NCBI GenBank assembly: GCA_014193115.1
Contig: BJHQ01000003.1
Location: forward strand, 2,768 to 66,767
Direction of reading: 5' to 3'
Length of the DNA: 64,000 nt
Source: Planctomycetota bacterium
GTDB lineage: Bacteria; Planctomycetota; UBA11346
Part shown: in pieces, positions 1 to 64,000 of the stretch
Position numbering within the stretch: the first letter of the stretch is position 1
Layout: every line of letters begins with the position of its first letter
Program-made: the position numbers and the translations under genes
Notes under the pieces: model-generated
Seen by the model: only the letters and a program-made list of their open reading frames with translations
Databases searched by the model: none
What the model was told of the DNA's origin: nothing

Positions 1-983
1 AAAGCGATCAGCCGCTCCGGATCGCTGGCGTTGTCCCACAACCAGGCCAGCCGGCGGGCTCGGTCCTTTGCCAACGGTTGACGCTCGAGCCAGCCCTGGC
101 GCTCCGCCGGATCCGCGTCGGACAAGCAGACGGCGGCGGCGAGATCCGGATGGTCTCCTGGCCGGATCCGCGCCAGACGCGCTAGGGTCGCCGCCGATGC
201 CTGGCGCAAGGGCAAGGCTTCGGTCAGGCGGCCGCTGTCGCCGAGCAAGGCCAGCCAGCGCTCCGGATGGGGCCCGGCCAGCGCCTTGTCCCATTCCTGG
301 ATGATGCGCTCTGCTGAGAGCCCGGTCAGGGGCACGGCGACCAGGCCGGTCCAGGTCTGCGGTTCGATGGTGAATCCCAGGTGGGCCGCGAAGCGCAACG
401 CCCGCAGCAGACGCAAGCGGTCTTCGCTGAACCGCGCCAGTGGGTCACCGACGGTGCGGACCAGACCGGCGCGCAGGTCCGCCAAACCCCCGACCAGATC
501 GCTGATGCGTCCGGTTTCCGGGTCCATCAGCAGGGCGTTGATCGTCAGATCGCGGCGGCGTACGTCCTCGACCACGTCCCCGAACCGCACCGCATCGGGA
601 CGGCGGCCGTCGCTGCTCGGACCATCGGCGCGATAGGTGGCGACCTCCACCGCCTGGTCGCCTTGCAGCACGATGACCACCCCAAAGGCCTTGCCCACCG
701 CCACGGTCCGAGGAAACAGCGCTTCCACCCGGTCCGGCACGGCGTCGGTTGCGACATCGACATCGTGGACCGGCCGACCAAGCACCAGATCGCGCACCGC
801 ACCACCCACCGCCTGGGCTTCGTGCCCGGCAGATCGCAGGTGGGCGATGACCGCCCGGGCCGCTGTCCACACCGGGCCGGTGAGGCTGGCCGGATCGATC
901 TGATTCCTGGCGGACGGTGCCTGTTCTCGGTTTGACTGCGCTGGCTCGCTGGCTGGCGCCGATTCCCTGGCGGACTCCGCCAT
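1..983 (-). CDS. tRNA nucleotidyltransferase (CCA-adding) / poly(A) polymerase family protein; 3' end runs off the window
   Basis: The minus-strand translation contains the head-domain motifs GGAVRDLVLGRP and RRDLTINALL. The ATG at 983 lies 18 nt downstream of the dnaN stop. The frame stays open to position 1. Confidence 0.8.
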   Translation of the reverse strand, partial: MAESARESAPASEPAQSNREQAPSARNQIDPASLTGPVWTAARAVIAHLRSAGHEAQAVGGAVRDLVLGRPVHDVDVATDAVPDRVEALFPRTVAVGKAFGVVIVLQGDQAVEVATYRADGPSSDGRRPDAVRFGDVVEDVRRRDLTINALLMDPETGRISDLVGGLADLRAGLVRTVGDPLARFSEDRLRLLRALRFAAHLGFTIEPQTWTGLVAVPLTGLSAERIIQEWDKALAGPHPERWLALLGDSGRLTEALPLRQASAATLARLARIRPGDHPDLAAAVCLSDADPAERQGWLERQPLAKDRARRLAWLWDNASDPERLIA

Positions 984-1000
984 CTGGCGCTCCTCCGGAT

Positions 1001-2173
1001 TCAGCTCGGCAAGCTGATCGGCATGATCAGATAGGTCGCCTCGGGTTCGCGCATCACCAGGCCGCGGCCGAGCTCGATGCCGAACGTCTCGGCTTCGTAG
1101 ACCCGCAGCACATCTTGCAGATATTTATGATCGATGGCGAAACGCTGAGGGTTGCCGCGGTAGACGCAGGCCACCGGGATGCGGGCGGTGCCGGTGGTGT
1201 GGTTCAGGTTGTTCAGGACCGCCCGGTCGGAGTCCAGGTTGATCACGATGCCGCGGCTGTTGCTGCTGGTCATCAGCGCCGCGCGGCGTACCGCCGCAGC
1301 CAGATCGGCGGTGCGGAACTGGACCGCACCTGCCTCGGTCACGGGCTTGGCCACCAGCGCGTTGCGGTAGCTCGGGAAGGTCCCATCGACCAGCCGGCTG
1401 GTGAGGTCGACCTGGAGGCCCTGGGCCAGGTTCAGGCGCAAGCACGCGACTTTGCCAGCCACCGCCAGATCCACCCGTTCCGGTTCATTTCCGGCCATGA
1501 TCCGCTGCACATGGGCCACCGTGGTGGCTGGCAGCACGATCACCAGGCACTCGCCATCGGCCGGGGTGAACCCTTCCGACTTGTCGACGGCTTCGGCCAG
1601 CACTTTGCCATCGGTTGCGGCCAGAACCAACTCGCCATGGCCCACCGCCACCATCATTCCCGAGAGCACGGCGCTGGTCCGGTCCTTGTCCATCGCGAAG
1701 GCGGTCCGGCTGAGCATGCCGGCGAACCGCCGGCCTGGCAGGCTGAACACCTGGTGGTCGGTCGGGAAGCCGGCAACCGCCGGGAAGGGTTCGCCGATCA
1801 CCGCCTGCACCGCGTAGTCGCCGTCGGCCAGCTGGATCGCCAGCTGGCTGGCCTCGCCGCGGACCTCGTGGCGCAACAGGACGGTCGGCGACGACGATTC
1901 CTTCAGCAGTTCTGCGAGCTTGCGGGCCGGAACCACCGCCTGGCCACGACCGCGGATGTCGACTTGGCGGACCACGCAGCGCAGGCCGACCTGGAGATCG
2001 GTGGCGATGATCTCCAGACGGTCGTCAGTCGCTTCGAGCAGCAGGTTGGTCAGGATCGGCCGGGTGCTGCTGGTCGGCACCACGGCATCGGCTGCCTGGA
2101 TCGCTGCGAGCAGGACATCCCGCTGGCATTCGATCAGCAGCGTGGGAGCGGGCGAGACGGCCGGATGGTCCAT
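1001..2173 (-). CDS. dnaN: DNA polymerase III beta subunit (sliding clamp)
   Basis: 390 aa with ILTNLLLEA, DGTFPSY and the three-domain clamp architecture. High GC3. Confidence 0.9.
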   Translation of the reverse strand: MDHPAVSPAPTLLIECQRDVLLAAIQAADAVVPTSSTRPILTNLLLEATDDRLEIIATDLQVGLRCVVRQVDIRGRGQAVVPARKLAELLKESSSPTVLLRHEVRGEASQLAIQLADGDYAVQAVIGEPFPAVAGFPTDHQVFSLPGRRFAGMLSRTAFAMDKDRTSAVLSGMMVAVGHGELVLAATDGKVLAEAVDKSEGFTPADGECLVIVLPATTVAHVQRIMAGNEPERVDLAVAGKVACLRLNLAQGLQVDLTSRLVDGTFPSYRNALVAKPVTEAGAVQFRTADLAAAVRRAALMTSSNSRGIVINLDSDRAVLNNLNHTTGTARIPVACVYRGNPQRFAIDHKYLQDVLRVYEAETFGIELGRGLVMREPEATYLIMPISLPS

Positions 2174-2519
2174 GACCGGTTTCTAGCACGACCGGGCCGT
2201 TGGAGAAAGGGCGCCGGCCGCCACAGCGGTCACGGCGGTCCACGAGCAGCGCCACCAAGGTCCAAGGGCGGCCGTCGGGTGGTGAGGTGTCATGAAGAGA
2301 GACTCTTCTTCTCTCTCCTCTGTCCGGACGATTCGGTCGATAACGCGTAAAGCATGACGGGGCTTGGGGTTCGCGGCTGAGCAGGCAGTCGGCAAGGGCA
2401 CGGCCGCAGACGCTTGCCGGTCGGAACCGGCGAGGCCCTCACGATTCACCCGAAGACACCCGACTTTTCGACCGCCCGCCGCGACTTGCCCGACCAGATG
2501 GGACCGTGACCGTGGTTCC

Positions 2520-3119
2520 ATGACCGGACGGCCAATCCAGCTGGTAGCCATCCTCAGCTGCTGCCTCTGCCTGAGCGGTTGCATCGACCGGATCATCGGA
2601 GCCTTCGCGTCACCGGCAGCCAACGCCGGAGCCACGGCCGGGGCGGTCGGCAGAGGTGTCGCCCAAACAGCCGCGCCTGCCGCGCCTCCGGGAACGATCG
2701 ACGCAGCCAACACCGCCTCGCGCCTGGATCGGTGGTTGAAGGATCATCCTGATGCGGAAAATGCAGATGAATTACGCAAGGCGCGGGATCGCATGGTGGC
2801 CAAGGACCAGGTCGCGTCCGGATACCGCAAGCCGAAACGCATAGCGGACGATCCCAACCGTGATGCCGACTGGGATCGCCGGATGGTGGCCGAAGCCCGG
2901 CGAACGTGGTGGATCGATGGCGTCCTGTACCAGGCCCTGCCGGTGGAGCGCCTGGGCAAGGTCGGAAATCCGAGCGATGAGCTCCGCCTCGATCCGGTGG
3001 TCGCTGAAGACGGCCGTCCGATCCCTGTGGATGCCCACCGCCGTCGCCCGCTTTCCCCGTACCAGTCCTTGGAGATCGAACCGGTCCGGCTGGGCTCGAT
3101 GCCGGTGGTCGGCCGATGA
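2520..3119 (+). CDS. lipoprotein, function unknown
   Basis: Signal peptide ending in the lipobox LSGC (LVAILSCCLCLSGC). The longer ORF from 2364 is probably an overextension. Confidence 0.55.
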   Translation: MTGRPIQLVAILSCCLCLSGCIDRIIGAFASPAANAGATAGAVGRGVAQTAAPAAPPGTIDAANTASRLDRWLKDHPDAENADELRKARDRMVAKDQVASGYRKPKRIADDPNRDADWDRRMVAEARRTWWIDGVLYQALPVERLGKVGNPSDELRLDPVVAEDGRPIPVDAHRRRPLSPYQSLEIEPVRLGSMPVVGR

Positions 3120-3205
3120 TGCGCCCCACGGCGTGGGTCCCGCAGGCTGCTCCGGTACTGTTCATGGACCGTGGCGAGGCCAGGTCACTCCTCTAGGCTG
3201 TCATC

Positions 3206-4474
3206 ATGTCACTCAGCCAGCCCGAGCGAAGCGGATCCAAGGCGGGACATCCCGGATGCCTGATGCTGTTCGGCCTGCCGTTCTTCCTGGCCGGGGCGTT
3301 CGTCTTCTACATGACCGTTCTGGCGCCGTGGCTGTCCAGCCAAGCCGCCGCATCCTGGGTTGCGACACCATGCCGCATCATCCACAGCGAAGTGACGGAG
3401 AGCCGGGATTCCGATGGCGATCGGACCTATGGCGTGGACATCCGCTTTCGCTACCGATTCGCAGAGAAGGCTTACGAATCCGATCGCTACTGGTTCATCA
3501 TGGGCAAGTCCTCAGGGCGCGAGGAGAAAGCCGCTGCGGTGAAGCGTCACCCGGTGGGCAGCGAAACCACCTGTTTTGTCGATCCGAAGCACCCGGGCGA
3601 GGCGGTGATCGATCGCGAGCACCTCGGGTGGGAACTGTGGCTGGGCATCGTCTTAGGCGGGGTGTTCATGCTGGTCGGCGGCGGCCTGATGGTTGGCGGC
3701 GGGATCGCCTGGCGCCGGCGCAGCCGGCCGCGGATCGACGCGGGATTCGCGTCGGACCTGCGTGCGTCGGAACAGCCAGCCGCCGCCTTGCCCGACCGAG
3801 AAGCTGAGGAACCGAAGATCCTGACCTCGGGCGGTGGACGGTGGGGAAAACTGCTCGGCATCCTGTTCTTCGCCGTGTTCTGGAATGGCATCACCTGGAC
3901 CATCCTGCTCCTCGCCATTTGGCCAGATGTGCAGAAAGGCGATGGATTCGCCTGGATTCCGCTGCTCTTTATCAGCCTCTTCGTGCTGATCGGAGCCGCC
4001 GTCGCCCTGGCGGTGCCGTATTATCTGATGGCGCTGCTCAATCCCCGGGTCCAGGTGCGGGTCATGCCCGGATCGCCGGTCATCGGCCGTCCGACACGCA
4101 TCGCCTGGAGCCTGACCGGACGGACCGACCGCGTGGATCTGCTCACCATCCAGCTCGTGCTGCGCGAGAAGGCGACGTACACCCGCGGCACCAACACCAC
4201 CACCGACACCAAAGAGGTGTTCCGCCTCGACATCGCCCGCTGCGAGCCTGGTCCGGAGCTGGTCGAGGGCGATCGCGACGTGACGGTGCCGCTCACCGTT
4301 CCGCCCAGCTTCAAAGCCGACCGCAATGAGCTGGAATGGCAGATCGAGGTGAAAGGGAGCATCGCCTGGTGGCCGGACATCGCCGATGCCTGGACCGTGA
4401 CGGTGCGGCCGGCGACGCTTGAGCGGCCGGCAACGCCGGAGCGGCCGGCAATGCCGGAACGGAGCGGACCATGA
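3206..4474 (+). CDS. DUF3592-like integral membrane protein (two beta-sandwich modules separated by TM helices)
   Basis: N-terminal TM then a DUF3592-like segment (RYRFAEKAYESDRYWF...CFVDPKHPGEAV). Three further TM helices and a second similar module follow. It ends in an ERPATP repeat. Its stop overlaps the next start (ATGA). Confidence 0.7.
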   Translation: MSLSQPERSGSKAGHPGCLMLFGLPFFLAGAFVFYMTVLAPWLSSQAAASWVATPCRIIHSEVTESRDSDGDRTYGVDIRFRYRFAEKAYESDRYWFIMGKSSGREEKAAAVKRHPVGSETTCFVDPKHPGEAVIDREHLGWELWLGIVLGGVFMLVGGGLMVGGGIAWRRRSRPRIDAGFASDLRASEQPAAALPDREAEEPKILTSGGGRWGKLLGILFFAVFWNGITWTILLLAIWPDVQKGDGFAWIPLLFISLFVLIGAAVALAVPYYLMALLNPRVQVRVMPGSPVIGRPTRIAWSLTGRTDRVDLLTIQLVLREKATYTRGTNTTTDTKEVFRLDIARCEPGPELVEGDRDVTVPLTVPPSFKADRNELEWQIEVKGSIAWWPDIADAWTVTVRPATLERPATPERPAMPERSGP

Positions 4475-4827
4475 GCATCCAGATCGTCCTCGACCGGGCG
4501 GCGGTCGCGCCGGGCGAAACGGTGACCGGCGAGGCGACGTGGACCCTGACCACGGCCCCGAAGCAGTTCGGTATTCGGCTGTTTTGGCACACCAGCGGCA
4601 AGGCCAGCCGCGACACCGGGATCGCCGGGGAGCAGATCGTCATGAACGCCGCGGCGAGAGGCAGCCAACGATTCTCGTTCGTCGCGCCGAGCAAGCCGGT
4701 CAGTTACGACGGACCGCTGGTCTCGATCCTGTGGGCGGTGGAAGCATTCGCCGATGCGGACGACACGGTGCACGAATACCTGATCATCAGCCCGACCCGG
4801 GAACGGTTGACGTTGTCCGGGGCCTGA
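4471..4827 (+). CDS. hypothetical small beta-sandwich protein
   Basis: ATGA overlap with the upstream gene. Good GC3. No recognisable motif. Confidence 0.5.
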   Translation: MSIQIVLDRAAVAPGETVTGEATWTLTTAPKQFGIRLFWHTSGKASRDTGIAGEQIVMNAAARGSQRFSFVAPSKPVSYDGPLVSILWAVEAFADADDTVHEYLIISPTRERLTLSGA

Positions 4828-4840
4828 CCGGCGGCAGCAG

Positions 4841-5386
4841 GTGACTCCGGCCAGGCTCAACCCGTTCCGCAGCGAACGCATCGAGTCCCTGGCCTTTCGG
4901 CCGACCGGGCCCGGCCAGGATCTGGCAGGCATTCAGGAACGATGGGAAAAAGCAGGCCGTCGCGGCGCCGTGGTCGGTCCCCACGGCAGCGGCAAGACCA
5001 CCCTGGTCGAGCAGCTCGGCCGGCGGCTGGGCGACACGACGTGGGTCGACGTGCGGCCCGGCGTGGCGCCGGTGACGTCATCGTCGGTGCTGCTGCTCGA
5101 TGGACTCGAACGTCTGCCCTGGCTGACCCGCCGGAGCTGGTTGGCGGCCTGCTGCGCTCCGGGCCTCATCGCCACCCTCCACCGCCCCGGATGCGGCCTG
5201 CCCGTGCTGCTGCGCACCACGACCACACCTGACGTGCTGGAAAATCTGGTGGCGGAGCTGCTCGGTCAGCCGGTGGATGACCACCGGGCCGCCGAATGCC
5301 GTCGGTTGTTCGCCGAACATCGCGGCGACCTTCGGGCCTGCCTGGAAACGCTGTATCGACGCTGGGCTGGCGAAGAAAGCGGCTGA
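4841..5386 (+). CDS. small P-loop NTPase
   Basis: Walker A GPHGSGKTTL and Walker B-like LLLDGLE. Begins 14 nt after the previous stop. Confidence 0.65.
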   Translation: MTPARLNPFRSERIESLAFRPTGPGQDLAGIQERWEKAGRRGAVVGPHGSGKTTLVEQLGRRLGDTTWVDVRPGVAPVTSSSVLLLDGLERLPWLTRRSWLAACCAPGLIATLHRPGCGLPVLLRTTTTPDVLENLVAELLGQPVDDHRAAECRRLFAEHRGDLRACLETLYRRWAGEESG

Positions 5387-5549
5387 ACCGCCATGGCGCA
5401 AAGACGGCAAGGAAAGGCTGGAATACCAATCAGAAGTGGATGGATCGTCATCCAAACCTTCTCGCCCCTGGCGCTTTGGTGTCATGGCGGTTCCCCAACA
5501 GCGTCGTCATGGTCGAGAGAGGCGCAAACGTCTGCAAAGAGTAACGAAT

Positions 5550-6410
5550 CTAGTCGCCCCGTCCGCGCAGCCGCCACGCGCTCGGACTTACCCCGACCAC
5601 TCGGCGGAACTGCTTGTTGAGGTGTTGAACATCGGAAAAACCCAAGCGTTCAGCGATCCGCGCCACCGGCAGGTCGGTGCCGCGCAGCTGGCTTTGCGCC
5701 AGTTCGATCCGGCGGGACAGCAGATAGCCGGCCATGGTCGTGCCGAAGTGGGCGCGGAAGGCCCGGGCCAGCCAGTTCGGCGACAAGCCGACCCGGCGCG
5801 CGATGGCCGAGGCGGAAAGCGGTGCCTCCAGCCGTCCATCGATCAGCGCGGCGGCCTGCTGGACGGCGGCGGTGCTGCGCAGAGCGCGGTCCTGCTCAGG
5901 CCGGCGGCTGCCGATCCACGCCGATCGGCCTCCGATCAGCGCCATGGTCAGCAACAGATCCAGCAACACCGCTCGGGCCGTGGCCCGGGCCAGATCGGAT
6001 TCCGCAGCCGGCGCAGCGAGCAGTCCGGCGATGCGCTGGATGCCGGACACCAGGCGGGTCCGGGCCGGCCCGCAGTGGACCAGCGCCGGGAGCAGCGCCG
6101 CTTCAGCGTGCGGGGCACCGCGCAACGGCCGGAAATGGACGCACCAGTGGTGGCCCGGATCGGGCAGATCGTAACGGGTTTCGCTGCCCGCCGCAGTCAC
6201 CGTGGCGTCGCCCGGGCGCAGGCCGAGCTCGACGCCGTCCAGCCGCCAGGTCCCGGAATACTCGTAGATGTGCAGGGCATGGGTCGGGCCGCGGTAGGAA
6301 TACGGGAAGCCGCGGTCGTCGAACCGGAACCGGCCGGCCAGGACTGGTTCGGGCAACCTATCGCACGGCCAGCGCAAACCGGGCGGAGACGTGGTCGGCG
6401 CAGCCATCAC
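5550..6410 (-). CDS. AraC-family transcriptional regulator (cupin plus HTH)
   Basis: The C-terminal AraC HTH reads ...ARIAERLGFSDVQHLNKQFRRVVGVSPSAWR. Confidence 0.8.
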   Translation of the reverse strand: MMAAPTTSPPGLRWPCDRLPEPVLAGRFRFDDRGFPYSYRGPTHALHIYEYSGTWRLDGVELGLRPGDATVTAAGSETRYDLPDPGHHWCVHFRPLRGAPHAEAALLPALVHCGPARTRLVSGIQRIAGLLAAPAAESDLARATARAVLLDLLLTMALIGGRSAWIGSRRPEQDRALRSTAAVQQAAALIDGRLEAPLSASAIARRVGLSPNWLARAFRAHFGTTMAGYLLSRRIELAQSQLRGTDLPVARIAERLGFSDVQHLNKQFRRVVGVSPSAWRLRGRGD

Positions 6411-6475
6411 TGGTGGATTCCTACCACGGACCAGGGTCCCGGTCCAGTTGCCCGGAGCGATCCAGTGGGGCTAGG

Positions 6476-7363
6476 ATGCGGTACGAGGAAACCGTCATGC
6501 TGTCCGCAAAAGCCCCAAAACCCAAGCCAACTGCGCGGCGAAAAGCCGCAGCCAAGCAGGCACCACAGCCGTCCTGTCCCGACCACCGGGATCTTGCCGC
6601 CGTGGCTTCATTTTTTACTGAGCACGGTTTTTACCACGGCCGGGGCGTCTTCGATCCGGCCACGGTGGACCGGCTCGAAGCCGATTTCGACCGGATCGTC
6701 GCCCAGATCTCCGCCACCGGCGAAGACATCAACGCCCGCCGGTTCTGGGACCACAAGACCACCCGCAAGCTCGACGGCGACCGGCCGTCGGTGGTCATCC
6801 ACACCCACCAGGTGCAGAAATACTCGGCCGCCTGGTCCCGCCTGCTGCTCGACGACCGGTTGCTCGATGTCGTCGGCAGCCTGATCGGTCCGGACATCGT
6901 GCTGCACCACACCAAGCTGTTCCTGAAGCCGGCCGGGCGCGGCGGCGCCTTTCCGGCCCATCAGGACCACGGCTATTTCCCCACCCTGCGCGGGGCGATG
7001 ATCGCAGCCAACGTGATCCTCAGCCGGCAAGACGAGACCAACGGCTGCCTGCGGGTCTGGCCGGGCAGCCACCGCCACGGACCGCTGCCGGCGAGCAAGG
7101 GCGATGACGAGACGTTCGCGGCGCGCTTCCCGATCGCAGCTTCCGTCCCGATCATCTGCGAGCCCGGCGATCTGGTGATCTTCCATTTCTGCACCGTCCA
7201 CGCCTCGCTTGCCAACCGCGGCGAGCGCGACCGCAAGCATGTGCTGGTCCAGCTCCATCCCGGCGACGACCGCCAGCTTGACGGAGTTCCGCATCCCGAC
7301 AGCAACCTGGTGCTGCGCGGCTGGAATCCGCTGATGACCCGGCAGCGCGCCGGAGCGTCCTGA
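6476..7363 (+). CDS. phytanoyl-CoA dioxygenase (PhyH) family Fe(II)/2OG oxygenase
   Basis: Family-typical length and HxD...H context (FPAHQDHGYF ... HFCTVHAS). The start was chosen at the in-frame ATG 6476. The ORF-track extension back to 5822 was rejected. Confidence 0.7.
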   Translation: MRYEETVMLSAKAPKPKPTARRKAAAKQAPQPSCPDHRDLAAVASFFTEHGFYHGRGVFDPATVDRLEADFDRIVAQISATGEDINARRFWDHKTTRKLDGDRPSVVIHTHQVQKYSAAWSRLLLDDRLLDVVGSLIGPDIVLHHTKLFLKPAGRGGAFPAHQDHGYFPTLRGAMIAANVILSRQDETNGCLRVWPGSHRHGPLPASKGDDETFAARFPIAASVPIICEPGDLVIFHFCTVHASLANRGERDRKHVLVQLHPGDDRQLDGVPHPDSNLVLRGWNPLMTRQRAGAS

Positions 7364-7372
7364 GCCGGCGGT

Positions 7373-7475
7373 CAGGTCGGCGTGCGGCCAGCCGACGATC
7401 AGGTCGGCGTGCGGCCAGCCGGCGGTCAAGTCGGCGTGCGGCCAGCCGACGATCAGGTCGGCGTGCGGTTCGCCC
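7373..7475. repeat. 27-bp tandem repeat, about 3.8 copies (CAGGTCGGCGTGCGGCCAGCCGACGAT)
   Basis: Direct visual periodicity. It spans the convergent junction between the PhyH stop and the AraC stop. Confidence 0.85.
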
Positions 7476-8295
7476 GCCAGGCGCTCGGCGCCACGCCGGA
7501 GTGGCGGCGGAACACCGTGGCGAACCACTGCGACGAGGGAAAGCCGAGCTCGTGGGCCACCGCCGTCACCGACCGCCCGGCGGCGAGCAGCTGCTTGGCC
7601 CGGGACAGGCGCTGGCGGCGCAGCCACGAGGCCGGCGGCTCGCCGACCTCGGCGATGAACCGGTCATGAAAACGGCTCGGCGACAGGCCGGCGGCCCGGG
7701 CCAGTGCGGCAACCCGCAGCGGCTGGTCGAGGCCGGTCCGGGCCAGGGCGGTGGCCCGGGCGATGGCCGGGCTGAGCGGCGACGCGCCATGGGCCGCGGC
7801 GGAACGCAGGGTCGCGACCAGCAGACGGTGCAGCGCCGCCCGGGCCGCGGCGGTGGCGCCCAGGCCGCCGGCCTGGCGATGCTCGCCGATGAGATCCCAC
7901 CACATGCCGGCGCTGACCTGGTCGGCGCGGAAGACCCGGGGCAGCGCCACCAGCCGGGCCTCCAGATCCGGCAGGTCGAGGCCCGGCAGCGGCAGGCGCA
8001 GATGCAGCCAGTACAGGTCGCAGGCCTGGAGAATCCCGTGATCGCCACCATGCAGTTCATCGGGATGGGTGAGGTAGCAATGGCCCTGCGGAACGGTGTG
8101 GGACTCGCCCTCGACCCACCAGTCGACCTCGCCGCGGCGCAGCCAGCACAGCTCCCAGGCGCCGGCATGACGGTGCGGCGCCAGGTCGAGGTCACCGGCG
8201 GCGAGGGGCCGGGTCCAGCCGAGCATCGGCATCTCGGGCAAAAGGCAGCTGGTGCCGGTGTACCACTCGCGGCGGGGACTGCGCAGGGACGGCAT
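7453..8295 (-). CDS. AraC-family transcriptional regulator (cupin plus HTH), paralog of 5550-6410
   Basis: C-terminal HTH ...VTAVAHELGFPSSQWFATVFRRHSGVAPSAWR with an N-terminal cupin. The exact start is uncertain. Confidence 0.75.
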   Translation of the reverse strand: MPSLRSPRREWYTGTSCLLPEMPMLGWTRPLAAGDLDLAPHRHAGAWELCWLRRGEVDWWVEGESHTVPQGHCYLTHPDELHGGDHGILQACDLYWLHLRLPLPGLDLPDLEARLVALPRVFRADQVSAGMWWDLIGEHRQAGGLGATAAARAALHRLLVATLRSAAAHGASPLSPAIARATALARTGLDQPLRVAALARAAGLSPSRFHDRFIAEVGEPPASWLRRQRLSRAKQLLAAGRSVTAVAHELGFPSSQWFATVFRRHSGVAPSAWRANRTPT

Positions 8296-8357
8296 GTATG
8301 GAATCCTCCTGCCCCGGACCCGGACGCCAGCGCCGGGAATCGGCTAAGCTGCACGCC

Positions 8358-9194
8358 ATGACCGACCCCACGATCTCGCTCACTCCCCGCGACATTGCCC
8401 GCTACCACGTCGAGGGTTTCATCTCGTTGCCAGCGATCACCACGCCATCCGAGGTCGCCCGGATCCGCACGATCTATGACGACCTGTTCGCGCGCCGCGC
8501 CGGCCATGAGCAGGGCAACCACTTCGATCTGTTCGGCGACGAATCGACCACCCGCGATCCACGGGACCAGGTGCCGCAGATCCTCGGCCCGGAAAAACTC
8601 GCGCCGGAGCTGAAGGATACCCAGGTCTGGGCCAATGTCCGGGCGATCGCGGAGCAGCTGTTCGGCGGTCCCTGCGACAGCCTGGGCACCCACGCCATCC
8701 TCAAGCCGGCGGGCTGCCCCAAGCCGACCCCCTGGCACCAGGACGAGTCGTACTGGGGCCGCAATGTCGATTACAACTCGTTCAGCCTGTGGCTGCCGCT
8801 CCAGGATGTCGACCAGACCACCGGCTGCATGCATTTCGTGGCGCGCAGCCACTGGGGCGAGATCCTGCCCCACCGCCCCGGCGCCGGAAATGCCCGGGTC
8901 CACGGGCTGGAGCTGGCGATCGATCCGCCGGCCGCGTCCGAGATCGTCGCCGTGCCCTTGGCGGCTGGCGGCTGCACCATCCACCACCAGCGCACCCTGC
9001 ACTACACCACCGCCAACAACGGCAGCGAACCGCGCCGAGCCTGGATCTTCGTCGCCGGCGTCGGCGGCCGGGTCCGTCATGCGCCCAAGATCCTGCCATG
9101 GCAGGACGAGCAGAAGACCATGCGCGCCGAACGGAAAAAGGCGTGGGATGAGCAGCAGGCCAAGGCGGTGGCGGCAGGTCGCGCACCCGCTTAA
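8358..9194 (+). CDS. phytanoyl-CoA dioxygenase (PhyH) family oxygenase, paralog of 6476-7363
   Basis: WHQDESYW ... HFVARSHW ... HHQRTLH. Starts at MTDPTISL. Confidence 0.75.
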   Translation: MTDPTISLTPRDIARYHVEGFISLPAITTPSEVARIRTIYDDLFARRAGHEQGNHFDLFGDESTTRDPRDQVPQILGPEKLAPELKDTQVWANVRAIAEQLFGGPCDSLGTHAILKPAGCPKPTPWHQDESYWGRNVDYNSFSLWLPLQDVDQTTGCMHFVARSHWGEILPHRPGAGNARVHGLELAIDPPAASEIVAVPLAAGGCTIHHQRTLHYTTANNGSEPRRAWIFVAGVGGRVRHAPKILPWQDEQKTMRAERKKAWDEQQAKAVAAGRAPA

Positions 9195-9274
9195 GGCTCG
9201 CACAGGATGGCCTTGCGCGGAGCCGTTGCGGCGATGGCCACATCGCTGGAATGGCTCGGAACCATCGCCAAAAA

Positions 9275-9352
9275 ATAGTGGCCACGATTTGATCAGGCGG
9301 CCAACGATCCCTGCGTCGCGCCGGCGATGAGGGCATCGCCGCTCCGAAACGC
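9275..9352 (+). repeat. REP-like palindromic element, copy A (core CCGGCGATGAGGGCATCGCCGCTCCGAAACGC)
   Basis: The core is a 9-bp stem hairpin (CCGGCGATG/CATCGCCGG). The same roughly 80-bp unit recurs at 10095-10172 (inverted), 39738-39760 (inverted, partial) and 39791-39876. Confidence 0.8.
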
Positions 9353-9450
9353 TCGCCGCTGTTGCGGCGCAGCGATGCTGGCGCAGCGTGGCGAGCATGC
9401 CGCCAGCCCGTCACGCGACGCCAGCCCGTCACGCGACATTAGCCCTGCAC

Positions 9451-10092
9451 GTGTCATCAGTCGTGCGGCTGTTCACGCTGGTGCTGGCAGTGATCGCCTG
9501 GCCACTCGTCGCCGCCGAGGAGGACAGCGCCAAGCTGTTCCGCACCGGCGTCGATGCGTTCTACGCCGCCAAGCCGGCCGAATCGGTCGCGGCCTTCGAT
9601 CGGCTGATCGGGCTCAGGCCCGAACTTGCGCCACAGCTCTGGCAACGCGGATTATCGCTGTATTACACCGAAGATTTCATCGGCGGGCGGAAGCAGTTCG
9701 AGATTTACCAAGGGGCCAACCCGCAGGATGTCGAGAACGCCGCCTGGCACTTCGCCTGCACCGCGCGCGCGTCCGGCGTCGAGGCAGCCCGCGCCGCGCT
9801 CATTCCGATCGCTGGCGATCGGCGGGTACCGATGGCCGAAATCCATGCGGTCTACGCTGGAACCGGAAGCATCGAAGCCGTGCTTGCCGCCGCAGAACGC
9901 GCCGGCGATGACGCGACTCGGCGCAACCAGCGGTGCTACGCCCATCTCTACCTGGGGCTGCTCGATGAGGTCAGCGGACGCACCGGGTCAGCGCGCGACC
10001 ATCTGCGCAAGGCGGCGATCGACTACCGCATGGAGCACTACATGGGCGTGGTCGCGCAGGTCCATGTCCGGCTGCGCGGCTGGGGCGACTGA
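9451..10092 (+). CDS. secreted hypothetical protein (helical, possibly TPR-like)
   Basis: Starts at a GTG followed by a signal-peptide-like segment (VRLFTLVLAVIAWPLVAAEE). Good GC3. The ATG at 9388 is an alternative start. Confidence 0.5.
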   Translation: MSSVVRLFTLVLAVIAWPLVAAEEDSAKLFRTGVDAFYAAKPAESVAAFDRLIGLRPELAPQLWQRGLSLYYTEDFIGGRKQFEIYQGANPQDVENAAWHFACTARASGVEAARAALIPIAGDRRVPMAEIHAVYAGTGSIEAVLAAAERAGDDATRRNQRCYAHLYLGLLDEVSGRTGSARDHLRKAAIDYRMEHYMGVVAQVHVRLRGWGD

Positions 10093-10094
10093 GC

Positions 10095-10172
10095 CGCGCG
10101 TTTCGGAGCGGCGATGCCCTCATCGCCGGAACGACGCAGGTAGCGTTGGCAGCCAGGCCAAACCGTGGCCAC
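10095..10172 (-). repeat. REP-like palindromic element, copy B (inverted relative to copy A)
   Basis: GCGTTTCGGAGCGGCGATGCCCTCATCGCCGG is the reverse complement of the copy A core. The flanks share GGCCACGG and CCAACG blocks. Confidence 0.8.
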
Positions 10173-10192
10173 AGGTTATCCTTCGCTGCCGT

Positions 10193-10711
10193 TTAGCGCC
10201 GCGCAGCCGGAACGGGTTCCGCCGTCGCTGGCGCCGGGGAAGCCGTGTCGGCCTCGACGCGGTCGGACCCTTCTGCCAGGCAATCGACGCCGCTGCACCC
10301 CGCCGCCGAGAACACCGCGGCGATCCGCTCCGCGGCCGCACGGTCGGGAGTGGTGACCGTGACCGAGAGCAGCTCCTCAGTCGTCGGCGGAGTGGACGCC
10401 GCCGCCAAGGCGGCCAGCGCCCGACCACCAAGGAAGGCGCCAGCCACGGCGAACAGGAGGGCTCCAGCGGCCGGCAACCCAGTGGGAATGCTGACCAGCA
10501 GGTAGAGGCCGGCCCCGACGAAGGCGCCGAGGACGACACCGCGCAGCGCCCCGCGGGAGCCCGGGCTGGAGCCGTGTTCATGGAGCAGATCGACCACCGG
10601 TTCCGTGCCGTGGCCGACGTCGTAGTCGTGATGGCTGGCATGGAGAGCGGCGACGACCGCGTTGCATTGCTCGCTGCCATGGGCGTATGCGGAAACCCGG
10701 TAGATCATCAT
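10193..10711 (-). CDS. DUF1269-family membrane protein
   Basis: N-terminal IYRVSAYAHGSEQCNAVVAAL, a central glycine-zipper TM (GAFVGAGLYLL...AGALLFAVAGAFLGG) and C-terminal ELLSVTVTTPDRAAAERIAAVF, which matches the DUF1269 layout. Confidence 0.55.
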   Translation of the reverse strand: MMIYRVSAYAHGSEQCNAVVAALHASHHDYDVGHGTEPVVDLLHEHGSSPGSRGALRGVVLGAFVGAGLYLLVSIPTGLPAAGALLFAVAGAFLGGRALAALAAASTPPTTEELLSVTVTTPDRAAAERIAAVFSAAGCSGVDCLAEGSDRVEADTASPAPATAEPVPAARR

Positions 10712-10734
10712 CGGCTATGGCGAGCTGGATCCAT

Positions 10735-10752
10735 GCCAATGGCGCGAAGGGC
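10735..10752 (-). promoter_or_regulatory. weak candidate sigma-54 (-24/-12) promoter for the DUF1269 gene
   Basis: The minus strand reads TGGCATggatccaGCt with correct GG-N10-GC spacing. Confidence 0.25.
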
Positions 10753-10880
10753 CGTGGAACAGGCTCTGCCCGGGCTTTCCCACCGGACCAGGCTGCGGCA
10801 CCACCAGCACGGCGCAGGGCCGTCCGGGCGGGTTTACTGCGGAATGCACGGAAAAAGCAAGGAATCCTCGGCCGGCGCTT

Positions 10881-10896
10881 GGCATGAGGTTTGCAC
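10881..10896 (+). promoter_or_regulatory. candidate sigma-54 promoter (TGGCATgaggtTTGCA)
   Basis: GG and GC are at the consensus spacing and the -12 element is a good TTGCA. It lies about 40 nt upstream of the BON lipoprotein start. Confidence 0.5.
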
Positions 10897-10933
10897 CTGG
10901 TGGACGGCAAACCACCAACGATCCCAGGATCCT

Positions 10934-11854
10934 ATGAAACGCTCCCTGCCCATCTCCTCCACCCTCGCCGCACTTGCCGTGCTGGTCTTCGCCGGTTCCG
11001 GCTGCGACGGACGGCACACCGCCGATGCCTATCCCGACCGCTCCACCGAGAGCCGCAATCGCGCCGACTCCATCCGCAGCGAAGGCGATCAACGGAAGAT
11101 CGCCGTCGAACGCGAACGGCAGGAGAAAACCGCCGCCGAGCGCTTCCGCGCCACCCAGGTGCGGGACACCGCCCGCCGCGACCGCGAGGCTATCGAGCTC
11201 GCCCGCGACCAGAAGATCCAGCCGCTGACCGCCGACCACAAGGCCGCCATGGCCAAGGCCGACCAGGACCAGCGCTCCATCGTCGCCGCTTCGGACATCG
11301 AGCTGCGCAGCGCCGACGCCGCCCAAGCGGATCGTATCCGGGCCGAGACCACCGTGAAAAAGGCGGAATCGAGCAGCAAGTCCACCGAGGAGACCAGCGC
11401 GATCGCCCGCAGCATCGACCTGGTCGCGCTCAAGGCCCAGAACCAGCTCGCCGAGACCAACGCCAAGGAGCTCAAGTCCCTGGCCGAGATCGACCGGACC
11501 ATCGACCAGGTCGAGAACCAGGCGCGCCAGCGCAATCTCGACATCGACAAGGAGACCAGCGCCTCCCTCGACGCCTTGGGCAAGGAAAGCGGCAAACGGA
11601 TGGGCGCAGCCCGCGCCACCGATGAGAAAACCGAAGCCAACGACCGCAGGATTTTCAGCGCGGTGCGCAGCGGCCTGGATGAAGAGCCCAAGCGCAACGG
11701 CACCGTGACCATCGCGGTGAATTCGGGCGTGGTCACCCTCGACGGCACCGTTGCCACCATCGAAGACCGCCGCGCCGCGGTGCAGCGCGCGAGCACGGTG
11801 CAGGGCGCGGTGCGGATCGACGACCAGATCACGGTGGCGTCAGCCAAGCCCTGA
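10934..11854 (+). CDS. lipoprotein with a long coiled-coil region and a C-terminal BON domain (OsmY-like)
   Basis: Lipobox LVFAGSGC. The C-terminal GTVTIAVNSGVVTLDGTVATIEDRRAAVQRASTVQGAVRIDDQITV is a typical BON domain. Confidence 0.8.
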   Translation: MKRSLPISSTLAALAVLVFAGSGCDGRHTADAYPDRSTESRNRADSIRSEGDQRKIAVERERQEKTAAERFRATQVRDTARRDREAIELARDQKIQPLTADHKAAMAKADQDQRSIVAASDIELRSADAAQADRIRAETTVKKAESSSKSTEETSAIARSIDLVALKAQNQLAETNAKELKSLAEIDRTIDQVENQARQRNLDIDKETSASLDALGKESGKRMGAARATDEKTEANDRRIFSAVRSGLDEEPKRNGTVTIAVNSGVVTLDGTVATIEDRRAAVQRASTVQGAVRIDDQITVASAKP

Positions 11855-11965
11855 TCCGCAGCGCAGCGACGCCAAACGACGACACCCCGGCAGGTTGCCT
11901 GCCGGGGTGTCATCGTTTGGCGAACGCGAGGTGGAACGCAGGTCGCCGGTCAGCGCCCGGGCGGC

Positions 11966-12430
11966 CTACGGCCGCAGGACCTGGTGCCGTCCATCGATCC
12001 AGGTTTCGGCGTGGACGCAGATCACCCGCAACAGGGCAAGATGGGGATCGTCGGGGCCGTTGGGATACCAGGCGAGGTGCTCGTCCCGCCAGAACAGCCG
12101 GGTGCGCAGCGGATCCAGGACCAGGTCGGCGCAACCGGCGATGCTGACATAGGTGTCGGGCGCCAAGGTCGAGAAGCTGAGGTTCACCCAGGGATGATGG
12201 AGCAGATTGGCCACCCACGACAGCGAGCGGTCGGTGAAGAACCACAGGTCGCTCTGCTGGTCGATCTCTTGCAGCGCCATCGGCCGGCTGGAGAGCCGCC
12301 CGTACGACGCGGTGGTCGAGGTCAGCATCGCGATGCGCATGCCCTTGAGGGAGTCGATCAGCAGATGGTTCAAGGTGAGTGGTGCCGCCGCCGGAACCGG
12401 CGGTGGTGTGAATTGGGGGATGGTGGGCAT
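11966..12430 (-). CDS. pyridoxamine 5'-phosphate oxidase-like general stress protein 26 family
   Basis: About 150 aa PNPOx-like fold with a family-like pattern (WFFTDRSLSWVANL ... YVSIAGCADLVLDPLRTRLFW). Confidence 0.6.
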   Translation of the reverse strand: MPTIPQFTPPPVPAAAPLTLNHLLIDSLKGMRIAMLTSTTASYGRLSSRPMALQEIDQQSDLWFFTDRSLSWVANLLHHPWVNLSFSTLAPDTYVSIAGCADLVLDPLRTRLFWRDEHLAWYPNGPDDPHLALLRVICVHAETWIDGRHQVLRP

Positions 12431-12534
12431 GGGATCCTTTCAAGGAGCTGCCCAGGTCACAGTGCCGGCCGTGCCAAGCAGCGGCCGCCCCCGGACGTGC
12501 CTTCCAGCGCTCCTCCTGCGCAGTCCGCAGCTGC

Positions 12535-13920
<1,386 letters not shown>

Positions 13921-14213
13921 AGGCGGGTTGGCGATCTGGTCGAAGGGGCGAGGGAGAACTGGTGACGGGATCCTTCGGGCATGGCACTTCGCGAAGCGGA
14001 GCAGGCCATGCAGAATCCAGGGGACGGCGGTCCGGAGCCGTGCAGGCTGCACGCTGTGTTTGGCGACCGCCGCCGGGTCTTTCCGGGCTGATCCTAGCAG
14101 CTGCCGGCCAGCCGGTACATAGAAAGCCTGCCGAAGCAGGGAATCGGAGGCGTTTTCATCCGAACCGGAACGGCAGGGGCACGCCCTGGCCGCGGGGCCG
14201 GTCGGGATCCGGG

Positions 14214-14229
14214 GTTGGCACGGGGATTG
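14214..14229 (+). promoter_or_regulatory. sigma-54 promoter, perfect consensus TGGCACGgggaTTGC
   Basis: It lies about 60 nt upstream of the ATG at 14289 and is divergent from the NtrC-family activator gene. Confidence 0.65.
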
Positions 14230-14288
14230 CCAAGCCTTCTCCCAGATCCGCCACCCGGCGATCACAACCCACCAGTCCAGAGACCCAC

Positions 14289-14603
14289 ATGAGCACCCCC
14301 GAAAACATCCTCCTCGAACCCACTGATGGCAGCGCCACTGCCGCGTTCAGCACCAAGGCAGCGAAGGTCGCCCAGCTGGTCGAAGAACTGGTGACCGCCG
14401 CACCAGGCGCCGCCAAGGAGGAGATCGCGCACCTGGCCGAGATCGGCGGCAAGCTCGCCGCCATCGGCAAGGACAAGATCTGCGCCGCCGCCGCCCAGGC
14501 CACCGAGACCGTGAAGAAGCATCCTTATGCCTCCGCGGTTACCGCCGCCGCGGTCATCGGCGCCGGCCTGCTGGTGTGGTGGCTCATCAAGCGCAAAAGC
14601 TGA
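14289..14603 (+). CDS. ElaB/YqjD/DUF883 family membrane-anchored stress protein
   Basis: About 100 aa, helical, with a C-terminal TM plus KRK tail (ASAVTAAAVIGAGLLVWWLIKRKS). Confidence 0.7.
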   Translation: MSTPENILLEPTDGSATAAFSTKAAKVAQLVEELVTAAPGAAKEEIAHLAEIGGKLAAIGKDKICAAAAQATETVKKHPYASAVTAAAVIGAGLLVWWLIKRKS

Positions 14604-14652
14604 TCCCCCGCTTTCTACTTTTCCGCCACCGGCACCAACGGACTGCTTTCCC

Positions 14653-15126
14653 ATGAAAACCATGCCAATCGCCGCTGCCGCCGCGGAGCAGGATCGCCAG
14701 ATCAAGCAATCGATTCGGGCGCTCAGAGCGCTGCAGCTCAGCGAGGCGCGGGCGGTGCTGGCCTATGAGCAGGCCATCGAACAGTCCGGGTTTGCAGCCC
14801 CGATGGGACTGCGCCAGGCAGCCCGGGCGCATCGCGCCCGGGCCAGGGCGTTGGCCGTAAGGATCCATGAGCTTGGGGGGAAAGCCCCGCAGGTCCGGGG
14901 GATGGGGGCCATCGTCGACCAGCTGCGGCTAGCGTGGACAGCGATCATCGGCAGGGACGCGGTGCTCAGCGGATTGCGGCGCAGCGAGGTTCGCCGGGTC
15001 GCGGAATACCGCCGTCGAATCCCCGAGCTCGATGGCGAATCTCAATGGTTGGTGCGGGAAGATTTGCTGGCGGAACAGGTCCGCACCCAGAACCAGATGC
15101 GCGACTTCATCTATGTGCCAGCCTGA
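14653..15126 (+). CDS. PA2169/DUF2383-like four-helix-bundle (ferritin-like) protein
   Basis: About 157 aa and helical. The architecture is comparable with the PA2169 family. This is a moderate-confidence family call. Confidence 0.45.
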   Translation: MKTMPIAAAAAEQDRQIKQSIRALRALQLSEARAVLAYEQAIEQSGFAAPMGLRQAARAHRARARALAVRIHELGGKAPQVRGMGAIVDQLRLAWTAIIGRDAVLSGLRRSEVRRVAEYRRRIPELDGESQWLVREDLLAEQVRTQNQMRDFIYVPA

Positions 15127-15161
15127 ACCGTCGCCCGAACGATCCTCCCAAGGAATACCCC

Positions 15162-15356
15162 ATGCGTCCTGTCCCGCTGTTCTTCATCGTCGCTTCGGTC
15201 GCCCTGGCCCTGGTCCTCGGTGTGGTCGTCTATCTGACCTTCTTCCAGGAAACGACGATCAAATCCGACTTGCGTGAACTGCGCAATGATGTGCGCGACG
15301 GTGTCCACGACGCTTATGACGCGACCAAGGATGCGGTGAAGGACGCGACGAAGTGA
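15162..15356 (+). CDS. small membrane protein (one TM)
   Basis: AAGGAA RBS-like upstream. TM FFIVASVALALVLGVVVYL. High GC3. Confidence 0.45.
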   Translation: MRPVPLFFIVASVALALVLGVVVYLTFFQETTIKSDLRELRNDVRDGVHDAYDATKDAVKDATK

Positions 15357-15364
15357 CCTCCGCC

Positions 15365-15490
15365 GCCAGCGGCGTTGCGAGCGCCAGCGGCGTTGCGAGC
15401 GCCAGCGGCGTAGCGAGCGCCAGCGGCGTTGCGGTCGCCAGCGGCGTTGCGGTCGCCAGCGGCGTTGCGGTCGCCAGCGGCGTTGCCGGC
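15365..15490. repeat. 18-bp tandem repeat, 7 copies (GCCAGCGGCGTTGCGAGC, with variants)
   Basis: Perfect periodicity with two variants (GAGC, then GTCG). Intergenic between the small membrane protein gene and the histidine kinase gene. Confidence 0.9.
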
Positions 15491-15727
15491 GGTTGGGCAT
15501 GCGCCAGGCAACGCCGATCCGCTGTCCTCATGCGCTGGTGATTCGGCGGGCGTCGCCAAGTACCCTTGGGAGACGAGGGAGGCTGTTTGTTCGGGGCGGC
15601 GCGCCACCCTTTCCCCCAGGCTGCTTGTCCGACAGCCGTGCTCACCCACGGCTCGCCATGGGCTGCGCATCCGCCGCGGATGGCGCGGCCCCGGCTTTGA
15701 TCTTTCCCGTCTCACCCAGGTCCCACA

Positions 15728-16735
15728 GTGGTTCCAGTGGATATAGACCGCGTTTTCGCTGCCTCTCCGATCGCCCAGGCCCTGCTCGACGAGACCTGGC
15801 GGGTGGTCCGCGCCAATGCCGCATGGCAAGCGCACTTCGGTCCGGCCGCGACCGGCGTCGCCTGGCTCGACCTGGTCCATCCCGACGACCTGGCTCGGGA
15901 CCTGGCCCTCGCTGGCCGGCTGCAGAGCGGTGAAATACCTGATTTTTCTTCGGTATCGCGCCTGCTCGACGGGAACGGGCAATGGCGTTCCCAGACCATC
16001 GCGGTGACCGCGATCAGCGCCACCTGCGTGCTCGTCACCGCCTCTGATGCGGTCCCTCCGACGGTCGCCCCCGCGACGCCCTCTGAGGATTCCAGGACGG
16101 TCGCTGCGGCCTTGGCCCATGACGTCAAGCAGCATGCCCGCCTGGCGAATGTCTATTTGTCGATGCTCCTGCGGACCACGCTCGACGATCGGCAGCGCAG
16201 CCAGCTGGTCGTGGCCTCGGCCCATACCGAGCGGCTTCATGAGGTCCTCGGTCTGCTCGCGCGGTGGCTGCGGCTGACCGAGGACCCCATAGGCATCAGC
16301 AGCTGTCCCCTAACGGAGGTGTGGCAGGAAGCGCTGCGTCATCTGCCGGCCGACGTCGGCGAGCGCCTTGATGCCGGCAGCGATCAGCATCTGCCGACCA
16401 TCCAAGCCGACCGCTGGCTGCTCGCTGAGCTGCTCCGCGGTCTGGTGATCAATGCCGTCCGCTACCATCCCGGACGGGCCCGGGTCCACCTGGCGGCGGT
16501 CCGCGAAGGCGACGGCTGGGACCTTGTGGTCTCTGACGATGGCCCGGGCATACCGCCCGCGGACCGGCAACGGGTGGTGCAGCCCATGCAGCGGCTGCAC
16601 ACCTGGGAGCAGGTCCCCGGCCATGGGATGGGCCTGGCCCTGGCCCAGCGTATCGCGGCTGTCCATGGCGGCTCGCTGGACATCGGCGCTGCCCCGGGCG
16701 GGGGTTGCAGCGTGCATGTGCATCTGCCCGGCTGA
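15728..16735 (+). CDS. cytoplasmic PAS-domain sensor histidine kinase
   Basis: H-box-like LAHDVKQHARL. N/G boxes LVINAVRY ... DDGPGIP ... GHGMGLALAQRIAAVHGG. Confidence 0.8.
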   Translation: MVPVDIDRVFAASPIAQALLDETWRVVRANAAWQAHFGPAATGVAWLDLVHPDDLARDLALAGRLQSGEIPDFSSVSRLLDGNGQWRSQTIAVTAISATCVLVTASDAVPPTVAPATPSEDSRTVAAALAHDVKQHARLANVYLSMLLRTTLDDRQRSQLVVASAHTERLHEVLGLLARWLRLTEDPIGISSCPLTEVWQEALRHLPADVGERLDAGSDQHLPTIQADRWLLAELLRGLVINAVRYHPGRARVHLAAVREGDGWDLVVSDDGPGIPPADRQRVVQPMQRLHTWEQVPGHGMGLALAQRIAAVHGGSLDIGAAPGGGCSVHVHLPG

Positions 16736-16802
16736 TCCTGCAAGGTGCAGGAGCGCGACTGTCGCGTCACCGACGAAAAGCGAGGATTTTTCATAAGATA
16801 AC

Positions 16803-16818
16803 TTGGCACAGCCGGCGC
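16803..16818 (+). promoter_or_regulatory. candidate sigma-54 promoter (TGGCACagccggcGCt)
   Basis: GG-N10-GC spacing is correct but the -12 element is weak. About 70 nt upstream of 16890. Confidence 0.35.
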
Positions 16819-16889
16819 TATCCGTCCCTTGAGCGGTCGTGCCGGATCCAACCCCATGCCGGGTCGGGCCGGCCGGGAGGGCTCGGCGC

Positions 16890-17546
16890 ATGTCCCGTTC
16901 CCACTCCGCCGCAGAGGCGATCACCGCCGACTCGCTGCTCGCCACTTTTACCGCCGGCACCTTTACCGCCGAACAGGCCCGGACTCATGCCGCCACCGCC
17001 CGCCTGGTCGTGCGCCGCGCGGTCGATGGCTTGGTCTTGCCCAACGATCCGACAGAACGCGAGCGGTTGGGCCGGGTTGTCGGCCATCTGGAAGCCTGCG
17101 ACGGACATCGGGCGCTGGCCGTGATGGAAGAGCCCCAGGACGGTTACGGCGGCCCATTCGCCCGGCTGTACAGCTGGATCGCCGGCGTGCTGGTGGTGCC
17201 GGCCCTGACCGCTGCGGCCTGCGTGATCGCTGGCGGCACCAGGCTGCTGCAAGGCATCCGCCAGCTCGTCCGCTTGGCGTTGACCAGCCTGCCCACGGCG
17301 GAGTACTCGGCGCGCTGGCTGCTGCCCGCCGAACCCGTGGATGAAACCGCGGCCTATGTCGCATCCATCATCCTCCATGCCCGGTCGGCGCTGCTCTATC
17401 GGCCCTGGGTGTGGGACGGTCTGCCGCCCCAGGGGCGGTTCCTGCTGATCGGCCAAGGCCGCGCTCAAGACGCCAAGGCCAGGCACCCGCGCTGCGATGG
17501 CGCCCACGATTTTTCCGACCTCGTTCCGCGGCTCGCCTCCGGCTGA
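16890..17546 (+). CDS. hypothetical protein
   Basis: Strong GC3 bias. No recognisable domain. The start was chosen at MSRSHSAAE. Confidence 0.45.
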
Positions 17547-17604
17547 GGTCAGAAATGGTCGCGGCATCCGCGGCGACCGGTCACCCACACCCCCAAAGGC
17601 TCCC

Positions 17605-17778
17605 ATGCTCTATTGGTCCGCAACCTTCCTGATCATCGCCGTCATCGCGGCGATCTTCGGCTTCGGCGGTGTCGCCGCCGGCGCCACATCGATCGCCAAA
17701 ATCCTGTTCTTCATCTTCCTGGTCCTTTTCGCGATCGCGCTGATCCGGGGCCTGGCCGGGCGGGGACGTGATGCCTGA
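17605..17778 (+). CDS. UPF0391/DUF1328 small membrane protein
   Basis: [47 protein letters not shown] is the classic family sequence. Confidence 0.8.
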
Positions 17779-18043
17779 TATCGCACCCTCCAAGCCGCTG
17801 AGCGCCGCCGTACCTCACGACGGTGCGGCGCCGCCGCCGACGGCAGACGCCCTGATCTCCACCGCCATCGAGCTGGTGGCGGTATATGCCGCTGACGTGG
17901 TTCGGGAACGACTAGCGAAGCTGGCCCACCGTCCAGCACCGCCACCCGACCAGGATCCCCAGCGGGAAGGCATCATGCCCGCCCTGCTGATCGCCGGAGC
18001 AGTCGTCCTGGCCATCGTCTTTTTCACCAGCGAAGACGACTAG
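17768..18043 (+). CDS. hypothetical small protein with a C-terminal TM
   Basis: Overlaps the previous stop. C-terminal [15 protein letters not shown]. Confidence 0.35.
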
Positions 18044-18048
18044 CAGGG

Positions 18049-18210
18049 ATCGCGGGCGACCCGCCCGCAGGATGTGAGGCCCGGGAGCGCGGGCGTCCCG
18101 CCCGCTGTCATGCGGACCCCGGGCGGCAGGGACGGCCGCGGTCCCGGGGGAGCCGCTGGGGTTGTGGCCACAGCCAGGCGGCCGGGAGCGCCGGCGTCCC
18201 GCCCGCAGGG
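18049..18210. repeat. cluster of three GC palindromes GCGGGCG(A/T)CCCGCCCGC
   Basis: Three near-identical 17-nt hairpins sit in the 180-bp gap between convergent genes. Confidence 0.7.
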
Positions 18211-18229
18211 TTTCAGTTCTGTTCCCGGA

Positions 18230-18643
18230 TCAGTTCCGGTTGATCAGCCAGCGGTCGCGGAGGTGGCGCGCCAGGTCGAGCAAACCGGCGAAGTCCGCCG
18301 GTTTGACCAGGTAGTCATCGGCTCCCGCATCGAGGCAGCGCTGGCGGTCGACCGGATGATTCGAAGTGGAATACAGCACGACCGCTTGTCCGGCCCAGGC
18401 TGGCAGGGTGCGTAGGCGAAACAGCACGGCGATGCCCGACACCCGCGGCAAATTAAGATCGAGCATCACCAACTGCGGCCGTTTGCCGCCAACCGCCAGC
18501 CGCTCCAGGCCGGCCACGGCCCGATCGCCGTCCTGGAACACGGTGACCTCGACGGCGAAGCTGATCTCATCAAAGGCGGTCATGAGCAGATCGACGTCGG
18601 ACGGCGAGTCTTCGACCAGAAGAAGCGAGGCGGGCGAAGCCAT
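18230..18643 (-). CDS. single-domain response regulator (CheY-like receiver)
   Basis: LLLVEDSPSDVDLL ... LVMLDLNLP ... the conserved lysine in DDYLVKP. Confidence 0.85.
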   Translation of the reverse strand: MASPASLLLVEDSPSDVDLLMTAFDEISFAVEVTVFQDGDRAVAGLERLAVGGKRPQLVMLDLNLPRVSGIAVLFRLRTLPAWAGQAVVLYSTSNHPVDRQRCLDAGADDYLVKPADFAGLLDLARHLRDRWLINRN

Positions 18644-18891
18644 GATCTTGGAGTATGGCAAGGGAATCGGCCGGAGCCAACCTTCTTTCCTTTCCCTGCG
18701 GAATGCAGTCCCAGGCATGGGGACGAACGCGCTAACGATTCAAACCACACGGAAAAACAGGCAAAAATCCGGATTCGTCGATTGCCGCGAACGCGGCGGC
18801 CGGTACCCTGAACCGCGATGCAGGCGCAGCGGCTTTTCAACATCCCCATTGGGATCTGCCGAAGGCGCCAGCCATCCAGAACGGAGCGACC

Positions 18892-20430
18892 ATGAAAATC
18901 CGCACCCGCGTCCTTGCCAAGGGCCTGTTCGGCGCGGTGGTCCTCGTGCTCGCCATCCTGCAATTCATCCAGATCGCCCAGGGGCTGAACCGGGTCGAGC
19001 AAGCTCACGAGAGCGCCAACCGGATCATCTTCACCACCGGCCAGGTCGAGGCATTGATCTTTGACACCCTGCTGTCAGGTCGGGAGTCACGACAGCAATT
19101 CGCCGAAAAAACCGCCACCCTCGCCAAGCTGGTCGATACCGTCCGCCACCACGATGACACCCCGCACCTGACGGCGATTGCCAAAGAACACCAAAATCTG
19201 AAGGCGTATTTAGAGGCGATCGGAAATCTGAGCGACCTTCCCAACCAACCCATGCCGCAGTTCGTCCGCACGCTTGCCGAAGGGATCATCGCCAGCTCGC
19301 AGGCGTTGGCTGATCAGGCCCAGCAATGGCAACTGGTGGTGGATCGCGAGCGCCAGGATCTGCTCCGCCAGGCGTTCATCAGCTGCCTGATCCTGATCGC
19401 GCTGGTCCTGTTCACGCTGATCGTGGCGATGTGGACCATGCTGACCTGCGTGATCAAGCCGATCGAACGGCTGCGCCTTGGCGTCGCCGCCATCGCCCGA
19501 GGCGAGTTCACCTATCGGGTGGCCGAGCCACGGGCCGACCACGAGGTCGGACAGCTGGCCGCCGGTTTCAACCAGATGGCAGCTGCGCTGGAAAAGATGG
19601 AGGAACACCGCAGCCAGGTGGTGGCCTTGGAGCGCAGCAACCTGGGCCTGGAGCGGTTCGCGGCGCTGGCCTCGCACGATCTCCAGGCGCCGCTGCGGAC
19701 CATCACCAATTACGCCGATTTGCTGGTCAGGCGCAATCGCGACAGCCTCGACCTGCGCTCGCTCGGGCACCTTGAGCAGATCTCCGCGGCGGCCTTGCGG
19801 ATGCGCGAACTGACTGATGGCTTGCTCGCTTTTTCGCGAGCAGGCGAGATCGATAAAAGCCACGATATAGCGGTCTCGGTGGGGGCGGCGGTGAAACAGG
19901 CCATGGCCAATCTCGCCCATCAGATCGAAGAAGCCGACGCCCAGATCGAGATCGGACCGCTGCCGGTGGTCCACTTCGATCCGATCCAGCTGGAACAAAT
20001 CCAACAGAATCTCATCGGCAATGCGCTCAAATATCGCAAGCTCGGCCATGCGCCGCGCCTGCGCGTGGCCTTGGCCGAACCGCAGTCAGAGGAGCAGCCC
20101 GAAGGGTTCTGCACGATCTGCGTCAGCGACGACGGCCCCGGGATCGATCCCTCCCATCACGAACGGATCTTCGGCTTGTTCCAGCGGATCGACGGCGGTC
20201 CGGCCAGTGGCAACGGCATCGGCCTGGCCCTGTGCCGGATGATGATCGCCTCGCGAGGCGGGCGGATCTGGGTGACGTCGCAGGTCGGAAGCGGTTCTCA
20301 GTTCCTGTTCACCCTGCCGCTCGAAGCGGCCCATCGCCAGCCGACGGCCGGACACGGATCCGGTCGCAGCCATCAGGTCGTAGGCAACGAGGAAAAGACC
20401 AAGGAAGCGACGCGCGCGTCGCCGGTGTAG
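18892..20430 (+). CDS. membrane sensor histidine kinase with a HAMP domain
   Basis: Two TM helices, HAMP, H-box SHDLQAPLRTI, and an HATPase (NLIGNALKY ... DDGPGID ... GNGIGLALC). Confidence 0.85.
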   Translation: MKIRTRVLAKGLFGAVVLVLAILQFIQIAQGLNRVEQAHESANRIIFTTGQVEALIFDTLLSGRESRQQFAEKTATLAKLVDTVRHHDDTPHLTAIAKEHQNLKAYLEAIGNLSDLPNQPMPQFVRTLAEGIIASSQALADQAQQWQLVVDRERQDLLRQAFISCLILIALVLFTLIVAMWTMLTCVIKPIERLRLGVAAIARGEFTYRVAEPRADHEVGQLAAGFNQMAAALEKMEEHRSQVVALERSNLGLERFAALASHDLQAPLRTITNYADLLVRRNRDSLDLRSLGHLEQISAAALRMRELTDGLLAFSRAGEIDKSHDIAVSVGAAVKQAMANLAHQIEEADAQIEIGPLPVVHFDPIQLEQIQQNLIGNALKYRKLGHAPRLRVALAEPQSEEQPEGFCTICVSDDGPGIDPSHHERIFGLFQRIDGGPASGNGIGLALCRMMIASRGGRIWVTSQVGSGSQFLFTLPLEAAHRQPTAGHGSGRSHQVVGNEEKTKEATRASPV

Positions 20431-20466
20431 ACGATCAGTACGACGGAGAGGGCACAAAAAGGAGCC

Positions 20467-21579
20467 GTGCTTGTGCGGCGATGGGATCTGCGCAATGATC
20501 GGCGGGTGCTTGCGGCCCAGAGTCTACAGATATTGCCACGTCTGCCCCCATCCGCCGTCACCGCAGCAACCGGCCGCGAACCTCGTTGCGGCGCTGAGCT
20601 GGTCCGCGCCGCGGCGCCGTTCGAGCGCGAAGACCGGTTCACCTCCTGGTGTTTGTTGATCGAGACCCTGCTGGTGCTGAGCGGGCTGCTTGCGCTGGCA
20701 CTGTTGGCGTCGTGGTGGCCGGTGCAGATCCTGGCCGGTCTATTGGCCGGGCTGGTCCAGGTGCGGCTGTTCATCTTCTATCACGATACATTGCATGGAG
20801 CGCTGTTCCGCGGCGCGCCGGTGGTCCAGGGCTTCATGACCCTGGTCGGTGTCTATTTCTGCACCGTGCGTTCGGTGTGGAGCGAATCCCACGATTTCCA
20901 CCACCAGCACAATGGGAAGCTCGCCTGGTCGTCGGTCGGCTCCTATCCGCTGCTGTCAACGGTCGCGGCCTCGCGCCTGCGGCCGGGTCAGGACCGGCTG
21001 TACCGCCTGGCCCGGCATCCACTGACCATGCTGTGCGGTTACCTGACCACCAGCATGATCGGCTTGGCGCTGGTCCCGTTCCTGCGTGCCCCACGCAAGC
21101 ATGCGATGGCGCCGGTGGCGGTGGCGTTGCATCTCGGCCTGATCGGCGTGGTGGCCTGGCTGGCGGGGCCGTTCACCGCGCTGTGCGCCGTGGTCCTGCC
21201 CAATCTGGTGTCGACGGCGATCGGCGCCTATCTGTTCTATGCCCAGCACAATTTCCCCGATTTGGCGGTGTGTCCGAAGGGCACCTGGAGCTACACCGAC
21301 GCGGCGGTTCACGGATCGAGCCTGTTCGAGATGAGCCCGATGATGCACTGGTTCACCGGCAACATCGGTTTCCACCATGTCCACCACCTGAGCCACCGCA
21401 TCCCGTTCTATCGGCTGCGTGAGGCGATGCGCGCCATCCCCGAACTGCACCATCCTGGCCGGACCTCCTGGGCCATCGCCGACATCCGGGCCTGCCTGCG
21501 TCTGCACGTCTGGGATGACGAGCGGGGTCGCCTGGTGGCGCTGGGACCGGTTCCGGTTCCGGTGGCAGACCGGTCCTGA
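20467..21579 (+). CDS. membrane fatty-acid desaturase
   Basis: Histidine boxes HDTLHG, HDFHHQH and HHVHHL, with multiple TM helices. Confidence 0.8.
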   Translation: MLVRRWDLRNDRRVLAAQSLQILPRLPPSAVTAATGREPRCGAELVRAAAPFEREDRFTSWCLLIETLLVLSGLLALALLASWWPVQILAGLLAGLVQVRLFIFYHDTLHGALFRGAPVVQGFMTLVGVYFCTVRSVWSESHDFHHQHNGKLAWSSVGSYPLLSTVAASRLRPGQDRLYRLARHPLTMLCGYLTTSMIGLALVPFLRAPRKHAMAPVAVALHLGLIGVVAWLAGPFTALCAVVLPNLVSTAIGAYLFYAQHNFPDLAVCPKGTWSYTDAAVHGSSLFEMSPMMHWFTGNIGFHHVHHLSHRIPFYRLREAMRAIPELHHPGRTSWAIADIRACLRLHVWDDERGRLVALGPVPVPVADRS

Positions 21580-21622
21580 TGGCGAATGCCGGCCGGGCGT
21601 TGGTGCGGCTACCGGCCGTGGT

Positions 21623-23143
21623 ATGCCGGCGCTCATGGCCAGATTGACTGCTGCGTTTGCCGTGTGCTGGCTGGGGCTGGTCCCCGGGTCAGGGCTGGCT
21701 GGCGAGGTCATCGAAGGCGACTTGCATCAGGACACCGCGCTCAATATCGGCACCGGGCATATCGACGACTTCCGTTCCGCGGCCGGCCCTCGGGTTCCAG
21801 TGTGGGTGACGATCTGCCTGGATCTCGATGGCGGAGAAGCGCTGCGGCAAGCCTGCGTCGCTGGGTTGAGGGCGGCGGATCCGCGGCCGGCGGCCCTGGT
21901 CACCGGGTTTCGCGTCGCTGCTGCCGACATCCCCCGGCCCGATGAACCCTGGCTGATCGGCATCGGCCGGACCGTGCCGCTGGCGGTCATTCAGACCGTG
22001 CTGGCCGCGGTTCGCACCCAGCATCATGGCCCGCTGGTGCTGCGCGACGGCAACGACGAATCCGGAATCATCAGCGTCAGTCCGTGCGGAGAGCGGTTCC
22101 GGGGACAACCGCCGGTGGCAGGAATGGTGCTCGATCAGTTGCTGGCGATGAGCGATGCCGATCAGGCCCATGCCCTGATCGCGGCGGTGAACCAAGCGTT
22201 TGATCAGGGTTCCACGCCATCGGAACCACCTGCGCTGCTCGTTGATCTGACCTGCGGCGCTGACGGTGCGAGCGGCAGCGGTGCTGCCGGACTGCAGGTC
22301 GAAGGCGGGACCTGGACGGCCGACGGGTTGTATCTTCCGGCCCGGGCGGTGGTGCGGCCGAAACTGAATCCGGATCCGATCCTGCCGCCAAGCCCGCCGT
22401 ACCGGGTGAGCCTGTCCTTGCCCGCACTCGGCAAGCGCCGGCTGACGGTCACCCTGCTGGTGTGCCTGGCCTCGGCCGGCCGCGGTCAAGACAATCTGTT
22501 CTGCATCGGCCGGCGCAGCCGCTGGTTCAGCGCCCAGGTCGGCCCGGGCGGAGTGCCTGAAATCGGTCTGGATAATCGCTGGTATCTGATGCCAGCCAGC
22601 GAATGCGCGGTCATCGATGCCAGGAAATGGCATGCGTTGACGGTCGGCTGCGACGTGCGCTCCGGTGTGGTCCGGGTCATGGTCGACGATGGGCCAGGGC
22701 AGGATCTGCGGAGGAAGGATTCCAACGAGCACCGGATTCCGCCACGCCAGCTCGATGGCCCGGACGAGCTGGAGCTGCAATTCTGCGATCCGGGGACCAC
22801 CCGCCACCTGCACGGCATGGTGCGGCGGATCATCGTCCACAGCGGCCTGCTCAACGAGCCGACCATCGCCGCCCTGCACCGCGCCTTGGCCCCGACCAGC
22901 CTGCCCGCACCGACCCATCCTCAATTTGCCGACCCGGTGCCGCCGCCTCCGCCCGAAAAACGCCCGCCGAAACCGGCCAAGCCAGCTACCCCGGTTGCCG
23001 TGAAGCCAGCGTCGGCTCCGCCGGCGGTTCCACCGACGCCGCCGACGGTCCCGCCGGCGCCGCCGCAGTCCAAACCGGCGCCGCCGCAGTCCAAACCGGC
23101 CTCGCCGGAAATCGCTCCGGTGCCCGGAGCCAATGACTTCTGA
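21623..23143 (+). CDS. secreted protein with a C-terminal proline-rich tail
   Basis: Signal peptide MPALMARLTAAFAVCWLGLVPGSGLAG. The C-terminal PPTPPTVPPAPPQSKPAPPQSKP repeat reflects a DNA-level duplication. Confidence 0.6.
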   Translation: MPALMARLTAAFAVCWLGLVPGSGLAGEVIEGDLHQDTALNIGTGHIDDFRSAAGPRVPVWVTICLDLDGGEALRQACVAGLRAADPRPAALVTGFRVAAADIPRPDEPWLIGIGRTVPLAVIQTVLAAVRTQHHGPLVLRDGNDESGIISVSPCGERFRGQPPVAGMVLDQLLAMSDADQAHALIAAVNQAFDQGSTPSEPPALLVDLTCGADGASGSGAAGLQVEGGTWTADGLYLPARAVVRPKLNPDPILPPSPPYRVSLSLPALGKRRLTVTLLVCLASAGRGQDNLFCIGRRSRWFSAQVGPGGVPEIGLDNRWYLMPASECAVIDARKWHALTVGCDVRSGVVRVMVDDGPGQDLRRKDSNEHRIPPRQLDGPDELELQFCDPGTTRHLHGMVRRIIVHSGLLNEPTIAALHRALAPTSLPAPTHPQFADPVPPPPPEKRPPKPAKPATPVAVKPASAPPAVPPTPPTVPPAPPQSKPAPPQSKPASPEIAPVPGANDF

Positions 23144-23152
23144 ATCTGCGGG

Positions 23153-23767
23153 TTACGGGGAGATCTGCTCGCCGTCCTGGTAAGCAACCCAGGCGAACGG
23201 CGTGTATTTCCCCTCCGGGGCGAGCACCAGGTGGAAACTGACGATCGCCCCGCCCGTGGACGGAGTCGGGCGGAAGGTCTCGCTGGCGATCCACAGATCG
23301 GGCAGGCCACCGTGGGTGGTCACTCCGTTGGCCAAGGTGAAGACCCGGACATCGATACCCCGTACATACGGCAGCACGACCAGTTCACCTCCGTACGTGG
23401 TCGAGCCATCGTGCAGCTTGCCATCGGAACCGATCGCCCGCGAGGCATTGGTCGAGAAGGTGACCACCTGCACCCGGCTCTCGGCCAGGACGGCGCCGCT
23501 GGGATCAAGCAGGGTCAGGGTGCCATGACCCGGGCCCCTCGCCGACAGCCGCAGCTCAGGAGCCGCCCCGGCCAACGTCAATGTGGCGGACAGGAGGTCA
23601 GCCGGGATCGTCCGGACCGTGGCTCCTTGCGGCACCGCGAATCCAGGACGCAGCGGCACCCGCCTGGCATATCCCGGAGCGCAGTACACCTGGATCGGCA
23701 GGACCGGCGGTGCGGTCTCAGCCGCAGCGGTCAACTGAACGCCAAGCACCAGCAGCACGCAACGCAT
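23153..23767 (-). CDS. secreted hypothetical protein
   Basis: Signal peptide MRCVLLVLGVQLTAAAE. Good GC3. Confidence 0.55.
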   Translation of the reverse strand: MRCVLLVLGVQLTAAAETAPPVLPIQVYCAPGYARRVPLRPGFAVPQGATVRTIPADLLSATLTLAGAAPELRLSARGPGHGTLTLLDPSGAVLAESRVQVVTFSTNASRAIGSDGKLHDGSTTYGGELVVLPYVRGIDVRVFTLANGVTTHGGLPDLWIASETFRPTPSTGGAIVSFHLVLAPEGKYTPFAWVAYQDGEQISP

Positions 23768-23828
23768 GGCCGCGACTATCTGGGCCTGGTTACGTCAACA
23801 AGCACGGTGAACGCTCGCCGCGCGCAGG

Positions 23829-25103
23829 TTACTCGCGGCCGACGATCCGCACTGTCACCGATTTTTCATCGCCGGTGCTGGACCGGGCCTGGACCGCGAC
23901 CCGGTCGCCCGGTTCAACGCCGACCATGGCGCGGAGCACGTCGATCCGGGAGGCCACAGTCTGGCCGTTGACCGTCAGCAGCCGGTCGCCGGCTGCGAGC
24001 CCAGCCTTGGCGGCAGGCGAGTCCGGTGTGACCGTTTCCAGGAAAATCTGGCGCTCCCCGACCAAGGTGCGCTCCGCCACGGTCCAACCGTGCCAGGGCC
24101 GGCCGGGCAGAGCCGTACGGCCGACCGGCACGACCAGGTCAACTGTCTGGCCGGCGCGGCGCACCTGCACCGCCATGGTCGCGCCGAGGGCCCACGGCCG
24201 GCCGCGGAACAACGCTTCGGCGGAGGTCGGCACCAGCGGGCGGCGGCCATCGATGGCGAGCAGGCGGTCGCCCGGCCGCAGCGGCGTGACGGCCTCGTCG
24301 GCGACCGCGCTGATCTCGACGCCACGACCGTCGGCGGTGGCTGCCAAGGTCACGCCGAGCGGAGGGCCGGTACGGCGCACGGCACCGCCGTCGGCGGCGG
24401 CCAGCGCCGGCAGCAACGTAGCGATCTGGGTCGAGGCGATGGCCAGGCCGATGCCGCTGTTGATGCGCATGCCGGTGCGGGAACGGATCTGGCCATTGAT
24501 GCCGAGCAGCCGGCCCAGGCCGTCGAACAGCGGTCCGCCGGAATTGCCGGGATTGACCGGAGCGTCGCCCTGGACCGCGTCGAGATAGCCGCCGCGCACC
24601 ACCCGGCCGGTGGACAGCACGCCCCAGGTCACGGTGGGCACGTCGTCGAGGGTGCCGAGACCGAAAGGATTGCCGACCGCGACCACCGGGGCGCCGGCGA
24701 CCAGGGCCTCGGCCGGAGCCAGCGGCGCCGGGGTCCACGGCGGGTCGGCGGGATCCCAATCACCGGCATCGACCTGGAGCAGCGCGAGATCGCCGATCGG
24801 ATCGAAGCCGAGCAATTTCGCGGGCAGACTGCGCCCGAACCCGTGGTCCGCTCCGGCCAGCCTGACGCGCAGGTCAGAAGCATCGATCTCACCCGAGACG
24901 TGGTGGTTGGTCAGCACCCAGCCGTCGCTGCCGACGAAGACGCCGCTGCCCTGGCCGACGAAGGCGTAGCTGCGCAGCAACCGCACGGCGAGGGCGGTGC
25001 GGTCGTCATCGGCCGCGGCAGTGGCGGCGGAGCAGGCGAGGAGGAGCAACGCCACCGCGCTGAACCGCGGCCAGCGGCCCGGTCGGCAGATCTGAGCCGG
25101 CAT
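23829..25103 (-). CDS. trypsin-like serine protease with a PDZ domain (HtrA/DegP-like)
   Basis: GNSGGPLF around the catalytic Ser, the HHV catalytic His region, and a C-terminal PDZ (GDRLLTVNGQTV). It has a signal peptide. Confidence 0.85.
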   Translation of the reverse strand: MPAQICRPGRWPRFSAVALLLLACSAATAAADDDRTALAVRLLRSYAFVGQGSGVFVGSDGWVLTNHHVSGEIDASDLRVRLAGADHGFGRSLPAKLLGFDPIGDLALLQVDAGDWDPADPPWTPAPLAPAEALVAGAPVVAVGNPFGLGTLDDVPTVTWGVLSTGRVVRGGYLDAVQGDAPVNPGNSGGPLFDGLGRLLGINGQIRSRTGMRINSGIGLAIASTQIATLLPALAAADGGAVRRTGPPLGVTLAATADGRGVEISAVADEAVTPLRPGDRLLAIDGRRPLVPTSAEALFRGRPWALGATMAVQVRRAGQTVDLVVPVGRTALPGRPWHGWTVAERTLVGERQIFLETVTPDSPAAKAGLAAGDRLLTVNGQTVASRIDVLRAMVGVEPGDRVAVQARSSTGDEKSVTVRIVGRE

Positions 25104-25104
25104 G

Positions 25105-26871
25105 TCAGAACTCCTTCAGTTCGACGGTCAGCACCAGGCGCTGGCCGGCACGGTCGATGGTCAGGTCCACCCGGTCGCCGGGCTGCCGGCGGAGGAGCAG
25201 CCGGGACAGGCTCTGGTGGTCGCTCACCGGGTTGCCGTTCAGGCGCAAAATGCGGTCGCCAGCCTGAAGGCCGGCGGCGGCGGCGCCGGTACCCGGAACG
25301 ACCTCCTGGACCAGCACGCCGCTGTCGTCGCCTTCGTAGCGGTGGCGGATGCCGAGGCCGACCAGGCGCGGCCGATCCCGCGAGGCACCGGTCTTGAGCC
25401 GGGTCACGGCTTCGGCCAGGGTCGGTGCGTCCACCGCCATGGCGACCCCGGAATTGACCAGCCACGGCCGATCGTCCCCTGGGCCGAGCAGCACCAGCAG
25501 ACCCGCGACGGTGCCGTCAGCGGTCACCAGCGGACCGCCAAGGCTGCCGTAGTTCGCCAGGCAATCGACTTGGAGCAGCGCGTAGGGCCATTGATCGAGC
25601 CGGCGATCGGCCGCCGAGATCCCGCCGATGGTCAGGGTGTGGCCGGAATCAGCGCGGTGGCGACCGAGCAGTCCCACGGTGGTGCCCAGTGCCGGCCGGA
25701 CCTTGGCCAGCGGCGCCGCCGGCAGGCCCAGATCGCGTTCGGCGCGGAGCAGCGCCAGATCGAGCGGCACATCCACTGCGACCACGGAACAGGCCACCGA
25801 TCCGCCAGCGAGCAGCACCCGGCCGTTGGTGGCCTCGCCATGGAGATTGCTGGCGCTGGTCACCAGATCGGTGCCGCCCAGGGCCACGGCGGTCACCGGC
25901 TGGTCGGCGAAGAAGACCTGCTGCTGGTGCCAATAGGCAGCCCACCAGTCGCGCAGCTTGCGCCGCTCCCAACCCGGGGCCTCATCCACCGCCCGCGGCG
26001 GCCGCGGCACGGCCTGGGGATTTCCCGGGCCGCGGGGCCGATCGAAGGCGACCAGGGCGACCGAGCGGGCCACAACGGTTGTGGCGCTGATCAGCGCGGT
26101 CTCGTCGGCCGAGGGCGGTCGCGGCGCAGGCAGCGGATCGCCGCCGAGGTCGGCGGAGCGCAGGCCCAGGTCGGCCAGGATCGCAGGCAGCGGGACCGCC
26201 GTGCCCATGCGCCGGGCGCGCTCGGCGCCCAGGCTGACCAGGCCAGCCAGGCGTCCAGCGTCATCGAGCAGGGCCCCGCCCTGGTTGCCGTCATTGATCG
26301 CCGCATCGACCTCGATCACCGGACCGCGGTACAACGACAGGATTTTCCCGTGGCGGCCGCGGACTGGCGGATCGTTGGCCTCGATCACCGATCGGCCGCT
26401 GACGATGCCCCGTGAGAGCGCGACCTGACCGTCGAGCTCGATGGTGCCGTGGCTGTTGCCGGCCGACCACACCGGCATGCCCACGGTCAAGGCATCGCCG
26501 GCGCACCCGGTCAGAGGAACCGCGCCGCTGGGTAGCGGCCCGATGCGCAGCAGCACACCGGTGCTTGTTGCTCCACGCCGGACGACCGTGGCCAGGGCCG
26601 GGCCCTGGGCGGGATCCGCCACCGACCCAGGGAAGACCACCTTCCACGGCCCGTCGCCAGGTGGCAGGGCCTCGGCCAGCGACAGGGCCAGGCCATCTGC
26701 CGAGATCAGGACCAGGGCTCCACCGCACGGCGGTTTCTCTGGCGCGATCGACTGGTCCTGGGCGGTGAATTCGCCAACGAACGCGGCGATGCCCGAGGGC
26801 GGCTCAAGCGCCTGGGCGGCGCCGCACCAGGCGATCAGCAGGGCGGCGGCGGAGAAGCGAAGAGAAGCCAC
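25105..26871 (-). CDS. trypsin-like serine protease with PDZ domain(s), paralog of the preceding gene
   Basis: GSLGGPLV catalytic Ser motif and C-terminal GDRILRLNGNPV PDZ. The start was taken at the GTG giving signal peptide VASLRFSAAALLIAWCGAAQA. The ORF is open back to the ATG at 26991. Confidence 0.75.
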   Translation of the reverse strand: MASLRFSAAALLIAWCGAAQALEPPSGIAAFVGEFTAQDQSIAPEKPPCGGALVLISADGLALSLAEALPPGDGPWKVVFPGSVADPAQGPALATVVRRGATSTGVLLRIGPLPSGAVPLTGCAGDALTVGMPVWSAGNSHGTIELDGQVALSRGIVSGRSVIEANDPPVRGRHGKILSLYRGPVIEVDAAINDGNQGGALLDDAGRLAGLVSLGAERARRMGTAVPLPAILADLGLRSADLGGDPLPAPRPPSADETALISATTVVARSVALVAFDRPRGPGNPQAVPRPPRAVDEAPGWERRKLRDWWAAYWHQQQVFFADQPVTAVALGGTDLVTSASNLHGEATNGRVLLAGGSVACSVVAVDVPLDLALLRAERDLGLPAAPLAKVRPALGTTVGLLGRHRADSGHTLTIGGISAADRRLDQWPYALLQVDCLANYGSLGGPLVTADGTVAGLLVLLGPGDDRPWLVNSGVAMAVDAPTLAEAVTRLKTGASRDRPRLVGLGIRHRYEGDDSGVLVQEVVPGTGAAAAGLQAGDRILRLNGNPVSDHQSLSRLLLRRQPGDRVDLTIDRAGQRLVLTVELKEF

Positions 26872-27189
26872 ACGTTCATTGTAGCCCACTGCATGACCCG
26901 AGGGCAAGCGCCAGCAGATCGTTGCCGTACGCAGCACCAGCTTGCCCAAAGGCAGGAGGCCGGCCGCAGCACCTGGGCGGAAAAAGGCCATGCCGCTACC
27001 TCCGCTTCAAGGCCATACGGACCCCGACCGGTCGGCGTTGCCGACCGGAATGGCCTGGCCGCGGATTTCCAAGAACCAGAACCAACTCGTCAGGCGACCG
27101 CGCCGAGGTGCCGCGGCGGGTGGAGGTGCCGCGACGCGTGGGGAACGGCCGGGGTGATCAATCCCCGGTCGGCGTGGGAAGCGCCGGAT

Positions 27190-27474
27190 TTACAGCTTGA
27201 CCCGGGTGTAGCCCAAACGCTGGGCGGCTTCCATGCCAGGAGCCTGATTGGTCTCTTTCACCTCGATTTCGAGGATGGCCGAGCCATCGGCCTTGGGCGT
27301 GATCGTCGCCCGGGTCACTCCCGAGGCGCGCAGCATGTCTTCGCGGTCGCGGATCACGGTGGCGTCCGAGGCCTGGGGCTTGGTGTAGGTGAACAGCACG
27401 GTGCGCGCACCGCAGGCGGCGATGACCAGGGTGACGGACAGCGCAAGGATGGAGGACAGGGCGGTGCGGAGCAT
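27190..27474 (-). CDS. small lipoprotein
   Basis: [22 protein letters not shown] lipobox. 94 aa. Confidence 0.55.
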
Positions 27475-27611
27475 GGGCAACGATCTACTGGCGGTCCGGG
27501 GCTGGGGAAGCCCGGGTAGACTGCCGAACCCGGAGCCACAAATCCCGAGCCAGGCGCAGACCATCGGTCTCCGGCTACCCTTGCCTGGCGCGGCCCGAAT
27601 CGGAGGCTTAC

Positions 27612-27735
27612 CGACATCACGGCGACTGGCGCAAGGGCCTTGGCCCTGCGGAGCACCGCACGGGAACCGTGATGCGTCGGGCTGGTCGCTCCCATGGCGA
27701 TGGCCCCGCGAGCCGAGCGCCTGGGCGTCCCCCCC
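27612..27735 (+). promoter_or_regulatory. ZTP (ZMP/ZTP-sensing, pfl motif) riboswitch in the glyA leader
   Basis: 5' subdomain GGCGACTGGCG...CACGGGAACCGTG...GGCTGGTCGCTCCC, a linker, then 3' CCGAGCGCCTGGGCG pseudoknot element. This matches the conserved GACUGGCG / GGGAAACC / CGCCUGGGC blocks. It sits immediately upstream of glyA, a canonical ZTP-regulated gene. Confidence 0.7.
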
Positions 27736-27754
27736 GATCCTTCCGGAGGCCGCC

Positions 27755-29086
27755 ATGCACCCCATCACCGACCACGCACCGTCCCAGCGCCGCACCGGCG
27801 TCAGTGAATCCGCCATCCCGTTTGGGCACCGGTTCACGGCCCCCCGGCCGCTCGCCGACAGCGACCCCGAACTGGCCGCGATCATCGCCGCCGAGTTCGA
27901 CCGCCAGCAGCACACCATCGAGCTGATCGCGTCAGAGAACATCGTCAGCACGGCCGTCCTCGAGGCCCAGGGCTCGGTGCTGACCAACAAGTATGCCGAG
28001 GGCTATTCCGGAAAGCGGTATTACGGTGGCTGCGAAGAGGTCGATCGCGCCGAAGACCTGGCGATCCGCCGGGCCCAGCGGCTGTTCAAGACCGACTATG
28101 CGGTGAACGTCCAGCCCCACAGCGGCAGCCAGGCCAATATGGCGGTGTACCTGGCCGCCGGTCTGGCCAAGGGCGACCGGGTCCTGGGCATGTCACTTGA
28201 CCACGGCGGCCACCTGACCCATGGCTATAAGCTCAATTTCAGCGGACTGGACTATGCGATCACCAGCTATGGCGTGACCCGCGACACCCAGACCATCGAC
28301 TACGCCGAGGTCGAACGCCTGGCCAACGAGGTCCGCCCCAAGCTGATCATCGCCGGCGCCTCGAACTATTCCCGGACCTTGGATTTCCCGCGCTTCGCCG
28401 CCATCGCGAAATCCGTTGGCGCCTTGCTGTTCGTCGACATGGCCCACATCGCCGGTCTGGTCGCCGCCGGTCTCCATCCCTCGCCGTTCGGCCACGCCGA
28501 TTTCGTCACCACCACCACCCACAAGACCCTGCGCGGTCCCCGCGGTGGGATGATCTTCACCCGCGACCCCGATCTGGCCAAAAAGGTCAACAGCCGGGTC
28601 TTCCCCGGAATCCAAGGCGGACCGCTGATGCACGTCATCGCTGCCAAGGCGGTGGCCTTCGGCGAGGCCATGCGCCCGGAGTTCACCACCTATATGCAGT
28701 CGGTACGGGACAGCGCCGCGGCCATGGCCGGCGAATTCCTCGCCCGCGGCTGGCGGGTGGTCTCGGGCGGCACCGACAACCACCTGTTCTCCCTCGACGT
28801 GATGAGCCACGGCGTCAACGGCAAAGACGCCGAGGACCTGCTTCACCAGGTCGGAATCACGGTGAACAAGAACCTGATTCCCTATGACACCCAGCCGGCG
28901 CAAAAAGGTTCCGGCATCCGCATCGGCACCCCGGCGGTGTGCAGCCGCGGATTCGCCGTCGCCGAATGCGTCGCCGTCGCCGGTCTGATTGACCGCGCCC
29001 TGAAAGGCCGCGCCGATCCGGCCGCGCTGGCGGCTGTGGCCGGCGAATCCCGGGCTCTGTGCGACCGCTTCCCGATCTACCGCTGA
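27755..29086 (+). CDS. glyA: serine hydroxymethyltransferase
   Basis: PLP site [13 protein letters not shown] and the overall SHMT sequence. It has a roughly 25 aa N-terminal extension. Confidence 0.9.
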
Positions 29087-29300
29087 GCTGAACGAGCACC
29101 GCCGCCGCCAAGGCGCCGACGGCTGATCGGAGGAAGGCGCTGCTTGCTCGCTGGTTCCGCCAGCGAGCGGGGAAAATCTCTGGTTTATCCTTGAGATTTC
29201 GGAGCCATGGCGGTCGAGCGGCGTTTTCGGGGCCCACGCCGGCGGTTTCAGCGAGACCTCCGAGGCCGCTCCGAACTGGCGGAGGGATCGAATTGCGGTC

Positions 29301-30674
29301 ATGCTCTCGCCCATGTCGGTCCGCCTCGATGGTCCTGCCGGGTCTTGGACCCTGCCATCCGGCACCAGTGTGCTCGGTCGCGGGGTCGGCTGCGAAGTGC
29401 GGATCGATGACCCCCGACTGTCCCGGCGCCATGCCTCGTTCCTGGTCGACGGGGCGCGGGTGGTGGTGCGGGATCTGGGTGCGACCAACGGCGTGCTGGT
29501 CAACGGTCGGCGCATCCGCGGGACGCAGACCCTGAACCATGGCGATTCGGTCACCTGCGGACCGATGGTGCTGGCGGTGTCGATCGCGGTCAGCGAGCCT
29601 CATCCCCGGGAGCTGCTCGGTCGGTCGGCGACCGAGTTCGTGCCCCACGCCGATTCGGTCAATACCGACGCGATGGATCCGGCGGCGGTGGCCGCGACCG
29701 TGGCCGCCCTCACCGATCGCAAGATCAACGCCCGCATCGCCGAGGCGGTGCCGGTCGAACCGTCCGCCGCGTCCAGCTTCCTCGAACCAGGAGACGCTCC
29801 CGACCGGGCCTCGTCCCTGGTTCCTGCCCTTCCCGGGCGGCGGCCTCCGTCGGTCGGAACCGGAGTCCCACCAGCGCCGGCCGAGGAACGCGCCAGCGCC
29901 CTGATGCCCCAACCGCTGATCCGCCTGCCGGCGTCGGCGCTGAGCTCCACCGCCAACCCGTCACCGCCGGCAGCGCCACAGGTTCCCCGACTGTCGACCG
30001 CCCTGCTCCCGGCTTCGGCGGTGACGGACGGCGGGCAGATGCCGCTGCTGCTCCGCCCCGGCCGCCAGGCGCACACGCCGGGGCTTCGGCGGTTGGCAGC
30101 TGCTGCCGGCGATGGCCTGCTTGCGTGGTTGGCGGCCAGCTGCGCCGCCGTGCCGAGCCTGGCGCTGGGTTACGGCCAGGCCCTGGCCAAGGCAGGAGCC
30201 ACCCTGCACGGCGGACTGCCGGTGCTGCCGCCGACCACTGGCACCTCGGCCACCGCCTGGGAATTCAGTGCCAGCGTGCTCGATCCGGGCGGGCTGGCCC
30301 GGGCGGTGGAAATCGCCTTGACCCTGCGGCGAGTCGATAGCGATGCTTTTTTCCTGCTGTTTCTCGGTGCGACCGGCGCAGTGCTGGCGGTGGTGCTGGC
30401 CAGCTTGCTGGTGCTGGTGGCGCCGACGGTCTGGTTCGGCGGCCCGCCCTGCCACCGCGCCTTGGGCCTGACCATCGAAAGCCTGAACGGCCACCGCCTG
30501 GGGTGGTTCCAGGCGAGCCTGCGCTGGCTGCTGGCGTTGCTGCTGTCGCCGTTGGCCTGGTTCACCCTGGCGGCGGGCCGGCCGTCGATCCACGACCGGT
30601 TGAGCGGCTGCCGGCTGGGCGGCCAGCTCGGCGAGTCGGCTGAAGTCCAGCAAAACAGCAGAAAACCGGCGTAG
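29301..30674 (+). CDS. FHA-domain protein with a C-terminal RDD-family membrane domain
   Basis: The N-terminal FHA reads GRGVGCEVRIDDPRLSRRHASFLV...TNGVLVNGRRI. A Pro/Ala-rich linker follows. The C-terminal multi-TM region ends in the RDD-like RPSIHDRLSG. Confidence 0.7.
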   Translation: MLSPMSVRLDGPAGSWTLPSGTSVLGRGVGCEVRIDDPRLSRRHASFLVDGARVVVRDLGATNGVLVNGRRIRGTQTLNHGDSVTCGPMVLAVSIAVSEPHPRELLGRSATEFVPHADSVNTDAMDPAAVAATVAALTDRKINARIAEAVPVEPSAASSFLEPGDAPDRASSLVPALPGRRPPSVGTGVPPAPAEERASALMPQPLIRLPASALSSTANPSPPAAPQVPRLSTALLPASAVTDGGQMPLLLRPGRQAHTPGLRRLAAAAGDGLLAWLAASCAAVPSLALGYGQALAKAGATLHGGLPVLPPTTGTSATAWEFSASVLDPGGLARAVEIALTLRRVDSDAFFLLFLGATGAVLAVVLASLLVLVAPTVWFGGPPCHRALGLTIESLNGHRLGWFQASLRWLLALLLSPLAWFTLAAGRPSIHDRLSGCRLGGQLGESAEVQQNSRKPA

Positions 30675-30733
30675 TCGCGGCTTTCCGGCGGAGCGTCAGG
30701 GCCCGAGCGCCAGGGCCGGAGTGCGCAGACTGC

Positions 30734-31828
30734 TCAGCCGGGCTGAAGCGGGATGCTGACCGTGAAGATCGAGCCCCGGCCGGGGGCAGATTCCACCGAG
30801 ATGGCGCCTCCCATCAGCTCGACCAGGCGTTTGCAGATCGCCAGGCCCAGGCCGCTGCCACCATAGTTCCGGGCGACCGCCGGATCGGCCTGGCGGAACG
30901 GGGTGAACAGGCGCGTCAGCGCTTCCGGGGGGATGCCGATGCCTTGGTCGATGACCTGGAAGCGCAGCTGATCCTGGTCGCGGTCGACAGCCAGTCGAAC
31001 CGTGCCGCGGGTACTGAATTTGAGGGCGTTGGCGAGCAGGTTGGTCAGCACCTGGCGGAGGCGGAACACATCGCCAACGATTTTGCGCGGAACCGCGTGG
31101 TCCAAGGCGGTGGCCAGGATCAGGCCCTTGGCCCGGAAGCGCGGGGTGAACTCCGCATCGAGTTCGCCGAGCAACTGTTTTGGTCGCCATTCGGCGGTGA
31201 CCAGCTCGACCCGACCGGCCTCAAGCCGCGACAATTCGAGCAGGCCATCGACCAGCCCGCGCAGATGGCTGGCGGAATGATGGAGGGCCTCCATCAGCTC
31301 GCGTTGCTCGGGTGAAAGGTCCGTCTCGCGGAGCAGCTCGGCCATGCCCAGCACCCCGGTGAGCGGCGTGCGCAGTTCGTGGGTGATTTCTGCCACCATG
31401 GTCGCGACGCCGCCGACCGGCGCGGTGTCGGTGACCTCGACCCGGCAGCGGAACGCCGCCACCAGCAGGCCGCCGGCGATCGATTGCAGCCGCAGGCTCA
31501 TCGGCGTTTCACCGCCATCAAAACGGCACAGCGCCGAATCACCGCGCCACGAGGTGCCGGCCTGGCCGGTGGCGAGCAGGGGCAGGGCCTCGTCGAGGAT
31601 CACTGCCGCCGCCCATTCGGGGCAGAGCTCGGGCAGCAGCCGGTCAGCGGAGTCGAGCCGGTTGCCGACGTGGCGGAGGGCGGCGCGGTTGGCCCACACC
31701 ACATGCAGTTCGCGGTCGCAGATCAGCACCGCCTCGTCGATCACCTCAAGGGCGGCGCGCAGCGCGCCTTCGACCGGCTGGGTGCGACCGCCAGACGGCG
31801 GGCGGGTGGTGCGACCGGTTCCGGCCAT
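30734..31828 (-). CDS. PAS-domain sensor histidine kinase (no TM)
   Basis: H-box [20 protein letters not shown] and an HATPase ([11 protein letters not shown] ... IDQGIGIP ... [10 protein letters not shown]). Confidence 0.85.
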
Positions 31829-31833
31829 GCGGC

Positions 31834-33408
31834 TCAGTGCCGGAAATGCCGGGTGCCGGTGAACACCATCGCCAGCCCCAGGCGATCCGCGGCGGCGATC
31901 ACCGCGTCGTCGCCCTTCGATCCGCCAGGCTGGGCGATGGCGGTGACCCCGGCCCGGGCGGCGGTCTCGACCCCGTCGGGAAAGGGGAAGTACGCATCGC
32001 TGGCCAGCACCGCGCCGGTGGCTTTTTCCTTGGCCAGGCTGGCGGCGATCCAGCAGCTGTTGACCCGGCTCATCTGCCCGACTCCGGCGCCGACCAGTTC
32101 GCGGTCCTTCACCAGGCAGATGGCATTGGAGGTCAGGTGCTTGACGATCGGCCAGGCGACCGCGAGGTCGGCAAGCTCAGCGGCGGTCGGGCTGCGTTTC
32201 GACACGGTGGTGATGGTCGCGGGCTCCCAGCCCGGCCGGTCGTAATCCTGCAGCAGCAGTCCGCCCAGGACATTGCGGGCGAAACGGGCTCCGGCCGGAA
32301 TCGCGGTGGCGGCGCCAGCCGCGAGCAGGCGGACGTTGGCCTTCCATTTCGGTTTGGTGGTCAGGATGGCCAGCGCCTCGGGAGTGAATTCGGGCGCGAT
32401 GATGACCTCGACGAATCGGCCTGGATCAGCGATGCGATCGGCGGTTTCGGCATCGACCGGCCGGTTCACGGCGATGATCGAGCCGAACGCCGCCTGGGGA
32501 TCTCCGTCGTAGGCGCGCAGGAAGGCCTCGGCCAGGATCGGGCGCACGGCGCAGCCGCAGGGATTGGTATGCTTGATGATCGCGCAGGCCGGATCAGTGA
32601 ATTCGTTGACCAGGCGCCAGGCCGCGTCGGCGTCCATCAGGTTGTTATAGGACAGTTCTTTTCCATGCAGCTGGCGGCCACGGACGACGCTGGCGGCGCC
32701 GGGCAGACGGCAGTCGTAGAGCGCCGCCCGCTGGTGCGGATTCTCGCCGTAGCGCAGATCCTGGACCTTTCGCAGCGGGATCGCGAGTTGGTCGGGAAAG
32801 GCCTCGTCGGCGGGCAGATCGGCGAGGCGGGCGAGCTCATCGGCGATCAGCGCGTCATAGCGAGCGGTGGCCCGGAACACTGCCCGGGCGCAGGCGGCGC
32901 GGAACGCCAACGTCGTGTCGCCGGCATGGGCGTCGAGTTCGGCAAGACAGCGCGGATAATCGGCGGGATCGGTGAGCACCGTCACGCTAGCGTGGTTCTT
33001 CGCCGCCGAGCGCAGCATGGTCGGCCCGCCGATGTCGATGTTCTCGATCTTGTCGGTGGCGCTGGCCCCGGGCCGGTCGCAGGTGGCCTCGAACGGGTAG
33101 AGATTCACCACCACCAGATCGATCAGGCCGATGCCCTGGGCGGCAGCCTCGGCCAGCTGCCCGGCATCGTCGCGCTTGCACAGCAATCCGCCGTGGATTT
33201 TTGGGTGGAGGGTCTTCAGCCGACCGTCCATCAATTCGGGGAAGCCGGTCCAGGTGGCGACCTCCACCGAAGGAACCCCGGCGGCGGACAAAGCGGCGCG
33301 GGTCCCGCCGGTGGAGAGCAGCTCGACGCCTCTGGCGACCAGGGCGCGGGCGAAGTCGATCAGGCCGGTCTTGTCGGAGACCGAGAGCAGGGCACGGCGG
33401 ATGGGCAT
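31834..33408 (-). CDS. purH: bifunctional AICAR formyltransferase / IMP cyclohydrolase
   Basis: MPIRRALLSVSDKTGLIDFARALVARGVELLSTGGT...KTLHPKIHGG. The 154-aa N-terminal ORF extension was rejected. Confidence 0.9.
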   Translation of the reverse strand: MPIRRALLSVSDKTGLIDFARALVARGVELLSTGGTRAALSAAGVPSVEVATWTGFPELMDGRLKTLHPKIHGGLLCKRDDAGQLAEAAAQGIGLIDLVVVNLYPFEATCDRPGASATDKIENIDIGGPTMLRSAAKNHASVTVLTDPADYPRCLAELDAHAGDTTLAFRAACARAVFRATARYDALIADELARLADLPADEAFPDQLAIPLRKVQDLRYGENPHQRAALYDCRLPGAASVVRGRQLHGKELSYNNLMDADAAWRLVNEFTDPACAIIKHTNPCGCAVRPILAEAFLRAYDGDPQAAFGSIIAVNRPVDAETADRIADPGRFVEVIIAPEFTPEALAILTTKPKWKANVRLLAAGAATAIPAGARFARNVLGGLLLQDYDRPGWEPATITTVSKRSPTAAELADLAVAWPIVKHLTSNAICLVKDRELVGAGVGQMSRVNSCWIAASLAKEKATGAVLASDAYFPFPDGVETAARAGVTAIAQPGGSKGDDAVIAAADRLGLAMVFTGTRHFRH

Positions 33409-33460
33409 TGGCCCGGGATGGTCGCCAGTGGCCTGAACGGTCAATGCGCGCCGGCCCGGC

Positions 33461-34111
33461 TCAGCCGACCGCGGCCAGCCAGGCCCGGGCCATGATCTGA
33501 TGGCCGGCCGGGCTGGGGTGGACGCCGTCGCCGGCCCAGTGGGCGGGCGGGGCCCGGCGGCTGGCTTCGTCGAAGGCGGCCTGGAACGGCACGAACACCG
33601 CCGAGAACTCCTTCGCCAGCTGCCGGACCACCGCCTGGCGCGGGGCGAGATCCTCGAACCAGCCTTGGCCGGCGACCCCGCACGGCAGCAGGAACGGCTC
33701 GCACAGCACCAGCCGGACCTCGGGCAGCCGTTCGCGGGTGTCGGCCAACAGGTGGCGATAGGTGCGCTCGAACCGGACATGGTCGACGCCGCTGTCGCGG
33801 CTGAACGTGTGCCAGGTGTCGTTGATCCCGAGCAGGATGCTGAGCACCGTCGGCTGCAGATTCCAGCCATGCTCCTTGATCCGGGCAGCGAGATCGACGA
33901 TCCGATTGCCGCTGATCCCGAGATTGCGGATGGTCAGGTTCAGCTCCGGGCGATCGGCGGCGAGCTGGGCGGCGATGAATAGCGGATAGCCGTTGCCCAG
34001 GCTGGTGCCGCGCTGGGCGGGATCGGTGTGGGGCGGATCGAAGGCTTTGTCGCGACCGCAGTCGGTGATGGAGTCGCCCTGGAAGAGCACGCGGTCGCCG
34101 GTGGTGAGCAT
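33461..34111 (-). CDS. SGNH/GDSL-family hydrolase
   Basis: The GDSIT block is at the N-terminus (VLFQGDSITDCG). GINDT and the DGVHPS catalytic blocks are present. Confidence 0.75.
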   Translation of the reverse strand: MLTTGDRVLFQGDSITDCGRDKAFDPPHTDPAQRGTSLGNGYPLFIAAQLAADRPELNLTIRNLGISGNRIVDLAARIKEHGWNLQPTVLSILLGINDTWHTFSRDSGVDHVRFERTYRHLLADTRERLPEVRLVLCEPFLLPCGVAGQGWFEDLAPRQAVVRQLAKEFSAVFVPFQAAFDEASRRAPPAHWAGDGVHPSPAGHQIMARAWLAAVG

Positions 34112-34199
34112 GGCCGCGACGGTGCCGTCGCCGGTGACAGGTCAAGGCGCTGCACTGGCACGGCCTGGCACGGCGCGGCGATGGGCCGAGGCTGACGAC

Positions 34200-34835
34200 A
34201 TGCGCCGTGTCGTCCTGGTCGGGGCCTGGGCGCTGCCTGTGCTGATCGCGATCCTGGTGGGATGGACGCTGCTCGACGACAGTCCGGAGGAACCGGCACC
34301 GAGCGGAGCGGCGGCGATGTTCCGCCATGTCATCCATTGGGGATTGTGGCGAGGCCGAGCGATCGCCGAGGCCGGACCAGGGATCAACGGCATCGCCCGG
34401 GCCGACCTGCGACCGGGGGATGTGCTGCTCTGCCGCACCGTCGGCACCTGCTATGGCACCTACAGCCACGCCGGCGTGGTGGTCGGTAAAGGCCAGGCGC
34501 TGGGCGCCGACATCCTCGCCGGCCTTTTTCTTGAGCCGGTCGATTGGCTGTCGGATTACGACGAGATCACCGTGCTCAGGCCGGGCACGGCGGAACAGGG
34601 CGAACGCGCCGCCGCCGCCGCCCGGGCCCTGGTCGGCCGCCCGTTCGCGCTCCACGCCCATCCCCGTGACCCCGGCCAGTTCAGCTGCGGCAAGGCGGCC
34701 ACCGTGGCCTGGCGCAGCGCCGGAGTTGAACTTGGCAATGGCAGTTTCTGGCCGAGCCCTGACGCCATCGCAGCCGGCGGCCACCCCGTGGCCAGCCGCT
34801 GGGCGAAGCGCGGGATTGGACTGGGCCAGAACTAA
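34200..34835 (+). CDS. permuted papain-like (YiiX/YaeF-like) putative amidase
   Basis: GDVLLCRT ... YSHAGVVVG pattern with an N-terminal TM/signal. This is a moderate family call. Confidence 0.45.
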   Translation: MRRVVLVGAWALPVLIAILVGWTLLDDSPEEPAPSGAAAMFRHVIHWGLWRGRAIAEAGPGINGIARADLRPGDVLLCRTVGTCYGTYSHAGVVVGKGQALGADILAGLFLEPVDWLSDYDEITVLRPGTAEQGERAAAAARALVGRPFALHAHPRDPGQFSCGKAATVAWRSAGVELGNGSFWPSPDAIAAGGHPVASRWAKRGIGLGQN

Positions 34836-35063
34836 AAACCGCGTGAAAGGTCATTGAAAATCCATACAGAGAACTGGAGAACTCCATATTGCGCTTGGTC
34901 GGCAGGCCCAGAGCATCGCCCGCACTGAGCCCATGCCAGGTCGCGACCATCGTCCGCATCCCGGTTCCGTGACATTTTTATCGGTGTCCCGGAGCGATGC
35001 TTCTGGGTTAAAGGGCCTTGTACTTGCATGACCAATCTCTGCCCGCGCCTCGGTTCCTGACGC

Positions 35064-35546
35064 ATGGATTCTGCCTCAACGTACGCGAACAGAATCCCTG
35101 AGCTGGTCCTGTTCATCGGAATCCAGGCTACCGGGAAGACATCCTTCTTCCGCGAGCAATTCCTGGTCAGCCATGTGCGCATCAGCCTCGATCTGCTGCG
35201 GACCCGGCACCGGGAGGCGCGATTTCTCGCCGTGTGCATTGAGACGCGGATGGATACGGTCGTCGATAATACCAATCCGACGAAAGAGGATCGGATCCGT
35301 TACATCGCCCCGGCCAAGACCGCAGGATTCGCCATCCGCGGCTTCTATTTCCAATCCCGGGCGGGCGAGGCCCTGGCCCGAAATGCACAGAGGGTAGGCA
35401 GAGCCCACGTTCCCGAAGCGGGAATCCTCGGCTGTGCCCGGCGTCTGCAGGTTCCCGATCCCAGCGAGGGGTTTGATGTCCTGCGCCATGTTTCTCTGCT
35501 GCCCGATGGCAGTTTCCTGATCCAGGAGTGGAATGATGGACTTTGA
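35064..35546 (+). CDS. P-loop kinase, polynucleotide 5'-kinase (PNK)-like
   Basis: Walker A LVLFIGIQATGKTSFF and the Walker B/NTN-like VVDNTNPTKEDRIRYI, as in T4 Pnk-family kinases. Lower GC than surrounding DNA. Overlaps the next gene by 14 nt. Confidence 0.65.
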   Translation: MDSASTYANRIPELVLFIGIQATGKTSFFREQFLVSHVRISLDLLRTRHREARFLAVCIETRMDTVVDNTNPTKEDRIRYIAPAKTAGFAIRGFYFQSRAGEALARNAQRVGRAHVPEAGILGCARRLQVPDPSEGFDVLRHVSLLPDGSFLIQEWNDGL

Positions 35547-36312
35547 TGAACTCGACCGCCAGATGCGGATCTTCGAGACCGCGCACGACCACTGCGTCCT
35601 GCCGGGGATCACCATCGTCGCTCGGCTCGACGGGCGTGGGTTCACGAAGCTGACCAAAGAGATCCACCAATTCGAAGCCCCCTTCGACACGCGCTTCCGC
35701 GATCACATGGCAGCGACGGTCGAACATCTGATGGGTATTGGAATGCGGATCATCTACGGTTACACGCAGTCGGACGAGATCAGCCTACTGTTCCATGTCG
35801 CCGATGACTCGTTCAATCGCAAGGAACGCAAGCTGCTGTCCATCCTCGCCGGAGAGGCGAGCGCCGCGTTTTCGCTGCGTTTGGGCTCACCGGGGATCTT
35901 CGACTGCCGAATCTGCCAGCTGCCCGACCGTCGCCAGGTGATCGACTATTTCCGCTGGCGACAGGAGGACGCCCACCGCAACGCTCTCAATGCCCACTGT
36001 TATTGGCTCCAGCGCCGTGAGGGAGCCAAGCCATCGTCCGCTTCGTCCAGGTTAGAGGGGATGTCCGTGGCTGAGAAAAACGAATTTCTCTTTCAGCGTG
36101 GGCTCAATTTTAACGAATTGCCCACCTGGCAGCGCCGAGGCATCGGTGTCCGCTGGTTGCACGTGGTCAAGGAGGGACGGAACCCGATTTCCGGCGAGAC
36201 CGTCCTGACTCAACGTCGCCGTTTGGCGGTCGACCTCGAACTTCCTATGCGCGAGGCTTATGCCGATCTCATTTGCAGCATCCTGGATGCGGAGAGCGGC
36301 AGCCGAACCTGA
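35533..36312 (+). CDS. Thg1-like protein (tRNA-His guanylyltransferase family 3'-5' nucleotidyltransferase)
   Basis: IVARLDGRGFTKLT, IYGYTQSDEISLLF, FDCRICQLPD...YFRWRQEDAHRNALN and EKNEFLFQRGLNFNELP align block-for-block with the Thg1/TLP catalytic core. Confidence 0.85.
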   Translation: MMDFDELDRQMRIFETAHDHCVLPGITIVARLDGRGFTKLTKEIHQFEAPFDTRFRDHMAATVEHLMGIGMRIIYGYTQSDEISLLFHVADDSFNRKERKLLSILAGEASAAFSLRLGSPGIFDCRICQLPDRRQVIDYFRWRQEDAHRNALNAHCYWLQRREGAKPSSASSRLEGMSVAEKNEFLFQRGLNFNELPTWQRRGIGVRWLHVVKEGRNPISGETVLTQRRRLAVDLELPMREAYADLICSILDAESGSRT

Positions 36313-36473
36313 TAACATGAGGCTCGATCAGATCCCCTCGGCACGTCGCGCTGCGCTCTTCGCTCGTCATCGGCGAGAACAGCAGCAACGTGGCGATGAG
36401 CTGCCGCTGTGGGTGCATCTGCGCTGGCTGGAAGCGATGACCGAGCCGGAAACCCTGGTCGATCAACCCGGGC

Positions 36474-37499
36474 TCAACCCATCACCAGATCCGCCAGAGC
36501 CGCGATGAACTGTGGATGGTCGTGGACGCCGATCGCCCGGGTCCAACCGAGGCCGAGCGCTGCGGACTGCTCCGCGCCAGCCACGTCGAGGTCGTACAGC
36601 ACTTCGACGTGATCGACCAGGAAACCGAAGGCCTGGGCGATGACCTCGCTGGCGCCGTTGGCTTTGGCCCTGGTCAGCGATTCTGCCAACGTTGGCGACG
36701 ACCACGGCACTGGCGAACGGTCAGGAGCGCTGACGAACGCGACGACGTGGTCCGGGTGGCCGACCAACGCAGCGATGGCTGCGGCATCCGCCTCGACCTG
36801 CCGGCGATAGGGCGTGGCCCGTTCGGCGGGCAGCGGAATGGCGTGGGCGACCAGCAGCAGCGGCGCAGCCGCAAAACGCTCCGGCGACCAGCCGGTCACC
36901 GCGTCGCGAATACGTGCAGCCGCAGCCCGCAGATACCCTGGATTGCCGGTCAGCGCTGGCAGCGCCGGCAAGAACGCCATGCCGAGATCCGCTGCGTCCT
37001 TGGTCGCGTCATCCAGATAGGCCTGCCAACGCGCTCCGGCTTGGTGCGGAGCCAGCACCAGCGGCTGCACCTGGTCGCAGCCGCGCTCGCGCAGGCGCCG
37101 GAGCGCATCCGCCGGCCACGGCGCCCAATGGCGCAGGCCCAGCTCCACCGGCCGCGGCTGGCCGCGCCTGGCCAATTCGGTCTCCAAGGCGCTGGCCTGC
37201 CGCCGGGTCAGCGCGGTGTACGGGCTGAAGCCCTTCGCGACTGAACGATAATGGTCTGCCACCGCCCGGATCCGTGGCAACGATGCGCCGTTTTCGCCAA
37301 TGCCGCCAAGCACGGCGGCGGCGAAACACTCGGCCTCGCAGGCGGGACTCCAGCCGTCGTCGCACTGGAGACGGGCCGGCGGTTTGACGGCAGGCGTGCC
37401 AACGGCGCAGCGTTCCCGGCGACCACAGCAGCCGGGTTCCGGCCCGCCGAATCCGAGCATCAGGACACCGATCACGCCGTTGTCTCCCCGGGCGCCCAA
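36474..37499 (-). CDS. hemH: ferrochelatase with an N-proximal Cys-rich insertion
   Basis: GVLMLGFGGPE ... HAIPLP ... EVLYDLD. A roughly 35-aa insert after the GGPE block carries 6 Cys. Confidence 0.8.
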   Translation of the reverse strand: MGARGDNGVIGVLMLGFGGPEPGCCGRRERCAVGTPAVKPPARLQCDDGWSPACEAECFAAAVLGGIGENGASLPRIRAVADHYRSVAKGFSPYTALTRRQASALETELARRGQPRPVELGLRHWAPWPADALRRLRERGCDQVQPLVLAPHQAGARWQAYLDDATKDAADLGMAFLPALPALTGNPGYLRAAAARIRDAVTGWSPERFAAAPLLLVAHAIPLPAERATPYRRQVEADAAAIAALVGHPDHVVAFVSAPDRSPVPWSSPTLAESLTRAKANGASEVIAQAFGFLVDHVEVLYDLDVAGAEQSAALGLGWTRAIGVHDHPQFIAALADLVMG

Positions 37500-37547
37500 G
37501 ACTCCGACAGCGGACAGTCCCTGAACGTCGCGGTCATAGCCAGCGGT

Positions 37548-38513
37548 TCACCAACGGTCCAGGTCGCCATGCACAGAACGCCGGGTTGGCAGATCGACAA
37601 CGGTACCCGCATCGACCGTGCCGGTGACCTGCGATGAAATGGCCGAGATGACGTTGAGCCCGGCGCGGGTCCAGGTGACGACCTCGCCGCTGGCCAAGGT
37701 CACGACCCAACTGGAATTGCCGGCGTTGGTGGAGACGAGATTGAAGGTGTTGGGCTGGCCCGAGCTGCGGGTGAGCACCTGTTCAAGACGGCGATTACCT
37801 GCCAGCGACCAGGACGTGGTGGTCCGATCGCGGACCACCGTGCCGATGCACGACAGGCTCGTGCCCGGCACGGCCGGCCCGACGGTGGTGACCACGGTCA
37901 TCGTCTGGGTGGTGGGCGTTGGCCCACTGTCCTTCGACCAGGTCAGATCGAGATTGACGATAATGGTGCCGGAATTGATGGAGGCGACGGCGCCGCTCGC
38001 TGGGTCGGTGTAGCTCGCGGAGAGCGGACTGGTCCCCGAGAACGAGATGGTGAGCAGCGCCTTGCCCGTGCCACTGGTGCCGGACGGCCAGCTCGGCACG
38101 AACAGCTCCTTGTCGGCAGAAAGTCGGAAGGAGCCGGTGGCGTCCGGGAACGTATCGCCGCTGGCGCCGAGGAAATCGAGACTGACATCAACCGGCGTGG
38201 TCGTTGCCTGGCGCAGACCGGCCGCCCGAATGACGACGTTCCCGTCGGTCCCCCGGCGGATGATATCGTTTGCTGCCGCTTGGATCAGGGTCGACACCAA
38301 TCCCGCGACCGCGGCGGTCGTCTGCAGGCTGGCGGTTGGAGTCGGGCTGGGGTCCGGGATGTCGGGGATGCCGGTGGTGGCGTCGAGCGGCTGGGGGTCG
38401 CCACAGCCAGTGAGGGCAATGGCCAGAGCAAAAGCGACCAGACGGCACCCATCAAGCAAACAGCGCGTGGCGGGAGTCGAGGACGGTTCAGGCCGGAGAC
38501 AAGGAAGGGCCAT
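37548..38513 (-). CDS. Thr/Ser-rich lipoprotein (paralog of 38630-39619)
   Basis: Lipobox LAIALTGCG. The start was chosen at MALPCL. The beta-rich repeat modules resemble the divergent neighbour. Confidence 0.55.
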   Translation of the reverse strand: MALPCLRPEPSSTPATRCLLDGCRLVAFALAIALTGCGDPQPLDATTGIPDIPDPSPTPTASLQTTAAVAGLVSTLIQAAANDIIRRGTDGNVVIRAAGLRQATTTPVDVSLDFLGASGDTFPDATGSFRLSADKELFVPSWPSGTSGTGKALLTISFSGTSPLSASYTDPASGAVASINSGTIIVNLDLTWSKDSGPTPTTQTMTVVTTVGPAVPGTSLSCIGTVVRDRTTTSWSLAGNRRLEQVLTRSSGQPNTFNLVSTNAGNSSWVVTLASGEVVTWTRAGLNVISAISSQVTGTVDAGTVVDLPTRRSVHGDLDRW

Positions 38514-38629
38514 GCAGGATGCTCCGGCCATTCGACGCCGAGGCGATAGCCCTGGTTCCGAGCCGGGCCGAGACGTGCATCGGACCGAATTTGCAGTAAT
38601 CTCATCCAACCAACCCCAAGGACCCGGCC

Positions 38630-39619
38630 ATGTTCCCACCCGCCTCGAGCATCTCTACCTTCTCCGGCCTCGTGGCCGTTGCGAGCGCAACCCTGATCCT
38701 TGCCGGGTGCTCCCCGTCCGACAATAAGATCAGCAGCAGCCTGAGCTCACAGGAGATCGGCATCCAATCGTCCGCGGCCGGCAACCTAGCGGTGAACCAA
38801 GGTATCGAGTCCTCGGTCGATGCCCTGATCGCCGACGCCACCGGTGGCGATTCCCGGCGCGGAACTGCGGTCGGCGCGCCGGTGGTCCTGGTGGTCGATG
38901 TCGCGACCCTCAAGAAACCCGATGGATCGGCCAAGTTTCCGAACGCCTCCGGCAAGTTCACCGTGACTGCCGATGGCGCCATCGTGAACAGCTGGCCGAC
39001 GGCCGTCGTGACCACCGGCACCTCAACCGTGTCGGTGGATTTCAGCCAGCCGGCGGGTTCGCCGCTGACCATCAATGATCCGACCAGCGGCATCCGGGCG
39101 GTGATCGCCACGGGCACCATCTCCTTGTCGGTGGCCAGCAGCTACACCTATACCGGCGTCGGCAACTGGACGCTCAACGTCGATACCACCGCGGTCATCC
39201 CGCCGTCGCTCGGGTGCTCGTTGACCAAGGGCGGTGCCACCACCACCACCCAGCTGACCGGCAACCGCCAGGTCCAAACCACCTTGACCAGGGCGACCCT
39301 CGCCGCACCGCTGAGCAGCACCTTGACGGTGCGCCGGGTCATCAAAGGCACGGCGACCAATCCCCGTGATGCCACCGAGACCAACAAGTTCACCCAGTGG
39401 ACGACCACCGCCACCACTGCCGGGGTGACCGATACGGTGATCTGGAACCGCAACGCCGATTTCTCGGTGACCTACGACCTGATTGGTGCGACCTCGATTG
39501 CCGGAGCGACCAGCGACCGGATTTTTGTCACGTATAACGGCATCGTGGTCGGACCGTACACCGCGGCCCAGATCGCCAGCCGGTTCTCAACCGCCTTGCA
39601 GGATCCGTCGGCGTTCTGA
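38630..39619 (+). CDS. Thr-rich lipoprotein (paralog of 37548-38513)
   Basis: Lipobox LILAGCS. The segment GKFTVTADGAIVNSWPTAVVTTGTSTVSVDF...LTINDPTSGIRAVIATGTISL aligns with GSFRLSADKELFVPSWPSGTSGTGKALLTISF...ASYTDPASGAVASINSGTIIV in the neighbour. Confidence 0.6.
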   Translation: MFPPASSISTFSGLVAVASATLILAGCSPSDNKISSSLSSQEIGIQSSAAGNLAVNQGIESSVDALIADATGGDSRRGTAVGAPVVLVVDVATLKKPDGSAKFPNASGKFTVTADGAIVNSWPTAVVTTGTSTVSVDFSQPAGSPLTINDPTSGIRAVIATGTISLSVASSYTYTGVGNWTLNVDTTAVIPPSLGCSLTKGGATTTTQLTGNRQVQTTLTRATLAAPLSSTLTVRRVIKGTATNPRDATETNKFTQWTTTATTAGVTDTVIWNRNADFSVTYDLIGATSIAGATSDRIFVTYNGIVVGPYTAAQIASRFSTALQDPSAF

Positions 39620-39737
39620 GCCACCAGGCACAAGCACCCCGGGCGCCGTCGCGCCTGGGGGCTTGGCCGGCCTTTGGCGCGGTCCTCACTCGAACCAGTA
39701 TGCCTCTCCGGAAACGAGTGGCCTCGCGCAAAACCGG

Positions 39738-39876
39738 GGCGGCGATGCCCTCGTCGCCGGAATTGCTCGGAGCGCGAAACTATTCTTAAAGCCAAACCAA
39801 CGGCCACGGTCTGACCAGACCGCTCACGGGACTACCGTCGCGCCGGCGATGAGGGCATCGCCGCTCCGAAACGCGC
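39738..39876. repeat. two REP-like elements (inverted partial copy C at 39738-39760, full copy D at 39791-39876)
   Basis: GGCGGCGATGCCCTCGTCGCCGG and CGCCGGCGATGAGGGCATCGCCGCTCCGAAACGC match the 9.3 kb and 10.1 kb copies. An extra hairpin CGCACTGTAGTGCG follows. Confidence 0.8.
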
Positions 39877-39896
39877 GCACTGTAGTGCGTGCGTGC

Positions 39897-40319
39897 TTAC
39901 TTGACCGGATCGACCAGCTTGCCGGCGACGATGATCTTGCCGGTGCGGGCGGCCTTGATCCACAGATCCTTGCTCGGCTTGTCGGCAGCGGCGAATTTCT
40001 TGCGCGCCTCGTTGTTGGCGAAACCGATGTAGATTTTCAGCGGCTTCTTGGTCTTCTCGTCATAGACCGTGACCTCGGCCATCTCGATCTCGGGGGAGAT
40101 CTTCTTGCCGGTCAAACAGCAATACAGGTTCACCGCATCAGGCTTCTTGTTGTCCTTATTGGTCGATGGGCCATCGACATGGGCGCCGCTCCCTGAGGCG
40201 GCGTCGCTGTTGGCGTTGCCATCCTCTGAAACTGCATCAACCGCAGGCAAGGCGGTGAGCAGGGCGGCCAGGACGATGGCGGAGCGCAGGAGAGTGACCA
40301 TGGATGCCACCATGCGCAT
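39897..40319 (-). CDS. secreted Lys-rich hypothetical protein
   Basis: Signal peptide LLRSAIVLAALLTALPAVDA and a CC pair (LYCCLTGKK). Slightly lower GC. REP-like elements lie at its 3' side. Confidence 0.5.
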   Translation of the reverse strand: MRMVASMVTLLRSAIVLAALLTALPAVDAVSEDGNANSDAASGSGAHVDGPSTNKDNKKPDAVNLYCCLTGKKISPEIEMAEVTVYDEKTKKPLKIYIGFANNEARKKFAAADKPSKDLWIKAARTGKIIVAGKLVDPVK

Positions 40320-40388
40320 GGGTCATTCCAGGCAATCGCTGACCGGTGGGAGATTGCTCGCCGGCTGAGCCACCCCAGCCTGCTCCCG

Positions 40389-41144
40389 ATGCCCAGTCGC
40401 AGCGTGGTGCCGGTCAGCGTCGCTCTCATCGTCCGTGACGAGGCAGACCGCATCGGACCAGCCCTGGCCAGTGTCGCCTGGGCTGACGAGGTGGTGGTCC
40501 TCGATTCCGGCTCCACCGACCAGACCTGCGCCATCGCCGCAGCCAGCGGCGCACGGGTGGTGGTCGAGCCCTGGCGCGGGTATGGCGCGATGAAGAACCG
40601 GGCTGCCGAAGTGTGCCAGCACGACCGCATTCTCAGCTTGGATGCTGACGAACGGGTGGACCCGGACCTGGCCGCATCCATCCAGGCGCTGCCGGCGGAC
40701 GCGCCAGCCGCGGCCTGGCGGGTCCGCCGCCGCAACCACGTCGCCGGTCGGGCGATCCGCCATTGGCCCTGGGCCTGGGATCGCCAGATCCGGGTGTATG
40801 ATCGCCGCCGGGCCCGGTTCGTCGCCGCCGCAGTCCACGAATCGGTGTGCGCTGACGGCCCGGTCGCGGATCTGCCGGGCATCCTCGACCACCTGACCTA
40901 TCGCGACTGGCAGGACGGAGTTGACCGCAATCGCCGCTACGCCGAGCTCTGGGCGTCAGCTGAACGCGCTCAGGCCCGGCCCTCGCGCTGGGTCGATCGG
41001 AAGATCCGCCCGGCGGTCGCGTTTTGGAGGCATCTTCTGATCCGCGGCCACCTGTTGTCGGGTCGCGATGGATGGCGGTGGTCGCAGCTGACCGCGGAGT
41101 ATGTGCGCTGGAAATACGAACTTCTCGCGGAGCCCCAGGGCTGA
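40389..41144 (+). CDS. family 2 glycosyltransferase (LPS-core type)
   Basis: SVALIVRDEADRI ... VVLDSGSTDQT ... LSLDADE (DxD). Confidence 0.8.
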   Translation: MPSRSVVPVSVALIVRDEADRIGPALASVAWADEVVVLDSGSTDQTCAIAAASGARVVVEPWRGYGAMKNRAAEVCQHDRILSLDADERVDPDLAASIQALPADAPAAAWRVRRRNHVAGRAIRHWPWAWDRQIRVYDRRRARFVAAAVHESVCADGPVADLPGILDHLTYRDWQDGVDRNRRYAELWASAERAQARPSRWVDRKIRPAVAFWRHLLIRGHLLSGRDGWRWSQLTAEYVRWKYELLAEPQG

Positions 41145-41266
41145 GCCGCGGGTGGGCCTTGCCACGCAGCGGCTTGGCTCAGCGTTCCGCCATGCCGGTC
41201 GCGGTCCCCGAATGCGAGCCCGCGGTGCTGCCTGGGGTGAAGACAGGGAGCCCGGCACCGCGCACC

Positions 41267-41533
41267 ATGCGACCGTGGAACGTGGTGCTGCTCAATGACG
41301 ACGATCACAGCTATGACTACGTGATCGAGATGCTCCAGGCGGTGTTCGGCCACAGCGTCGAGCTGGCGTTTTTGTTCGCCGTCGAAGTCGACACCACCGG
41401 CCGGGTGATCGTCGACACCACGACCAAGGAACGCGCCGAGCTGAAACAGGAGCAGATCCACGCCTATGGCCCGGATCCCTTGATCCCGCGCTGCGCCGGA
41501 TCGATGACCGCGATCATCGAACCGGCGGAATAG
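41267..41533 (+). CDS. clpS: ATP-dependent Clp protease adaptor ClpS
   Basis: WNVVLLNDDDHSYDYVIEMLQAVFGHS. A GTG at 41236 is an alternative start. Confidence 0.85.
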   Translation: MRPWNVVLLNDDDHSYDYVIEMLQAVFGHSVELAFLFAVEVDTTGRVIVDTTTKERAELKQEQIHAYGPDPLIPRCAGSMTAIIEPAE

Positions 41534-41628
41534 GTCCTGATCCGCACGTCCGAGGGCGACCGGACCACGGCAAGCAGGGCGCTGCGCCCGGGTTGCAGCC
41601 GGCACCGGTGCGGCAACCGTGACCAGCC

Positions 41629-42135
41629 ATGTCCGCACCGTCGCCGCTGGTGGGCGTGATCATGGGCTCCCGCTCCGACTGGGAGACCATGCAGCACGCC
41701 GCCGAGATCCTGGACCGCCTCGCCGTTCCCCACGAGGTCGCCGTGGTCAGCGCCCATCGCACACCGGATCTGCTGTTCTCGTACGCCGACAGCGCGGCCG
41801 GTCGCGGGCTGCAGGTCATCATCGCCGGGGCCGGCGGCGCCGCCCACCTGCCCGGGATGTGCGCCAGCAAGACGGCGTTGCCGGTGCTCGGCGTGCCGGT
41901 GGAATCGAAGGCCCTGCACGGGATGGACTCACTGTTGTCGATCGTGCAGATGCCGGCGGGCATTCCGGTGGCGACCCTCGCCATCGGCAAGGCCGGCGCG
42001 ATCAACGCCGGGCTGCTGGCCAGCGCGATTCTCGCCCTGGGCGATGCGGGATTGGCCGCACGGCTGAGCGCATTCCGCGCCGAGCAGACCGGCAAGGTGC
42101 TTGCCGACCGCGATCCGCGGCTGCCCCTGCCATGA
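41629..42135 (+). CDS. purE: N5-carboxyaminoimidazole ribonucleotide mutase
   Basis: [14 protein letters not shown] ... [14 protein letters not shown]. Confidence 0.9.
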
Positions 42136-42184
42136 ATCTGACGGGCGCTCCCGGTCCCATGTCTGCCATGGATTGTTGAGCCCC

Positions 42185-43267
42185 ATGCGCATCGCCATCC
42201 TCGGCGGCGGCCAGCTCGCGCGCATGCTGGCCCTGGCCGCGATCCCTCTCGGCCATCGGGTGCGGGTCCTCGATCCCTCGCCGGATGCGGGCGCCGGGCA
42301 TTGCGCCGAGCTGATCGTCGGCGAATACGACGACCCTGCCGCCCTCGATCGGTTGGTGTCGGGCTGCGACGTGCTGACCTACGAATTCGAAAACGTTCCG
42401 GTCGCCGCGGCCCAGCGTCTGGCGCTGCGCCTGCCGGTGTCTCCGCCCCCTGCGGCTCTCGCCGTCAGCCAGGACCGGGTCACCGAAAAGACCTTTTTGC
42501 AGTCCCACGGCTGCGCCACCGCACCCTTCGCAGCGATCGCCGACCGCGCCGGGTTGCAACGGGCGGTGGTCGAACTTGGCCTGCCGGCGGTGCTCAAGAC
42601 CCGGCGGCTGGGTTATGACGGCAAGGGCCAGGCGGTCCTGCGCCAGGCCACCGACCTGGACGCCGCCTGGGCCGCCTTGGGCAACGCGCCAGGCGGACTG
42701 ATCCTCGAAGGGTTCGTCGATTTCGAGCGGGAATGCTCGCTGGTCGCCGCCCGCGGCCGGGACGGCGCGGTGGTCTGCTATCCGCTGGCTGAGAACACCC
42801 ATCGCGGCGGCATCCTCAGCACCTCGCTCCTGCCCGGCCCCGGTCTGAGCGCCGCCCTCCAGAGCGAGGCGGAGCGGGTCATGGGCACGATCCTGGCGGC
42901 GCTCGACTATGTCGGCGTCCTGTGCATCGAGTTCTTCGTCGCCGACGGCCGCCTGATCGCCAACGAAATGGCTCCGCGGGTCCACAACAGCGGCCACGGC
43001 ACCATCGAAGGCTGCGTCACCAGCCAATTCGCCAACCATATCCGGGCCATCACCGGGGCACCGCTGGGCAGCCCGGCCGCCCGCGGCGCCAGCGTCATGC
43101 GGAATCTGATCGGCGCCTGGCCCGATCCTGCGCGGATCCTGGCCATTCCCGGCGCCCACCTGCATCTCTATGGCAAGCAGCCGCGAGCCGGGCGCAAGGT
43201 CGGCCACGTCACCCTGATCGATCCGGATCCGGCGGCCCTGGCCGCGCTCGATGCGCTGATCGGCTGA
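42185..43267 (+). CDS. purK: N5-carboxyaminoimidazole ribonucleotide synthase
   Basis: MRIAILGGGQLARM ... ATP-grasp ... VGHVTL. Immediately downstream of purE. Confidence 0.9.
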   Translation: MRIAILGGGQLARMLALAAIPLGHRVRVLDPSPDAGAGHCAELIVGEYDDPAALDRLVSGCDVLTYEFENVPVAAAQRLALRLPVSPPPAALAVSQDRVTEKTFLQSHGCATAPFAAIADRAGLQRAVVELGLPAVLKTRRLGYDGKGQAVLRQATDLDAAWAALGNAPGGLILEGFVDFERECSLVAARGRDGAVVCYPLAENTHRGGILSTSLLPGPGLSAALQSEAERVMGTILAALDYVGVLCIEFFVADGRLIANEMAPRVHNSGHGTIEGCVTSQFANHIRAITGAPLGSPAARGASVMRNLIGAWPDPARILAIPGAHLHLYGKQPRAGRKVGHVTLIDPDPAALAALDALIG

Positions 43268-43393
43268 ACATCCTCGGGGCCTGGCGTCTCCTGGCTTGCA
43301 GTTCTGCCGAGTCGCCTATTCTGCCACGCCCCCGACCGGCTGAGCCGGTCACGACACCGGCCGGTCCACCGGTCGCCGACCTCGAGGTTCTCT

Positions 43394-43648
43394 ATGGCAC
43401 ATAAGATGGGCACCGGCTCGACCCAGAACGGTCGGGACAGCAAGGCCAAACGCCGCGGCATCAAGGCCTATGGCGGCGAGACCGTCACCGCCGGCTCGAT
43501 CATCGTCCGCCAGTGCGGCACCAGCTACAAACCCGGTCGCGGCGTCGGCTTGGGTAAAGACTACACCATCTTCGCCCTGATCGACGGCAAGGTGCAGTTC
43601 CGCAACCGCACCATCGATGTCGTCGCCCAGGTCGCAGCCGCCGGCTGA
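43394..43648 (+). CDS. rpmA: 50S ribosomal protein L27
   Basis: [29 protein letters not shown]...[10 protein letters not shown]. Confidence 0.9.
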
Positions 43649-43687
43649 GTCGACAGGCGGGCGGGCCGCTGCTCGGATCGCCCTCGG

Positions 43688-44236
43688 TCAACGTACCCCG
43701 GCCTCTTCGGCAGTGGCCGCCGCGTCGCGCAGCAGGTGCGGATACAACTGCTGATACGCGACATAATCGCCAGCGATCCGGCCGACCCGCACCGCCAGCT
43801 CAGCCGAGAGCGGTTTGACGATCCTGCCGGGCACGCCGGCCACGAGATGGTCATCGGGCACTGAGAGGCCCTCGGGCACGACGCATCCGGCAGCGATCAG
43901 GCAGCGCCTGCCGATCACGGCGCCGTCGAGAATCCGGGCGCCCATCCCGACCAGCGTCCCGTCGCCGACTTGGCAGGCATGGACGATGGCTCCGTGGCCG
44001 ACGCTGACCTCGCCCCCCAATTCGCAGGGCCTCAGCCGCGAGACGTGCAAACAGCACAGATCCTGGATATTGCAGCGCGGTCCCAAGGCGATGTGGTTGA
44101 TATCACCGCGCAGCACAGCGCCGAACCACACCGAGCACTCAGGGCCGAAGCGCACGTCGCCGACCAGGGTCGCATTAGGAGCGAGGAACGCGGGGAGCTG
44201 GGGATTCCGCCCCTGGATCGGGATCAACCAGGCCAT
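43688..44236 (-). CDS. gamma-carbonic-anhydrase / hexapeptide-repeat (YrdA/PaaY-like) protein
   Basis: Left-handed beta-helix hexapeptide repeats with conserved His (VGHGAIVHACQVGDG). Start at MAWLIPIQG. Confidence 0.7.
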   Translation of the reverse strand: MAWLIPIQGRNPQLPAFLAPNATLVGDVRFGPECSVWFGAVLRGDINHIALGPRCNIQDLCCLHVSRLRPCELGGEVSVGHGAIVHACQVGDGTLVGMGARILDGAVIGRRCLIAAGCVVPEGLSVPDDHLVAGVPGRIVKPLSAELAVRVGRIAGDYVAYQQLYPHLLRDAAATAEEAGVR

Positions 44237-44281
44237 TTGAACGAGTCTGGATCCGCCCCATCGGGCCACCAGCCGGTCCGC

Positions 44282-45652
44282 TCAGGCGGCGGTCGCCAGG
44301 GGACGTTCGACGATCTGCCAGCGGATGCGCTCAGCCAGGTCGGCAGGCGGAATGGATGCGGATACGCGGTCGGCAGCGACAACATCGATGACCAGGCCGC
44401 GCGGGTCGTGGTGGAACAGCACGGCCAGACCGGGACACCCGGTCGGTACGACGGCGTGGTCGATGCCGGTGATGGAGGCTCCGAACCAGCGGCCGGAGAG
44501 CGCTGATTTCCCGGTGCTGGCGGTGAAGCAGCTGGCGTGGACACCTGGGCCGCCGAAGCCGAGTTCGGCTTGGACCGCGACCTGGGGCAGGAAGCCGAAA
44601 AATCCCAATCCGGCGCCCATCCGCTCGCATCCCTGTGCCGCCAGCCAGGCGCGCTGCTGTTCCTGGATCGTCCTGGCCGCGGCCGCGAGATCCTGGCTGG
44701 CCAGGCCAGCGGGCACCCGGACGAAAGCGTAACCGTGACAGTTGGCGAGCATCCGCCGCTCGCCAGGCGGGCGCAGATCGAGGGCCAATGGCAGCAGCAG
44801 GTCGCCACCGCCGGGTTGGCTCGATTCCAGCGCGGCAGCAAGCGCAGCGAACAGGAAAGCGCTTTCCCCCATCCGGCCGACGGTCGCACGGACCCGGCTC
44901 TGGGCGGCTGCGGTCGCGTCCCGGCCCAGGGCAAGGGTGCTGGCGGACAGAGCCCTGGCGCGGTTGGCGGGCGATGGCGGTCGAGACGCGCCGCGGGGGG
45001 AAGGTTGGTGCAGCGGCTTCCACAGGCGGACCAGGCGATGGGGTTTGAGCAACGGCATCAGGGTCGAGGCCAGCCGGCCACGGACTGCCAAACCGGCGGG
45101 CAGACCAGGCTGATCGCGATAGCCGGCGTGCCACCACGGTTCGGACCACCGCGTCCGGTCCAAGGTCGGCAGGGCTTCCAGCACCGCCAAGGCACCGCGG
45201 GCATCGCAGGCGAGGTGATTCCAGGCCACGACCACCGCCTGGTCGCAGACCACGACCCGGAATCCGTTCGGGCCGGGACCGTGCTCCAACAGGTACCGGC
45301 GCGCCGCTGCCGGATCGGCAAGACCGAGATCCCCAGCCGATTCACTGCGTAGGGCAAGAGGGCCGCGCAAGCGCAGCCGCAGACCGCGCAGGCCCGGTAC
45401 GGCTATCGCCGCCAGCGGCCAAGCGGCACGGCCGAGGGCGCACAGCCCACGATCCAAGCCGGCGCGATCCAAGCCGGCGCGATCCAAGCCGGCTTGATCC
45501 GGTTCCTGGGCGAGATGGACCACCAGCACCCCGACATTGCCGCATCCGCCATCCTCGCGGATGATCCGATCGAGGATGGCGGCGAAGACATCACCGGGAC
45601 CAGGCTGTTGGAACAGCCACGGGTGATGCGCTGGCTGGTTCCGGAGCGGCAT
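44282..45652 (-). CDS. hypothetical protein with a degenerate HxxxD (condensation / WS-DGAT-like?) motif
   Basis: AWNHLACDARG resembles the HHxxxDG acyltransferase motif but is incomplete. It contains the in-frame AGLDR x3 repeat. Confidence 0.4.
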   Translation of the reverse strand: MPLRNQPAHHPWLFQQPGPGDVFAAILDRIIREDGGCGNVGVLVVHLAQEPDQAGLDRAGLDRAGLDRGLCALGRAAWPLAAIAVPGLRGLRLRLRGPLALRSESAGDLGLADPAAARRYLLEHGPGPNGFRVVVCDQAVVVAWNHLACDARGALAVLEALPTLDRTRWSEPWWHAGYRDQPGLPAGLAVRGRLASTLMPLLKPHRLVRLWKPLHQPSPRGASRPPSPANRARALSASTLALGRDATAAAQSRVRATVGRMGESAFLFAALAAALESSQPGGGDLLLPLALDLRPPGERRMLANCHGYAFVRVPAGLASQDLAAAARTIQEQQRAWLAAQGCERMGAGLGFFGFLPQVAVQAELGFGGPGVHASCFTASTGKSALSGRWFGASITGIDHAVVPTGCPGLAVLFHHDPRGLVIDVVAADRVSASIPPADLAERIRWQIVERPLATAA

Positions 45653-45653
45653 G

Positions 45654-45944
45654 TCAGCGCCCGGCAGGCCGGAACCGTTCCGCCGCTTCGCCAGTGTCCT
45701 CGCAGCGGGCGTCTTCGTCCGGGGTCAGGGTGGTGTCGACGCGGGAGCAGACCACGCCTTCGGCTTCGAGCGCGGCCCGAACCGACTTGGTGCCCAGGGC
45801 CTCGCCGGCGACTGTGGCGTTCCAGCCGTTGGGAGCGATCCACACCGCTTTGGCCTTGGCCAGGCCGGCCAGGGCGAGCTGTGTCAGCACCCGGCCGTCG
45901 CGGCTGAGCGGTTTGGCGAAGGCAATTGTGACCAGCATAGTCAT
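45654..45944 (-). CDS. small hypothetical protein
   Basis: 96 aa. Overlaps the upstream and downstream genes by 4 nt and 1 nt. Good GC3. Confidence 0.4.
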   Translation of the reverse strand: MTMLVTIAFAKPLSRDGRVLTQLALAGLAKAKAVWIAPNGWNATVAGEALGTKSVRAALEAEGVVCSRVDTTLTPDEDARCEDTGEAAERFRPAGR

Positions 45945-46888
45945 GGGCGTGGTCCGGTCGCATCGCGCGGTGGGTCGGTGCGCAGTGAAGAAGCTTCGGT
46001 CCGGGTCTGGCGGATAAACCGCTCCATGATCGCAACGATCCGTTGGAACTGGTCTTTACCGGAAAAATGCAGCGTGATGTTCCCAGAACCATCGGCGCGC
46101 TCGCGGACGGCGACCCGGGTGCCGAACAAGTGCAGCAGGTTCGCTTCAAGCTCTTTGAGGTGCGGTGGCTTGCGCGAACGGCCGGCGTCGGCGTCGGAGG
46201 CTGGGATCGGCTGCTCCTGGTCCGGCCCGGACCGGGCCAGCCGCTCGACCTCGCGCACCGACAGGCCATCGGCCGCCGCCCGCTCGGCCAGGGTCTGCTG
46301 CCAAGCCGGATCGGCGCAGCTGAGCAGGGCTTTGGCGTGGCCCTGGCTCAGCGTGCCATCGGTCAACCGGGCGATGATGGCCGACGGCAGATCGAGCAGG
46401 CGGAGGAGGTTGGAGACGCTGCTGCGCTCCTTATTGACCCGATCGGCGACCTGATCGTGGGTCAGGCCATGCTGGTCGATCAGAGCGCGATAGGCCCGAG
46501 CCAGTTCGACGGCATTCAAATCTTGGCGCTGGATGTTCTCGACCAGTCTCAGCTCGGCAACGTGCTGTGGATTGTCCTCTTCGCGGACCACGACTGGTAC
46601 CCGGAGCAGTCCAGCCAGACGGGCGGCTCGCCATCGTCGTTCGCCAGAGAGGATTTCGTAGCCGACCTCCCGGCGCAAGACAACGATCGGCTGAAGCATG
46701 CCGTGTTGGCGGAGGCTGGCAGCAAGCTCGGTGAGCGATGCCTCGTCAAAATCGGTCCTCGGGTTGGCGGACGGTGGCCGCAGCAAACCGAGGTCGACTT
46801 CCAGATAACCCTTGGTCGGTTCCTTCCGAGCGGTTCGCTGGAACACGTCGGCTAAACTTTTACCAAGGGTATGGTCAGCGAATGACAT
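45941..46888 (-). CDS. parB: chromosome partitioning protein ParB
   Basis: ParB box GERRWRAARLAGL and an HTH. Typical length. Confidence 0.9.
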   Translation of the reverse strand: MSFADHTLGKSLADVFQRTARKEPTKGYLEVDLGLLRPPSANPRTDFDEASLTELAASLRQHGMLQPIVVLRREVGYEILSGERRWRAARLAGLLRVPVVVREEDNPQHVAELRLVENIQRQDLNAVELARAYRALIDQHGLTHDQVADRVNKERSSVSNLLRLLDLPSAIIARLTDGTLSQGHAKALLSCADPAWQQTLAERAAADGLSVREVERLARSGPDQEQPIPASDADAGRSRKPPHLKELEANLLHLFGTRVAVRERADGSGNITLHFSGKDQFQRIVAIMERFIRQTRTEASSLRTDPPRDATGPRP

Positions 46889-46903
46889 GGATCGTTCGAA
46901 TCA

Positions 46904-47644
46904 TTAGGATGGTTTTATCAGGGAGAGGAGCCATCGCGTGGCTTCGAGATAGGCCAAGGCTCCTGCACAAAGTGGGTCGTAGGTCGTGATGGTTGCACTA
47001 TGGCTTGGTGCAGCAGCCAGCGAGGTATCGCGAGGGATGGGAACAGGTGCAATGTGATTGGGGAAGTGTTTGCCAATTTCAGCAAGGACCTGATGAGACA
47101 TGATGATGTCAGGATCAAACATGGTGACCAGGATGCCAGCAAGACGAAGCTGGAGCTGGGCGGTTATTCTTAATTGGTCAACATATGCCAGAAGTTGGCT
47201 CAGGCCCTCCAGGGCAAAATATTCACTTTGGAGGGGGATCAGCAGATAGTCAGCAGCAAGCAACGCGTTTGTTGGCAAAACGGTCAGGTTTGGAGGCGAA
47301 TCGATCAAAATAAGATCGAAGTGAGGCTGGTGCTGGACCAACAGGCTGGAGAGTGCCCTCCGGCCATCATGAGACTGTGCCAGGACTTGTTCACGATCCA
47401 GCAAGTCATTCCCGGCAACGATACAGCTGAGATTCGAGTGGGCGGTGGAGACAGGCTTTGCTCCGCCATAAATGGACGGACCCTCAACGTCAGGCGCCAA
47501 AACGCTAGAGGCATTCCCCTGTGGATCGTTGTCAACAACCAGCACGCGCTGGCCAGCAAGGGCAGCGAACGCAGCAACATTCACCACGGTCGTCGTTTTG
47601 CCAACGCCACCCTTTTGGTTGGCGACAGCAAGAATGGTGGCCAT
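46904..47644 (-). CDS. parA: chromosome partitioning ATPase ParA
   Basis: Deviant Walker A NQKGGVGKTTT. Start at MATILAV. GC content is conspicuously lower than in parB. Confidence 0.9.
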   Translation of the reverse strand: MATILAVANQKGGVGKTTTVVNVAAFAALAGQRVLVVDNDPQGNASSVLAPDVEGPSIYGGAKPVSTAHSNLSCIVAGNDLLDREQVLAQSHDGRRALSSLLVQHQPHFDLILIDSPPNLTVLPTNALLAADYLLIPLQSEYFALEGLSQLLAYVDQLRITAQLQLRLAGILVTMFDPDIIMSHQVLAEIGKHFPNHIAPVPIPRDTSLAAAPSHSATITTYDPLCAGALAYLEATRWLLSLIKPS

Positions 47645-47652
47645 GGCCAGAG

Positions 47653-47702
47653 GTTCTACGTGGAACACGCCGGTCAAGAGCCAAAGGCGTTCCACGTGGA
47701 AC
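47653..47702. promoter_or_regulatory. two parS-like palindromes (GTTCTACGTGGAAC at 47653-47666, GTTCCACGTGGAAC at 47689-47702)
   Basis: A 14-bp palindrome closely related to the canonical parS core TGTTTCACGTGAAACA. They lie 9 nt and 45 nt upstream of parA. Confidence 0.65.
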
Positions 47703-47864
47703 AGCAGGCTTTGAAAGACCATCCAAATATAGGTTCAAACAAACCTGTTCCGGTTTTGAGAGCTGTGAGTGCTGATAGCCGAGGACTTGCTAAGGCGCTG
47801 ATCCGATCGTAGGCTGGAAGACTCGGGATGCCTAGTTCCCATCGTCCTGCTGGAGCACGCCGTC

Positions 47865-48134
47865 ATGTCCGACGCCATCGCCGCCCAAGTGAATGAAGCG
47901 ATTGCCGCTGAGTTTGAGCTCGACGTCACCACGTTGACGCCAGAGGCTCGACTCATTGAGGACGTCGGCTTGGACAGTCTGGATAGCGTCGATCTGATTG
48001 CGACCTTGGAGCGGACCTTCAAGGTCAAATGCCCAGAAGCCGAAGCTCGCAAGATGCGCACGGTTGGGGACATCCATCGCTTTGTGGCGACCCTTCTTCC
48101 CGCTCCGCCAGCCGGCGTGCGCCAGGCCGCCTGA
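47865..48134 (+). CDS. acyl carrier protein (standalone)
   Basis: Phosphopantetheine-attachment motif DVGLDSLDSVDLIATLERTF. Lower GC. Confidence 0.8.
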   Translation: MSDAIAAQVNEAIAAEFELDVTTLTPEARLIEDVGLDSLDSVDLIATLERTFKVKCPEAEARKMRTVGDIHRFVATLLPAPPAGVRQAA

Positions 48135-48334
48135 GGTTGGCGCTTGCCGCAAGCAGCTGATTCATAGGCTCACGACTATCATGGCGCTTCAGCGCATCCA
48201 ATCGGGTCTGCGACTTCCCAGGGGGTTCCTGGCCTAAGGCCACGGAACCCGGTGGGCTGCGCGCCCATCTCCGCCAGCGGCCCTCGCCGCGGCGGTTTCC
48301 CGACCCAAAGCGCTTCTGAGCGCTGGATGCTGCC

Positions 48335-50011
48335 ATGACTCCTGTCTCAACCGTCCCACCCCAGTTCTCCCGCGAAGCAGGGTCGTCGACCCGCTCACCG
48401 GTCGATAACATCCTGATCTTCGATACCACCTTGCGCGATGGCGAGCAATCGCCTGGCGCGTCGATGAACCTGACAGAAAAAGTCGAAGTCGCCCGCACCC
48501 TGGAGGGCCTGGGCGTGGATATCATTGAGGCCGGATTTCCGATCGCGTCGCCTGACGACTTCGCCGCGGTCCAGAGCATCGCCCGGGAAACCAGCCGGTC
48601 CCGGATTTGCGGACTGGCCCGAAGTGTCCGCGGCGACATCGAGCGCTGCGCCGACGCCGTCCGCCCGGCTGGCGCCCGGGCCCGAATCCACGTGTTCCTG
48701 GCGACCAGCGCCATCCATCGCCAGTTCAAGCTGAACAAGGCGAAAGAAGAGATCGTGCGCATGGCGCGGACTGCGGTCGAGCATGCCCGCAGCCTGATCG
48801 ACGATGTCGAGTTCTCCTGCGAGGACGCGAGCCGCACGGAGCCTGATTTCCTGTCGGAAGTGGTCGAGGCGGTGATCGCTGCAGGCGCGAGCACCGTGAA
48901 CATCCCCGACACCCTGGGCTATGCCTATCCCGAAGACTACGCGGCGCTGATCCGGCATTTGAAGCAGCGGGTCCGCGGCATCGACCAGGTGGTGATCAGC
49001 GTCCACTGCCACAACGATCTGGGTTTGGCGGTGGCCAACAGCCTGGCAGCGATCCGCGCCGGTGCCCGGCAGGTCGAATGCACCATCAATGGCATCGGCG
49101 AACGGGCCGGCAACTGCGCCATGGAAGAAGTCGTGATGGCGATGCGAGTCCGGCGGGACCAGTTCCCCGGCGCGGCCGGTCCGCTGTGGACCGGTATCGA
49201 CAGCACCAAGCTGTTCGGTGCCAGCCGCCTGGTCCAGTCGATCACCGGCCTGCCGTTGCAGCGCAACAAGGCCATCGTCGGCGACAATGCCTTTGCCCAC
49301 GAATCCGGAATTCATCAGGACGGGGTGATCAAGAATCCCGAATGCTATGAGATCATGACCCCCGCCTCAGTGGGCGTGCCAGCGACCAACCTGGTCCTGG
49401 GTAAGCACTCCGGCCGGGCCGCTCTGGCCAAACGATTCACCGACCTGGGGGTGGCGGTGGCTGACACCGATCTGGACCGGGTCTTCGCCGCGTTCAAGAC
49501 CTTGGCCGATCGGAAGAAAGAAATTTACGATGGCGATCTGATCGCCCTGGTCGAAGAGGTCGTCCGCGGCCACACCATCAGCGAATGGCGGTTGGACCAC
49601 CTGCACCATTCCGCCACCGCTGGCGAAGGCACCTCACCCAAGCTGGCGACGGCCACCGTCCGGCTGATCCGCGACGGCGAGGCCCGCACCGACGCGGCCA
49701 CCGGCGACGGCCCGGTTGAGGCCGTGGTGCTGGCGATGAACCGGATCTGCGGCATTTCCGGCACGGTCGAGGACTACCGCCTGCGCGCCGTGACCAAGGG
49801 CGGCGACGCCCAGGGCGAGGTCGCGATCCGGGCCAGGTTCACCCGCGTCGACCCGAGCCAGCCGGCGATCGTCGTCGGCGGTAAGGGGCTGAGCACCGAC
49901 ATCGTCCACGCCAGCGCCTTGGCCTGGCTCGACGCGATCAACCGCGCCGCGGTCTATCAGGCCCGGACTCTGGCCAGCCATCAGGCCCAAGCAGCGGCGC
50001 TGATCCCGTAA
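48335..50011 (+). CDS. leuA: 2-isopropylmalate synthase
   Basis: IFDTTLRDGEQSPGASM, HCHNDLGLAVANSLAAI and a C-terminal LeuA dimerisation/regulatory domain. Confidence 0.9.
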   Translation: MTPVSTVPPQFSREAGSSTRSPVDNILIFDTTLRDGEQSPGASMNLTEKVEVARTLEGLGVDIIEAGFPIASPDDFAAVQSIARETSRSRICGLARSVRGDIERCADAVRPAGARARIHVFLATSAIHRQFKLNKAKEEIVRMARTAVEHARSLIDDVEFSCEDASRTEPDFLSEVVEAVIAAGASTVNIPDTLGYAYPEDYAALIRHLKQRVRGIDQVVISVHCHNDLGLAVANSLAAIRAGARQVECTINGIGERAGNCAMEEVVMAMRVRRDQFPGAAGPLWTGIDSTKLFGASRLVQSITGLPLQRNKAIVGDNAFAHESGIHQDGVIKNPECYEIMTPASVGVPATNLVLGKHSGRAALAKRFTDLGVAVADTDLDRVFAAFKTLADRKKEIYDGDLIALVEEVVRGHTISEWRLDHLHHSATAGEGTSPKLATATVRLIRDGEARTDAATGDGPVEAVVLAMNRICGISGTVEDYRLRAVTKGGDAQGEVAIRARFTRVDPSQPAIVVGGKGLSTDIVHASALAWLDAINRAAVYQARTLASHQAQAAALIP

Positions 50012-50097
50012 GTCGCTGGTCGGTCGTGGAGCGATGTGCATGCTCCAAGGCCATCGCTCTGCGGATCGTGCATCACCCCGAGAAACGCAGTTGGGGA

Positions 50098-50128
50098 GCC
50101 GCCAAGACGGCCATGGCGCCTTGGCGGT
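50098..50128. terminator. candidate bidirectional hairpin terminator between the convergent leuA and kinase genes
   Basis: GCCGCCAAG-N13-CTTGGCGGT stem-loop followed by TCATCTGCAATTCTGC. There is no canonical U-run. Confidence 0.3.
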
Positions 50129-50154
50129 TCATCTGCAATTCTGCAGATCAGGGT

Positions 50155-51444
50155 TCAGGCCGGCAGAGTCACGGTGAACCGTGCCCCGCCCAGCGGTCCG
50201 TCCTCGACCGAGATCGCGCCTCCGTGCCCGGCGATCAGTGTGTGGGCGATGGCCAGGCCCAGGCCCGTTCCCTGGCTGCGGGTGGAATGGAACGGAGTGA
50301 ATAAATGCTGCCGCAGTTCAGGCGCGATGCCGGGGCCATCGTCATCGATGGTCAGGCGCAGGCGCAGGCCGCCGTCCTCGGCCAGGGCCTGGTCGGCGGT
50401 CACCACCACCCGTCCAGGCCCGCCTTCGCCGCCTTGGTCGCTGCGCGCCTCGGCCACTGCATGGACCGCATTCTGGACCAGGTTGAGCAGGACCTGGCGA
50501 ATCTGCCCTGGGTCGAGGGCGACCTCGCCGCCCTGCCAGCGGTCGGCCAGGGTCAACGCCACCTGGGGCGGAGCTTCTGCCCGGACCAGATCGCAGACTG
50601 CACGGGCCAGGTCGCCGGGAATCGTCGGCCGCCGATCCGGCGCCCGGGCCCGGGTGAAGGTCAACAGATCACCCACCGTCCGGTCGAGGTCGCGGACGCC
50701 GGCGCCGATCGCCTCGGCCCAGCGCCGGCGGCGGAGGGAATCGGGATCGTTTCCCGCCAGATCGTGGAGGAGCAGCGAGGCGAAACCCTGGATGCCGTTG
50801 AGCGGGTTGCGCACTTCGTGGGCGACGCCGGCAGCCATGGCGCCGAGCTGACGCAGGCGGTCTTCCCGTTCGAGGTGGTCGTGGAGGCGGCGCAGCTCGG
50901 TCACGTCTTCGAATATCTCGACGGCGCCGAGCAGCGTGGAGCCGACCGGCGACGCGCCCGGGGCGGCCGGCTCTGCCCGGACCGGCGCCGCAGAGCAGGC
51001 CAGGATCCGCTTGCCTCCGGGGCCGGGCACGGTCCTCTCATACCGCCTGGGCCGGCCATCGCGCAGCACCTCAAGCAGCGGACTGCCGGGGAAGGCCGTG
51101 GCCCAATGTGCGCCCACCGGATCGGCCAGAACCTTGCTGAGCGCCGCCGCCGCCGCTGGATTGCAGGTGGTGACCACGCCCAGGGGATCGACCGCGACCA
51201 CGCCCGAAGCCACCGAGCCGAGCACCAGGTCGAGCCAGGCGGTCAGCCGGTCGAGCTGGGCCAGACGTTCGGCCAGCTCGCGGTTGGCGGCGGTCAGCCG
51301 GGCATTGGCCTCGACCAGCTCGCGGGTCCGTGCCGACAACAGGCTTTCCAGGCGCTGGACCTGGGCCGCCAAAGCCCCGGTGGTCTCATCGAACAGGCGC
51401 AGGGCGGCAGCAAGATCGGGCAGCCCGGTCTGAGGTTCGTTCAT
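50155..51444 (-). CDS. sensor histidine kinase (coiled-coil, PAS, HisKA and HATPase domains)
   Basis: H-box AHEVRNPLNGIQGF and G-boxes DDGPGIAPE ... GTGLGLAIAHTLIAGHGG. Start chosen at MNEPQTG. Confidence 0.85.
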   Translation of the reverse strand: MNEPQTGLPDLAAALRLFDETTGALAAQVQRLESLLSARTRELVEANARLTAANRELAERLAQLDRLTAWLDLVLGSVASGVVAVDPLGVVTTCNPAAAAALSKVLADPVGAHWATAFPGSPLLEVLRDGRPRRYERTVPGPGGKRILACSAAPVRAEPAAPGASPVGSTLLGAVEIFEDVTELRRLHDHLEREDRLRQLGAMAAGVAHEVRNPLNGIQGFASLLLHDLAGNDPDSLRRRRWAEAIGAGVRDLDRTVGDLLTFTRARAPDRRPTIPGDLARAVCDLVRAEAPPQVALTLADRWQGGEVALDPGQIRQVLLNLVQNAVHAVAEARSDQGGEGGPGRVVVTADQALAEDGGLRLRLTIDDDGPGIAPELRQHLFTPFHSTRSQGTGLGLAIAHTLIAGHGGAISVEDGPLGGARFTVTLPA

Positions 51445-51614
51445 CCGCGGTCTCGGCACCAGAGATCCGCCTGGAAAACCCAGGCATGAACCGCCAGGAC
51501 GCCAGGGCGCCAAGGAATTCGGCTGGAACATCCCGCGAGGAACAGGGGCTTCCCTCGTGATCGACGCGATCGACGTGGTTGCAGCCCTGCGCAGCGGGGA
51601 CGTTCTTTGCCAGG

Positions 51615-51668
51615 CCCTGGCCGGTTGTGAGTCCCTGGCCGGTTGTGAGTCCCTGGCCGGGCTTGCGT
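51615..51668. repeat. 18-bp tandem repeat x3 (CCCTGGCCGGTTGTGAGT)
   Basis: Direct periodicity in the gap between the operon's last gene and the kinase gene. Confidence 0.8.
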
Positions 51669-51761
51669 CCCGGCATCGCGAAACCGGACATCCTCTCGCG
51701 GCACACAAAGAAAAGCTGGTGTCGATTGGGAGGTCACGACTGGTTCAAGCACGAAGCCGCC

Positions 51762-52103
51762 TTATCGCCGCAGGTCGAGGAACTTGCTGGCCTCTGGGCT
51801 TGATGGCACACCGTAGGCCCGGACCGCCCGTTCGACCTCTCCGGCATGATCCAGGTGCAGGCTCAGGCGCTGGCGGTGCTCGGCAAGCAGCTCCTGGGCC
51901 AGCGCCTGCAAGGCAACAGCCTCTTCGGCCTCGGCCAGCTGCCCGGCATCGGCGATGATCGCCCCGGCGACGGCGGCGGCGATCTGGTCGGCGAGGACAT
52001 CAAGCTGCTCGGCATCAGGATCTTCTTGGACCAGCAGGGCAACCACCTGGCGCAGGGCGTCGCGCGCGATGGCGAACGGACTCGGTGCGGCGGACTGGTT
52101 CAT
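51762..52103 (-). CDS. hypothetical helical protein (last gene of the large minus-strand operon)
   Basis: Start MNQSAAPS overlaps the upstream stop (ATGA). Confidence 0.45.
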   Translation of the reverse strand: MNQSAAPSPFAIARDALRQVVALLVQEDPDAEQLDVLADQIAAAVAGAIIADAGQLAEAEEAVALQALAQELLAEHRQRLSLHLDHAGEVERAVRAYGVPSSPEASKFLDLRR

Positions 52104-52951
52104 GGCAGCGTGCTGGTGATGGCCTGGGCGGCCGGTCCGAGATCGCTGGTCGGCCACGTCAGAAGAAAGGCAGCGATGGCAGCGCGCACCGCCGCCGCCG
52201 CCTCCGCTTTGACCGCCGGCTCGGCGCGGCGGGCCTGTTCCGCCTGGAACCACAACCGCAGGTAGGCGACTTTCGGACGGTCGGCACGATCCAGGCCAAG
52301 ATCCTCGATCCGTTCGAGTGCGGCCAGTCCGTCGGCGAGATCGTTGGCGACGTGGTCACCGCCCGCCGCAACCAGGTCGCGGCAGCACTCGGCGATGGCC
52401 AGACGGTTGGCTGCGGCCAGCACCGGCGCCTGCCGGGCAGTGACCGCCGGACGGGCCTGGTCGAGGGGATCGGTGGAATGGCGCGTGGAACGGCCGGCGA
52501 ATTCGGCCATCGCCGCACGCAGGGACTCCCGGGCCACGTCGCGACCGCCTTTGGCCGCGACGATGTCGGGCTGTTCAGCGATCTCGCGCAGCCCTCCGCG
52601 GCCGGGGACGATCGGCCGGGTGGATGCCGCGCCGAGACCGGCGATGGCCTGGTCGCGGCTGCGGATCGCCGCATCGATCCGGCGCAGCAGCAGGTCGGTG
52701 GGATCGCCGCCACTCGGTTCGCCGGTGGAGGGCAGGGCCGGCGCCAGCCGCGGCTGGGGAGGCAAGGGCGGCGCCCCAGGCTCGGCTGAGGCGCCAGAAC
52801 CCAGCAGCAGAAAACCCAGCAGCAGAGAACACAGCAGCGGACAGCCGCCCGCAGCACTCCACCTGGGCGGTGCTCCCGCCCGCCGCCCAGGCATCCCGCG
52901 CGCCTCCGCGGAGTTGCGTCTTGGTGGTCGGTCGGCAGCGCCGAGGTTCAT
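52100..52951 (-). CDS. secreted hypothetical protein
   Basis: Signal peptide CPLLCSLLLGFLLLGSGASA. ATGA overlap with the upstream gene. Confidence 0.5.
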   Translation of the reverse strand: MNLGAADRPPRRNSAEARGMPGRRAGAPPRWSAAGGCPLLCSLLLGFLLLGSGASAEPGAPPLPPQPRLAPALPSTGEPSGGDPTDLLLRRIDAAIRSRDQAIAGLGAASTRPIVPGRGGLREIAEQPDIVAAKGGRDVARESLRAAMAEFAGRSTRHSTDPLDQARPAVTARQAPVLAAANRLAIAECCRDLVAAGGDHVANDLADGLAALERIEDLGLDRADRPKVAYLRLWFQAEQARRAEPAVKAEAAAAVRAAIAAFLLTWPTSDLGPAAQAITSTLP

Positions 52952-55092
52952 GGCGCCTCCCCGCGATAGGCTTTGATCGCCTCGCGCAGCCGGCCGTTGG
53001 CCCGGTGGTGATCGCCGAGGATGCGGGCGGCGAGCTCGCGGTCGCGGTCGCCGAGCAGCGGATCGGCCATCAAATCGGTCAACGAGGTCAGGGCGACGCT
53101 CTCCTGCCCAGCGACCAGGGCGCAGCGGGCTCGGCCGATGATCGCGGCGTGGCGCAGGGCCGCCGGCGGGGATTCATCGAGCACCCGCTGATAATAGCCC
53201 ATCGCGGTTCCGGCCAGCACCGCCTGCTGGGTACGATCGCGCTCGGCCTGGTGCCATGCGGCCTGGGCCAGGTAGAACAGCACCCGGGCCCGCACCGGTC
53301 CGGGATGGTCGCCGAGCTTGCTGACCAGGGCAGCAACCAGCTCATCGAGCTGCAACGACGGCTCCCGCCGATCCGCCAACGCGTCGCCACGGAGCAGTTC
53401 CCACAGCGCCGCCACCGCCGCATCGGTGCGCTCCAGCTCGGCATAGCACCGGGCGATGGCGACCAGCAGCTCGGCATCGAGGTCGGTGCGGGGAAAATCC
53501 TGGCGGGCGCGGAGGAAGGCGAACAACGCCTCGACGGTGCGCGAGGCCTGGGCAGCCGGCGGCGGCTGGGACGTTCCTGGCGAAGCGCGCGCCGCCGCTG
53601 GCGGAGCATGGGCCGCACCAGCGCTCGCTGAACCGCCAGCGCCATGGGGCTGGGCAGGCGAAGGGGCCGCTGGCGCCGAGGCGAGCAGACACAACCCGAC
53701 CCGCAGGGCGCAGCGGGCGTAGGCTTCGATGGCGATGTCGGGCCGGCCGTCCCCTTTGGCCCAGGCCAGATGCAACCGGCGGTAGATCGCAAGCGCTTCG
53801 CCGAAGCGGCCAGCGCCATAGGCGCAATCGGCGGCCAGGATCTGCAGCCGCTGGGGCATGCGTTCGATGTGCAGGCCCGCGGCCTCTCGCCACTTGTCGA
53901 GGTGGATGGCGGCCTCGGCCCAGCGACCGGCAGCGTGCAGCATCTCGGCCAGGCGCAGCCGGGCAGCGGCGACGTCGGCAGCCGCCCACGGTTCGTCGGC
54001 GAACCGTTCGAGCAGCAGGTGCAGGTCATCCATCGCCTCATCGCGGGCGATCGGGTCGGCGTGGCGGGTGGCCTGGGCCTCGCCGGCCGCGGCTGCCGCC
54101 AGGAACACTCCAGGCAGGTCGTGGTCGTCATTGCCGGCCCGGGCGATGTAGTTGCGGTAGACCCCGCGGGCATCGAGGTGGTTGCCAAGTGCGGCCATGC
54201 AGTCGCCGATCCCGCGGATCCCCGACTGGACCCACCGCCGCACCGCCGGATCGGCGGAGCCGCTGAAGCCGTCGACCAGCGCTCCGTACAGTTCGATGGC
54301 CGCGACATTGCGCCGGCCGTCCTGTTCGATCCGTGCTCGGCGATAGGCGGCCTCGGCGGCGGCGCCCGGGTCGCGATCCGACGGGCTCCAGGTCGAGGCC
54401 CGTTCATAGGCGCGCTCGGCGCGGCGCCGGTCACCGGGGGCGTCGCTCGCGGCCGAGCGTGCCGCGGAGACCACGATCCTCCGGGTCCGCGCATCGGGGT
54501 CATCGCGCCAGGCCAGGCCGGCGGCGCCGCACAGCCGGTCGAGCACGTCGTCCAGGTCGAGGCCGCTGACCATCAGGGTCACCGGCCGGGTGCGACCCGG
54601 AGCGTTGGCATCATCGATCACCACGCCGCACAGCCCGGCCAGCTCGGCCAGCACCTCTTCCATGGCTGCGCCGCGCAGGCTGGCAGAGATCTTTCCGCTC
54701 GCGATCGATAGTCCGGGCAGGCGACGGCTCTGCTGGTCATTGGCAGCCGCGGTCGTCCGAGCAGCAGGGCCGGGGGCGGCCGGCTCCACCGCCACCAGGC
54801 CCTTGGCCTGGGCCTCGCGCAGGCGTTCCCGGGCGGCGCGCAGCGCGGCGAGATCGTCGGCCAGGGCAGGACGCTGAGCCGTCTGGGCCGGACCGGCCGA
54901 ACCCACCAGCTGCATCGGCCGTGGAACCGGCTCCAAGGTCGGTTGCAGACCGGGCTCGGCAGCCAGGACCGGGCCGGAAACCAGGGTGTACCACACCACG
55001 CTCACCAACCAGGCAGGCGCCATCGAAAAAGCGCCTGGGCCGAAACCAGCGCGCGCAGTCGGCATTCCCGGGGATTTTCCTTGTTCAGCCAT
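52948..55092 (-). CDS. secreted TPR-repeat protein with an N-terminal STN-like (secretin/TonB N-terminus) module
   Basis: Signal peptide MAPAWLVSVVWYTLVSGPVLAAEP. An STN-like block (ISASLRGAAMEEVLAELAGLCGVVID) is followed by long TPR-like helical repeats. Start ATGGCTGA overlaps the upstream stop. Confidence 0.6.
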   Translation of the reverse strand: MAEQGKSPGMPTARAGFGPGAFSMAPAWLVSVVWYTLVSGPVLAAEPGLQPTLEPVPRPMQLVGSAGPAQTAQRPALADDLAALRAARERLREAQAKGLVAVEPAAPGPAARTTAAANDQQSRRLPGLSIASGKISASLRGAAMEEVLAELAGLCGVVIDDANAPGRTRPVTLMVSGLDLDDVLDRLCGAAGLAWRDDPDARTRRIVVSAARSAASDAPGDRRRAERAYERASTWSPSDRDPGAAAEAAYRRARIEQDGRRNVAAIELYGALVDGFSGSADPAVRRWVQSGIRGIGDCMAALGNHLDARGVYRNYIARAGNDDHDLPGVFLAAAAAGEAQATRHADPIARDEAMDDLHLLLERFADEPWAAADVAAARLRLAEMLHAAGRWAEAAIHLDKWREAAGLHIERMPQRLQILAADCAYGAGRFGEALAIYRRLHLAWAKGDGRPDIAIEAYARCALRVGLCLLASAPAAPSPAQPHGAGGSASAGAAHAPPAAARASPGTSQPPPAAQASRTVEALFAFLRARQDFPRTDLDAELLVAIARCYAELERTDAAVAALWELLRGDALADRREPSLQLDELVAALVSKLGDHPGPVRARVLFYLAQAAWHQAERDRTQQAVLAGTAMGYYQRVLDESPPAALRHAAIIGRARCALVAGQESVALTSLTDLMADPLLGDRDRELAARILGDHHRANGRLREAIKAYRGEAP

Positions 55093-56752
55093 GGCCGTGC
55101 TCCGCGGCATGGGCAGCCGGGGCATGACCGGCATCATGGCCCGCGGCCGGTTCAGCCGGTCCATGGCCGGGTTCATGCTTATGGTCGTGTTCGGCCGGTT
55201 CGCGCTGGACCGTGGCGGGGGCCGGCTGTTCCAGCAGCCTGCCGAGCATCAGGTAGGCGCGGTGCACGGCCTGGCGGTTGCGGACCAACTCCGCACCAGA
55301 GCGCGAGCCGCCGCCGGGCAGGCGCTCCGCCACCCACGAATCCTCCTCGGCAAGCACGTTGTAGACCACCGCCAAGGCTCCGGCCCGATCGTTGGCCTGG
55401 GCCAGGCTGTCAGCGTGGTCGAGATGCAGGCCGGGGTCCGTGAACGGCGGATTTCCCGGCTCGCCGGCCAAGGCGAAGGCGGCGGCGGCGCGGCCATGGT
55501 CGCCCTGGGTGCGATGGGTGCGTGCCAGCACCAGGCTGATTTCGGCGGCGTGGGCGGGATGGCGTTGGCGCAACCGTTCGAGCAGCATCACTCCCCTGGC
55601 AACGGCATCGCCGTCGCCGCTCGCCAGCCGGGCCAGGGCCGTGGCGAAGTCTTCGGCGTAGCTGTCGGTTGGAACGGTTGAGGTCGCGACCCGGGTCCGA
55701 CGCAGCTCGCCCGCCAGATCGCCCAGCCGCACCACCGTGATCGACAAGGTGGTGGCGCAGATCGACAAGGCGACCACCGCCGCGGCGAGCAGCCAGCGGG
55801 CGCCGCGCAGTTCGATCGGAGCCGCCGCCGGGACCAGACCGGGATAGGCCATGGGCTGCGGGGTCGGAGTCGGGGCGATGCCCAGCACCTGGCGCACGTC
55901 CACTGCATCGCTGGTCACGCCAGGCGCCGGAGCGTTCTGCGCCAGCATCTTGTCGATGGCGCCTTCGTGCTTGGCCAGGTCGGCGGCGGCAGGGGCGGGT
56001 TGGCGGGCCTCGTTCGGACCGGGCGTACTGTCAGTGAGCTGCTGGAGCAGGGCATCGATGTCGCTCTGGGCGATGATCCCGGTCGACGTCCGGGTGTCCT
56101 GTTTGCCGCCCTGTTTGGCGACCAGCGCATCGACCTCTTCGGTGGACAGGTTGAGGATCGGCTTGGTGTCGGGCGTCGCCATCCCGGCTTTGCTGCCCGA
56201 AGCCGGGGCGCTGACCGAGCCGGTGCCAGTCGAAGCCGGGGACCTGACCGAGCCGGTGCCGGCCGCAGCCGAGCCGGGTTCACCGGTCGGATTGGGCGTC
56301 ACCGCCGAGGTCGTCCGCGGAGCGCTCGCCGGCGCGGCGCTTCCTGGTGTGGTCAGCGCCGCGGTCTCCGGTCCGGCCGGCGTGGCGGCCGAACTCAGCT
56401 CAGCCAGCAGCCGGTCGATGTCTGAAACGCCAGCCGAGCTGGTACCAGGAGCCGGAGGCGGCGCATCGTCGCGGGTCTCGGCCGCGGCCCGTTCGGCCTT
56501 GTGCGCCCCGGACAGTTGGGCGAGCAGGGCGTCGATATCCGCGGCATTGCCCGACGGGCTGCCAGCGGAGGACGACCCGCGGTCGTCGGCGGAATCGCCT
56601 CCAGGCTGGGCAAGCAATTGCTCGCTGTTGGTCCCCGCATCGGCCCGGGGGGCTTTCGCGTCGCTGTGCCCGCCCACGTCCCCGCCCAGCGCCGCAAGCA
56701 GGGCGTCGATCTCCTCCGTGCTGGGGGCGTCTGCCACGGGTGTCCCTCGCAT
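55085..56752 (-). CDS. FimV-like protein: acidic (E/D)IDALLAxL repeats, a single TM, a TPR domain and a His-rich C-terminal tail
   Basis: Five copies of xIDALLxxL, TM WLLAAAVVALSICATTLSITVV, then a TPR-like region. It ends in HDHKHEPGHGP...HAAEHGHG. Confidence 0.55.
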   Translation of the reverse strand: MRGTPVADAPSTEEIDALLAALGGDVGGHSDAKAPRADAGTNSEQLLAQPGGDSADDRGSSSAGSPSGNAADIDALLAQLSGAHKAERAAAETRDDAPPPAPGTSSAGVSDIDRLLAELSSAATPAGPETAALTTPGSAAPASAPRTTSAVTPNPTGEPGSAAAGTGSVRSPASTGTGSVSAPASGSKAGMATPDTKPILNLSTEEVDALVAKQGGKQDTRTSTGIIAQSDIDALLQQLTDSTPGPNEARQPAPAAADLAKHEGAIDKMLAQNAPAPGVTSDAVDVRQVLGIAPTPTPQPMAYPGLVPAAAPIELRGARWLLAAAVVALSICATTLSITVVRLGDLAGELRRTRVATSTVPTDSYAEDFATALARLASGDGDAVARGVMLLERLRQRHPAHAAEISLVLARTHRTQGDHGRAAAAFALAGEPGNPPFTDPGLHLDHADSLAQANDRAGALAVVYNVLAEEDSWVAERLPGGGSRSGAELVRNRQAVHRAYLMLGRLLEQPAPATVQREPAEHDHKHEPGHGPAEPAAGHDAGHAPAAHAAEHGHG

Positions 56753-56921
56753 TCCTCGACAGAGTCGGCTGCCAACCCCGACGACGCACGGACCATGCCA
56801 TGGTCACCGGGAAGCGCCCGAGGGACATCCGCCGTACCTAGTCTACCACCGATCCGGGAGCCCGGTCCAACGGGTTCCCGGGCAGCGGCGGCCAGCCGCC
56901 GATGAGCGCAGCGACTCGTCG

Positions 56922-59105
56922 CTAGGCCTCAACCAGCATCACGACCTCTTCGTTGAACACCGCCTTGGGGTCGATCTGGGCATCAGCAATCGACGACTTC
57001 ATCGCCTGGTCGCTGGAGACGAAGAACCGGGCGTGGGCGCTGGCGCCGTCGGCACGGCGGACCTCCAGATCGTTGCCGTCGGCGACGGATTGCCCGACCT
57101 GGGCTGGGCGGGCGTTGATCCACAGCGCGGCGCCATCGGCCAAGGCGCCGACGACCACGCCGCTCCGGGTGGCGCGGAAGGTCACCTGCTCGGCGAATTC
57201 CGGGACTCCGAACGAGGTTGCGGATTGCCGTCCGGGCAGGCCGCTGAGCGGATCGAGCCGGCCGGCGATGCGCAGGACCTCGGCCTTGAACCGCGGCCGG
57301 GTCAGCCACCACCACAGGAAAAGCGCGAGCAGGGCGAGCAGGATCAGCAGCAGGCCGAGGATGATCGGCAGCCAATCGCGATCGACCCGCAGGGTCAGCG
57401 ACTTGCCGGCGATGGCCTTGACGTCAGCGGATTCGATCGCGGCAGCGCTGGCCGAACCCGGACCGGTGGCAGAGATCCGGACTTTTTGCGGCGGTTTCAG
57501 GTCCCAGGCGCCGAGCTCCTTGGTGGTGAAGGTGATTTCGCCGGTCCAGCCCCGAGCCACCGCCGGATCGCGCTGGAGAGCCACCGTGCGTTCGCCGCCC
57601 TCGGCCCGGGTGAGCACGACGTCGAGCGCTTGCAGCGGAACCCGGCCGCCGGCCTGGCGCAGGTCGAGCCGGATCGGCCGTCCGGCGATCACCGCCGCTG
57701 GTTCGCCTTTGTCGCCGAGCGGGAAACCGCCGAGCAGGGTCAACCGGCCGAGGGCCATCCACTTCAGATCGAGCGGACGAGCATCGGTGCGGTCCTTCCA
57801 TGCGGCATTGGGCACCAGGCTGACCCGGCCCTTGCCGTCGCCAGTGGGCAGGATCACGCCGATCAGCTGCTGGAGCAGCGGTTCCGTGGTCGCGCCGTCG
57901 ATGGCCAGGGCCAGCCGGGCGTCCTTTTCCAGTTCGGTGCGCAGCGCGTCGCTGACCGCGGTCTCGCCGGGGGCCCGGGTCCAGGTGTGGGTCAGTTTCA
58001 GCGCATCGCCGCCGAACAGGCTGTCCGTGTCCAGGCCCGGGCCGAGGGCCAGGCGATGGGCGACCCGCTGGGGCGCCTGGATCAGGATTTCGCAGGGCCG
58101 CGGCTGAGCGGCCGCGTCAGCGGCGGTGCGGCGCAGCAGATAGGCGCCGCCGGCCTCGACTCCGGCCAAGCGATAGACCCGGCAGGGGCCGCTGTCGTCG
58201 ATCCGCGTCACCCGCGGCTCGGTGGCGACCGCGGCCTTGCCGGCATCGGCACCAGCTTTGCCGGCATCGGTACCAGCCTTGCCGGTATCGGCCGTGGCGT
58301 CCTTCGCGGTGGGCAGCTCCTTGCCATCCGGGCCGATGAAGCTGACTGTGAAGTCCGTGTATGGACCGGGCACGTGAAGCCAGATCAGGGCCCCGCGATT
58401 GGCCTCGGGGATGGCGACCGGGGCGTCGCCGGGGGCGGCCACGGTCAAACCGGTCGGCTGGGGCACACCGAGGGCGGTCAAGGCCGGCAGCAAGGTTTTC
58501 AGCTCAAGCGTGCGCAGATTGAGACGCTGGGCGTCGGGTCGCAGCTCGGCGATCCAGCTCAGCGCTGAATCCGGCCGGGGCGAGGCCACGGTGTCGAGCA
58601 GCAGCCAGCGGCGATGGGCGGCTTTCACCGCCGACAGCTTCGGCTCCAGGGCGGTCTGCCGGGCGGCGGTGTTGATCTGGTCGCGGCTGGCATCGGCGCC
58701 GGCCGCGGTGAGCAGCGCGGGATCGGTGTCGGTCGGCGAGCCGACGACCTCGGTCAGGCCGTCGCCGGCGATCACGGTCAGCACCGGGCCGGATTCCGGG
58801 GCGGTCAGCCAGGACACGGCTTTTGGATAATCGGCCCAGCGTCCGGCATAGGTCGCAGCGCCCAGGTCGGGGCCCGGCTCGCCAGTTCGGGCGAAGGTGA
58901 CGGCCTCGATTTTCTTGGCATCGATTGGGGTCAGCAGGTGCTGCTGGAGGAAGCGCAGGCGATCGATAACGGCCTTGTCGGCCGTGGTCCGCGAGCCATC
59001 GACCGCGATCGCCGCCTGAACCACCGGCGCCGGCGGCGCGGGTTCACCAGGGAACGCCGCTGCGAAGAGCATCGCCAGGAGCAGGAGGCCACGCCAAGTC
59101 GACAT
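56922..59105 (-). CDS. large secreted protein (728 aa), function unknown
   Basis: Signal peptide MSTWRGLLLLAMLFAAAFPGEP. High GC3. Contains an in-frame 21-bp x3 repeat (58238-58300). The ORF-track N-terminal extension is read-through of the tandem repeats. Confidence 0.6.
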   Translation of the reverse strand: MSTWRGLLLLAMLFAAAFPGEPAPPAPVVQAAIAVDGSRTTADKAVIDRLRFLQQHLLTPIDAKKIEAVTFARTGEPGPDLGAATYAGRWADYPKAVSWLTAPESGPVLTVIAGDGLTEVVGSPTDTDPALLTAAGADASRDQINTAARQTALEPKLSAVKAAHRRWLLLDTVASPRPDSALSWIAELRPDAQRLNLRTLELKTLLPALTALGVPQPTGLTVAAPGDAPVAIPEANRGALIWLHVPGPYTDFTVSFIGPDGKELPTAKDATADTGKAGTDAGKAGADAGKAAVATEPRVTRIDDSGPCRVYRLAGVEAGGAYLLRRTAADAAAQPRPCEILIQAPQRVAHRLALGPGLDTDSLFGGDALKLTHTWTRAPGETAVSDALRTELEKDARLALAIDGATTEPLLQQLIGVILPTGDGKGRVSLVPNAAWKDRTDARPLDLKWMALGRLTLLGGFPLGDKGEPAAVIAGRPIRLDLRQAGGRVPLQALDVVLTRAEGGERTVALQRDPAVARGWTGEITFTTKELGAWDLKPPQKVRISATGPGSASAAAIESADVKAIAGKSLTLRVDRDWLPIILGLLLILLALLALFLWWWLTRPRFKAEVLRIAGRLDPLSGLPGRQSATSFGVPEFAEQVTFRATRSGVVVGALADGAALWINARPAQVGQSVADGNDLEVRRADGASAHARFFVSSDQAMKSSIADAQIDPKAVFNEEVVMLVEA

Positions 59106-59180
59106 GGAGAACCCCCAGCAACTGGACATCACATGGCCTTCGACGCTCTGGGGTTGAGATATCACATCATGAACGAAACA

Positions 59181-59675
59181 GGGGCCCCGTCGCGCGAGCG
59201 ATGGGGCGGGCGCCGAGGGACGGTGGGCGGATAAAATGGGCGCAGCCCATCCGCCCACTTTTCCGGCTGCGCAGCAGTCGAAAAAGAGTCCCGACAAAGC
59301 CCGGGGGTAGGCCCGCAGGGCCGTAGGGGCGAAGCCCCTGGTGAAGGGGCCCCGTCGCGCGAGCGATGGGGCGGGCGCCGAGGGACGGTGGGCGGATAAA
59401 ATGGGCGCAGCCCATCCGCCCACTTTTCCGGCTGCGCAGCAGTCGAAAAAGAGTCGCGACAAAGCCCGGGGGTAGGCCCGTAGGGCCGTAGGGGCGAAGC
59501 CCCTGGTGAAGGGGCCCCGTCGCGCGAGCGATGGGGCGGGCGCCGAGGGACGGTGGGCGGATACAATGGGCGCAGCCCATCCGCCCACTTTTCCGGCTGC
59601 GCAGCAGTCGAAAAAGAGTCGCGACAAAGCCCGGGGGTAGGCCCGTAGGGCCGTAGGGGCGAGGCCCCTGGGTAA
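59181..59675. repeat. three tandem copies of a 165-bp hairpin-rich element (about 98% identical)
   Basis: Copies lie at 59181-59345, 59346-59510 and 59511-59675. Each unit carries CCCCGTCGC-GCGA-GCGATGGGG (GNRA tetraloop), the nested GTGGGCGGAT...ATGGGCGCAGCCCAT...ATCCGCCCAC, the palindromes GCTGCGCAGC and GTCGCGAC, and the hairpins GGCCCGTAGGGCC and GGGGCGAAGCCCC. Confidence 0.9.
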
Positions 59676-59680
59676 AAAGC

Positions 59681-62152
59681 TCATGGCAGCGTCACGATCA
59701 CGGGCCGGGTGTAGACCTCGGCGTCGCCGACGTCGGGCTTGAAGGTGATCGTGGCGGTTCCGGCGTAGTCACCGCTCGGGACTTTGCGCGGACGCAGCAC
59801 GTCGATCTTGATCGTCCCCGAGCTGCCGACTTCGAGCCGGTTCGGGGTGGCGGTGGCGCGCAGGTCGTAGGCCGCGGTCAGGACCTCGCCCTCAGGGCCG
59901 ACCAGGTCCGAGACCTTGACCTTCCACTCGCCGCTGATGCCGCTGTCGAGGGCGATCGGCACGGTCTTGGCAAGCCAGGCGTTTTCCTGCCAGGCGCCGG
60001 GCTTGGGTTCGGCGATCTTGATCGTGCCGCTGGCCTCGCCGCCGCCGTCACCGGTGGTGGCATCGCCATCGCCCAGGCGCAGCTTGGTCTTGGAGCGGAC
60101 ATGCTGATAGACCACCGGCACTGATCGCGGCGGCAGCTCGCCGAAACGGAGCTCGGCGGTGCCGCGGTATTCGCCGGGAGCGGTCGCGATCGGCACTGCG
60201 CCGACCACTTTGCCGCTGCTATCATAGGTGAAACTCAACGTGCCCGGGCCTTGCACGGTCAGCGAACCGGGTTGCAGGGCCTGGGCCGGCAGATCGCGGT
60301 GGCCGGGGCTGGACGCGGCCAGGGTCGGCTCGTCGGTATTGGGTTTCAATCGGCGTTCGGCGCCGTCGAACGGATAATTGAGCGCGGTGATCGCCGACGT
60401 GCGCAGCGGCTCGTCGGGTTTGGCCGGAGCCGGCGGCGGTGGCGTGCCGGCCGGCCGCGGCGTCGAGGCGGTGGCGGTGTGGCGACCGGCGATCTCGCTG
60501 CGGAAACGCACCGCCAAGGTGCCCTGGCCGGGAACGGTGAGCGGTTGCGGAAAGCTGAATCCGCCCTGGGCGGGAAAACTGAGGGTGCCGGCGGGACCGC
60601 TGGCGGCGACCGCCACTGTGCCGCTGGTCTCCAGGTTCACCCAGGTCGGCGGCAGCTGATAGGCATCAGCGCCCCAGGCCAGGGCCACCGGTTCGAGTTT
60701 CGGCGGCGGTGGCGGCGGCGCCTTCAGCTGCGGATCAACGACGAAGGTGTCCTGCTTGGTCAGCACCGCCTGGCCGCCATAGGTCAGCCGATACGTGACC
60801 CGCAGCTGGTGTGGCCGGCTGCGATCGGTGTTGGCCGCCAAGGCGGTCGCCCACGGCGCCGAATAGCGGGGCAGATCACTGGGTTTGTCGGTACGCGGCA
60901 GATTGGCGCGGTGCAGCGGCTGGCCGCCGGCGGTGTCGTCGGTGATGGTGCAGTCGACCTGGGTGCGGTCGGCGAAACGGCGCAGAGCGTCGAGCTGGTA
61001 ACCGATCCCGCTGACCTCGACCCCGGGCTGGACCACGGCACCCTCGGCCACCGGCGACGGGATGGCGATGGGCGTGGCGCGGATGCCGAGCTGCATCGCC
61101 ACATAGATGTTGCGCGGAACCCCATCGAACTGTGGCCGCCACGAGCCTGGCGGCGGTTCGCCCACCGACACGCATTCCACGTTGGTCCGGCTGCGCTCGG
61201 CATCCTCGGCCTTGGGATAGCGGTAGACCAGGGCGCCGCCGATGGCATCGATGCCGCCATCCACCGGCAGAGCGGTGATCCGGCCACGGCGGCTGCGCTG
61301 GTCGTTCTTGACCACCGCCACGGTCAGCCGAGCGCCGCCCGGCGGCACGTCGAAGGCGTCGCCAGGCTGGAAGCGGCTGGTGTCATAGACGAAGACGTCG
61401 TTTTCATCGGCCAGGATGGCGAAGAACCGGTCGACCAGCTGGTCGGCGCTGGTTACCTCGATGTGCCGGCCGCGGGTGATGGCGGCGATCTCGCCCAGGG
61501 TCGGCTTCGACGCCTTGCCCTCGGGGTTTAGGCGCAGGCAGTCGAGCACCCAGCCGCGATCAGCGAACCGCCGGGCCTGGTCGAGGCTGTCCCGGGGCTC
61601 GTCGCTGGGATCGCCGTCGGTGAAGAACAGCACCCGGGTGCCGGCCGGGGCGCGGACCCGGTCGAGCTCGCCATAAGCGGCGGCCAAAGCCCGGGCGTAG
61701 TTCGTGGCCCAGCCGTCGAAGGTCAGCTTGTCGTCGATGATCTCACGGGCGGCGACCCGATCGCCGATGGTCGCGAGCGGCCGGGTCGGCATGTGGACCT
61801 CGCCGTTGCGGCCGAAGCCGACGACCGCCACCGGCTTGCCGTCGCGCATGGTGCCGATCGCCAACTGCACGCCATCGACGGTGTAGCGCTTGGGATCGTT
61901 CTCGCGCATCGATCCGGATTGATCAACGATCATCAGCAGCGGCCGCTCCGACACGTCCACCGCAGTCAGGGCAGCGGCGAGCAGGAGGGATCCGCCGAGC
62001 CGCCAAGCCGCCAAGGAGTTCAGGCCCATCGTCGCGCCGCCCACCGGAGCGCCGACCTGCCGGCCCGCACCCAGTCCGACCATCGTTGTCCCGGAAGCCT
62101 TTGCGCCCTGGAGCCTTGGCGTTTCCACAGCGGGGCGAATGTGCGGTTCCAT
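59681..62152 (-). CDS. secreted von Willebrand factor A (vWA) domain protein with a large beta-rich C-terminal region
   Basis: Signal/TM MGLNSLAAWRLGGSLLLAAAL. MIDAS motif LLMIVDQSGSMREND plus VLFFTDGDPSD. Start chosen at MEPHIRP, 12 nt after the upstream stop. The ORF is open to 62188. Confidence 0.7.
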   Translation of the reverse strand: MEPHIRPAVETPRLQGAKASGTTMVGLGAGRQVGAPVGGATMGLNSLAAWRLGGSLLLAAALTAVDVSERPLLMIVDQSGSMRENDPKRYTVDGVQLAIGTMRDGKPVAVVGFGRNGEVHMPTRPLATIGDRVAAREIIDDKLTFDGWATNYARALAAAYGELDRVRAPAGTRVLFFTDGDPSDEPRDSLDQARRFADRGWVLDCLRLNPEGKASKPTLGEIAAITRGRHIEVTSADQLVDRFFAILADENDVFVYDTSRFQPGDAFDVPPGGARLTVAVVKNDQRSRRGRITALPVDGGIDAIGGALVYRYPKAEDAERSRTNVECVSVGEPPPGSWRPQFDGVPRNIYVAMQLGIRATPIAIPSPVAEGAVVQPGVEVSGIGYQLDALRRFADRTQVDCTITDDTAGGQPLHRANLPRTDKPSDLPRYSAPWATALAANTDRSRPHQLRVTYRLTYGGQAVLTKQDTFVVDPQLKAPPPPPPKLEPVALAWGADAYQLPPTWVNLETSGTVAVAASGPAGTLSFPAQGGFSFPQPLTVPGQGTLAVRFRSEIAGRHTATASTPRPAGTPPPPAPAKPDEPLRTSAITALNYPFDGAERRLKPNTDEPTLAASSPGHRDLPAQALQPGSLTVQGPGTLSFTYDSSGKVVGAVPIATAPGEYRGTAELRFGELPPRSVPVVYQHVRSKTKLRLGDGDATTGDGGGEASGTIKIAEPKPGAWQENAWLAKTVPIALDSGISGEWKVKVSDLVGPEGEVLTAAYDLRATATPNRLEVGSSGTIKIDVLRPRKVPSGDYAGTATITFKPDVGDAEVYTRPVIVTLP

Positions 62153-62163
62153 ACGATCTCCGG

Positions 62164-63213
62164 TCAGGCGGCGGTGATGACGATGCATTTTTGGATGGGC
62201 AGGCCAGTCTGGTCGGCCAGACCGAGCTGACGCAGGCCGATCACGGTCCCGGCCGGCGCGCCGGCGCCGGGGCGCTCCACCCGATCGAAGCGCTTGGGGT
62301 CGTGGCGCTCAGGGTCGAAGCGCTCGCCCGCGGGAATGAGCAGCGGGCGCAGGCCGGCTTCGCGCAACCGGTCGAGGACCGTCTTCGCCGCTGGTGTGTC
62401 TGCGCGCTCGGCATGTCGAGTGTGCAGGTTCAGCACCGCCCGCAGATCAATGGCGGCCGGCAGCAGGCACAGCTCGACGCCCCGGGCGAGGTCGTCGCGC
62501 AGCGGTTTGCGCCATTGGGTGGCGAGGGCGGCGTACAGTTCCTCCAGCAGTCCCCAGGCGGCGATCCGCTCTGGCGATGGCGCGGGGTCGGGCAGCACCG
62601 CCTGGCCGGCGCGGACCACCGTGCCGCCCGCATCGACCAGGCCGGTGGTCACCACCACGGCCCGGGCCACCGGCAGGCGCATCGGTTGGGCCGGCGGTGT
62701 TTCGACCGGATCCACCAGCCGGAACGGCGCGAGCAGCGGAATAAGATCGCGGCGGATCTCGGCCAGGGCGGCGTGCAGCCGGGCATAGGCCGCGCCCAGG
62801 TAAAAACCGCCCAATTTATCGCAGAATGCCAACACATCGCCGGCCCGCTGGGCGAGAGCCGGACCAGCCGCGACCAGCACCGGCCGGGCCTTGGTCAAGA
62901 AGGCGGATTCCGCCGGATCAACCTGGGGACCGGATTCCGCCAAGGTTTTCGCAAGCAGTTCGAGGTGATCGCAGAGCACCGCCAGCGGCGAAGAAGTGGC
63001 AGGAGGCGCGGCTGGTGCCACGGGCGGCTCGCCAGCGGAAAGGATTGGGACCACGGCCGGGACGTGTGCAGCCGCAACGGGAGCTGGCGGGATTTCCCGT
63101 TGTTCCAGTGCGGCACGCAATTCCTGCGCGAGCGCCGCGACCTCGTCCAACGCGGTGCGGGCGCGAGCGAGGGCTGCGTCGTGGCGGGCGAGGAGATGGG
63201 CCAGGTCAGGCAT
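62164..63213 (-). CDS. GrpE-domain protein (long N-terminal coiled coil plus GrpE-like C-terminal beta domain)
   Basis: C-terminal GERFDPERHDPKRFDRVE...GTVIGLRQLGL...IQKCIVIT matches the GrpE signature region (GEPFDPNLHEA...V.V). Confidence 0.55.
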   Translation of the reverse strand: MPDLAHLLARHDAALARARTALDEVAALAQELRAALEQREIPPAPVAAAHVPAVVPILSAGEPPVAPAAPPATSSPLAVLCDHLELLAKTLAESGPQVDPAESAFLTKARPVLVAAGPALAQRAGDVLAFCDKLGGFYLGAAYARLHAALAEIRRDLIPLLAPFRLVDPVETPPAQPMRLPVARAVVVTTGLVDAGGTVVRAGQAVLPDPAPSPERIAAWGLLEELYAALATQWRKPLRDDLARGVELCLLPAAIDLRAVLNLHTRHAERADTPAAKTVLDRLREAGLRPLLIPAGERFDPERHDPKRFDRVERPGAGAPAGTVIGLRQLGLADQTGLPIQKCIVITAA

Positions 63214-63227
63214 GGATCAGCGCGTCA

Positions 63228-63496
63228 GCGTTCCTGGGAGCGCCGAGCGCCAGCTCGGCCCGCATGTGATTGTGCGAGATGGATCCACTTCCAGGCGAGC
63301 TGGGGCTCGCCTCTCCCAGCCAAATCCCTCCAAACTCCAGCCGAGAGGCGTTCGGCGCTCCCGGGCAAGTCCAACCAAATCCAGCTCCAGCCGAGCAGGC
63401 GCTCGGCGCTCCCAGCAAACTCCAGCCGAGCAGGCGCTCGGCGCTCCCAGGCAAGTCCAATCCAACGCAAGGAGAGCTGGGGCTCGCCTCTCCCAG
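63228..63496. promoter_or_regulatory. repeat array in the promoter region of the GrpE-domain operon
   Basis: Three direct copies of about 38 bp containing GGCG(C/T)TCGGCGCTCCC at 63344-63458, plus an inverted copy GGGAGCGCCGAGCGCC at 63236-63251, 23 nt upstream of the ATG. The array is bracketed by two copies of G(C/A)GAGCTGGGGCTCGCCTCTCCCAG. Confidence 0.6.
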
Positions 63497-63670
63497 TTAA
63501 ATCGATCCGCTGGTGCGTGGACCCCGCGAAGGGGTCCCCCAAGCGTAGCGAGAGGGGGTGGAGCAGGCGCCGCCTTCTGGCGGCAGCAGGCCAAAGGCCT
63601 GCGACCTTCGCAGCGCGGAGCGCAGCGGAGCTGGAGCAGGGCCGAAGGCCCGTGGGGGGGAACCCCCATG

Positions 63671-64000
63671 CTAATGCACTCCGCCAAAAGGATTTTCGGC
63701 GTCAGGGACCGATTCCGCGCTGGCCTTGAGGCGGTGCCAGGTGGTGCCGTCGGCGCGGACCGCGGCCAGTTCGCGGTTCTTGTCCATCACCAGGACCAGG
63801 GCGAAGGCTCCGGCCAGGGCCTCCAGATGGACCTGGATTTCCTGGGTGAACTGGCCGGACCAGGGTTCGGCCTCGGGCTTGGCCAGGTCGAACCAGCCGA
63901 GGGTGGTCGGCTGGACTTCGGCCATCGGCCCGGCGCTGGCCGGATCGAGTCCGAGCAGGTGGTCGTGGTAATAGGCGAACAGCGACAGCTCGGTGGCCTT
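63671..64000 (-). CDS. hypothetical protein, C-terminal part (the N-terminus lies beyond the window)
   Basis: Open frame with high GC3 running to the window edge. No recognisable motif. Confidence 0.4.
   Translation of the reverse strand, partial: KATELSLFAYYHDHLLGLDPASAGPMAEVQPTTLGWFDLAKPEAEPWSGQFTQEIQVHLEALAGAFALVLVMDKNRELAAVRADGTTWHRLKASAESVPDAENPFGGVH

Follow-up and report, generated by a model that had tools for sequence, protein, structure and literature searches.

The kinase and the Thg1-like protein (TLP) encoded by two overlapping genes of a Planctomycetota bacterium probably form a horizontally acquired, translationally coupled operon that heals and rebuilds RNA 5' ends. The genes lie in a 64,000-nucleotide stretch of contig BJHQ01000003.1; this whole stretch is called here the window. 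Their pairing and the mechanism proposed for it were already published in 2010 (Anantharaman, Iyer & Aravind, Biol Direct 5:43; PMC2904730), so the prediction is not new and the locus is a further member of a known, predicted system. To that work the present analysis adds figures for how often the two genes are linked, their conserved overlap of 11 nt, the insertion between Hen1 and Pnkp genes, and the finding that no such kinase lies beside BtTLP, the TLP of Bacillus thuringiensis.

Locus layout, base composition and gene junction

The GC content of the islet containing the cassette (34836-36330) is 59.4%, against a mean of 68.3% (standard deviation, 3.0%) for 1500-bp windows taken across the window. 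The original prediction had put the islet at about 57%; the value was too low, but the dip is real and exceeds local variation by far. The AT-richer leader of about 230 bp that had been described with it was recovered (Table 1). Only 10 of the 625 1500-bp windows had a lower GC content than the islet, and every one of them fell in a single other region, that of parAB at ~46 to 47 kb. GC3 was 0.70 to 0.75 in the cassette and 0.79 to 0.90 in the flanking genes. The low GC content is partly a trait of the family, since across 75 loci the cassette median was 3.7 points below its flanks.

The neighbors of the cassette are core metabolic genes (purH, glyA, hemH, purE/K, and rpmA). Within 10 kb on either side, where all neighbors are housekeeping genes, we found no phosphatase, ligase, Hen1, toxin, or defense gene; with both Hen1 and Pnkp genes absent from this range, the locus is not itself a Pnkp-Hen1 RNA repair operon. 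No mobile-element genes were found near the cassette in the window, and direct and inverted repeats around the islet, searched as insertion scars, were short chance matches only. Rfam and tRNA scans gave no match in the whole window, which therefore contains neither a tRNA gene as an integration site nor a leader RNA of a known kind. The promoter and terminator scan revealed no terminator in the leader, no terminator-like site in the trailer, and no sigma-70-type promoter in the leader, the sigma-70 consensus being the only one used and saying little for a planctomycete. A 63-aa ORF at 36317-36508 was rejected as a gene, having neither a Pfam match nor conservation in the closest relative (locus L001). 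Antisense ORFs over the cassette (e.g., 35076-35690, minus strand) were also rejected, since they recur in other loci only as shadows of the conserved genes.

Table 1. Features of the cassette and its borders (positions in the window)
Feature	Position	Strand	Description
Leader 5' of the kinase gene	34836-35063	none	Intergenic, 228 bp, 57.0% GC
Cassette gene 1, PNK-family kinase (predicted)	35064-35546	+	ORF, 160 aa
Gene junction	35524-35546	+	AGGAG, 35524-35528; TLP ATG, 35536; kinase TGA, 35544-35546
Cassette gene 2, TLP (predicted)	35536-36312	+	258 aa; longest ORF, 35533-36312, 259 aa
Trailer	36313-36473	none	64% GC; from the TLP stop to a convergent gene (ferrochelatase, 3' end)

The longest ORFs overlap by 14 nt, the value first proposed for the junction. 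Homology and independent gene calls place the start of the TLP at the second ATG, which reduces the overlap to 11 nt, typical of the family. In 52 of 69 loci, the junction sequence showed this 11-nt overlap, in the form ATGAARTTTGA, after GAGGAG or GAGGAA. At the window locus, an AGGAG Shine-Dalgarno-like motif lies within the last codons of the kinase gene. The two genes are best explained as a translationally coupled operon, which we hold to be as probable as the overall reading to which it belongs. The conservation of the overlap, along with a C-terminal E-E-W motif that is invariant, suggests that kinase and TLP form a complex.

The kinase and the TLP

[quoted passage not shown] It is identical to LBMAG53_09990, annotated "hypothetical protein"; in databases the family has no more specific name than "AAA family ATPase" or "predicted kinase," and a 2019 review of Thg1/TLP enzymes makes no mention of a kinase. 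The translation carries the Walker A motif GIQATGKTSF (residues 19 to 28) and the motif DNTNPTKEDR (residues 68 to 77), from which the original prediction had drawn the likeness to polynucleotide 5'-kinases, and both sequence profiles and the predicted fold bear this out. Pfam AAA_33 matches at 4.6e-12, with no other domain in the 160 aa. In a sequence search of the PDB, the PNKP kinase domain matched the single kinase sequence at 1.6e-10. A profile of the kinase family matched PNKP at 7.6e-20, CthPnk at 1e-10, and the Mucorales RNA 5'-OH kinase at 4e-9, with weaker matches to T4 Pnk (1e-4) and Pnkp1 (2e-4). All significant PDB sequence matches of the kinase were polynucleotide 5'-kinases or the tRNA-dependent kinase PSTK. 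With the AlphaFold model (pLDDT, 92.8), Foldseek ranks 1 to 17 were all polynucleotide kinases (PNKP, Mucorales RNA 5'-OH kinase, and CthPnk), at query-normalized TM-scores of 0.66 to 0.79. The nearest relatives, in sequence and in structure, are proven polynucleotide kinases.

The best match in both sequence and fold was the kinase domain of mammalian PNKP (PDB 1yj5, 3u7g, and 3zvn), which has Walker A and VxDNTNP motifs in common with the window kinase and an Asp aligned with D43. The mammalian enzyme repairs DNA and consists of several domains, with a phosphatase domain in the solved catalytic fragments, whereas the window protein corresponds to the kinase module alone, at 24 to 27% identity. 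It scored 28.3 bits against the NCBIfam model of bifunctional PNKP (TIGR01663; cutoff, 502.8) and 15.1 bits against that of bacterial Pnkp (TIGR04075; cutoff, 750). Only the kinase segment matches and the protein belongs to neither family, the cutoffs being set for multidomain proteins of 520 to 851 positions and out of reach for 160 aa. Across sets of 68 and 44 homologs, the invariant or nearly invariant residues were G19/G24/K25, D43, R48, D68, N71, R77, R106, N107, and R110. The protein carries the hallmarks of the PNK family, namely, a Walker A motif GxxxxGK[ST] (G19-K25-T26), followed by a conserved Asp and then by an arginine pair. D43 aligns with the Asp of the PNKP motif VNRDTL and, by analogy with published work on PNKP, CthPnk, and T4 Pnk, from which the catalytic roles are taken, would act as the general base for the 5'-OH.

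The downstream protein is, as originally predicted, assigned by its sequence to the Thg1-like proteins, putative 3'-5' nucleotidyltransferases, with an intact active site. It lies above the Pfam gathering cutoffs for both Thg1 (PF04446; 5.2e-31, 107.7 bits against 29.2) and Thg1C (PF14413; 7.3e-14, 52.5 bits against 26.3), and its PDB matches included Methanosarcina TLP (5axk) at 2.7e-30 and human THG1 at 3.7e-23. Six residues (D33, D81, E82, R31, R35, and E15) were invariant in 81 family members. D33 (RLDGRGF) and D81-E82 (QSDEIS) align with RLDGRNF and QSDEYS of human THG1, in which the catalytic carboxylates are D29/D76/E77; those of BtTLP are D30/D75/E76 (residue roles in PMC3701042). The eukaryote-specific motif HINNLYN is used for tRNA-His anticodon recognition (PMC6471195); the aligned segment reads HRNALNA, and because HINNLYN is absent we filed the protein as a TLP and not as a Thg1 of the eukaryotic type. 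The characterized BtTLP, Methanosarcina acetivorans MaTLP, and Myxococcus xanthus MxTLP share with it the Thg1/Thg1C fold and the catalytic carboxylates, and they perform templated 3'-5' repair of 5'-truncated tRNA in vitro, an activity reported for bacterial and archaeal TLPs (PMC3061083). The window TLP is nearer to the archaeal MaTLP (2.7e-30) than to BtTLP (2.6e-14; ~27% identity). BtTLP has no PNK-like gene neighbor (a SLOG protein and a GIY-YIG nuclease are encoded upstream), so at least this structurally characterized TLP gives no view of a kinase partnership.

Conservation, genomic contexts and mobility of the pair

The pairing of kinase and TLP is strongly conserved. The kinase gene lies upstream of the TLP gene in 71 of the 79 informative TLP-anchored loci, across at least 10 phyla, and the TLP gene lies downstream of the kinase gene in ~65 of 77 kinase-anchored metagenome loci. 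The co-occurrence analysis proposed with the original prediction hence finds the pair conserved across many phyla from either side, and each of the other computational checks named there also favored the prediction. The pairwise identities of the two proteins are correlated (Mantel r = 0.76, a value reached by 0 of 2000 permutations). As in the PNK-Thg1 neighborhood, the genes are adjacent, on the same strand, and conserved over distant lineages. The two genes are not always linked: the kinase is missing for about 10% of the TLPs of the clade, and roughly 16% of the kinases stand without a TLP, some of these having an ASCH-domain protein as their partner or forming a fusion with a methyltransferase.

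Elsewhere, the pair is found with RNA repair genes. Hen1 and Pnkp flank it, in the order Hen1-kinase-TLP-Pnkp, in loci L013, L014, L015, L022, and L049, and an RlaP-kinase-TLP-RNA ligase arrangement occurs in some genomes. Placement in such operons supports a role in RNA repair. Proteins combining HD and AAA_33 adjoin the pair in other genomes, and in Deinococcus it sits beside Hen1 on a mobilizable plasmid. Nannocystis radixulma, which is in culture, has an intact pair (locus L084).

The cassette moves as a unit. Its distribution is patchy across at least 10 phyla, with identities of 56 to 79%, and decayed and pseudogenized copies exist. In the closest relative, L001, homology is confined to the cassette and starts only at 35094; the leader is not conserved, and flank synteny is missing even in this comparison. 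Together with the deviating base composition, this lack of synteny fits horizontal acquisition, as had been suggested from composition. A phage origin of the cassette was rejected: no copy of the kinase occurs among 50,697 phage records, and the distant TLPs common in large phages, at most 32% identical to the window TLP, belong to a different clade.

Proposed pathway, alternatives and known systems

Thg1/TLP enzymes depend on a 5'-triphosphate or on a 5'-monophosphate that they first activate (PMC6471195). Comparative evidence gives good support to the putative pathway, from 5'-OH to 5'-phosphate and on to templated 3'-5' fill-in, through the two proteins, their conserved pairing, the repair contexts elsewhere, and the mobility of the cassette; we found no biochemical test of it in the literature. 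We infer as follows what the kinase acts on (RNA 5'-OH), in which order the reactions run, which RNA is damaged, and by what agent. The kinase would move the gamma-phosphate of an NTP onto the 5'-OH that a metal-independent ribonuclease or a chemical break produces. The TLP would then activate the new 5'-monophosphate through adenylylation or guanylylation and add the missing nucleotides in the 3'-5' direction, with the opposite strand as template. A tRNA acceptor stem short of 5' nucleotides would be the most plausible substrate. It counts against the pathway that, to our knowledge, no ribotoxin is known to leave the 5' strand of the acceptor stem with a recessed 5'-OH, and so do the incomplete linkage of the two genes and the purely housekeeping surroundings of the cassette within 10 kb in the window. 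Within Hen1-Pnkp or RlaP-ligase operons, the pair would probably restore 5'-side nucleotides ahead of ligation.

A role in housekeeping tRNA maturation, in which the pair would install or restore G-1 of tRNA-His or edit particular tRNA 5' ends on the model of eukaryotic Thg1 and the Dictyostelium TLPs, which act in normal processing, seems unlikely. The core metabolic genes around the cassette would suit such a role, as would the fact that a physiological role has been proven only for TLPs of tRNA maturation (PMC11957112), but the patchy, horizontally transferred distribution, the absence of flank synteny with the closest relative, the decayed and pseudogenized copies, and the dedicated RNA repair operons in other genomes argue against it. 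Moreover, most bacteria encode G-1 genomically (PMC3061083), and the product of RNase P carries a 5'-phosphate (PMC11957112), so normal maturation would need no 5'-kinase.

We judge it improbable that the pair is a non-repair conflict system or acts on DNA, modifying foreign or self 5' ends in anti-phage defense or counter-defense, or that its TLP mainly makes 5'-App ends for a ligase rather than polymerizing, an alternative raised in PMC2904730. PADLOC defense models gave no match for the kinase and only a chance-level match to Cas8g for the TLP (E = 4.6e-4), on which grounds a defense system was rejected as the primary explanation. The cassette is mobile, lies on a mobilizable plasmid in Deinococcus, and distant relatives of its TLP abound in large phages; against this stand the phage records, with no kinase and only divergent TLPs, the lack of defense or mobile-element genes nearby in the window, and the recurring partners elsewhere, which are repair enzymes and not toxins. 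PNKP, the closest solved relative of the kinase, is chiefly a DNA kinase, acting on DNA ends, and by this analogy DNA may be a substrate. It is very improbable that the kinase is a generic AAA_33 enzyme for small molecules or nucleotides (of the gluconokinase or Zeta kind) whose adjacency to the TLP reflects something besides substrate channeling: the breadth of the AAA_33 match, a sub-threshold Pfam match to Zeta_toxin, gluconokinases and PFKFB kinase domains further down the fold search (E ~1e-5), and the low NCBIfam scores point that way, but those cutoffs apply to far longer multidomain proteins, polynucleotide kinases precede every other kinase by 5 to 15 orders of magnitude in profile and fold searches, the Asp aligned to VNRDTL and the R-N-x-x-R motif are invariant, and tight operonic coupling to an enzyme needing a 5'-phosphorylated polynucleotide is hard to square with it.

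Read as an RNA 5'-end repair cassette, the locus shares with the 2010 PNK-Thg1 operon both families, the gene order, and the logic by which the kinase would supply the 5'-phosphate for the Thg1/TLP enzyme; the association with RNA ligase reported there for some genomes was seen again here. There is no essential difference, the window copy being the bare two-gene form, without Macro domain or ligase. In the bacterial Pnkp-Hen1 and Pnkp1-Rnl-Hen1 systems, too, a 5'-kinase of the PNK family helps to heal RNA cut by ribotoxins, and it is between Hen1 and Pnkp that the pair sits in several genomes. These systems differ in healing both ends, with methylation of the 3' nucleotide and then ligation, whereas the window cassette, without phosphatase, ligase, or Hen1, would resynthesize lost nucleotides by template and not rejoin ends. 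In phage T4, end healing by Pnk likewise comes first and a second enzyme, Rnl1, restores the nuclease-hit tRNA (PMC12776372); there, however, an anticodon-loop nick is resealed by ligation and Pnk also has a 3'-phosphatase, whereas the second step here would be 3'-5' polymerization, and the kinase matches T4 Pnk far more weakly (1e-4).

Tentatively, the kinase-linked TLP clade could represent a portable module, complete in itself, for restoring nucleotides at 5' ends. As parts of this one doubtful but possible reading, the solo cassette would guard against RNases that clip the 5' nucleotides of tRNA acceptor stems or of other duplexed RNA ends and leave a 5'-OH, and in Hen1-Pnkp and RlaP-ligase operons the module would be the 5'-side counterpart of the 3'-side restoration proposed for RlaP.

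The physiological role of bacterial TLPs is still described as undefined in a 2025 specialist paper (PMC11957112), and no genomic clue to it is stronger than the tight translational coupling of the TLP gene to that of a minimal polynucleotide kinase. Since this clue was published as early as 2010, the locus adds an example and sharper numbers and no new concept. If confirmed, the pathway would make templated reverse polymerization a genuine bacterial route of RNA repair, beside ligation-based repair.

Family assignment of the two genes

The cassette consists of a kinase gene and, downstream, the gene of a Thg1-like protein (TLP); the assignment of both to their families, like their status as an operon, is near-certain. 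In a Planctomycetota metagenome-assembled genome the kinase is annotated as a "hypothetical protein", LBMAG53_09990 (100% identity). Pfam placed it in the broad AAA_33 family only, and a sequence search of the PDB matched solely the kinase domain of mammalian polynucleotide kinase (PNKP; E = 1.6e-10). A profile built from 68 family members and run against the PDB retrieved PNKP (7.6e-20), Clostridium thermocellum Pnk (1e-10), Mucorales RNA 5'-OH kinases (4e-9 and 8e-8), the tRNA-dependent kinase PSTK (8e-8), T4 Pnk (1e-4), and Pnkp1 (2e-4); the sole remaining match, C14orf129, was insignificant (E = 0.7). When the AlphaFold model (44 homologues; mean pLDDT 92.8) was searched with Foldseek, 17/17 top matches were polynucleotide kinases, and gluconokinases and the kinase domains of PFKFB trailed them by about five orders of magnitude. 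The anticipated motifs GIQATGKTSF and DNTNPTKEDR were both found. Invariant or nearly so in the family are G19, G24, and K25 of Walker A, Asp43 (aligned to the Asp of VNRDTL in PNKP), R48, D68, N71, R77, and the R106-N107-x-x-R110 motif. The protein scores far under the equivalog cut-offs of bifunctional PNKP and bacterial Pnkp, and it has no phosphatase or ligase domain. Because of these profile and fold matches, conserved residues, and absent domains, it is classed in the PNK family as a standalone kinase of minimal form, in line with the PNK-like identity given in the original prediction, and it is predicted to act on RNA 5'-OH ends.

The downstream protein, put forward as a Thg1/TLP, matched Thg1 (5.2e-31) and Thg1C (7.3e-14) above the Pfam cut-offs, and its catalytic carboxylates are intact: D33, D81, and E82 do not vary among 81 TLP sequences, nor do R31, R35, and E15. 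The roles of these carboxylates were established in the Bacillus thuringiensis TLP (BtTLP) and human THG1 (PMC3701042). Among solved structures, the Methanosarcina acetivorans TLP is nearest (2.7e-30); human THG1 comes next (3.7e-23), and BtTLP is far more remote (2.6e-14). Because HRNALNA replaces HINNLYN, the anticodon-recognition motif specific to eukaryotes (PMC6471195), the protein is assigned to the TLPs and not to the tRNA-His guanylyltransferases proper.

Coordinates of the features in the window
Feature	Position	Strand	Remarks
211-aa gene	34200-34835	+	Called by gene callers; immediately upstream of the islet; host-typical GC; no Pfam match
Kinase ORF, 160 aa	35064-35546	+	ORF reading
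TLP longest ORF, 259 aa	35533-36312	+	ORF reading; 14-nt overlap with the kinase ORF
63-aa ORF	36317-36508	+	Starts 5 nt past the TLP stop
parB	45941-46888	-	Low-GC region
parA	46904-47722	-	Low-GC region

The two genes overlap, although the 14 nt claimed at the outset hold for the longest ORFs. Both the gene callers, on three independent contigs from this organism, and an alignment of 69 junctions from homologous loci put the TLP start at the next ATG (35536), so that the likely overlap is 11 nt. The 63-aa ORF has no family match and is unconserved in the closest relative (L001), and therefore it is probably not a gene.

Conservation, operon context, and mobility of the pair

A TLP-anchored scan that took a single genome for each species gave 80 loci (56-79% identity) in Planctomycetota, Chloroflexota, Cyanobacteria, Bacteroidota, Gammaproteobacteria, Verrucomicrobiota, Acidobacteriota, Myxococcota, Enterococcus, Synergistaceae, and others. 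In 71 of the 79 loci with room for it, the kinase gene preceded the TLP gene on the same strand, and in 70 of these 71 the two genes abutted or overlapped. Conversely, 80 metagenome loci were anchored on the kinase, and about 65 of the 77 informative ones had a TLP directly downstream. The pair is thus conserved in other genomes in both directions. At 52 of 69 junctions the overlap is the 11-nt ATGAARTTTGA, and a GAGGAG-like ribosome-binding motif is encoded within the conserved C-terminal E-E-W codons of the kinase; read from sequence, this is a classic layout for translational coupling. The pairwise identities of the two proteins co-vary (Mantel r = 0.76; 0 of 2,000 permutations as high), as expected if the genes evolve and move together. 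Solo TLPs occur in a Nostocales subgroup, and solo kinases in Adhaeribacter among others. Signs of cassette decay were found in three loci: a solo kinase in Adhaeribacter (L085) without TLP remnant, an intact kinase followed by some 27 TLP codons (L086, 5437-5517), and an in-frame stop in the TLP right after its SDEISLLFH motif (L028, around 6262). Some kinases of the family have other partners in place of a TLP, as two loci show: in one the kinase stop lies within a 13-nt overlap with an ASCH-domain ORF (L115, 3998-4905), and in the other kinase and SAM-dependent methyltransferase are fused in a 428-aa ORF (L150, 222-1508).

No universal third gene accompanies the pair in the loci compared; the recurring additional neighbours are RNA-repair enzymes throughout. 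In five loci (L013, L014, L015, L022, and L049), over a stretch from some 2 kb before the TLP start to 3.5 kb after it, the pair is inserted in the classical bacterial RNA-repair operon ahead of its trifunctional Pnkp, in the order Hen1-kinase-TLP-Pnkp, so that each such operon has two PNK-type kinase modules. The window copy consists of the two genes only. Three others (L017, 4780-7627; L020; L031) have four genes, RlaP (a Pol-beta nucleotidyltransferase), kinase, TLP, and RNA ligase (PF09414), an order suggesting that a break regains nucleotides on either side before it is sealed. An AbiEii-RNA ligase fusion lies downstream of the pair in L011, and HD+AAA_33 proteins in its vicinity in L028 and L069. 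On the mobilizable (MOBP) Deinococcus taeanensis plasmid p_TS293_5 (L168, 29601-34860), the pair, overlapping by 4 nt, is followed by a DUF705 gene, Hen1, and two nucleotidyltransferase genes.

A TLP gene about 27% identical to that of the window lies on the B. thuringiensis plasmid pAM65-52-3-235K (L167, 143089-151763), preceded by genes for a SLOG-family protein and a GIY-YIG nuclease; no PNK-like kinase adjoins it. Its product is presumably BtTLP, in which case the structurally studied bacterial TLP would sit outside the kinase-linked clade.

We found evidence that the pair travels as a 1.2-kb unit. Nucleotide homology to L001, another Planctomycetota genome, is confined to 35094-36263 (74% identity), with no homology in the flanks. 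The islet (34836-36330) has a GC content of 59.4%, and not the 57% first claimed, against a mean of 68.3% (sd 3.0%) in 1500-bp windows, which upholds the compositional dip; its 228-bp leader has 57.0%. The two genes have a GC3 of 0.70-0.75, their neighbours one of 0.79-0.90. Elsewhere, the GC of the cassette follows that of the host (28% to 67%) at a median of 3.7 points under the flanks, so part of the dip is a family trait, while the remainder of the window's 9-point deficit, among the larger ones, is consistent with a fairly recent arrival. A search around the islet for insertion scars found none. The composition and the lack of flanks common with L001 agree with the proposed horizontal acquisition. 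Only 10 of 625 such 1500-bp windows have lower GC, every one of them within parAB at around 46-47 kb (45941-47722; about 56% in 1500-bp windows, mean 68%), whose composition, odd for chromosome-partition genes, could mark a nearby replication origin or a foreign source of both genes.

A putative kinase-TLP repair route

Metal-independent RNases produce 5'-OH ends. Thg1/TLP enzymes use a 5'-monophosphate, which is first adenylylated or guanylylated, or a 5'-triphosphate (PMC6471195). A 5'-OH is not listed among the ends reported as activated by TLPs; with a dedicated 5'-kinase, the pathway would be complete. Bacterial and archaeal TLPs restore 5'-truncated tRNAs in vitro, templated by the 3' strand of the acceptor stem (PMC3061083). 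Once the short 5' fragment is gone from the stem, religation is impossible, so templated resynthesis would be the logical fix. We consider it moderately probable that the kinase converts 5'-OH into 5'-P, which the TLP would turn into App-RNA before templated 3'-5' fill-in.

Housekeeping tRNA maturation is an unlikely role for the pair, given its patchy, transferred, and sometimes decaying distribution and the 5'-phosphate already left by RNase P (PMC11957112). A defence system, a DNA-directed role, or adenylylation for ligation is quite improbable, with no support from PADLOC, phage data, or local context. The kinase had no match among 50,697 phage records, and phage TLPs reach at most 32% identity. 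The neighbours within 10 kb on either side are all housekeeping genes (purH, GDSL hydrolase, serine hydroxymethyltransferase, ferrochelatase, purE/purK, ClpS, and L27), with no integrase, transposase, toxin, or defence genes; across the window there are no tRNA genes or Rfam matches. That the kinase acts on something other than polynucleotides is very improbable, being contradicted by profile and fold rankings alike.

Exactly the same kinase-then-Thg1 scheme was proposed by Anantharaman, Iyer and Aravind in 2010, who noted Macro-domain and RNA-ligase genes in subsets of PNK-Thg1 loci (PMC2904730). We found no experimental follow-up of it in the literature. The larger operons may have been covered by Burroughs and Aravind (2016). 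No kinase is mentioned in a 2019 review of the Thg1/TLP family, and in 2025 the physiological functions of most TLPs were stated to be undefined (PMC11957112). The original prediction is accurate in what it observed and well supported in its interpretation, yet it repeats a published one, and the window locus is one more member of a known, predicted system. Our analysis adds linkage frequencies counted from either gene, the conserved coupled junction with its 11-nt overlap, the finding of the pair inside operons of the Hen1-Pnkp and RlaP-ligase kinds, evidence for its movement as a small unit, and a BtTLP, presumably that of L167, that lacks this kinase partner.

Follow-up and report, generated by a model that had tools for sequence, protein, structure and literature searches.

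Closest described systems

Neighbourhoods that combine genes for a GTPase, HSP70, GrpE, vWA and kinase proteins have been predicted to be conflict systems (Kaur, Burroughs, Iyer and Aravind 2020, eLife, PMC7159879, section 29). These GTPase-centred neighbourhoods, some of which occur in planctomycetes, also have FGE-sulfatase-fold (FGS) components and are known from computation alone, and the paper does not mention dynamin. The DO-GTPase found in them represents a novel TRAFAC family, usually has N-terminal zinc ribbons and is often present in two copies, with GAP1 encoded downstream (PMC7159879). Bacterial dynamin-like proteins (DLPs) mostly act in pairs, and a DnaJ-like domain fused to a DLP is encoded beside BDLP1 of Nostoc (PMC6104087). 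Among the described activities of Hsp70 proteins, clathrin is uncoated by Hsc70 (PMC4436892) and VIPP1 oligomers are controlled by cpHsc70-1 (PMC12798727).

The planctomycete gene cluster analyzed here, which lies in part within a 64,000-nt stretch of DNA (the window), resembles the GAP1-N2-type conflict systems in the set of proteins encoded: vWA proteins, a kinase-fold protein and parts that are membrane-bound or extracellular stand beside a GTPase and an HSP70 that is accompanied by a GrpE of its own. The layout of a conserved core followed by a variable cassette is also alike, and an FGS protein is found in relatives. However, the GTPase is single, belongs to the dynamin family (Dynamin_N, LeoA-like) and is not a DO-GTPase, zinc ribbons, GAP1 and an FNIII-repeat/DnaJ component are absent, and the kinase is dead. 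Judged by gene content, the gene downstream of the GTPase codes for Hsp70, and every core gene has an assignment, so that none remains as a candidate for GAP1. With BDLP1, DynA, Cj-DLP1/2, LeoABC/Eleos and SynDLP the cluster has in common a large GTPase with a dynamin P-loop and a DLPG motif, whereas only one DLP and no LeoB/C partner is encoded, and Hsp70, GrpE-like, pseudokinase and two vWA partners have not been described for any DLP system. In Bat/MoxR-vWA systems, exported or membrane vWA proteins are likewise found beside TPR-like helical-repeat proteins and an NTPase chaperone, but the NTPases here are Hsp70 and a dynamin-like GTPase, and conservation of the vWA genes does not extend to the TPR-like ones. 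No AAA+ (MoxR) or DUF58 match was obtained among the ten cluster proteins, as the original prediction had anticipated, and the analogies it drew to Bat, FimV/HubP and STN proteins gained no support from any profile search. No description of this gene combination was found in the curated family libraries or the literature searched, which is in line with the original view that the locus is not a described system.

Extent and gene content of the cluster

Seven co-directional ORFs are found on the minus strand between positions 51762 and 63213 (Table 1), as originally read, and the GC content at their codon positions is as expected of coding DNA (GC3 of 0.74–0.85 and GC2 of 0.52–0.62 in a genome of ~70% GC). 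Scaffold L001 (170 kb) of the Planctomycetota MAG LBMAG53 matches the window at 100% identity, and on this scaffold the unit extends past the window end; position 63213 is thus not its start. The genes for a 286-aa kinase-fold protein, a 749-aa dynamin-like GTPase and an 875-aa Hsp70 precede, in this order, the gene for the GrpE-like protein. Because the window cuts the cluster, the operon had been misdrawn in the original prediction, and that no NTPase partner was apparent is an artefact of the window edge, Hsp70 and the dynamin-like GTPase being encoded immediately upstream. The cluster is flanked by the housekeeping genes leuA and parAB, and PADLOC recognized no system in it.

Table 1. Features of the cluster within the 64,000-nt window, listed by position.
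Feature	Positions	Strand	Basis and remarks
p113, probable small protein gene (uncertain); Ala/Glu/Leu-rich, helical	51762..52103	-	Start at ATGA overlapping p264 stop
p264, small, lineage-specific	52100..52894	-	Public gene call on L001; no family match
p691, predicted secreted helical-repeat protein, lineage-specific	52948..55023	-	Weak matches only
p550, predicted bitopic protein, lineage-specific	55085..56737	-	Motifs, TM and His count from sequence
p735, putative membrane-anchored vWA paralog	56922..59129	-	hhalign to vWA family; orthologs
165-bp x 3 tandem repeat, intergenic	59180..59671		TRF, 3.0 copies, 98% matches
vWA protein, 823 aa, predicted secreted	59681..62152	-	Pfam VWA_2, 7e-10
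GrpE-like protein, 349 aa	62164..63213	-	Modelled GrpE fold, C-terminal aa ~214-349
Hairpin-repeat intergenic insert, REP-like	63214..63670	-	457 nt, between Hsp70 and GrpE-like genes
Hsp70, C-terminal 109 aa (part of SBD-beta), cut by window end	63671..64000	-	Identity to L001

Short start/stop overlaps had been proposed to couple the whole operon. They are present among the four distal genes, as ATGGCTGA at 55085–55092 and as ATGA at 52948–52951 and 52100–52103, but not elsewhere, where the genes are separated by gaps of 457 nt (Hsp70 to GrpE-like), 11 nt (GrpE-like to vWA), 551 nt (vWA to p735) and 184 nt (p735 to p550). An ORF starting from a further ATGA, at 59681–59684, runs through the tandem repeat block; since the codon-position GC of the block is flat (0.665/0.681/0.703), and the block hence not coding, the true start of the p735 gene was placed at 59129. 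No Rfam match was obtained in the window, and a promoter consensus scan returned 0 promoters. Terminator-like sites numbered 12 against a shuffle mean of 5.5 ± 2.8, about 2 sd higher, and neither scan was informative.

Both of the longer gaps contain structured sequence. The insert preceding the GrpE-like gene includes GGGAGCGCCGAGCGCCTGCTCGGCTGGAG in two exact copies and gives an RNA fold z of -5.9; relatives have no equivalent of it, the gap between their Hsp70 and GrpE-like genes being from a few to ~110 nt. The 165-bp repeat block noticed originally was confirmed by TRF. Each of its three units forms a strong hairpin (RNA fold z = -4.25), and its copy number is unequal between two assemblies. 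At the same position the flanking genes abut in locus L014 and overlap slightly in L006; the block is a lineage-specific non-coding insert.

Conservation in Planctomycetota

The conserved core consists, in order, of the pseudokinase (~290 aa), the dynamin-like GTPase (~750 aa), the Hsp70 (~850–880 aa), the GrpE-like protein (~350–440 aa), the secreted vWA protein and its membrane-anchored paralog. This six-gene order was found again in all related loci whose flanking DNA is long enough, and the named relatives all belong to the Planctomycetota. Downstream, a vWA gene is present in 9/9 informative loci; upstream, the dynamin-like gene is present in six of seven and the kinase-fold gene in all five. 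The synteny holds over 30–65% Hsp70 identity, and it excludes chance adjacency of the core genes. Two distant loci also have an upstream Sua5/RpiB context in common, suggesting a stable chromosomal position. Of the genes originally grouped together, those for the GrpE-like protein, the vWA protein and p735 are thus conserved with the upstream genes, whereas p550, p691, p264 and the last ORF are not.

Hsp70 and the GrpE-like protein

The full Hsp70 gene is located at 6916–9543 of L001, and its product matches Pfam HSP70 (6.9e-13) and, weakly, NCBIfam HscA. The nucleotide-binding domain (NBD) motifs DFGTTN, DFGGGT and GNSARLP are kept. Full-length DnaK/BiP structures were on top of the Foldseek results for the AF2 model (pLDDT 85), with an E value of 1.5e-20 over ~795 columns, SBD included. 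The protein therefore has the defining features of an Hsp70, namely an actin-like NBD with phosphate-binding motifs and an SBD-beta. It differs from canonical DnaK by an N-terminal beta-sandwich (aa 1–108), a helical insertion of ~250 aa in the NBD and a model in which SBD-beta is not followed by a helical lid. The family comprises 67 clusters.

The GrpE-like protein begins with a long helix, followed by a middle domain specific to the family; its C-terminal domain is predicted by modelling to have the GrpE fold. No Pfam match was found for it at E<=0.1, and its match to the NCBIfam GrpE model NF010752 (14.8 bits, E 0.013) is below the cut-off of 194. The AF2 model has a pLDDT of 81.6 overall and >85 at aa 210–349, and ranks 1–7 of the Foldseek search against PDB are all GrpE (E 0.011–0.17, prob 0.54–1.00), with 1dkg, 3a6m and 9bls as top structures, the next match having an E value of 1.6. 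In addition, Pfam GrpE is matched (E<=0.01) by 10 of 39 members of the extended family (best 4e-7), and hhalign places aa 257–349 in register on residues 102–196 of E. coli GrpE (E 7e-4). An Hsp70 gene adjoins the GrpE-like gene in 15/15 loci. The GrpE-like C-terminus recognized in the original prediction thus holds up, while its description as unusual in this setting reflects the window edge, the GrpE domain being accounted for by the atypical Hsp70 encoded directly upstream. We predict that this Hsp70 has its dedicated nucleotide-exchange factor in the GrpE-like protein. The family is rare, with 51 representatives among 1.84 billion proteins.

The pair resembles canonical DnaK-GrpE in the C-terminal GrpE fold, in an Hsp70 with ATPase motifs and SBD-beta and in the adjacency of the genes. 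Compared with canonical GrpE, the GrpE-like protein has about double the length and an additional middle domain, and it scores far under the Pfam and NCBIfam cut-offs, and DnaJ is not encoded alongside in this cluster. The J-domain HPD motif is absent from all ten cluster proteins.

Dynamin-like GTPase and pseudokinase

The 749-aa protein matches Pfam Dynamin_N (3.5e-14) and contains P-loop and DLPG motifs. Its best PADLOC match is LeoA (1.5e-20), LeoBC matching the same protein weakly (5.5e-4), and among PDB sequences it matches SynDLP Slr0869 best. It is single in the cluster and has no Cys-rich N-terminus or zinc ribbon. A second DLP was not found in the cluster, and the pairing of LeoA with a LeoBC partner that characterizes Eleos is thus lacking. 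The kinase-fold protein (Pkinase match, 5.5e-20) is, judged by its sequence, a pseudokinase, because the catalytic Asp is missing in all six orthologs, where HRD is replaced by HGN, HGC or HGA; the beta3 Lys is Arg in four of the six.

The two vWA proteins

The original description of a signal-peptide vWA protein with a MIDAS was confirmed for the 823-aa protein, in which a signal-like hydrophobic N-terminal segment and the vWA domain are followed by ~600 beta-rich aa. Besides the VWA_2 match, the family profile finds extracellular vWA structures in PDB (5.6e-12). The MIDAS is intact (DQSGS...T...D, with DQSGS at aa 77–81), and D77, S79, S81, T150 and D179 are invariant across the orthologs. 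The product of the p735 gene had been described as a 728-aa secreted protein. A signal peptide is indeed predicted, but hhalign and a TM segment point to a divergent vWA paralog that is anchored in the membrane and has a cytoplasmic tail. Its aa 11–271 align on residues 46–302 of the vWA family (prob 90%, E 1.5e-6), and Pfam VWA_2 is found at 2.6e-5 in two of five aligned relatives. In the predicted layout, the signal peptide precedes a vWA domain that is degenerate (MIDAS-like DGSRT) and a beta-rich region, after which come a TM helix (aa 587–605) and a conserved, putatively cytoplasmic tail of ~125 aa. A word-indexed search for homologs returned only p735 itself; orthologs are present in loci L006, L010, L011 and L014. 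Signal peptides and topology of both vWA proteins are predictions.

The pattern G..TSYG...TRxG...VN...GNDLE in the p735 tail led us to suspect an FHA domain, an idea that was dropped because it found no profile match and because the partner kinase is catalytically dead. The tail gave no Pfam match at E<=10, and a tail profile built from four orthologs gave no significant match in PDB, the best being unrelated reductases at E 0.29.

The distal cassette

The genes from p550 to p113 form a translationally coupled, lineage-specific cassette, with no counterpart in any related locus. At the cassette position, close relatives carry two other genes, one for a protein with the FGE-sulfatase fold and one for a protein of ~900 aa. 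The acidic xIDALLxxL repeats, single TM segment and His-rich C-terminus originally ascribed to p550 are all readable in its sequence: the acidic N-terminal ~315 aa contain five to six of the motifs, and the TM segment (aa 318–336) is followed by a weakly TPR-like region and a tail with 10 His in the last 60 residues. The TPR domain, in turn, survives as a weak signal only (TPR_16, E 0.006–0.017, under the Pfam cut-off). The FimV-like label was not upheld, as FimV/LysM (TIGR03504/03505) gave no match in NCBIfam or Pfam at E<=0.1 and only the acidic repeats and the single TM are in common with FimV/HubP. The xIDALLxxL motifs resemble the N-terminus of FliM and the C-terminus of CheZ. They might conceivably act as CheY-binding peptides, but genes for receiver domains are absent from the surroundings, the histidine kinase gene next to the cluster is not co-conserved with it, and a literature search on the motif returned nothing relevant.

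For p691, which has 714 aa if started at the ATGGCTGA overlap (55092), weak TPR_6/PorW/YbgF-like matches were obtained (E 0.002–0.03). The STN-like label proposed for it must be abandoned, as STN (PF07660) gave no match at E<=0.1 in the protein and none at E<=10 in the isolated 93-aa segment. PDB sequence searches with p550 and p691 were empty. A hydrophobic, signal-like segment is located at aa 14–32 of p264. For the last small ORF, the ATGA at 52103 is the most likely start, which gives 113 rather than 163 aa; the product has no family match. The public annotation has instead a plus-strand ORF at 51846–52265, the translation of which resembles antisense noise; the junction and the codon-position GC are ambiguous between the strands.

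Proposed function and alternatives

We tentatively propose, at a little under an even chance and on the basis of the sequences, that the core is a Planctomycetota-specific, envelope-linked module for GTP/ATP-driven membrane remodelling or a defence-like function, with the distal genes as a lineage cassette. The two vWA proteins would form a periplasmic, metal-dependent ligand-binding unit that is held at the inner membrane by the TM helix of the paralog, the cytoplasmic tail of which would mark the site on the inner side. At this site the dynamin-like GTPase may remodel or seal the membrane. The ATP cycle of Hsp70, with the GrpE-like protein recycling it as dedicated nucleotide-exchange factor, would assemble, activate or disassemble the GTPase/pseudokinase complex, comparable to the action on clathrin coats and VIPP1 oligomers. 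The role could be an accessory, defence-like response to envelope damage or invasion. The missing J-domain, the p735 tail without matches, the housekeeping flanks, the lack of a PADLOC system and the single DLP are points that speak against this proposal.

The chaperone pair could instead serve biogenesis, Hsp70 and the GrpE-like protein being dedicated to keeping the two large beta-rich vWA proteins competent for export or to their folding and assembly, in an operon for an adhesin or surface structure to which the GTPase is accessory. Specialised single-client Hsp70s are known, e.g. HscA. The weak HscA match of the Hsp70 fits such a role, as does the strict co-linearity of the genes for Hsp70, the GrpE-like protein and two exported vWA proteins, and the modelled SBD-beta could bind extended peptides. 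We nevertheless consider it unlikely, as it leaves unexplained why the dynamin-like GTPase and the pseudokinase are equally conserved (5–6 informative loci) and why the cytoplasmic tail of p735 is kept, and no J-protein for client delivery is encoded. The original idea of a Bat/FimV/HubP-like envelope scaffold, adhesion or metal-responsive assembly made up of the seven window genes alone, without an NTPase, could draw on the vWA domains, the weakly TPR-like proteins, the His-rich tail and the acidic repeats. It is largely refuted by synteny and now appears very improbable: the genes directly upstream encode NTPases and have been conserved together with those for the vWA proteins, matches to FimV, LysM, STN, BatA-D, MoxR and DUF58 are lacking, and the TPR, His-tail and repeat proteins cannot define the system because they are absent from all relatives.

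A true NTP-dependent conflict system in the sense of Kaur et al. (2020), i.e. an antiviral or abortive-infection core with swappable effectors represented here by p550–p113, would account for the rarity of the GrpE-like and Hsp70 families, for the variable distal cassette and the FGE-sulfatase-fold gene of relatives and for the LeoA-like GTPase, and it has precedent in neighbourhoods with HSP70 and GrpE, vWA, kinase and FGS genes, some of them planctomycete (PMC7159879). The assignment is doubtful, however, given that the defining DO-GTPase and GAP1 are missing while each of the six core genes already has another assignment, that neither a nuclease or pore nor any other effector could be recognised in the cluster, and that the flanks are housekeeping genes, with a Sua5/RpiB context in two distant loci. 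Quite improbable, in our view, is a bacterial counterpart of receptor-linked trafficking, in which the tail of the vWA receptor would recruit the dynamin-like GTPase for invagination or scission and Hsp70/GrpE would recycle the machinery as Hsc70 does with clathrin. If true, this would offer a candidate molecular basis for the debated endocytosis-like or membrane-invagination behaviour of planctomycetes.

Returning to the envelope-linked module that we tentatively favour, the six genes link exported vWA proteins to two nucleotide-driven machines that are seldom found together in bacteria, namely a dynamin-like GTPase and an Hsp70 that has an exchange factor of its own. The module may thus provide a tractable bacterial example of how an Hsp70 acts on machinery for membrane remodelling, so far mainly represented by clathrin uncoating and VIPP1, and would give the predicted GTPase/chaperone/vWA systems a branch based on dynamin. 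The chaperone repertoire gains a highly divergent GrpE family and an insertion-bearing Hsp70 that is lidless in its model. For the dispute over membrane dynamics in planctomycetes, the cluster offers a concrete set of genes that can be deleted and imaged.

Organization and extent of the cluster

In the window, which has a GC content of ~70%, a co-directional run of ORFs with gene-like codon-position GC (GC3 0.74-0.85, GC2 0.52-0.62) occupies the minus strand at 51762-63213. An exact-match look-up of the 349-aa GrpE-like protein led to L001, a 170-kb metagenome scaffold of the same organism, which is 100% identical to the window except for repeat copy number, and the gene coordinates were taken from public gene calls on this scaffold.

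Features of the cluster and its surroundings, in window coordinates
Feature	Position	Strand	Basis
Hsp70, last 109 residues	63671-64000		identity with L001 gene
Hairpin-repeat insert	63214-63670
GrpE-like	62164-63213	minus	public call on L001
vWA (823 aa)	59681-62152	minus	public call on L001
165-bp tandem repeat	59180-59671
p735 (vWA paralog)	56922-59129	minus	public call on L001
p550 (TM/TPR-like/His-tail protein)	55085-56737	minus	public call on L001
p691 (weakly TPR-like protein)	52948-55023 (alternatively to 55092)	minus	public call on L001
p264 (small protein)	52100-52894	minus	public call on L001
p113 (small protein, probable)	51762-52103	minus
Sensor kinase	50155-51708	minus
leuA	48335-50011	plus
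parA	46904-47722	minus
parB	45941-46888	minus
purK	42101-43267	plus

The window edge cuts the operon. Upstream of the GrpE-like gene, L001 encodes an 875-aa Hsp70 (LBMAG53_10260, Planctomycetota bacterium, at NCBI; Pfam HSP70, 6.9e-13), a 749-aa dynamin-like GTPase (Dynamin_N, 3.5e-14; PADLOC LeoA, 1.5e-20) and a 286-aa protein-kinase-fold protein (Pkinase, 5.5e-20). The original prediction considered a GrpE domain unusual here and an NTPase partner missing; as the window ends within the Hsp70 gene, the GrpE domain in fact adjoins its natural partner, and the NTPases, Hsp70 and the dynamin-like GTPase, merely lie beyond the edge. The observation is partly confirmed. What is actually encoded extends further than the description and differs from it. 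Further upstream, a 1005-aa protein (L001 358-3375) combines the zinc-metalloprotease motif HELAHH with PD40 beta-propeller repeats, and its C-terminus (...FQW) is like that of an outer-membrane barrel; in relatives this protein is not conserved alongside the cluster.

The proposed series of translation-coupling overlaps (ATGGCTGA, ATGA, ATGA) is genuine only among the four distal genes, p550, p691, p264 and p113; the remaining gaps are 457, 11, 551 and 184 nt. An ATGA "overlap" at 59681-59684 is spurious, since its long ORF crosses the 165-bp repeat with flat codon-position GC. This intergenic repeat (three tandem units, 98% matches) differs in copy number or arrangement from L001 13543-13926 (ENA scaffold, same organism). 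Every unit has a strong fold (z = -4.25), and the units do not recur within the 64-kb window. The gap separating the Hsp70 gene from the GrpE-like gene measures a few to about 110 nt in relatives and here holds a 457-nt insert of GC-rich hairpin repeats (RNA fold z-score -5.9), including two exact copies of GGGAGCGCCGAGCGCCTGCTCGGCTGGAG, which may be a REP/MITE-like element and could affect operon polarity.

Conservation in related loci

Related loci were gathered via GrpE-like and Hsp70 homologs and compared by tblastn; all source-named relatives were Planctomycetota. The Hsp70 gene adjoined the GrpE-like gene in 15/15 loci, a vWA gene lay downstream in all nine informative loci, a dynamin-like gene preceded Hsp70 in six of seven, and a kinase-fold gene stood ahead of the dynamin-like gene in 5/5, and the core synteny persisted as Hsp70 identity fell from 65% to 30%. 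Across these loci no counterpart was found of p550, p691, p264, p113 or the neighbouring histidine kinase. The region therefore divides into the end of a six-gene core that is conserved and a four-gene cassette specific to this lineage, and the joint conservation expected of the whole neighbourhood applies to the GrpE-like and vWA genes with their upstream genes, but not to the distal four. Where the cassette sits, the closest relatives have genes for an FGE-sulfatase-fold protein and for a protein of ~900 aa, and in two distant loci the module stops after the vWA genes. The relatives' two genes directly follow the p735 ortholog (L014 18190-22322; L011 15017-18942; L006 5653-7941) and are absent throughout the 64-kb window; the FGE-sulfatase-fold protein (~476 aa) has a weak EgtB-like match.

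Directly downstream of the cluster lies a PAS/HisKA/HATPase_c sensor kinase (AtoS/NtrB-like, E 9.5e-62), with no adjoining response regulator and not found in related loci. Housekeeping genes occupy 45941-50011, and from the context of parA, parB, leuA and purK the cluster may sit near the chromosome's partition/origin region.

Properties of the encoded proteins

The GrpE-like protein had no Pfam match and a marginal NCBIfam GrpE match (E 0.013). Its AF2 model, built from seven homologs (pLDDT 81.6), starts with a long helix (aa 3-38), continues with a middle domain particular to the family and ends in a GrpE fold (aa ~214-349); the seven best PDB matches were all GrpE (1dkg, 3a6m, 9bls and others, prob 0.54-1.00), the next appearing at E 1.6. 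Searching 1.84 billion representatives by profile gave only 51 relatives; 10 of the 39 scanned matched Pfam GrpE (best 4e-7), and the family profile aligned in register to E. coli GrpE 102-196 (E 7e-4). Because of these matches the GrpE similarity, as originally predicted, is real, though very divergent.

The Hsp70 retains its ATPase motifs, and its AF2 model (pLDDT 85; E 1.5e-20 to full-length DnaK/BiP) has a beta-sandwich at the N-terminus, an NBD into which ~250 aa of helical sequence are inserted, and SBD-beta, with no lid; no J-domain was found among the proteins encoded in the cluster. GrpE-like/Hsp70 pairs that are more distantly related were seen in a Gammaproteobacteria MAG (gene order reversed) and other metagenome contigs (L012 2061-3311; L021 1605-4099; L022 194-2608), at least L021 having no detectable dynamin-like gene, a hint that private pairs of Hsp70 and exchange factor are more widespread.

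The 823-aa vWA protein has the predicted MIDAS, complete, and resembles extracellular vWA domains. The supposed 728-aa secreted protein does carry a signal peptide, but is p735, a divergent, TM-bearing paralog of the 823-aa protein (hhalign prob 90%, E 1.5e-6 across the vWA domain; two distant orthologs match Pfam VWA_2) with a degenerate MIDAS (DGSRT). From its signal peptide, one predicted TM helix (aa 587-605) and conserved ~125-aa cytoplasmic tail, p735 would be the sole core component spanning the membrane. The kinase-fold protein (L001 3516-4376) heading the cluster is a conserved pseudokinase, because the HRD catalytic Asp is absent in 6/6 orthologs; the beta3 Lys is mostly absent too. 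The DFG Asp is kept, so nucleotide binding may persist.

The N-terminal region of p550 (55800-56737) contains 5-6 repeats of [ST]x[ED][ED][IV]DALLxxL, which resemble the peptides that bind CheY at the N-terminus of FliM and the C-terminus of CheZ; no receiver domain was found near p550. A similar ADIDNL occurs in a disordered acidic insertion of Hsp70.

Relation to known systems and possible role

Among described classes, the closest are the GTPase-centric systems that Kaur et al. 2020 (PMC7159879) predicted computationally; some of these are from planctomycetes, and one theme joins HSP70+GrpE to vWA, kinase and FGS (FGE-sulfatase-fold) components. Their defining DO-GTPase and GAP1 are, however, absent from the cluster, and dynamin is not mentioned in that paper. 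The Eleos defence system was rejected, as the cluster has no LeoBC partner, and so was Bat/MoxR, there being no AAA+ or DUF58 match in the cluster, as originally noted; the FimV likeness failed in the NCBIfam search, which excluded FimV/HubP. The earlier interpretation is partly supported. Literature searches found no description of this gene combination, and NCBIfam and PADLOC hold no system-level model for it. The cluster is an uncharacterised Planctomycetota pseudokinase/dynamin-like GTPase/Hsp70/GrpE-like/vWA/vWA' module with a swappable distal cassette, which we rate among NTPase-chaperone-vWA multi-gene systems.

We infer that the GrpE-like protein would recycle a dedicated Hsp70 and that the vWA pair would make up a binding unit in the periplasm, dependent on metal and held in place by p735. 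The p735 tail would mark the cytoplasmic face where the dynamin-like GTPase works on the membrane. Whether the complex assembles or comes apart may be controlled by the Hsp70/GrpE cycle, for which the pseudokinase would serve as scaffold. There is precedent for an action of Hsp70 on polymers that remodel membranes, in the uncoating of clathrin (PMC4436892) and in VIPP1 (PMC12798727), and a DnaJ-like domain on the dynamin-like protein beside Nostoc BDLP1 (PMC6104087) suggests a bacterial link between such proteins and Hsp70. The housekeeping flanks (leuA, parAB) and the Sua5/RpiB context common to two distant loci argue against a highly mobile island. Because the family is rare, the distal cassette variable and FGE-sulfatase-fold genes present in relatives, the role leans towards an accessory, defence-like or stress function.

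Follow-up and report, generated by a model that had tools for sequence, protein, structure and literature searches.

Pneumococcal BOX elements follow a modular boxA-boxB(n)-boxC scheme in which the internal repeats vary and the terminal modules may be absent. The ends of IS66 elements begin with GTAAGCG or GTAACCG, and 8-bp repeats are made (PMC11946415, PMC12888890). GTAG REPs have been reported in Planctomycetes and the PVC group (PMC3733652, Di Nocera et al. 2013), and the same work documents REP termini that supply TAG stop codons as well as degeneration of the tag to GCAG or GTGG in subfamilies (PMC3733652).

Here, we analyzed a hairpin-rich block of tandem repeats within a 64-kb stretch of Planctomycetota DNA, which we refer to as the window. 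Our reading, which we hold to be quite probable, is that the block is a locally triplicated, non-autonomous dispersed repeat specific to a clade of Planctomycetota. The family was previously undescribed and is thus new for a phylum with poorly catalogued repeats, and it is of a familiar kind (REP/BIME- and MITE-like repeats). An attractive interpretation as a novel regulatory RNA thereby gives way to that of a plain selfish or semi-domesticated repeat at a gene junction.

The array and its flanking genes

As the original prediction had it, the block lies between the stop codon of a vWA gene and the gene downstream, both genes being on the minus strand. The features of the locus, with helix coordinates given for unit 2, are as follows:

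56922..59105, minus strand: downstream gene for a 727-aa product with an N-terminal hydrophobic signal-like segment (MSTWRGLLLLAMLFAAAFPG)
59106..59179, minus strand: unique 74-nt spacer from the array to the downstream start codon, no repeat-family match
59180..59674, plus strand: tandem array of three 165-bp units (Tandem Repeats Finder, repeat search and family HMM)
59180..59344, plus strand: unit 1, with C at unit position 112, which makes P3 fully paired (GGGAC/GTCCC)
59345..59509, plus strand: unit 2, the reference unit for helix coordinates
59350..59371, plus strand: P1, the 5' hairpin (module A), CCCCGTCGC-GCGA-GCGATGGGG (alignment and pair counts)
59372..59468, plus strand: central domain (module B), a three-way junction (RNAalifold, two alignments and conserved unpaired columns)
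59372-59376 / 59464-59468, plus strand: long-range helix P2, closing the three-way junction
59382-59386 / 59453-59457, plus strand: long-range helix P3, closing the three-way junction
59388-59423, plus strand: P4, nested hairpin arm of module B with a conserved AUANAAU bulge
59424-59450, plus strand: P5, second junction arm of module B
59472..59504, plus strand: module C, two head-to-tail GTAG-tagged REP-like hairpins, found in all three units
59510..59674, plus strand: unit 3, differing in the P4 bulge (A55C), the P7 loop (A154G) and the final two bases of the 3' tail
59675..59684, minus strand: junction motif ATGAGCTTTT, composed of the vWA stop TGA, an overlapping ATG and the element tail
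59681..62188, minus strand: upstream vWA-domain gene, an 835-aa ORF (Pfam VWA_2, E=7e-10)
63632..63670, plus strand: solo hairpin doublet resembling P6-P7 in the next intergenic gap of the operon

Tandem Repeats Finder delimited an array at 59180-59671 with a period of 165, 3.0 copies, 98% matches and zero indels, while a repeat search resolved three in-register units (59180-59344, 59345-59509 and 59510-59674), of which the second and third share 99% and 96% identity with the first. This bears out three units of 165 bp at around 98% identity and moves the array start from 59181 to 59180. The units differ from each other at six unit positions (55, 112, 137, 154, 163 and 164), and a family HMM (nhmmer) found exactly 3 copies within the window, all of them in the array. 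They are contiguous, 165 nt each, with 5-nt linkers common to all and without unique spacers, which rules out a CRISPR array, in agreement with the original assessment. We define the plus orientation of the element by its better-folding strand, which is the plus strand of the window and antisense to the flanking genes.

Every hairpin module listed at the outset was found in the array: the 9-bp stem CCCCGTCGC/GCGATGGGG with its GCGA loop, the nested 10 + 6-bp stem GTGGGCGGAT...ATCCGCCCAC enclosing ATGGGC-GCA-GCCCAT, the palindromes GCTGCGCAGC, GTCGCGAC and TCGCGCGA, and the GC hairpins GGCCC-GYA-GGGCC and GGGGC-GAA-GCCCC. Two of the descriptions need amending. The palindromes are present but do not stand alone: they belong to larger conserved helices, with GCTGCGCAGC at the apex of P5 and GTCGCGAC including the 3' strand of long-range helix P3. 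The GCGA tetraloop is genuine here but peculiar to the window copy; in most of the family a variable loop of 3 nt takes its place. The fold of the whole intergenic spacer (585 nt) gave z = -6.45, which none of 100 shuffles equaled.

The vWA gene product is annotated with 823 aa elsewhere, and an identical protein is on record (P0002). For the 727-aa gene, public annotations place the start so as to give 716 or 735 aa; an exact-protein look-up returned no record for its product, and a homologue search returned only the protein itself. Orthologous loci were reached via the vWA gene, not the 727-aa gene. At the junction, read on the minus strand, the vWA stop TGA (59681-59683) is overlapped by an ATG (59682-59684) and followed by the conserved terminal tail of the element, AGCTTTTT; junctions composed of a stop codon, (A)GCTTT(T) and TGCTCAGGGGC were found again at other loci.

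Dispersal of the family and its two forms

The nested-hairpin pattern matched in 103 DNA blocks from around 11 species-level Planctomycetota MAGs, the loci being fixed 8-kb blocks. They contain at least 158 copies (nhmmer with the family HMM), and a second, independently chosen pattern led to 17 metagenome contigs with the element; the exact P5 hairpin of the window had no match in the metagenome collection scan. The unit is therefore dispersed in many Planctomycetota genomes, as a multi-copy sequence of about 160 nt without codon signal, and to judge from these relatives it is probably also dispersed in the source genome, LBMAG53, beyond the 64 kb studied here.

All 127 of 127 arrays or singletons are intergenic (101 singletons, 20 doublets, 4 triplets and 2 quadruplets, with varying module content). 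Copies adjoin unrelated genes, point in either direction and occupy all types of intergenic gap, divergent ones included, and no neighboring protein family recurs (the largest cluster comprises 12 of 574). Many copies are truncated at module boundaries, modules B and C each occur independently of the other, and in arrays at other loci the later copies often lack P1. The solo doublet at 63632..63670 (GCAGGGCC-GAA-GGCCC-GTGGGGG-GGAA-CCCCCATG) adjoins the TAG stop (CTA, 63671-63673) of a minus-strand gene at 63671..64000; nhmmer aligned it weakly to positions 123-159 of the HMM (E=0.032, search space 500 nt), and BLAST gave 83.6% identity over 55 nt to the end of the array at another locus (L074).

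Copies within an array share 0.93-0.985 identity compared to a between-locus mean of 0.76, and arrays therefore arise through local duplication. True contig ends account for around 25 of the 103 matches (counted by eye). The two other assemblies from the same population, both independent short-read assemblies, break or gap inside the window array itself (a contig end in L105 and a 100-N gap in L104).

The family comes in two forms. Sister subfamilies in JBBREK, JBBQCI, JACDEI and JACDEN bear TIRs, with ends that begin GTAAC. Among the copies with both TIRs, 5 of 9 show 8-bp TSDs with 7-8 of 8 positions matching (control mode 2-3), and their orientation is unbiased (11 vs 12). By these sequence features, the TIR-bearing copies are most likely true MITEs, mobilized by a transposase and inserted in either orientation. 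A terminal helix P0 (GTAACTGCTCAG/CTGAGCAGTTAC) had been considered and was rejected as an RNA helix, with only 169 of 420 cells Watson-Crick across the family; after the TSDs were discovered, its strands were reinterpreted as the TIR.

The window array lacks the GTAAC...GTTAC ends that would mark it as a MITE by its TIRs. The TIR-less class to which it belongs is not enriched in flanking direct repeats (LCS 5.17 vs 5.15, p=0.66) and has a preferred orientation (55 vs 30 overall, 32 vs 9 in co-directional gaps). With all copies pooled, 38 of 49 convergent stop codons fall between -6 and +12 nt relative to the element terminus, and 47% of those stops are TAG compared to a background of 16% (p=3e-7). 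The REP-like end of the window array likewise adjoins the stop codon of the upstream gene. This form behaves like REP/BIME elements, with a preferred orientation and a module C that abuts and often supplies the upstream stop. Replication-strand bias was rejected as the cause of the orientation bias (mean GC skew of the flanks relative to element orientation 0.005, p=0.14).

These results favor the option of a recently expanded MITE/REP-like element, one of several that had been proposed from the sequence: it is supported by the dispersal, the local duplication and the subfamily with TIRs and TSDs. In about 0.9 Mb of locus DNA, we found no convincing autonomous IS with matching TIRs, no transposase and no convincing orphan TIR pairs, and a crude regex motif scan of the same DNA returned no HUH/Y1-like ORF; RAYTs are usually single-copy per genome. 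A gene between inverted copies in locus L001 was rejected as a RAYT candidate, its 102-aa ORF being not transposase-like by inspection.

The branched fold and its interpretation

RNAalifold recovered the structure unaided. Module B combines the arms P4 and P5 with the conserved internal loops GCCGA and GACAAA, and module C consists of P6 (GTAG-GCCC-GTA-GGGC-C) and P7 (GTAG-GGGC-GAA-GCCC-CT), with the GTAG tags, the P6 loop GYA and the P7 loop GAA seen in all three window units. Alignment A1 has 96.5% paired cells, and double-sided changes occur at 22 of its 50 pairs, compared to 9.3 +/- 1.6 in shuffles (0 of 500 reach 22) and 4-11 in slid controls. Alignment A2, which was ascertained independently of A1 and not on P4, gave 97.1% paired cells and double-sided changes in 23 of 49 pairs (11.1 +/- 1.5 in shuffles, 6-9 in slid controls). 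Covariation is densest in P2 and P3, 5-bp helices whose strands lie around 65-90 nt apart across two other hairpins: all 5 pairs of P3 covary in A1 and 4 of 5 in A2, as do 3 of the 5 pairs of P2 in A1. Unpaired motifs, i.e., GCCGA, GACAAA, the AUANAAU bulge and the G-N-A triloops, are conserved like the stems. The branched fold is thus unusually well supported, and the core of the element is framed by transposon ends in some genomes but lacks them in others.

Since a transposase-mobilized MITE needs no internal structure, the MITE form alone does not explain the strong covariation of P2 and P3. We see some chance, if a rather small one, that the core of around 100 nt is a functional folded nucleic acid, either a new structured RNA (a ribozyme or a protein-recruiting module) or the single-strand recognition module of an undescribed HUH-type mobilization system. 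In either case the same structured cargo would travel by two routes, packaged in some genomes into an IS66-type MITE and in others into an element of the REP/BIME kind.

Singleton variants number 0.42 per paired column and 0.51 per unpaired one, a difference without significance, and most rare states disrupt pairing. Because private mutations are not visibly purged from stems, selection seems to act on propagation, not on each resident copy. The fold may be conserved because a trans-acting enzyme must recognize the folded single-stranded form for propagation, and a RAYT-type HUH/Y1 enzyme would be the likeliest candidate for propagating the TIR-less form. Strand asymmetry (102 G.U vs 39 A.C) favors the fold of the plus strand, which is the more stable one in 48 of 52 copies. 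In most TIR-less copies this better-folding strand is antisense to the genes, so that host mRNA usually carries the weaker fold, which counts against our reading.

This evidence cuts both ways for the unlikely alternative that the P2/P3 core is a functional structured RNA (a multi-copy sRNA, a ribozyme or a protein-recruiting module) riding on MITE and REP-like vehicles, with at least some copies, the window array perhaps among them, acting in situ. Long-range helices that covary so strongly are not required by a DDE transposase, and the conserved unpaired motifs, the strand asymmetry in both G.U vs A.C and stability, and the independent occurrence of B-only and C-only modules would all fit such an RNA. 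Against it stand the private stem mutations that are not purged, the frequent truncation at module boundaries, the placement in both orientations and all intergenic types without gene association, and the transcription of the weaker-folding strand in most TIR-less copies. Rfam 15 holds no matching family at gathering threshold (best match Acido-Lenti-1, 17.4 bits vs 37; the only other match at E<=10 is a chance miRNA match in a neighboring gene), which agrees with the earlier statement that no known RNA class is matched. A scan of the element for promoters and terminators likewise gave nothing above shuffles, leaving the alternative without promoter-like or convincing terminator-like signals.

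The covariation could also be a mutational by-product of quasi-palindrome template switching without any structural selection, an explanation to which we give very little credence. Template switching copies a change in one hairpin arm to the other during replication, so that both arms change, and GC-rich local hairpins with 3-nt loops, as most helices of the element are, form its classic substrate; purifying selection on the stems of resident copies is also missing, as this explanation would have it. However, covariation is densest in P2 and P3 with their widely separated strands, and unpaired loop motifs are conserved as well.

The original prediction had named many dispersed copies as the mark of an ordinary MITE and missing covariation as an argument against a functional RNA structure. 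The element is dispersed like a MITE or REP, yet shows strong compensatory covariation, and the two expectations do not exclude each other. Strong covariation alone does not show a locus-specific functional RNA.

History of the junction and comparison with known systems

In locus L106, the two orthologous genes share 4 nt (ATGA), with no spacer between them; the orthologue of the 727-aa gene there shows 33% identity (E=3e-19). To judge by this sequence comparison, the array arose by a lineage-specific insertion followed by local duplication, because the two genes overlap in the distant orthologue; with an empty-site relative at 33-40% protein identity, the insertion point is not base-exact. 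One unit inserted where two genes of the operon meet, which overlap by ATGA in the distant relative, and in-place duplication to three copies then moved the genes 575 nt apart. The array would abolish translational coupling of the vWA and 727-aa genes and place a highly stable folded stretch within their polycistronic mRNA, and by analogy to REP/BIME, ERIC and Correia elements it may shift the expression of one gene relative to the other via processing, stability or partial termination.

It is very unlikely that the array instead evolved as an operon-specific intercistronic element (for attenuation, processing or stability) for the vWA/secreted-protein pair. It does sit between two co-transcribed genes in an extremely structured spacer (z = -6.45), and such an insertion will in practice affect the mRNA. 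But the unit adjoins hundreds of unrelated genes, the L106 pair has no spacer, and near-identical units indicate recent duplication, not conserved design. The earlier proposal of a regulatory RNA or attenuator for a secreted-protein operon is not supported, on the same grounds, as copies adjoin unrelated genes and the L106 operon is spacerless.

There is next to no chance that the repeats are translated as an N-terminal extension of 3 x 55 aa from the ATG overlapping the vWA stop: a single 920-aa ORF does run from the ATG at 59684 across the array and on in the reading frame of the downstream gene, 165 is divisible by 3, L106 has the ATGA overlap as the ancestral arrangement of the start and in-frame REP insertions inside ORFs are known (PMC3733652), but the repeat has no codon-position GC signal, all three minus-strand frames are open so that in-frame continuity comes cheap, the signal-like hydrophobic segment would sit buried 190 residues within the protein, most unit periods at other loci are not divisible by 3 (127, 131, 134, 152, 169), and every other copy is intergenic. 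Codon-position GC is flat across the repeat (0.67/0.73/0.73 in every frame vs 0.73/0.54/0.85 in both flanking genes), and the N-terminal extension, already called spurious in the original prediction, is therefore judged so here. Insertion and triplication of the repeat would thus have broken an ancestral translational coupling and made a spurious 920-aa ORF.

Among described systems, Acido-Lenti-1 RNA (RF01687) is the only Rfam model with any score. It fits the P7'-P6' hairpins on the minus strand over 41 nt (17 bits vs a threshold of 37, E ~0.4), and the element is not a member. From what is generally known of BOX elements, the family resembles them in its modular build, its stable predicted RNA fold and its intergenic location, but sequence and phylum are unrelated, and our element amplifies whole units as well as modules.

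With bacterial IS-derived MITEs (Correia/NEMIS, ERIC, RUP and MITEAba12) the element shares its small size, its non-coding, dispersed and strongly folding nature, and its co-transcribed position next to or between genes, and one of its subfamilies has the GTAAC TIRs and 8-bp TSDs of IS66-type MITEs (PMC11946415, PMC12888890). Unlike MITEs, the window copies lack TIR and TSD and belong to a class with orientation bias, and while typical MITEs form one long TIR-driven hairpin, the interior of the element has its own conserved branched structure.

Like REP/BIME sequences, the element is extragenic, multi-copy and GC-rich. Its small hairpins are preceded by GTAG, a tag that has decayed to GCAG, GTGG or GCGG in other subfamilies, and their stems show compensatory changes and G.T pairs; units cluster head-to-tail and are amplified in tandem. 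The window class lacks both TIR and TSD, and its termini adjoin or provide the stop codon of the flanking ORF, with TAG enriched among these stops. Unlike in REP/BIME sequences, the unit measures around 160 nt instead of 20-40 nt, module C alone is REP-like (its stems of 4-6 bp lie at the short end of the published range), a crude motif scan of the analyzed loci revealed no RAYT, and there is an additional three-way junction of about 100 nt with covarying long-range helices and conserved loops. To our knowledge, REPs are never framed by TIRs with TSDs, but the core of this element is so framed in sister genomes, and the family may offer a natural system for studying the interconversion of REP-like and MITE-like forms and the constraints on their internal structure.

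The array and its operon

The window array is a dispersed non-coding structured repeat, known in MITE and REP/BIME-like forms, that was inserted at this locus and then triplicated in place. Tandem Repeats Finder delimited it at 59180-59671 with a period of 165, 3.0 copies, 98% matches and 0 indels. The triple 165-bp tandem array of the original prediction is thereby borne out, and all of the hairpin modules listed there were found in it. The units and the flanking genes, which belong to the same operon, are as follows.

59180-59344: unit copy 1, in register with the other copies
59345-59509: unit copy 2, in register with the other copies
59510-59674: unit copy 3, in register with the other copies
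59681..62188, minus strand: vWA-domain gene (Pfam VWA_2) on one flank of the array
start at 59105, minus strand: 727-aa gene on the other flank

Among the six positions that vary between units, three lie in loops or a bulge, one in helix P3 of the predicted fold and two at the extreme array end; P3 is fully paired in unit 1 only. The fold of the 585-nt spacer is far better than that of shuffled sequence (z = -6.45). A 920-aa ORF spans the array, and its ATG overlaps the vWA stop (ATGA). However, GC by codon position is flat in the repeat (0.67/0.73/0.73) compared to both flanking genes (0.73/0.54/0.85), so the array is non-coding DNA despite its open frames; translation of the repeats is therefore very unlikely, in agreement with the original prediction's view that the N-terminal extension of this ORF is spurious.

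Public gene calls for L104 (1-22472), from the same population as window 49573-64000, place in this operon a PD40-repeat protein, a Ser/Thr kinase, a dynamin-like GTPase, an HSP70-like protein, a 349-aa protein, the vWA protein and three large proteins (735, 550 and 691 aa, without Pfam hit). The dynamin/HSP70/vWA cluster around the array is an unusual grouping. One intergenic gap further along this minus-strand operon, 63214-63670 is a second block rich in hairpins (GCCGAGCAGGCGCTCGGC and GAGCTGGGGCTCGCCTCTCCCAG), in which a 35-50-nt unit occurs 4-5 times; it has short matches of 94-100% identity in another Planctomycetota MAG (L077) and seems to belong to a separate family of dispersed hairpin repeats. 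Other tandem repeats of the window, at 15364-15486 and 7363-7490 (an 18-nt unit in 6.8 copies with 96% identity, and repeats of 27/54 nt), have periods that are multiples of 3.

Dispersal and the two forms of the element

A degenerate nested-hairpin pattern matched 103 DNA blocks from around 11 species-level Planctomycetota MAGs (3-24 blocks each; the window's source genome is absent from this set), which share the repeat alone with the window at 76-88% identity. An HMM built on the core found 158 copies in these blocks and, in the 64-kb window, none besides the three units of the array. A second scan, directed at another portion of the unit and run on another collection, found the element on 17 metagenome contigs. 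The unit, for which the original prediction had suggested a search elsewhere, is thus multi-copy, and the element is a dispersed repeat that is not locus-specific. The sole record with the element that is not assigned to Planctomycetota is L025 (NZ_JANPJP010000166.1, labelled Phenylobacterium sp. MAG), a contig that is probably mis-binned because sample VAR_61 is shared with a Planctomycetota MAG carrying the family.

Copies form 101 singletons, 20 doublets, 4 triplets and 2 quadruplets and are intergenic in 127/127 arrays (codon-usage gene caller; singletons counted). Singleton length is concentrated at 159-162 nt, so that the 165-bp "period" consists of one discrete element and a linker of 5 nt. 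No recurrent protein family lies beside the copies (biggest cluster 12 of 574 proteins, at scattered distances). By eye, true contig ends hold about 25 of the 103 matches; of two other assemblies of the window locus, one stops 48 nt into the array and the other has a 100-N gap inside it.

Identity is 93-98.5% within arrays versus a mean of 76% (95th percentile 87%) between different loci, which indicates that arrays grow by local duplication. The window array's sole peculiarity among them is repetition of the full unit, later copies elsewhere usually being without the 5' hairpin P1. At L106, a locus from a distant relative with a 40% identical vWA gene and a 33% identical orthologue of the 727-aa gene (E = 3e-19), the downstream gene overlaps the vWA stop as ATGA with no spacer (L106 3278-3281). 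By this comparison, the window's 575-nt spacer was inserted between the two genes in a lineage-specific manner. At the vWA stop (59681-59684) the ATGA is still present in the window, although the downstream gene now starts 575 nt away; the ATG within it may be left over from the ancestral start. A regulator specific to this operon, as the original prediction had entertained in the form of an intercistronic RNA, is essentially refuted by the dispersal of the element and the empty orthologous site.

In four MAGs (JBBREK, JBBQCI, JACDEI and JACDEN), nearly all copies with an intact 5' end start with GTAAC(T/A)(G/A)CTCAG, and complete copies bearing such terminal inverted repeats (TIRs) terminate in CTGAGC(A/T)GTTAC. 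Just outside the TIRs, 8-bp direct repeats such as TGTGAGAA and TAGCGGGA match at 7-8 of 8 positions in 5/9 copies (control mode 2-3). The IS66 family has as its hallmark terminal repeats that begin with GTAAGCG or GTAACCG, combined with 8-bp duplications (PMC11946415, PMC12888890), and by this likeness the TIR-bearing copies are genuine MITEs that were probably mobilised by an IS66-type transposase. Their orientation is unbiased (11 vs 12). In JBBREK the element repeatedly lies beside extra shared sequence, caaacgggtgaccacgtgtaaacccaat on one side and acccaatatggtccgtaatcgat.gtccaaccgcgaac on the other (L058 2876-3110, L008 7100-7325, L034 4150-4363, L041 1600-1660), and may be nested in, or adjoin, another repeat.

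Copies of the window, of the MAGs JBBRLJ and JAFLCQ and of the metagenome sample have no TIR, and TIR-less copies share the 3' tail CTGAGCA-AAAAGCT. Direct repeats on their flanks are not in excess (p = 0.66), compared to p = 0.002-0.004 for copies with TIRs. They are oriented, with a convergent gene's stop as 3' neighbour in 55 vs 30 cases and, in co-directional gaps, 32 antisense (the window's arrangement) vs 9 sense. The better-folding strand is antisense to host genes in most of them; sense insertions may be counter-selected through too-stable folding, or the strand that matters may be that of the DNA and not the mRNA. GC skew gave no sign of a replication-strand bias. With TIR-bearing and TIR-less copies pooled, a true stop codon lies -6 to +12 nt from the element terminus in 38 of 49 convergent cases, and TAG accounts for 47% of these stops versus 16% genome-wide (p = 3e-7); the sequence at the junction is stop-(A)GCTTTT-TGCTCAGGGGC, which takes the form ccaTGAGCTTTTTACCCAGGGGC in the window. 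The TIR-less copy in L116 fills a whole co-directional gap, leaving 9 nt to the stop at one end and 2 nt to the next start at the other, and further ones likewise occupy entire gaps between co-directional genes, as in the window. A solo P6-P7-like hairpin doublet at 63632-63673, GCAGGGCC-GAA-GGCCC-GTGGGGG-GGAA-CCCCCATG, directly adjoins the TAG stop (CTA 63671-63673) of the minus-strand gene 63671..64000 and is 83.6% identical over 55 nt to the array end in L074, which suggests that the REP-like module also exists alone and obeys the same stop-codon rule.

Conservation of the fold

Unguided RNAalifold on 42 sequences predicted the following helices.

P1: 5' hairpin
P2, P3: two long-range 5-bp helices around the junction
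P4: nested hairpin, bulged at AUANAAU
P5: the three-way junction's second arm
P6, P7: pair of small 3' hairpins

Paired cells amount to 96.5% and 97.1% in A1 and A2, two independently ascertained alignments of copies. Double-sided changes affect 22/50 pairs in A1 (shuffles 9.3 +/- 1.6; slid registers 4-11) and 23/49 in A2 (shuffles 11.1 +/- 1.5; slid registers 6-9), with 0/500 shuffles as high in either. Compensatory covariation, whose absence the original prediction had named as an argument against a functional RNA structure, is thus present: the fold is kept by compensatory change. Most covariation in A1, which was ascertained on P4, falls in P2, P3 and P5, and in the independent A2 covariation is seen in six of the nine outer P4 pairs. 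In local hairpins, such covariation could be mimicked by template-switch mutation in quasi-palindromes, but this is hardly feasible for P2 and P3.

In the internal loop of P2/P3, the unpaired motifs GCCGA and GACAAA are conserved to the same degree as stems; this also holds for the bulge of P4 and for the G and A positions in the G-N-A triloops. The strands are asymmetric (G.U 102 vs A.C 39), the window + strand folding better; the + strand is more stable in 48/52 copies with RNA and 49/52 with DNA parameters. Singleton variants per column do not differ significantly between paired (0.42) and unpaired (0.51) positions, rare states in paired columns mostly disrupt pairs, and compensatory differences distinguish subfamilies. 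Selection thus does not seem to act on individual resident copies, and we infer that the fold is important for whatever propagates the element. Related variants carry other GC modules in P6's place (L001 264/1560, L094 6001, L052 3792, L097 171, L091 4971; for example, on the reverse strand, GGGGGCTTCGCCCCC-AAA-CCCCCGC), suggesting a larger superfamily in which modules have been shuffled.

It is also possible, though less likely, that the element carries a functional RNA as cargo, since the long-range covariation and conserved loops exceed the needs of a DDE transposase. For most copies, a function of such an RNA in situ is opposed by the lack of gene association, insertion in either orientation, the truncation of modules, private mutations that have not been purged and absent transcription signals, with no promoter-like or convincing terminator-like sites present in the element.

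Probable propagation, likely effects and known elements

The TIR-less form probably propagates by way of a single strand whose fold is recognised by an enzyme acting in trans, for which the RAYT type (REP-associated Y1/HUH transposase) is the likeliest candidate; no such enzyme was found in about 0.9 Mb of DNA around copies. At the window locus, the array would remove translational coupling of the flanking genes and place a very stable structure in the operon mRNA, with processing, stability or read-through as likely effects by analogy with REP/BIME, ERIC and Correia elements.

Rfam 15 contains no family for the element (top match Acido-Lenti-1 at 17 bits versus a threshold of 37, covering two small hairpins only), consistent with the earlier remark that it fits no recognised RNA class, and no description of the family was found in the literature searched. 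Di Nocera et al. (PMC3733652) attribute to GTAG-tagged REPs, which they record also from Planctomycetes and Verrucomicrobia, tags that can be degenerate, stem variants that are complementary, G.T pairs, clustering, and termini supplying TAG stops. P6 and P7 are exactly such GTAG-hairpin units, and the stop-codon adjacency and TAG enrichment match that description. By strict definitions, the window copies, without TIR and target-site duplication (TSD), are not MITEs, and the 160-nt composite unit is not a REP; the element works like both. The MITE/REP-like option of the original prediction is thus supported by dispersal, the growth of arrays by local duplication and the TIR/TSD form. The family is a REP/BIME- and MITE-like repeat and ordinary in kind. 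Its branched covarying core, which occurs both with transposon ends and without them, is a real curiosity that deserves specialist attention.
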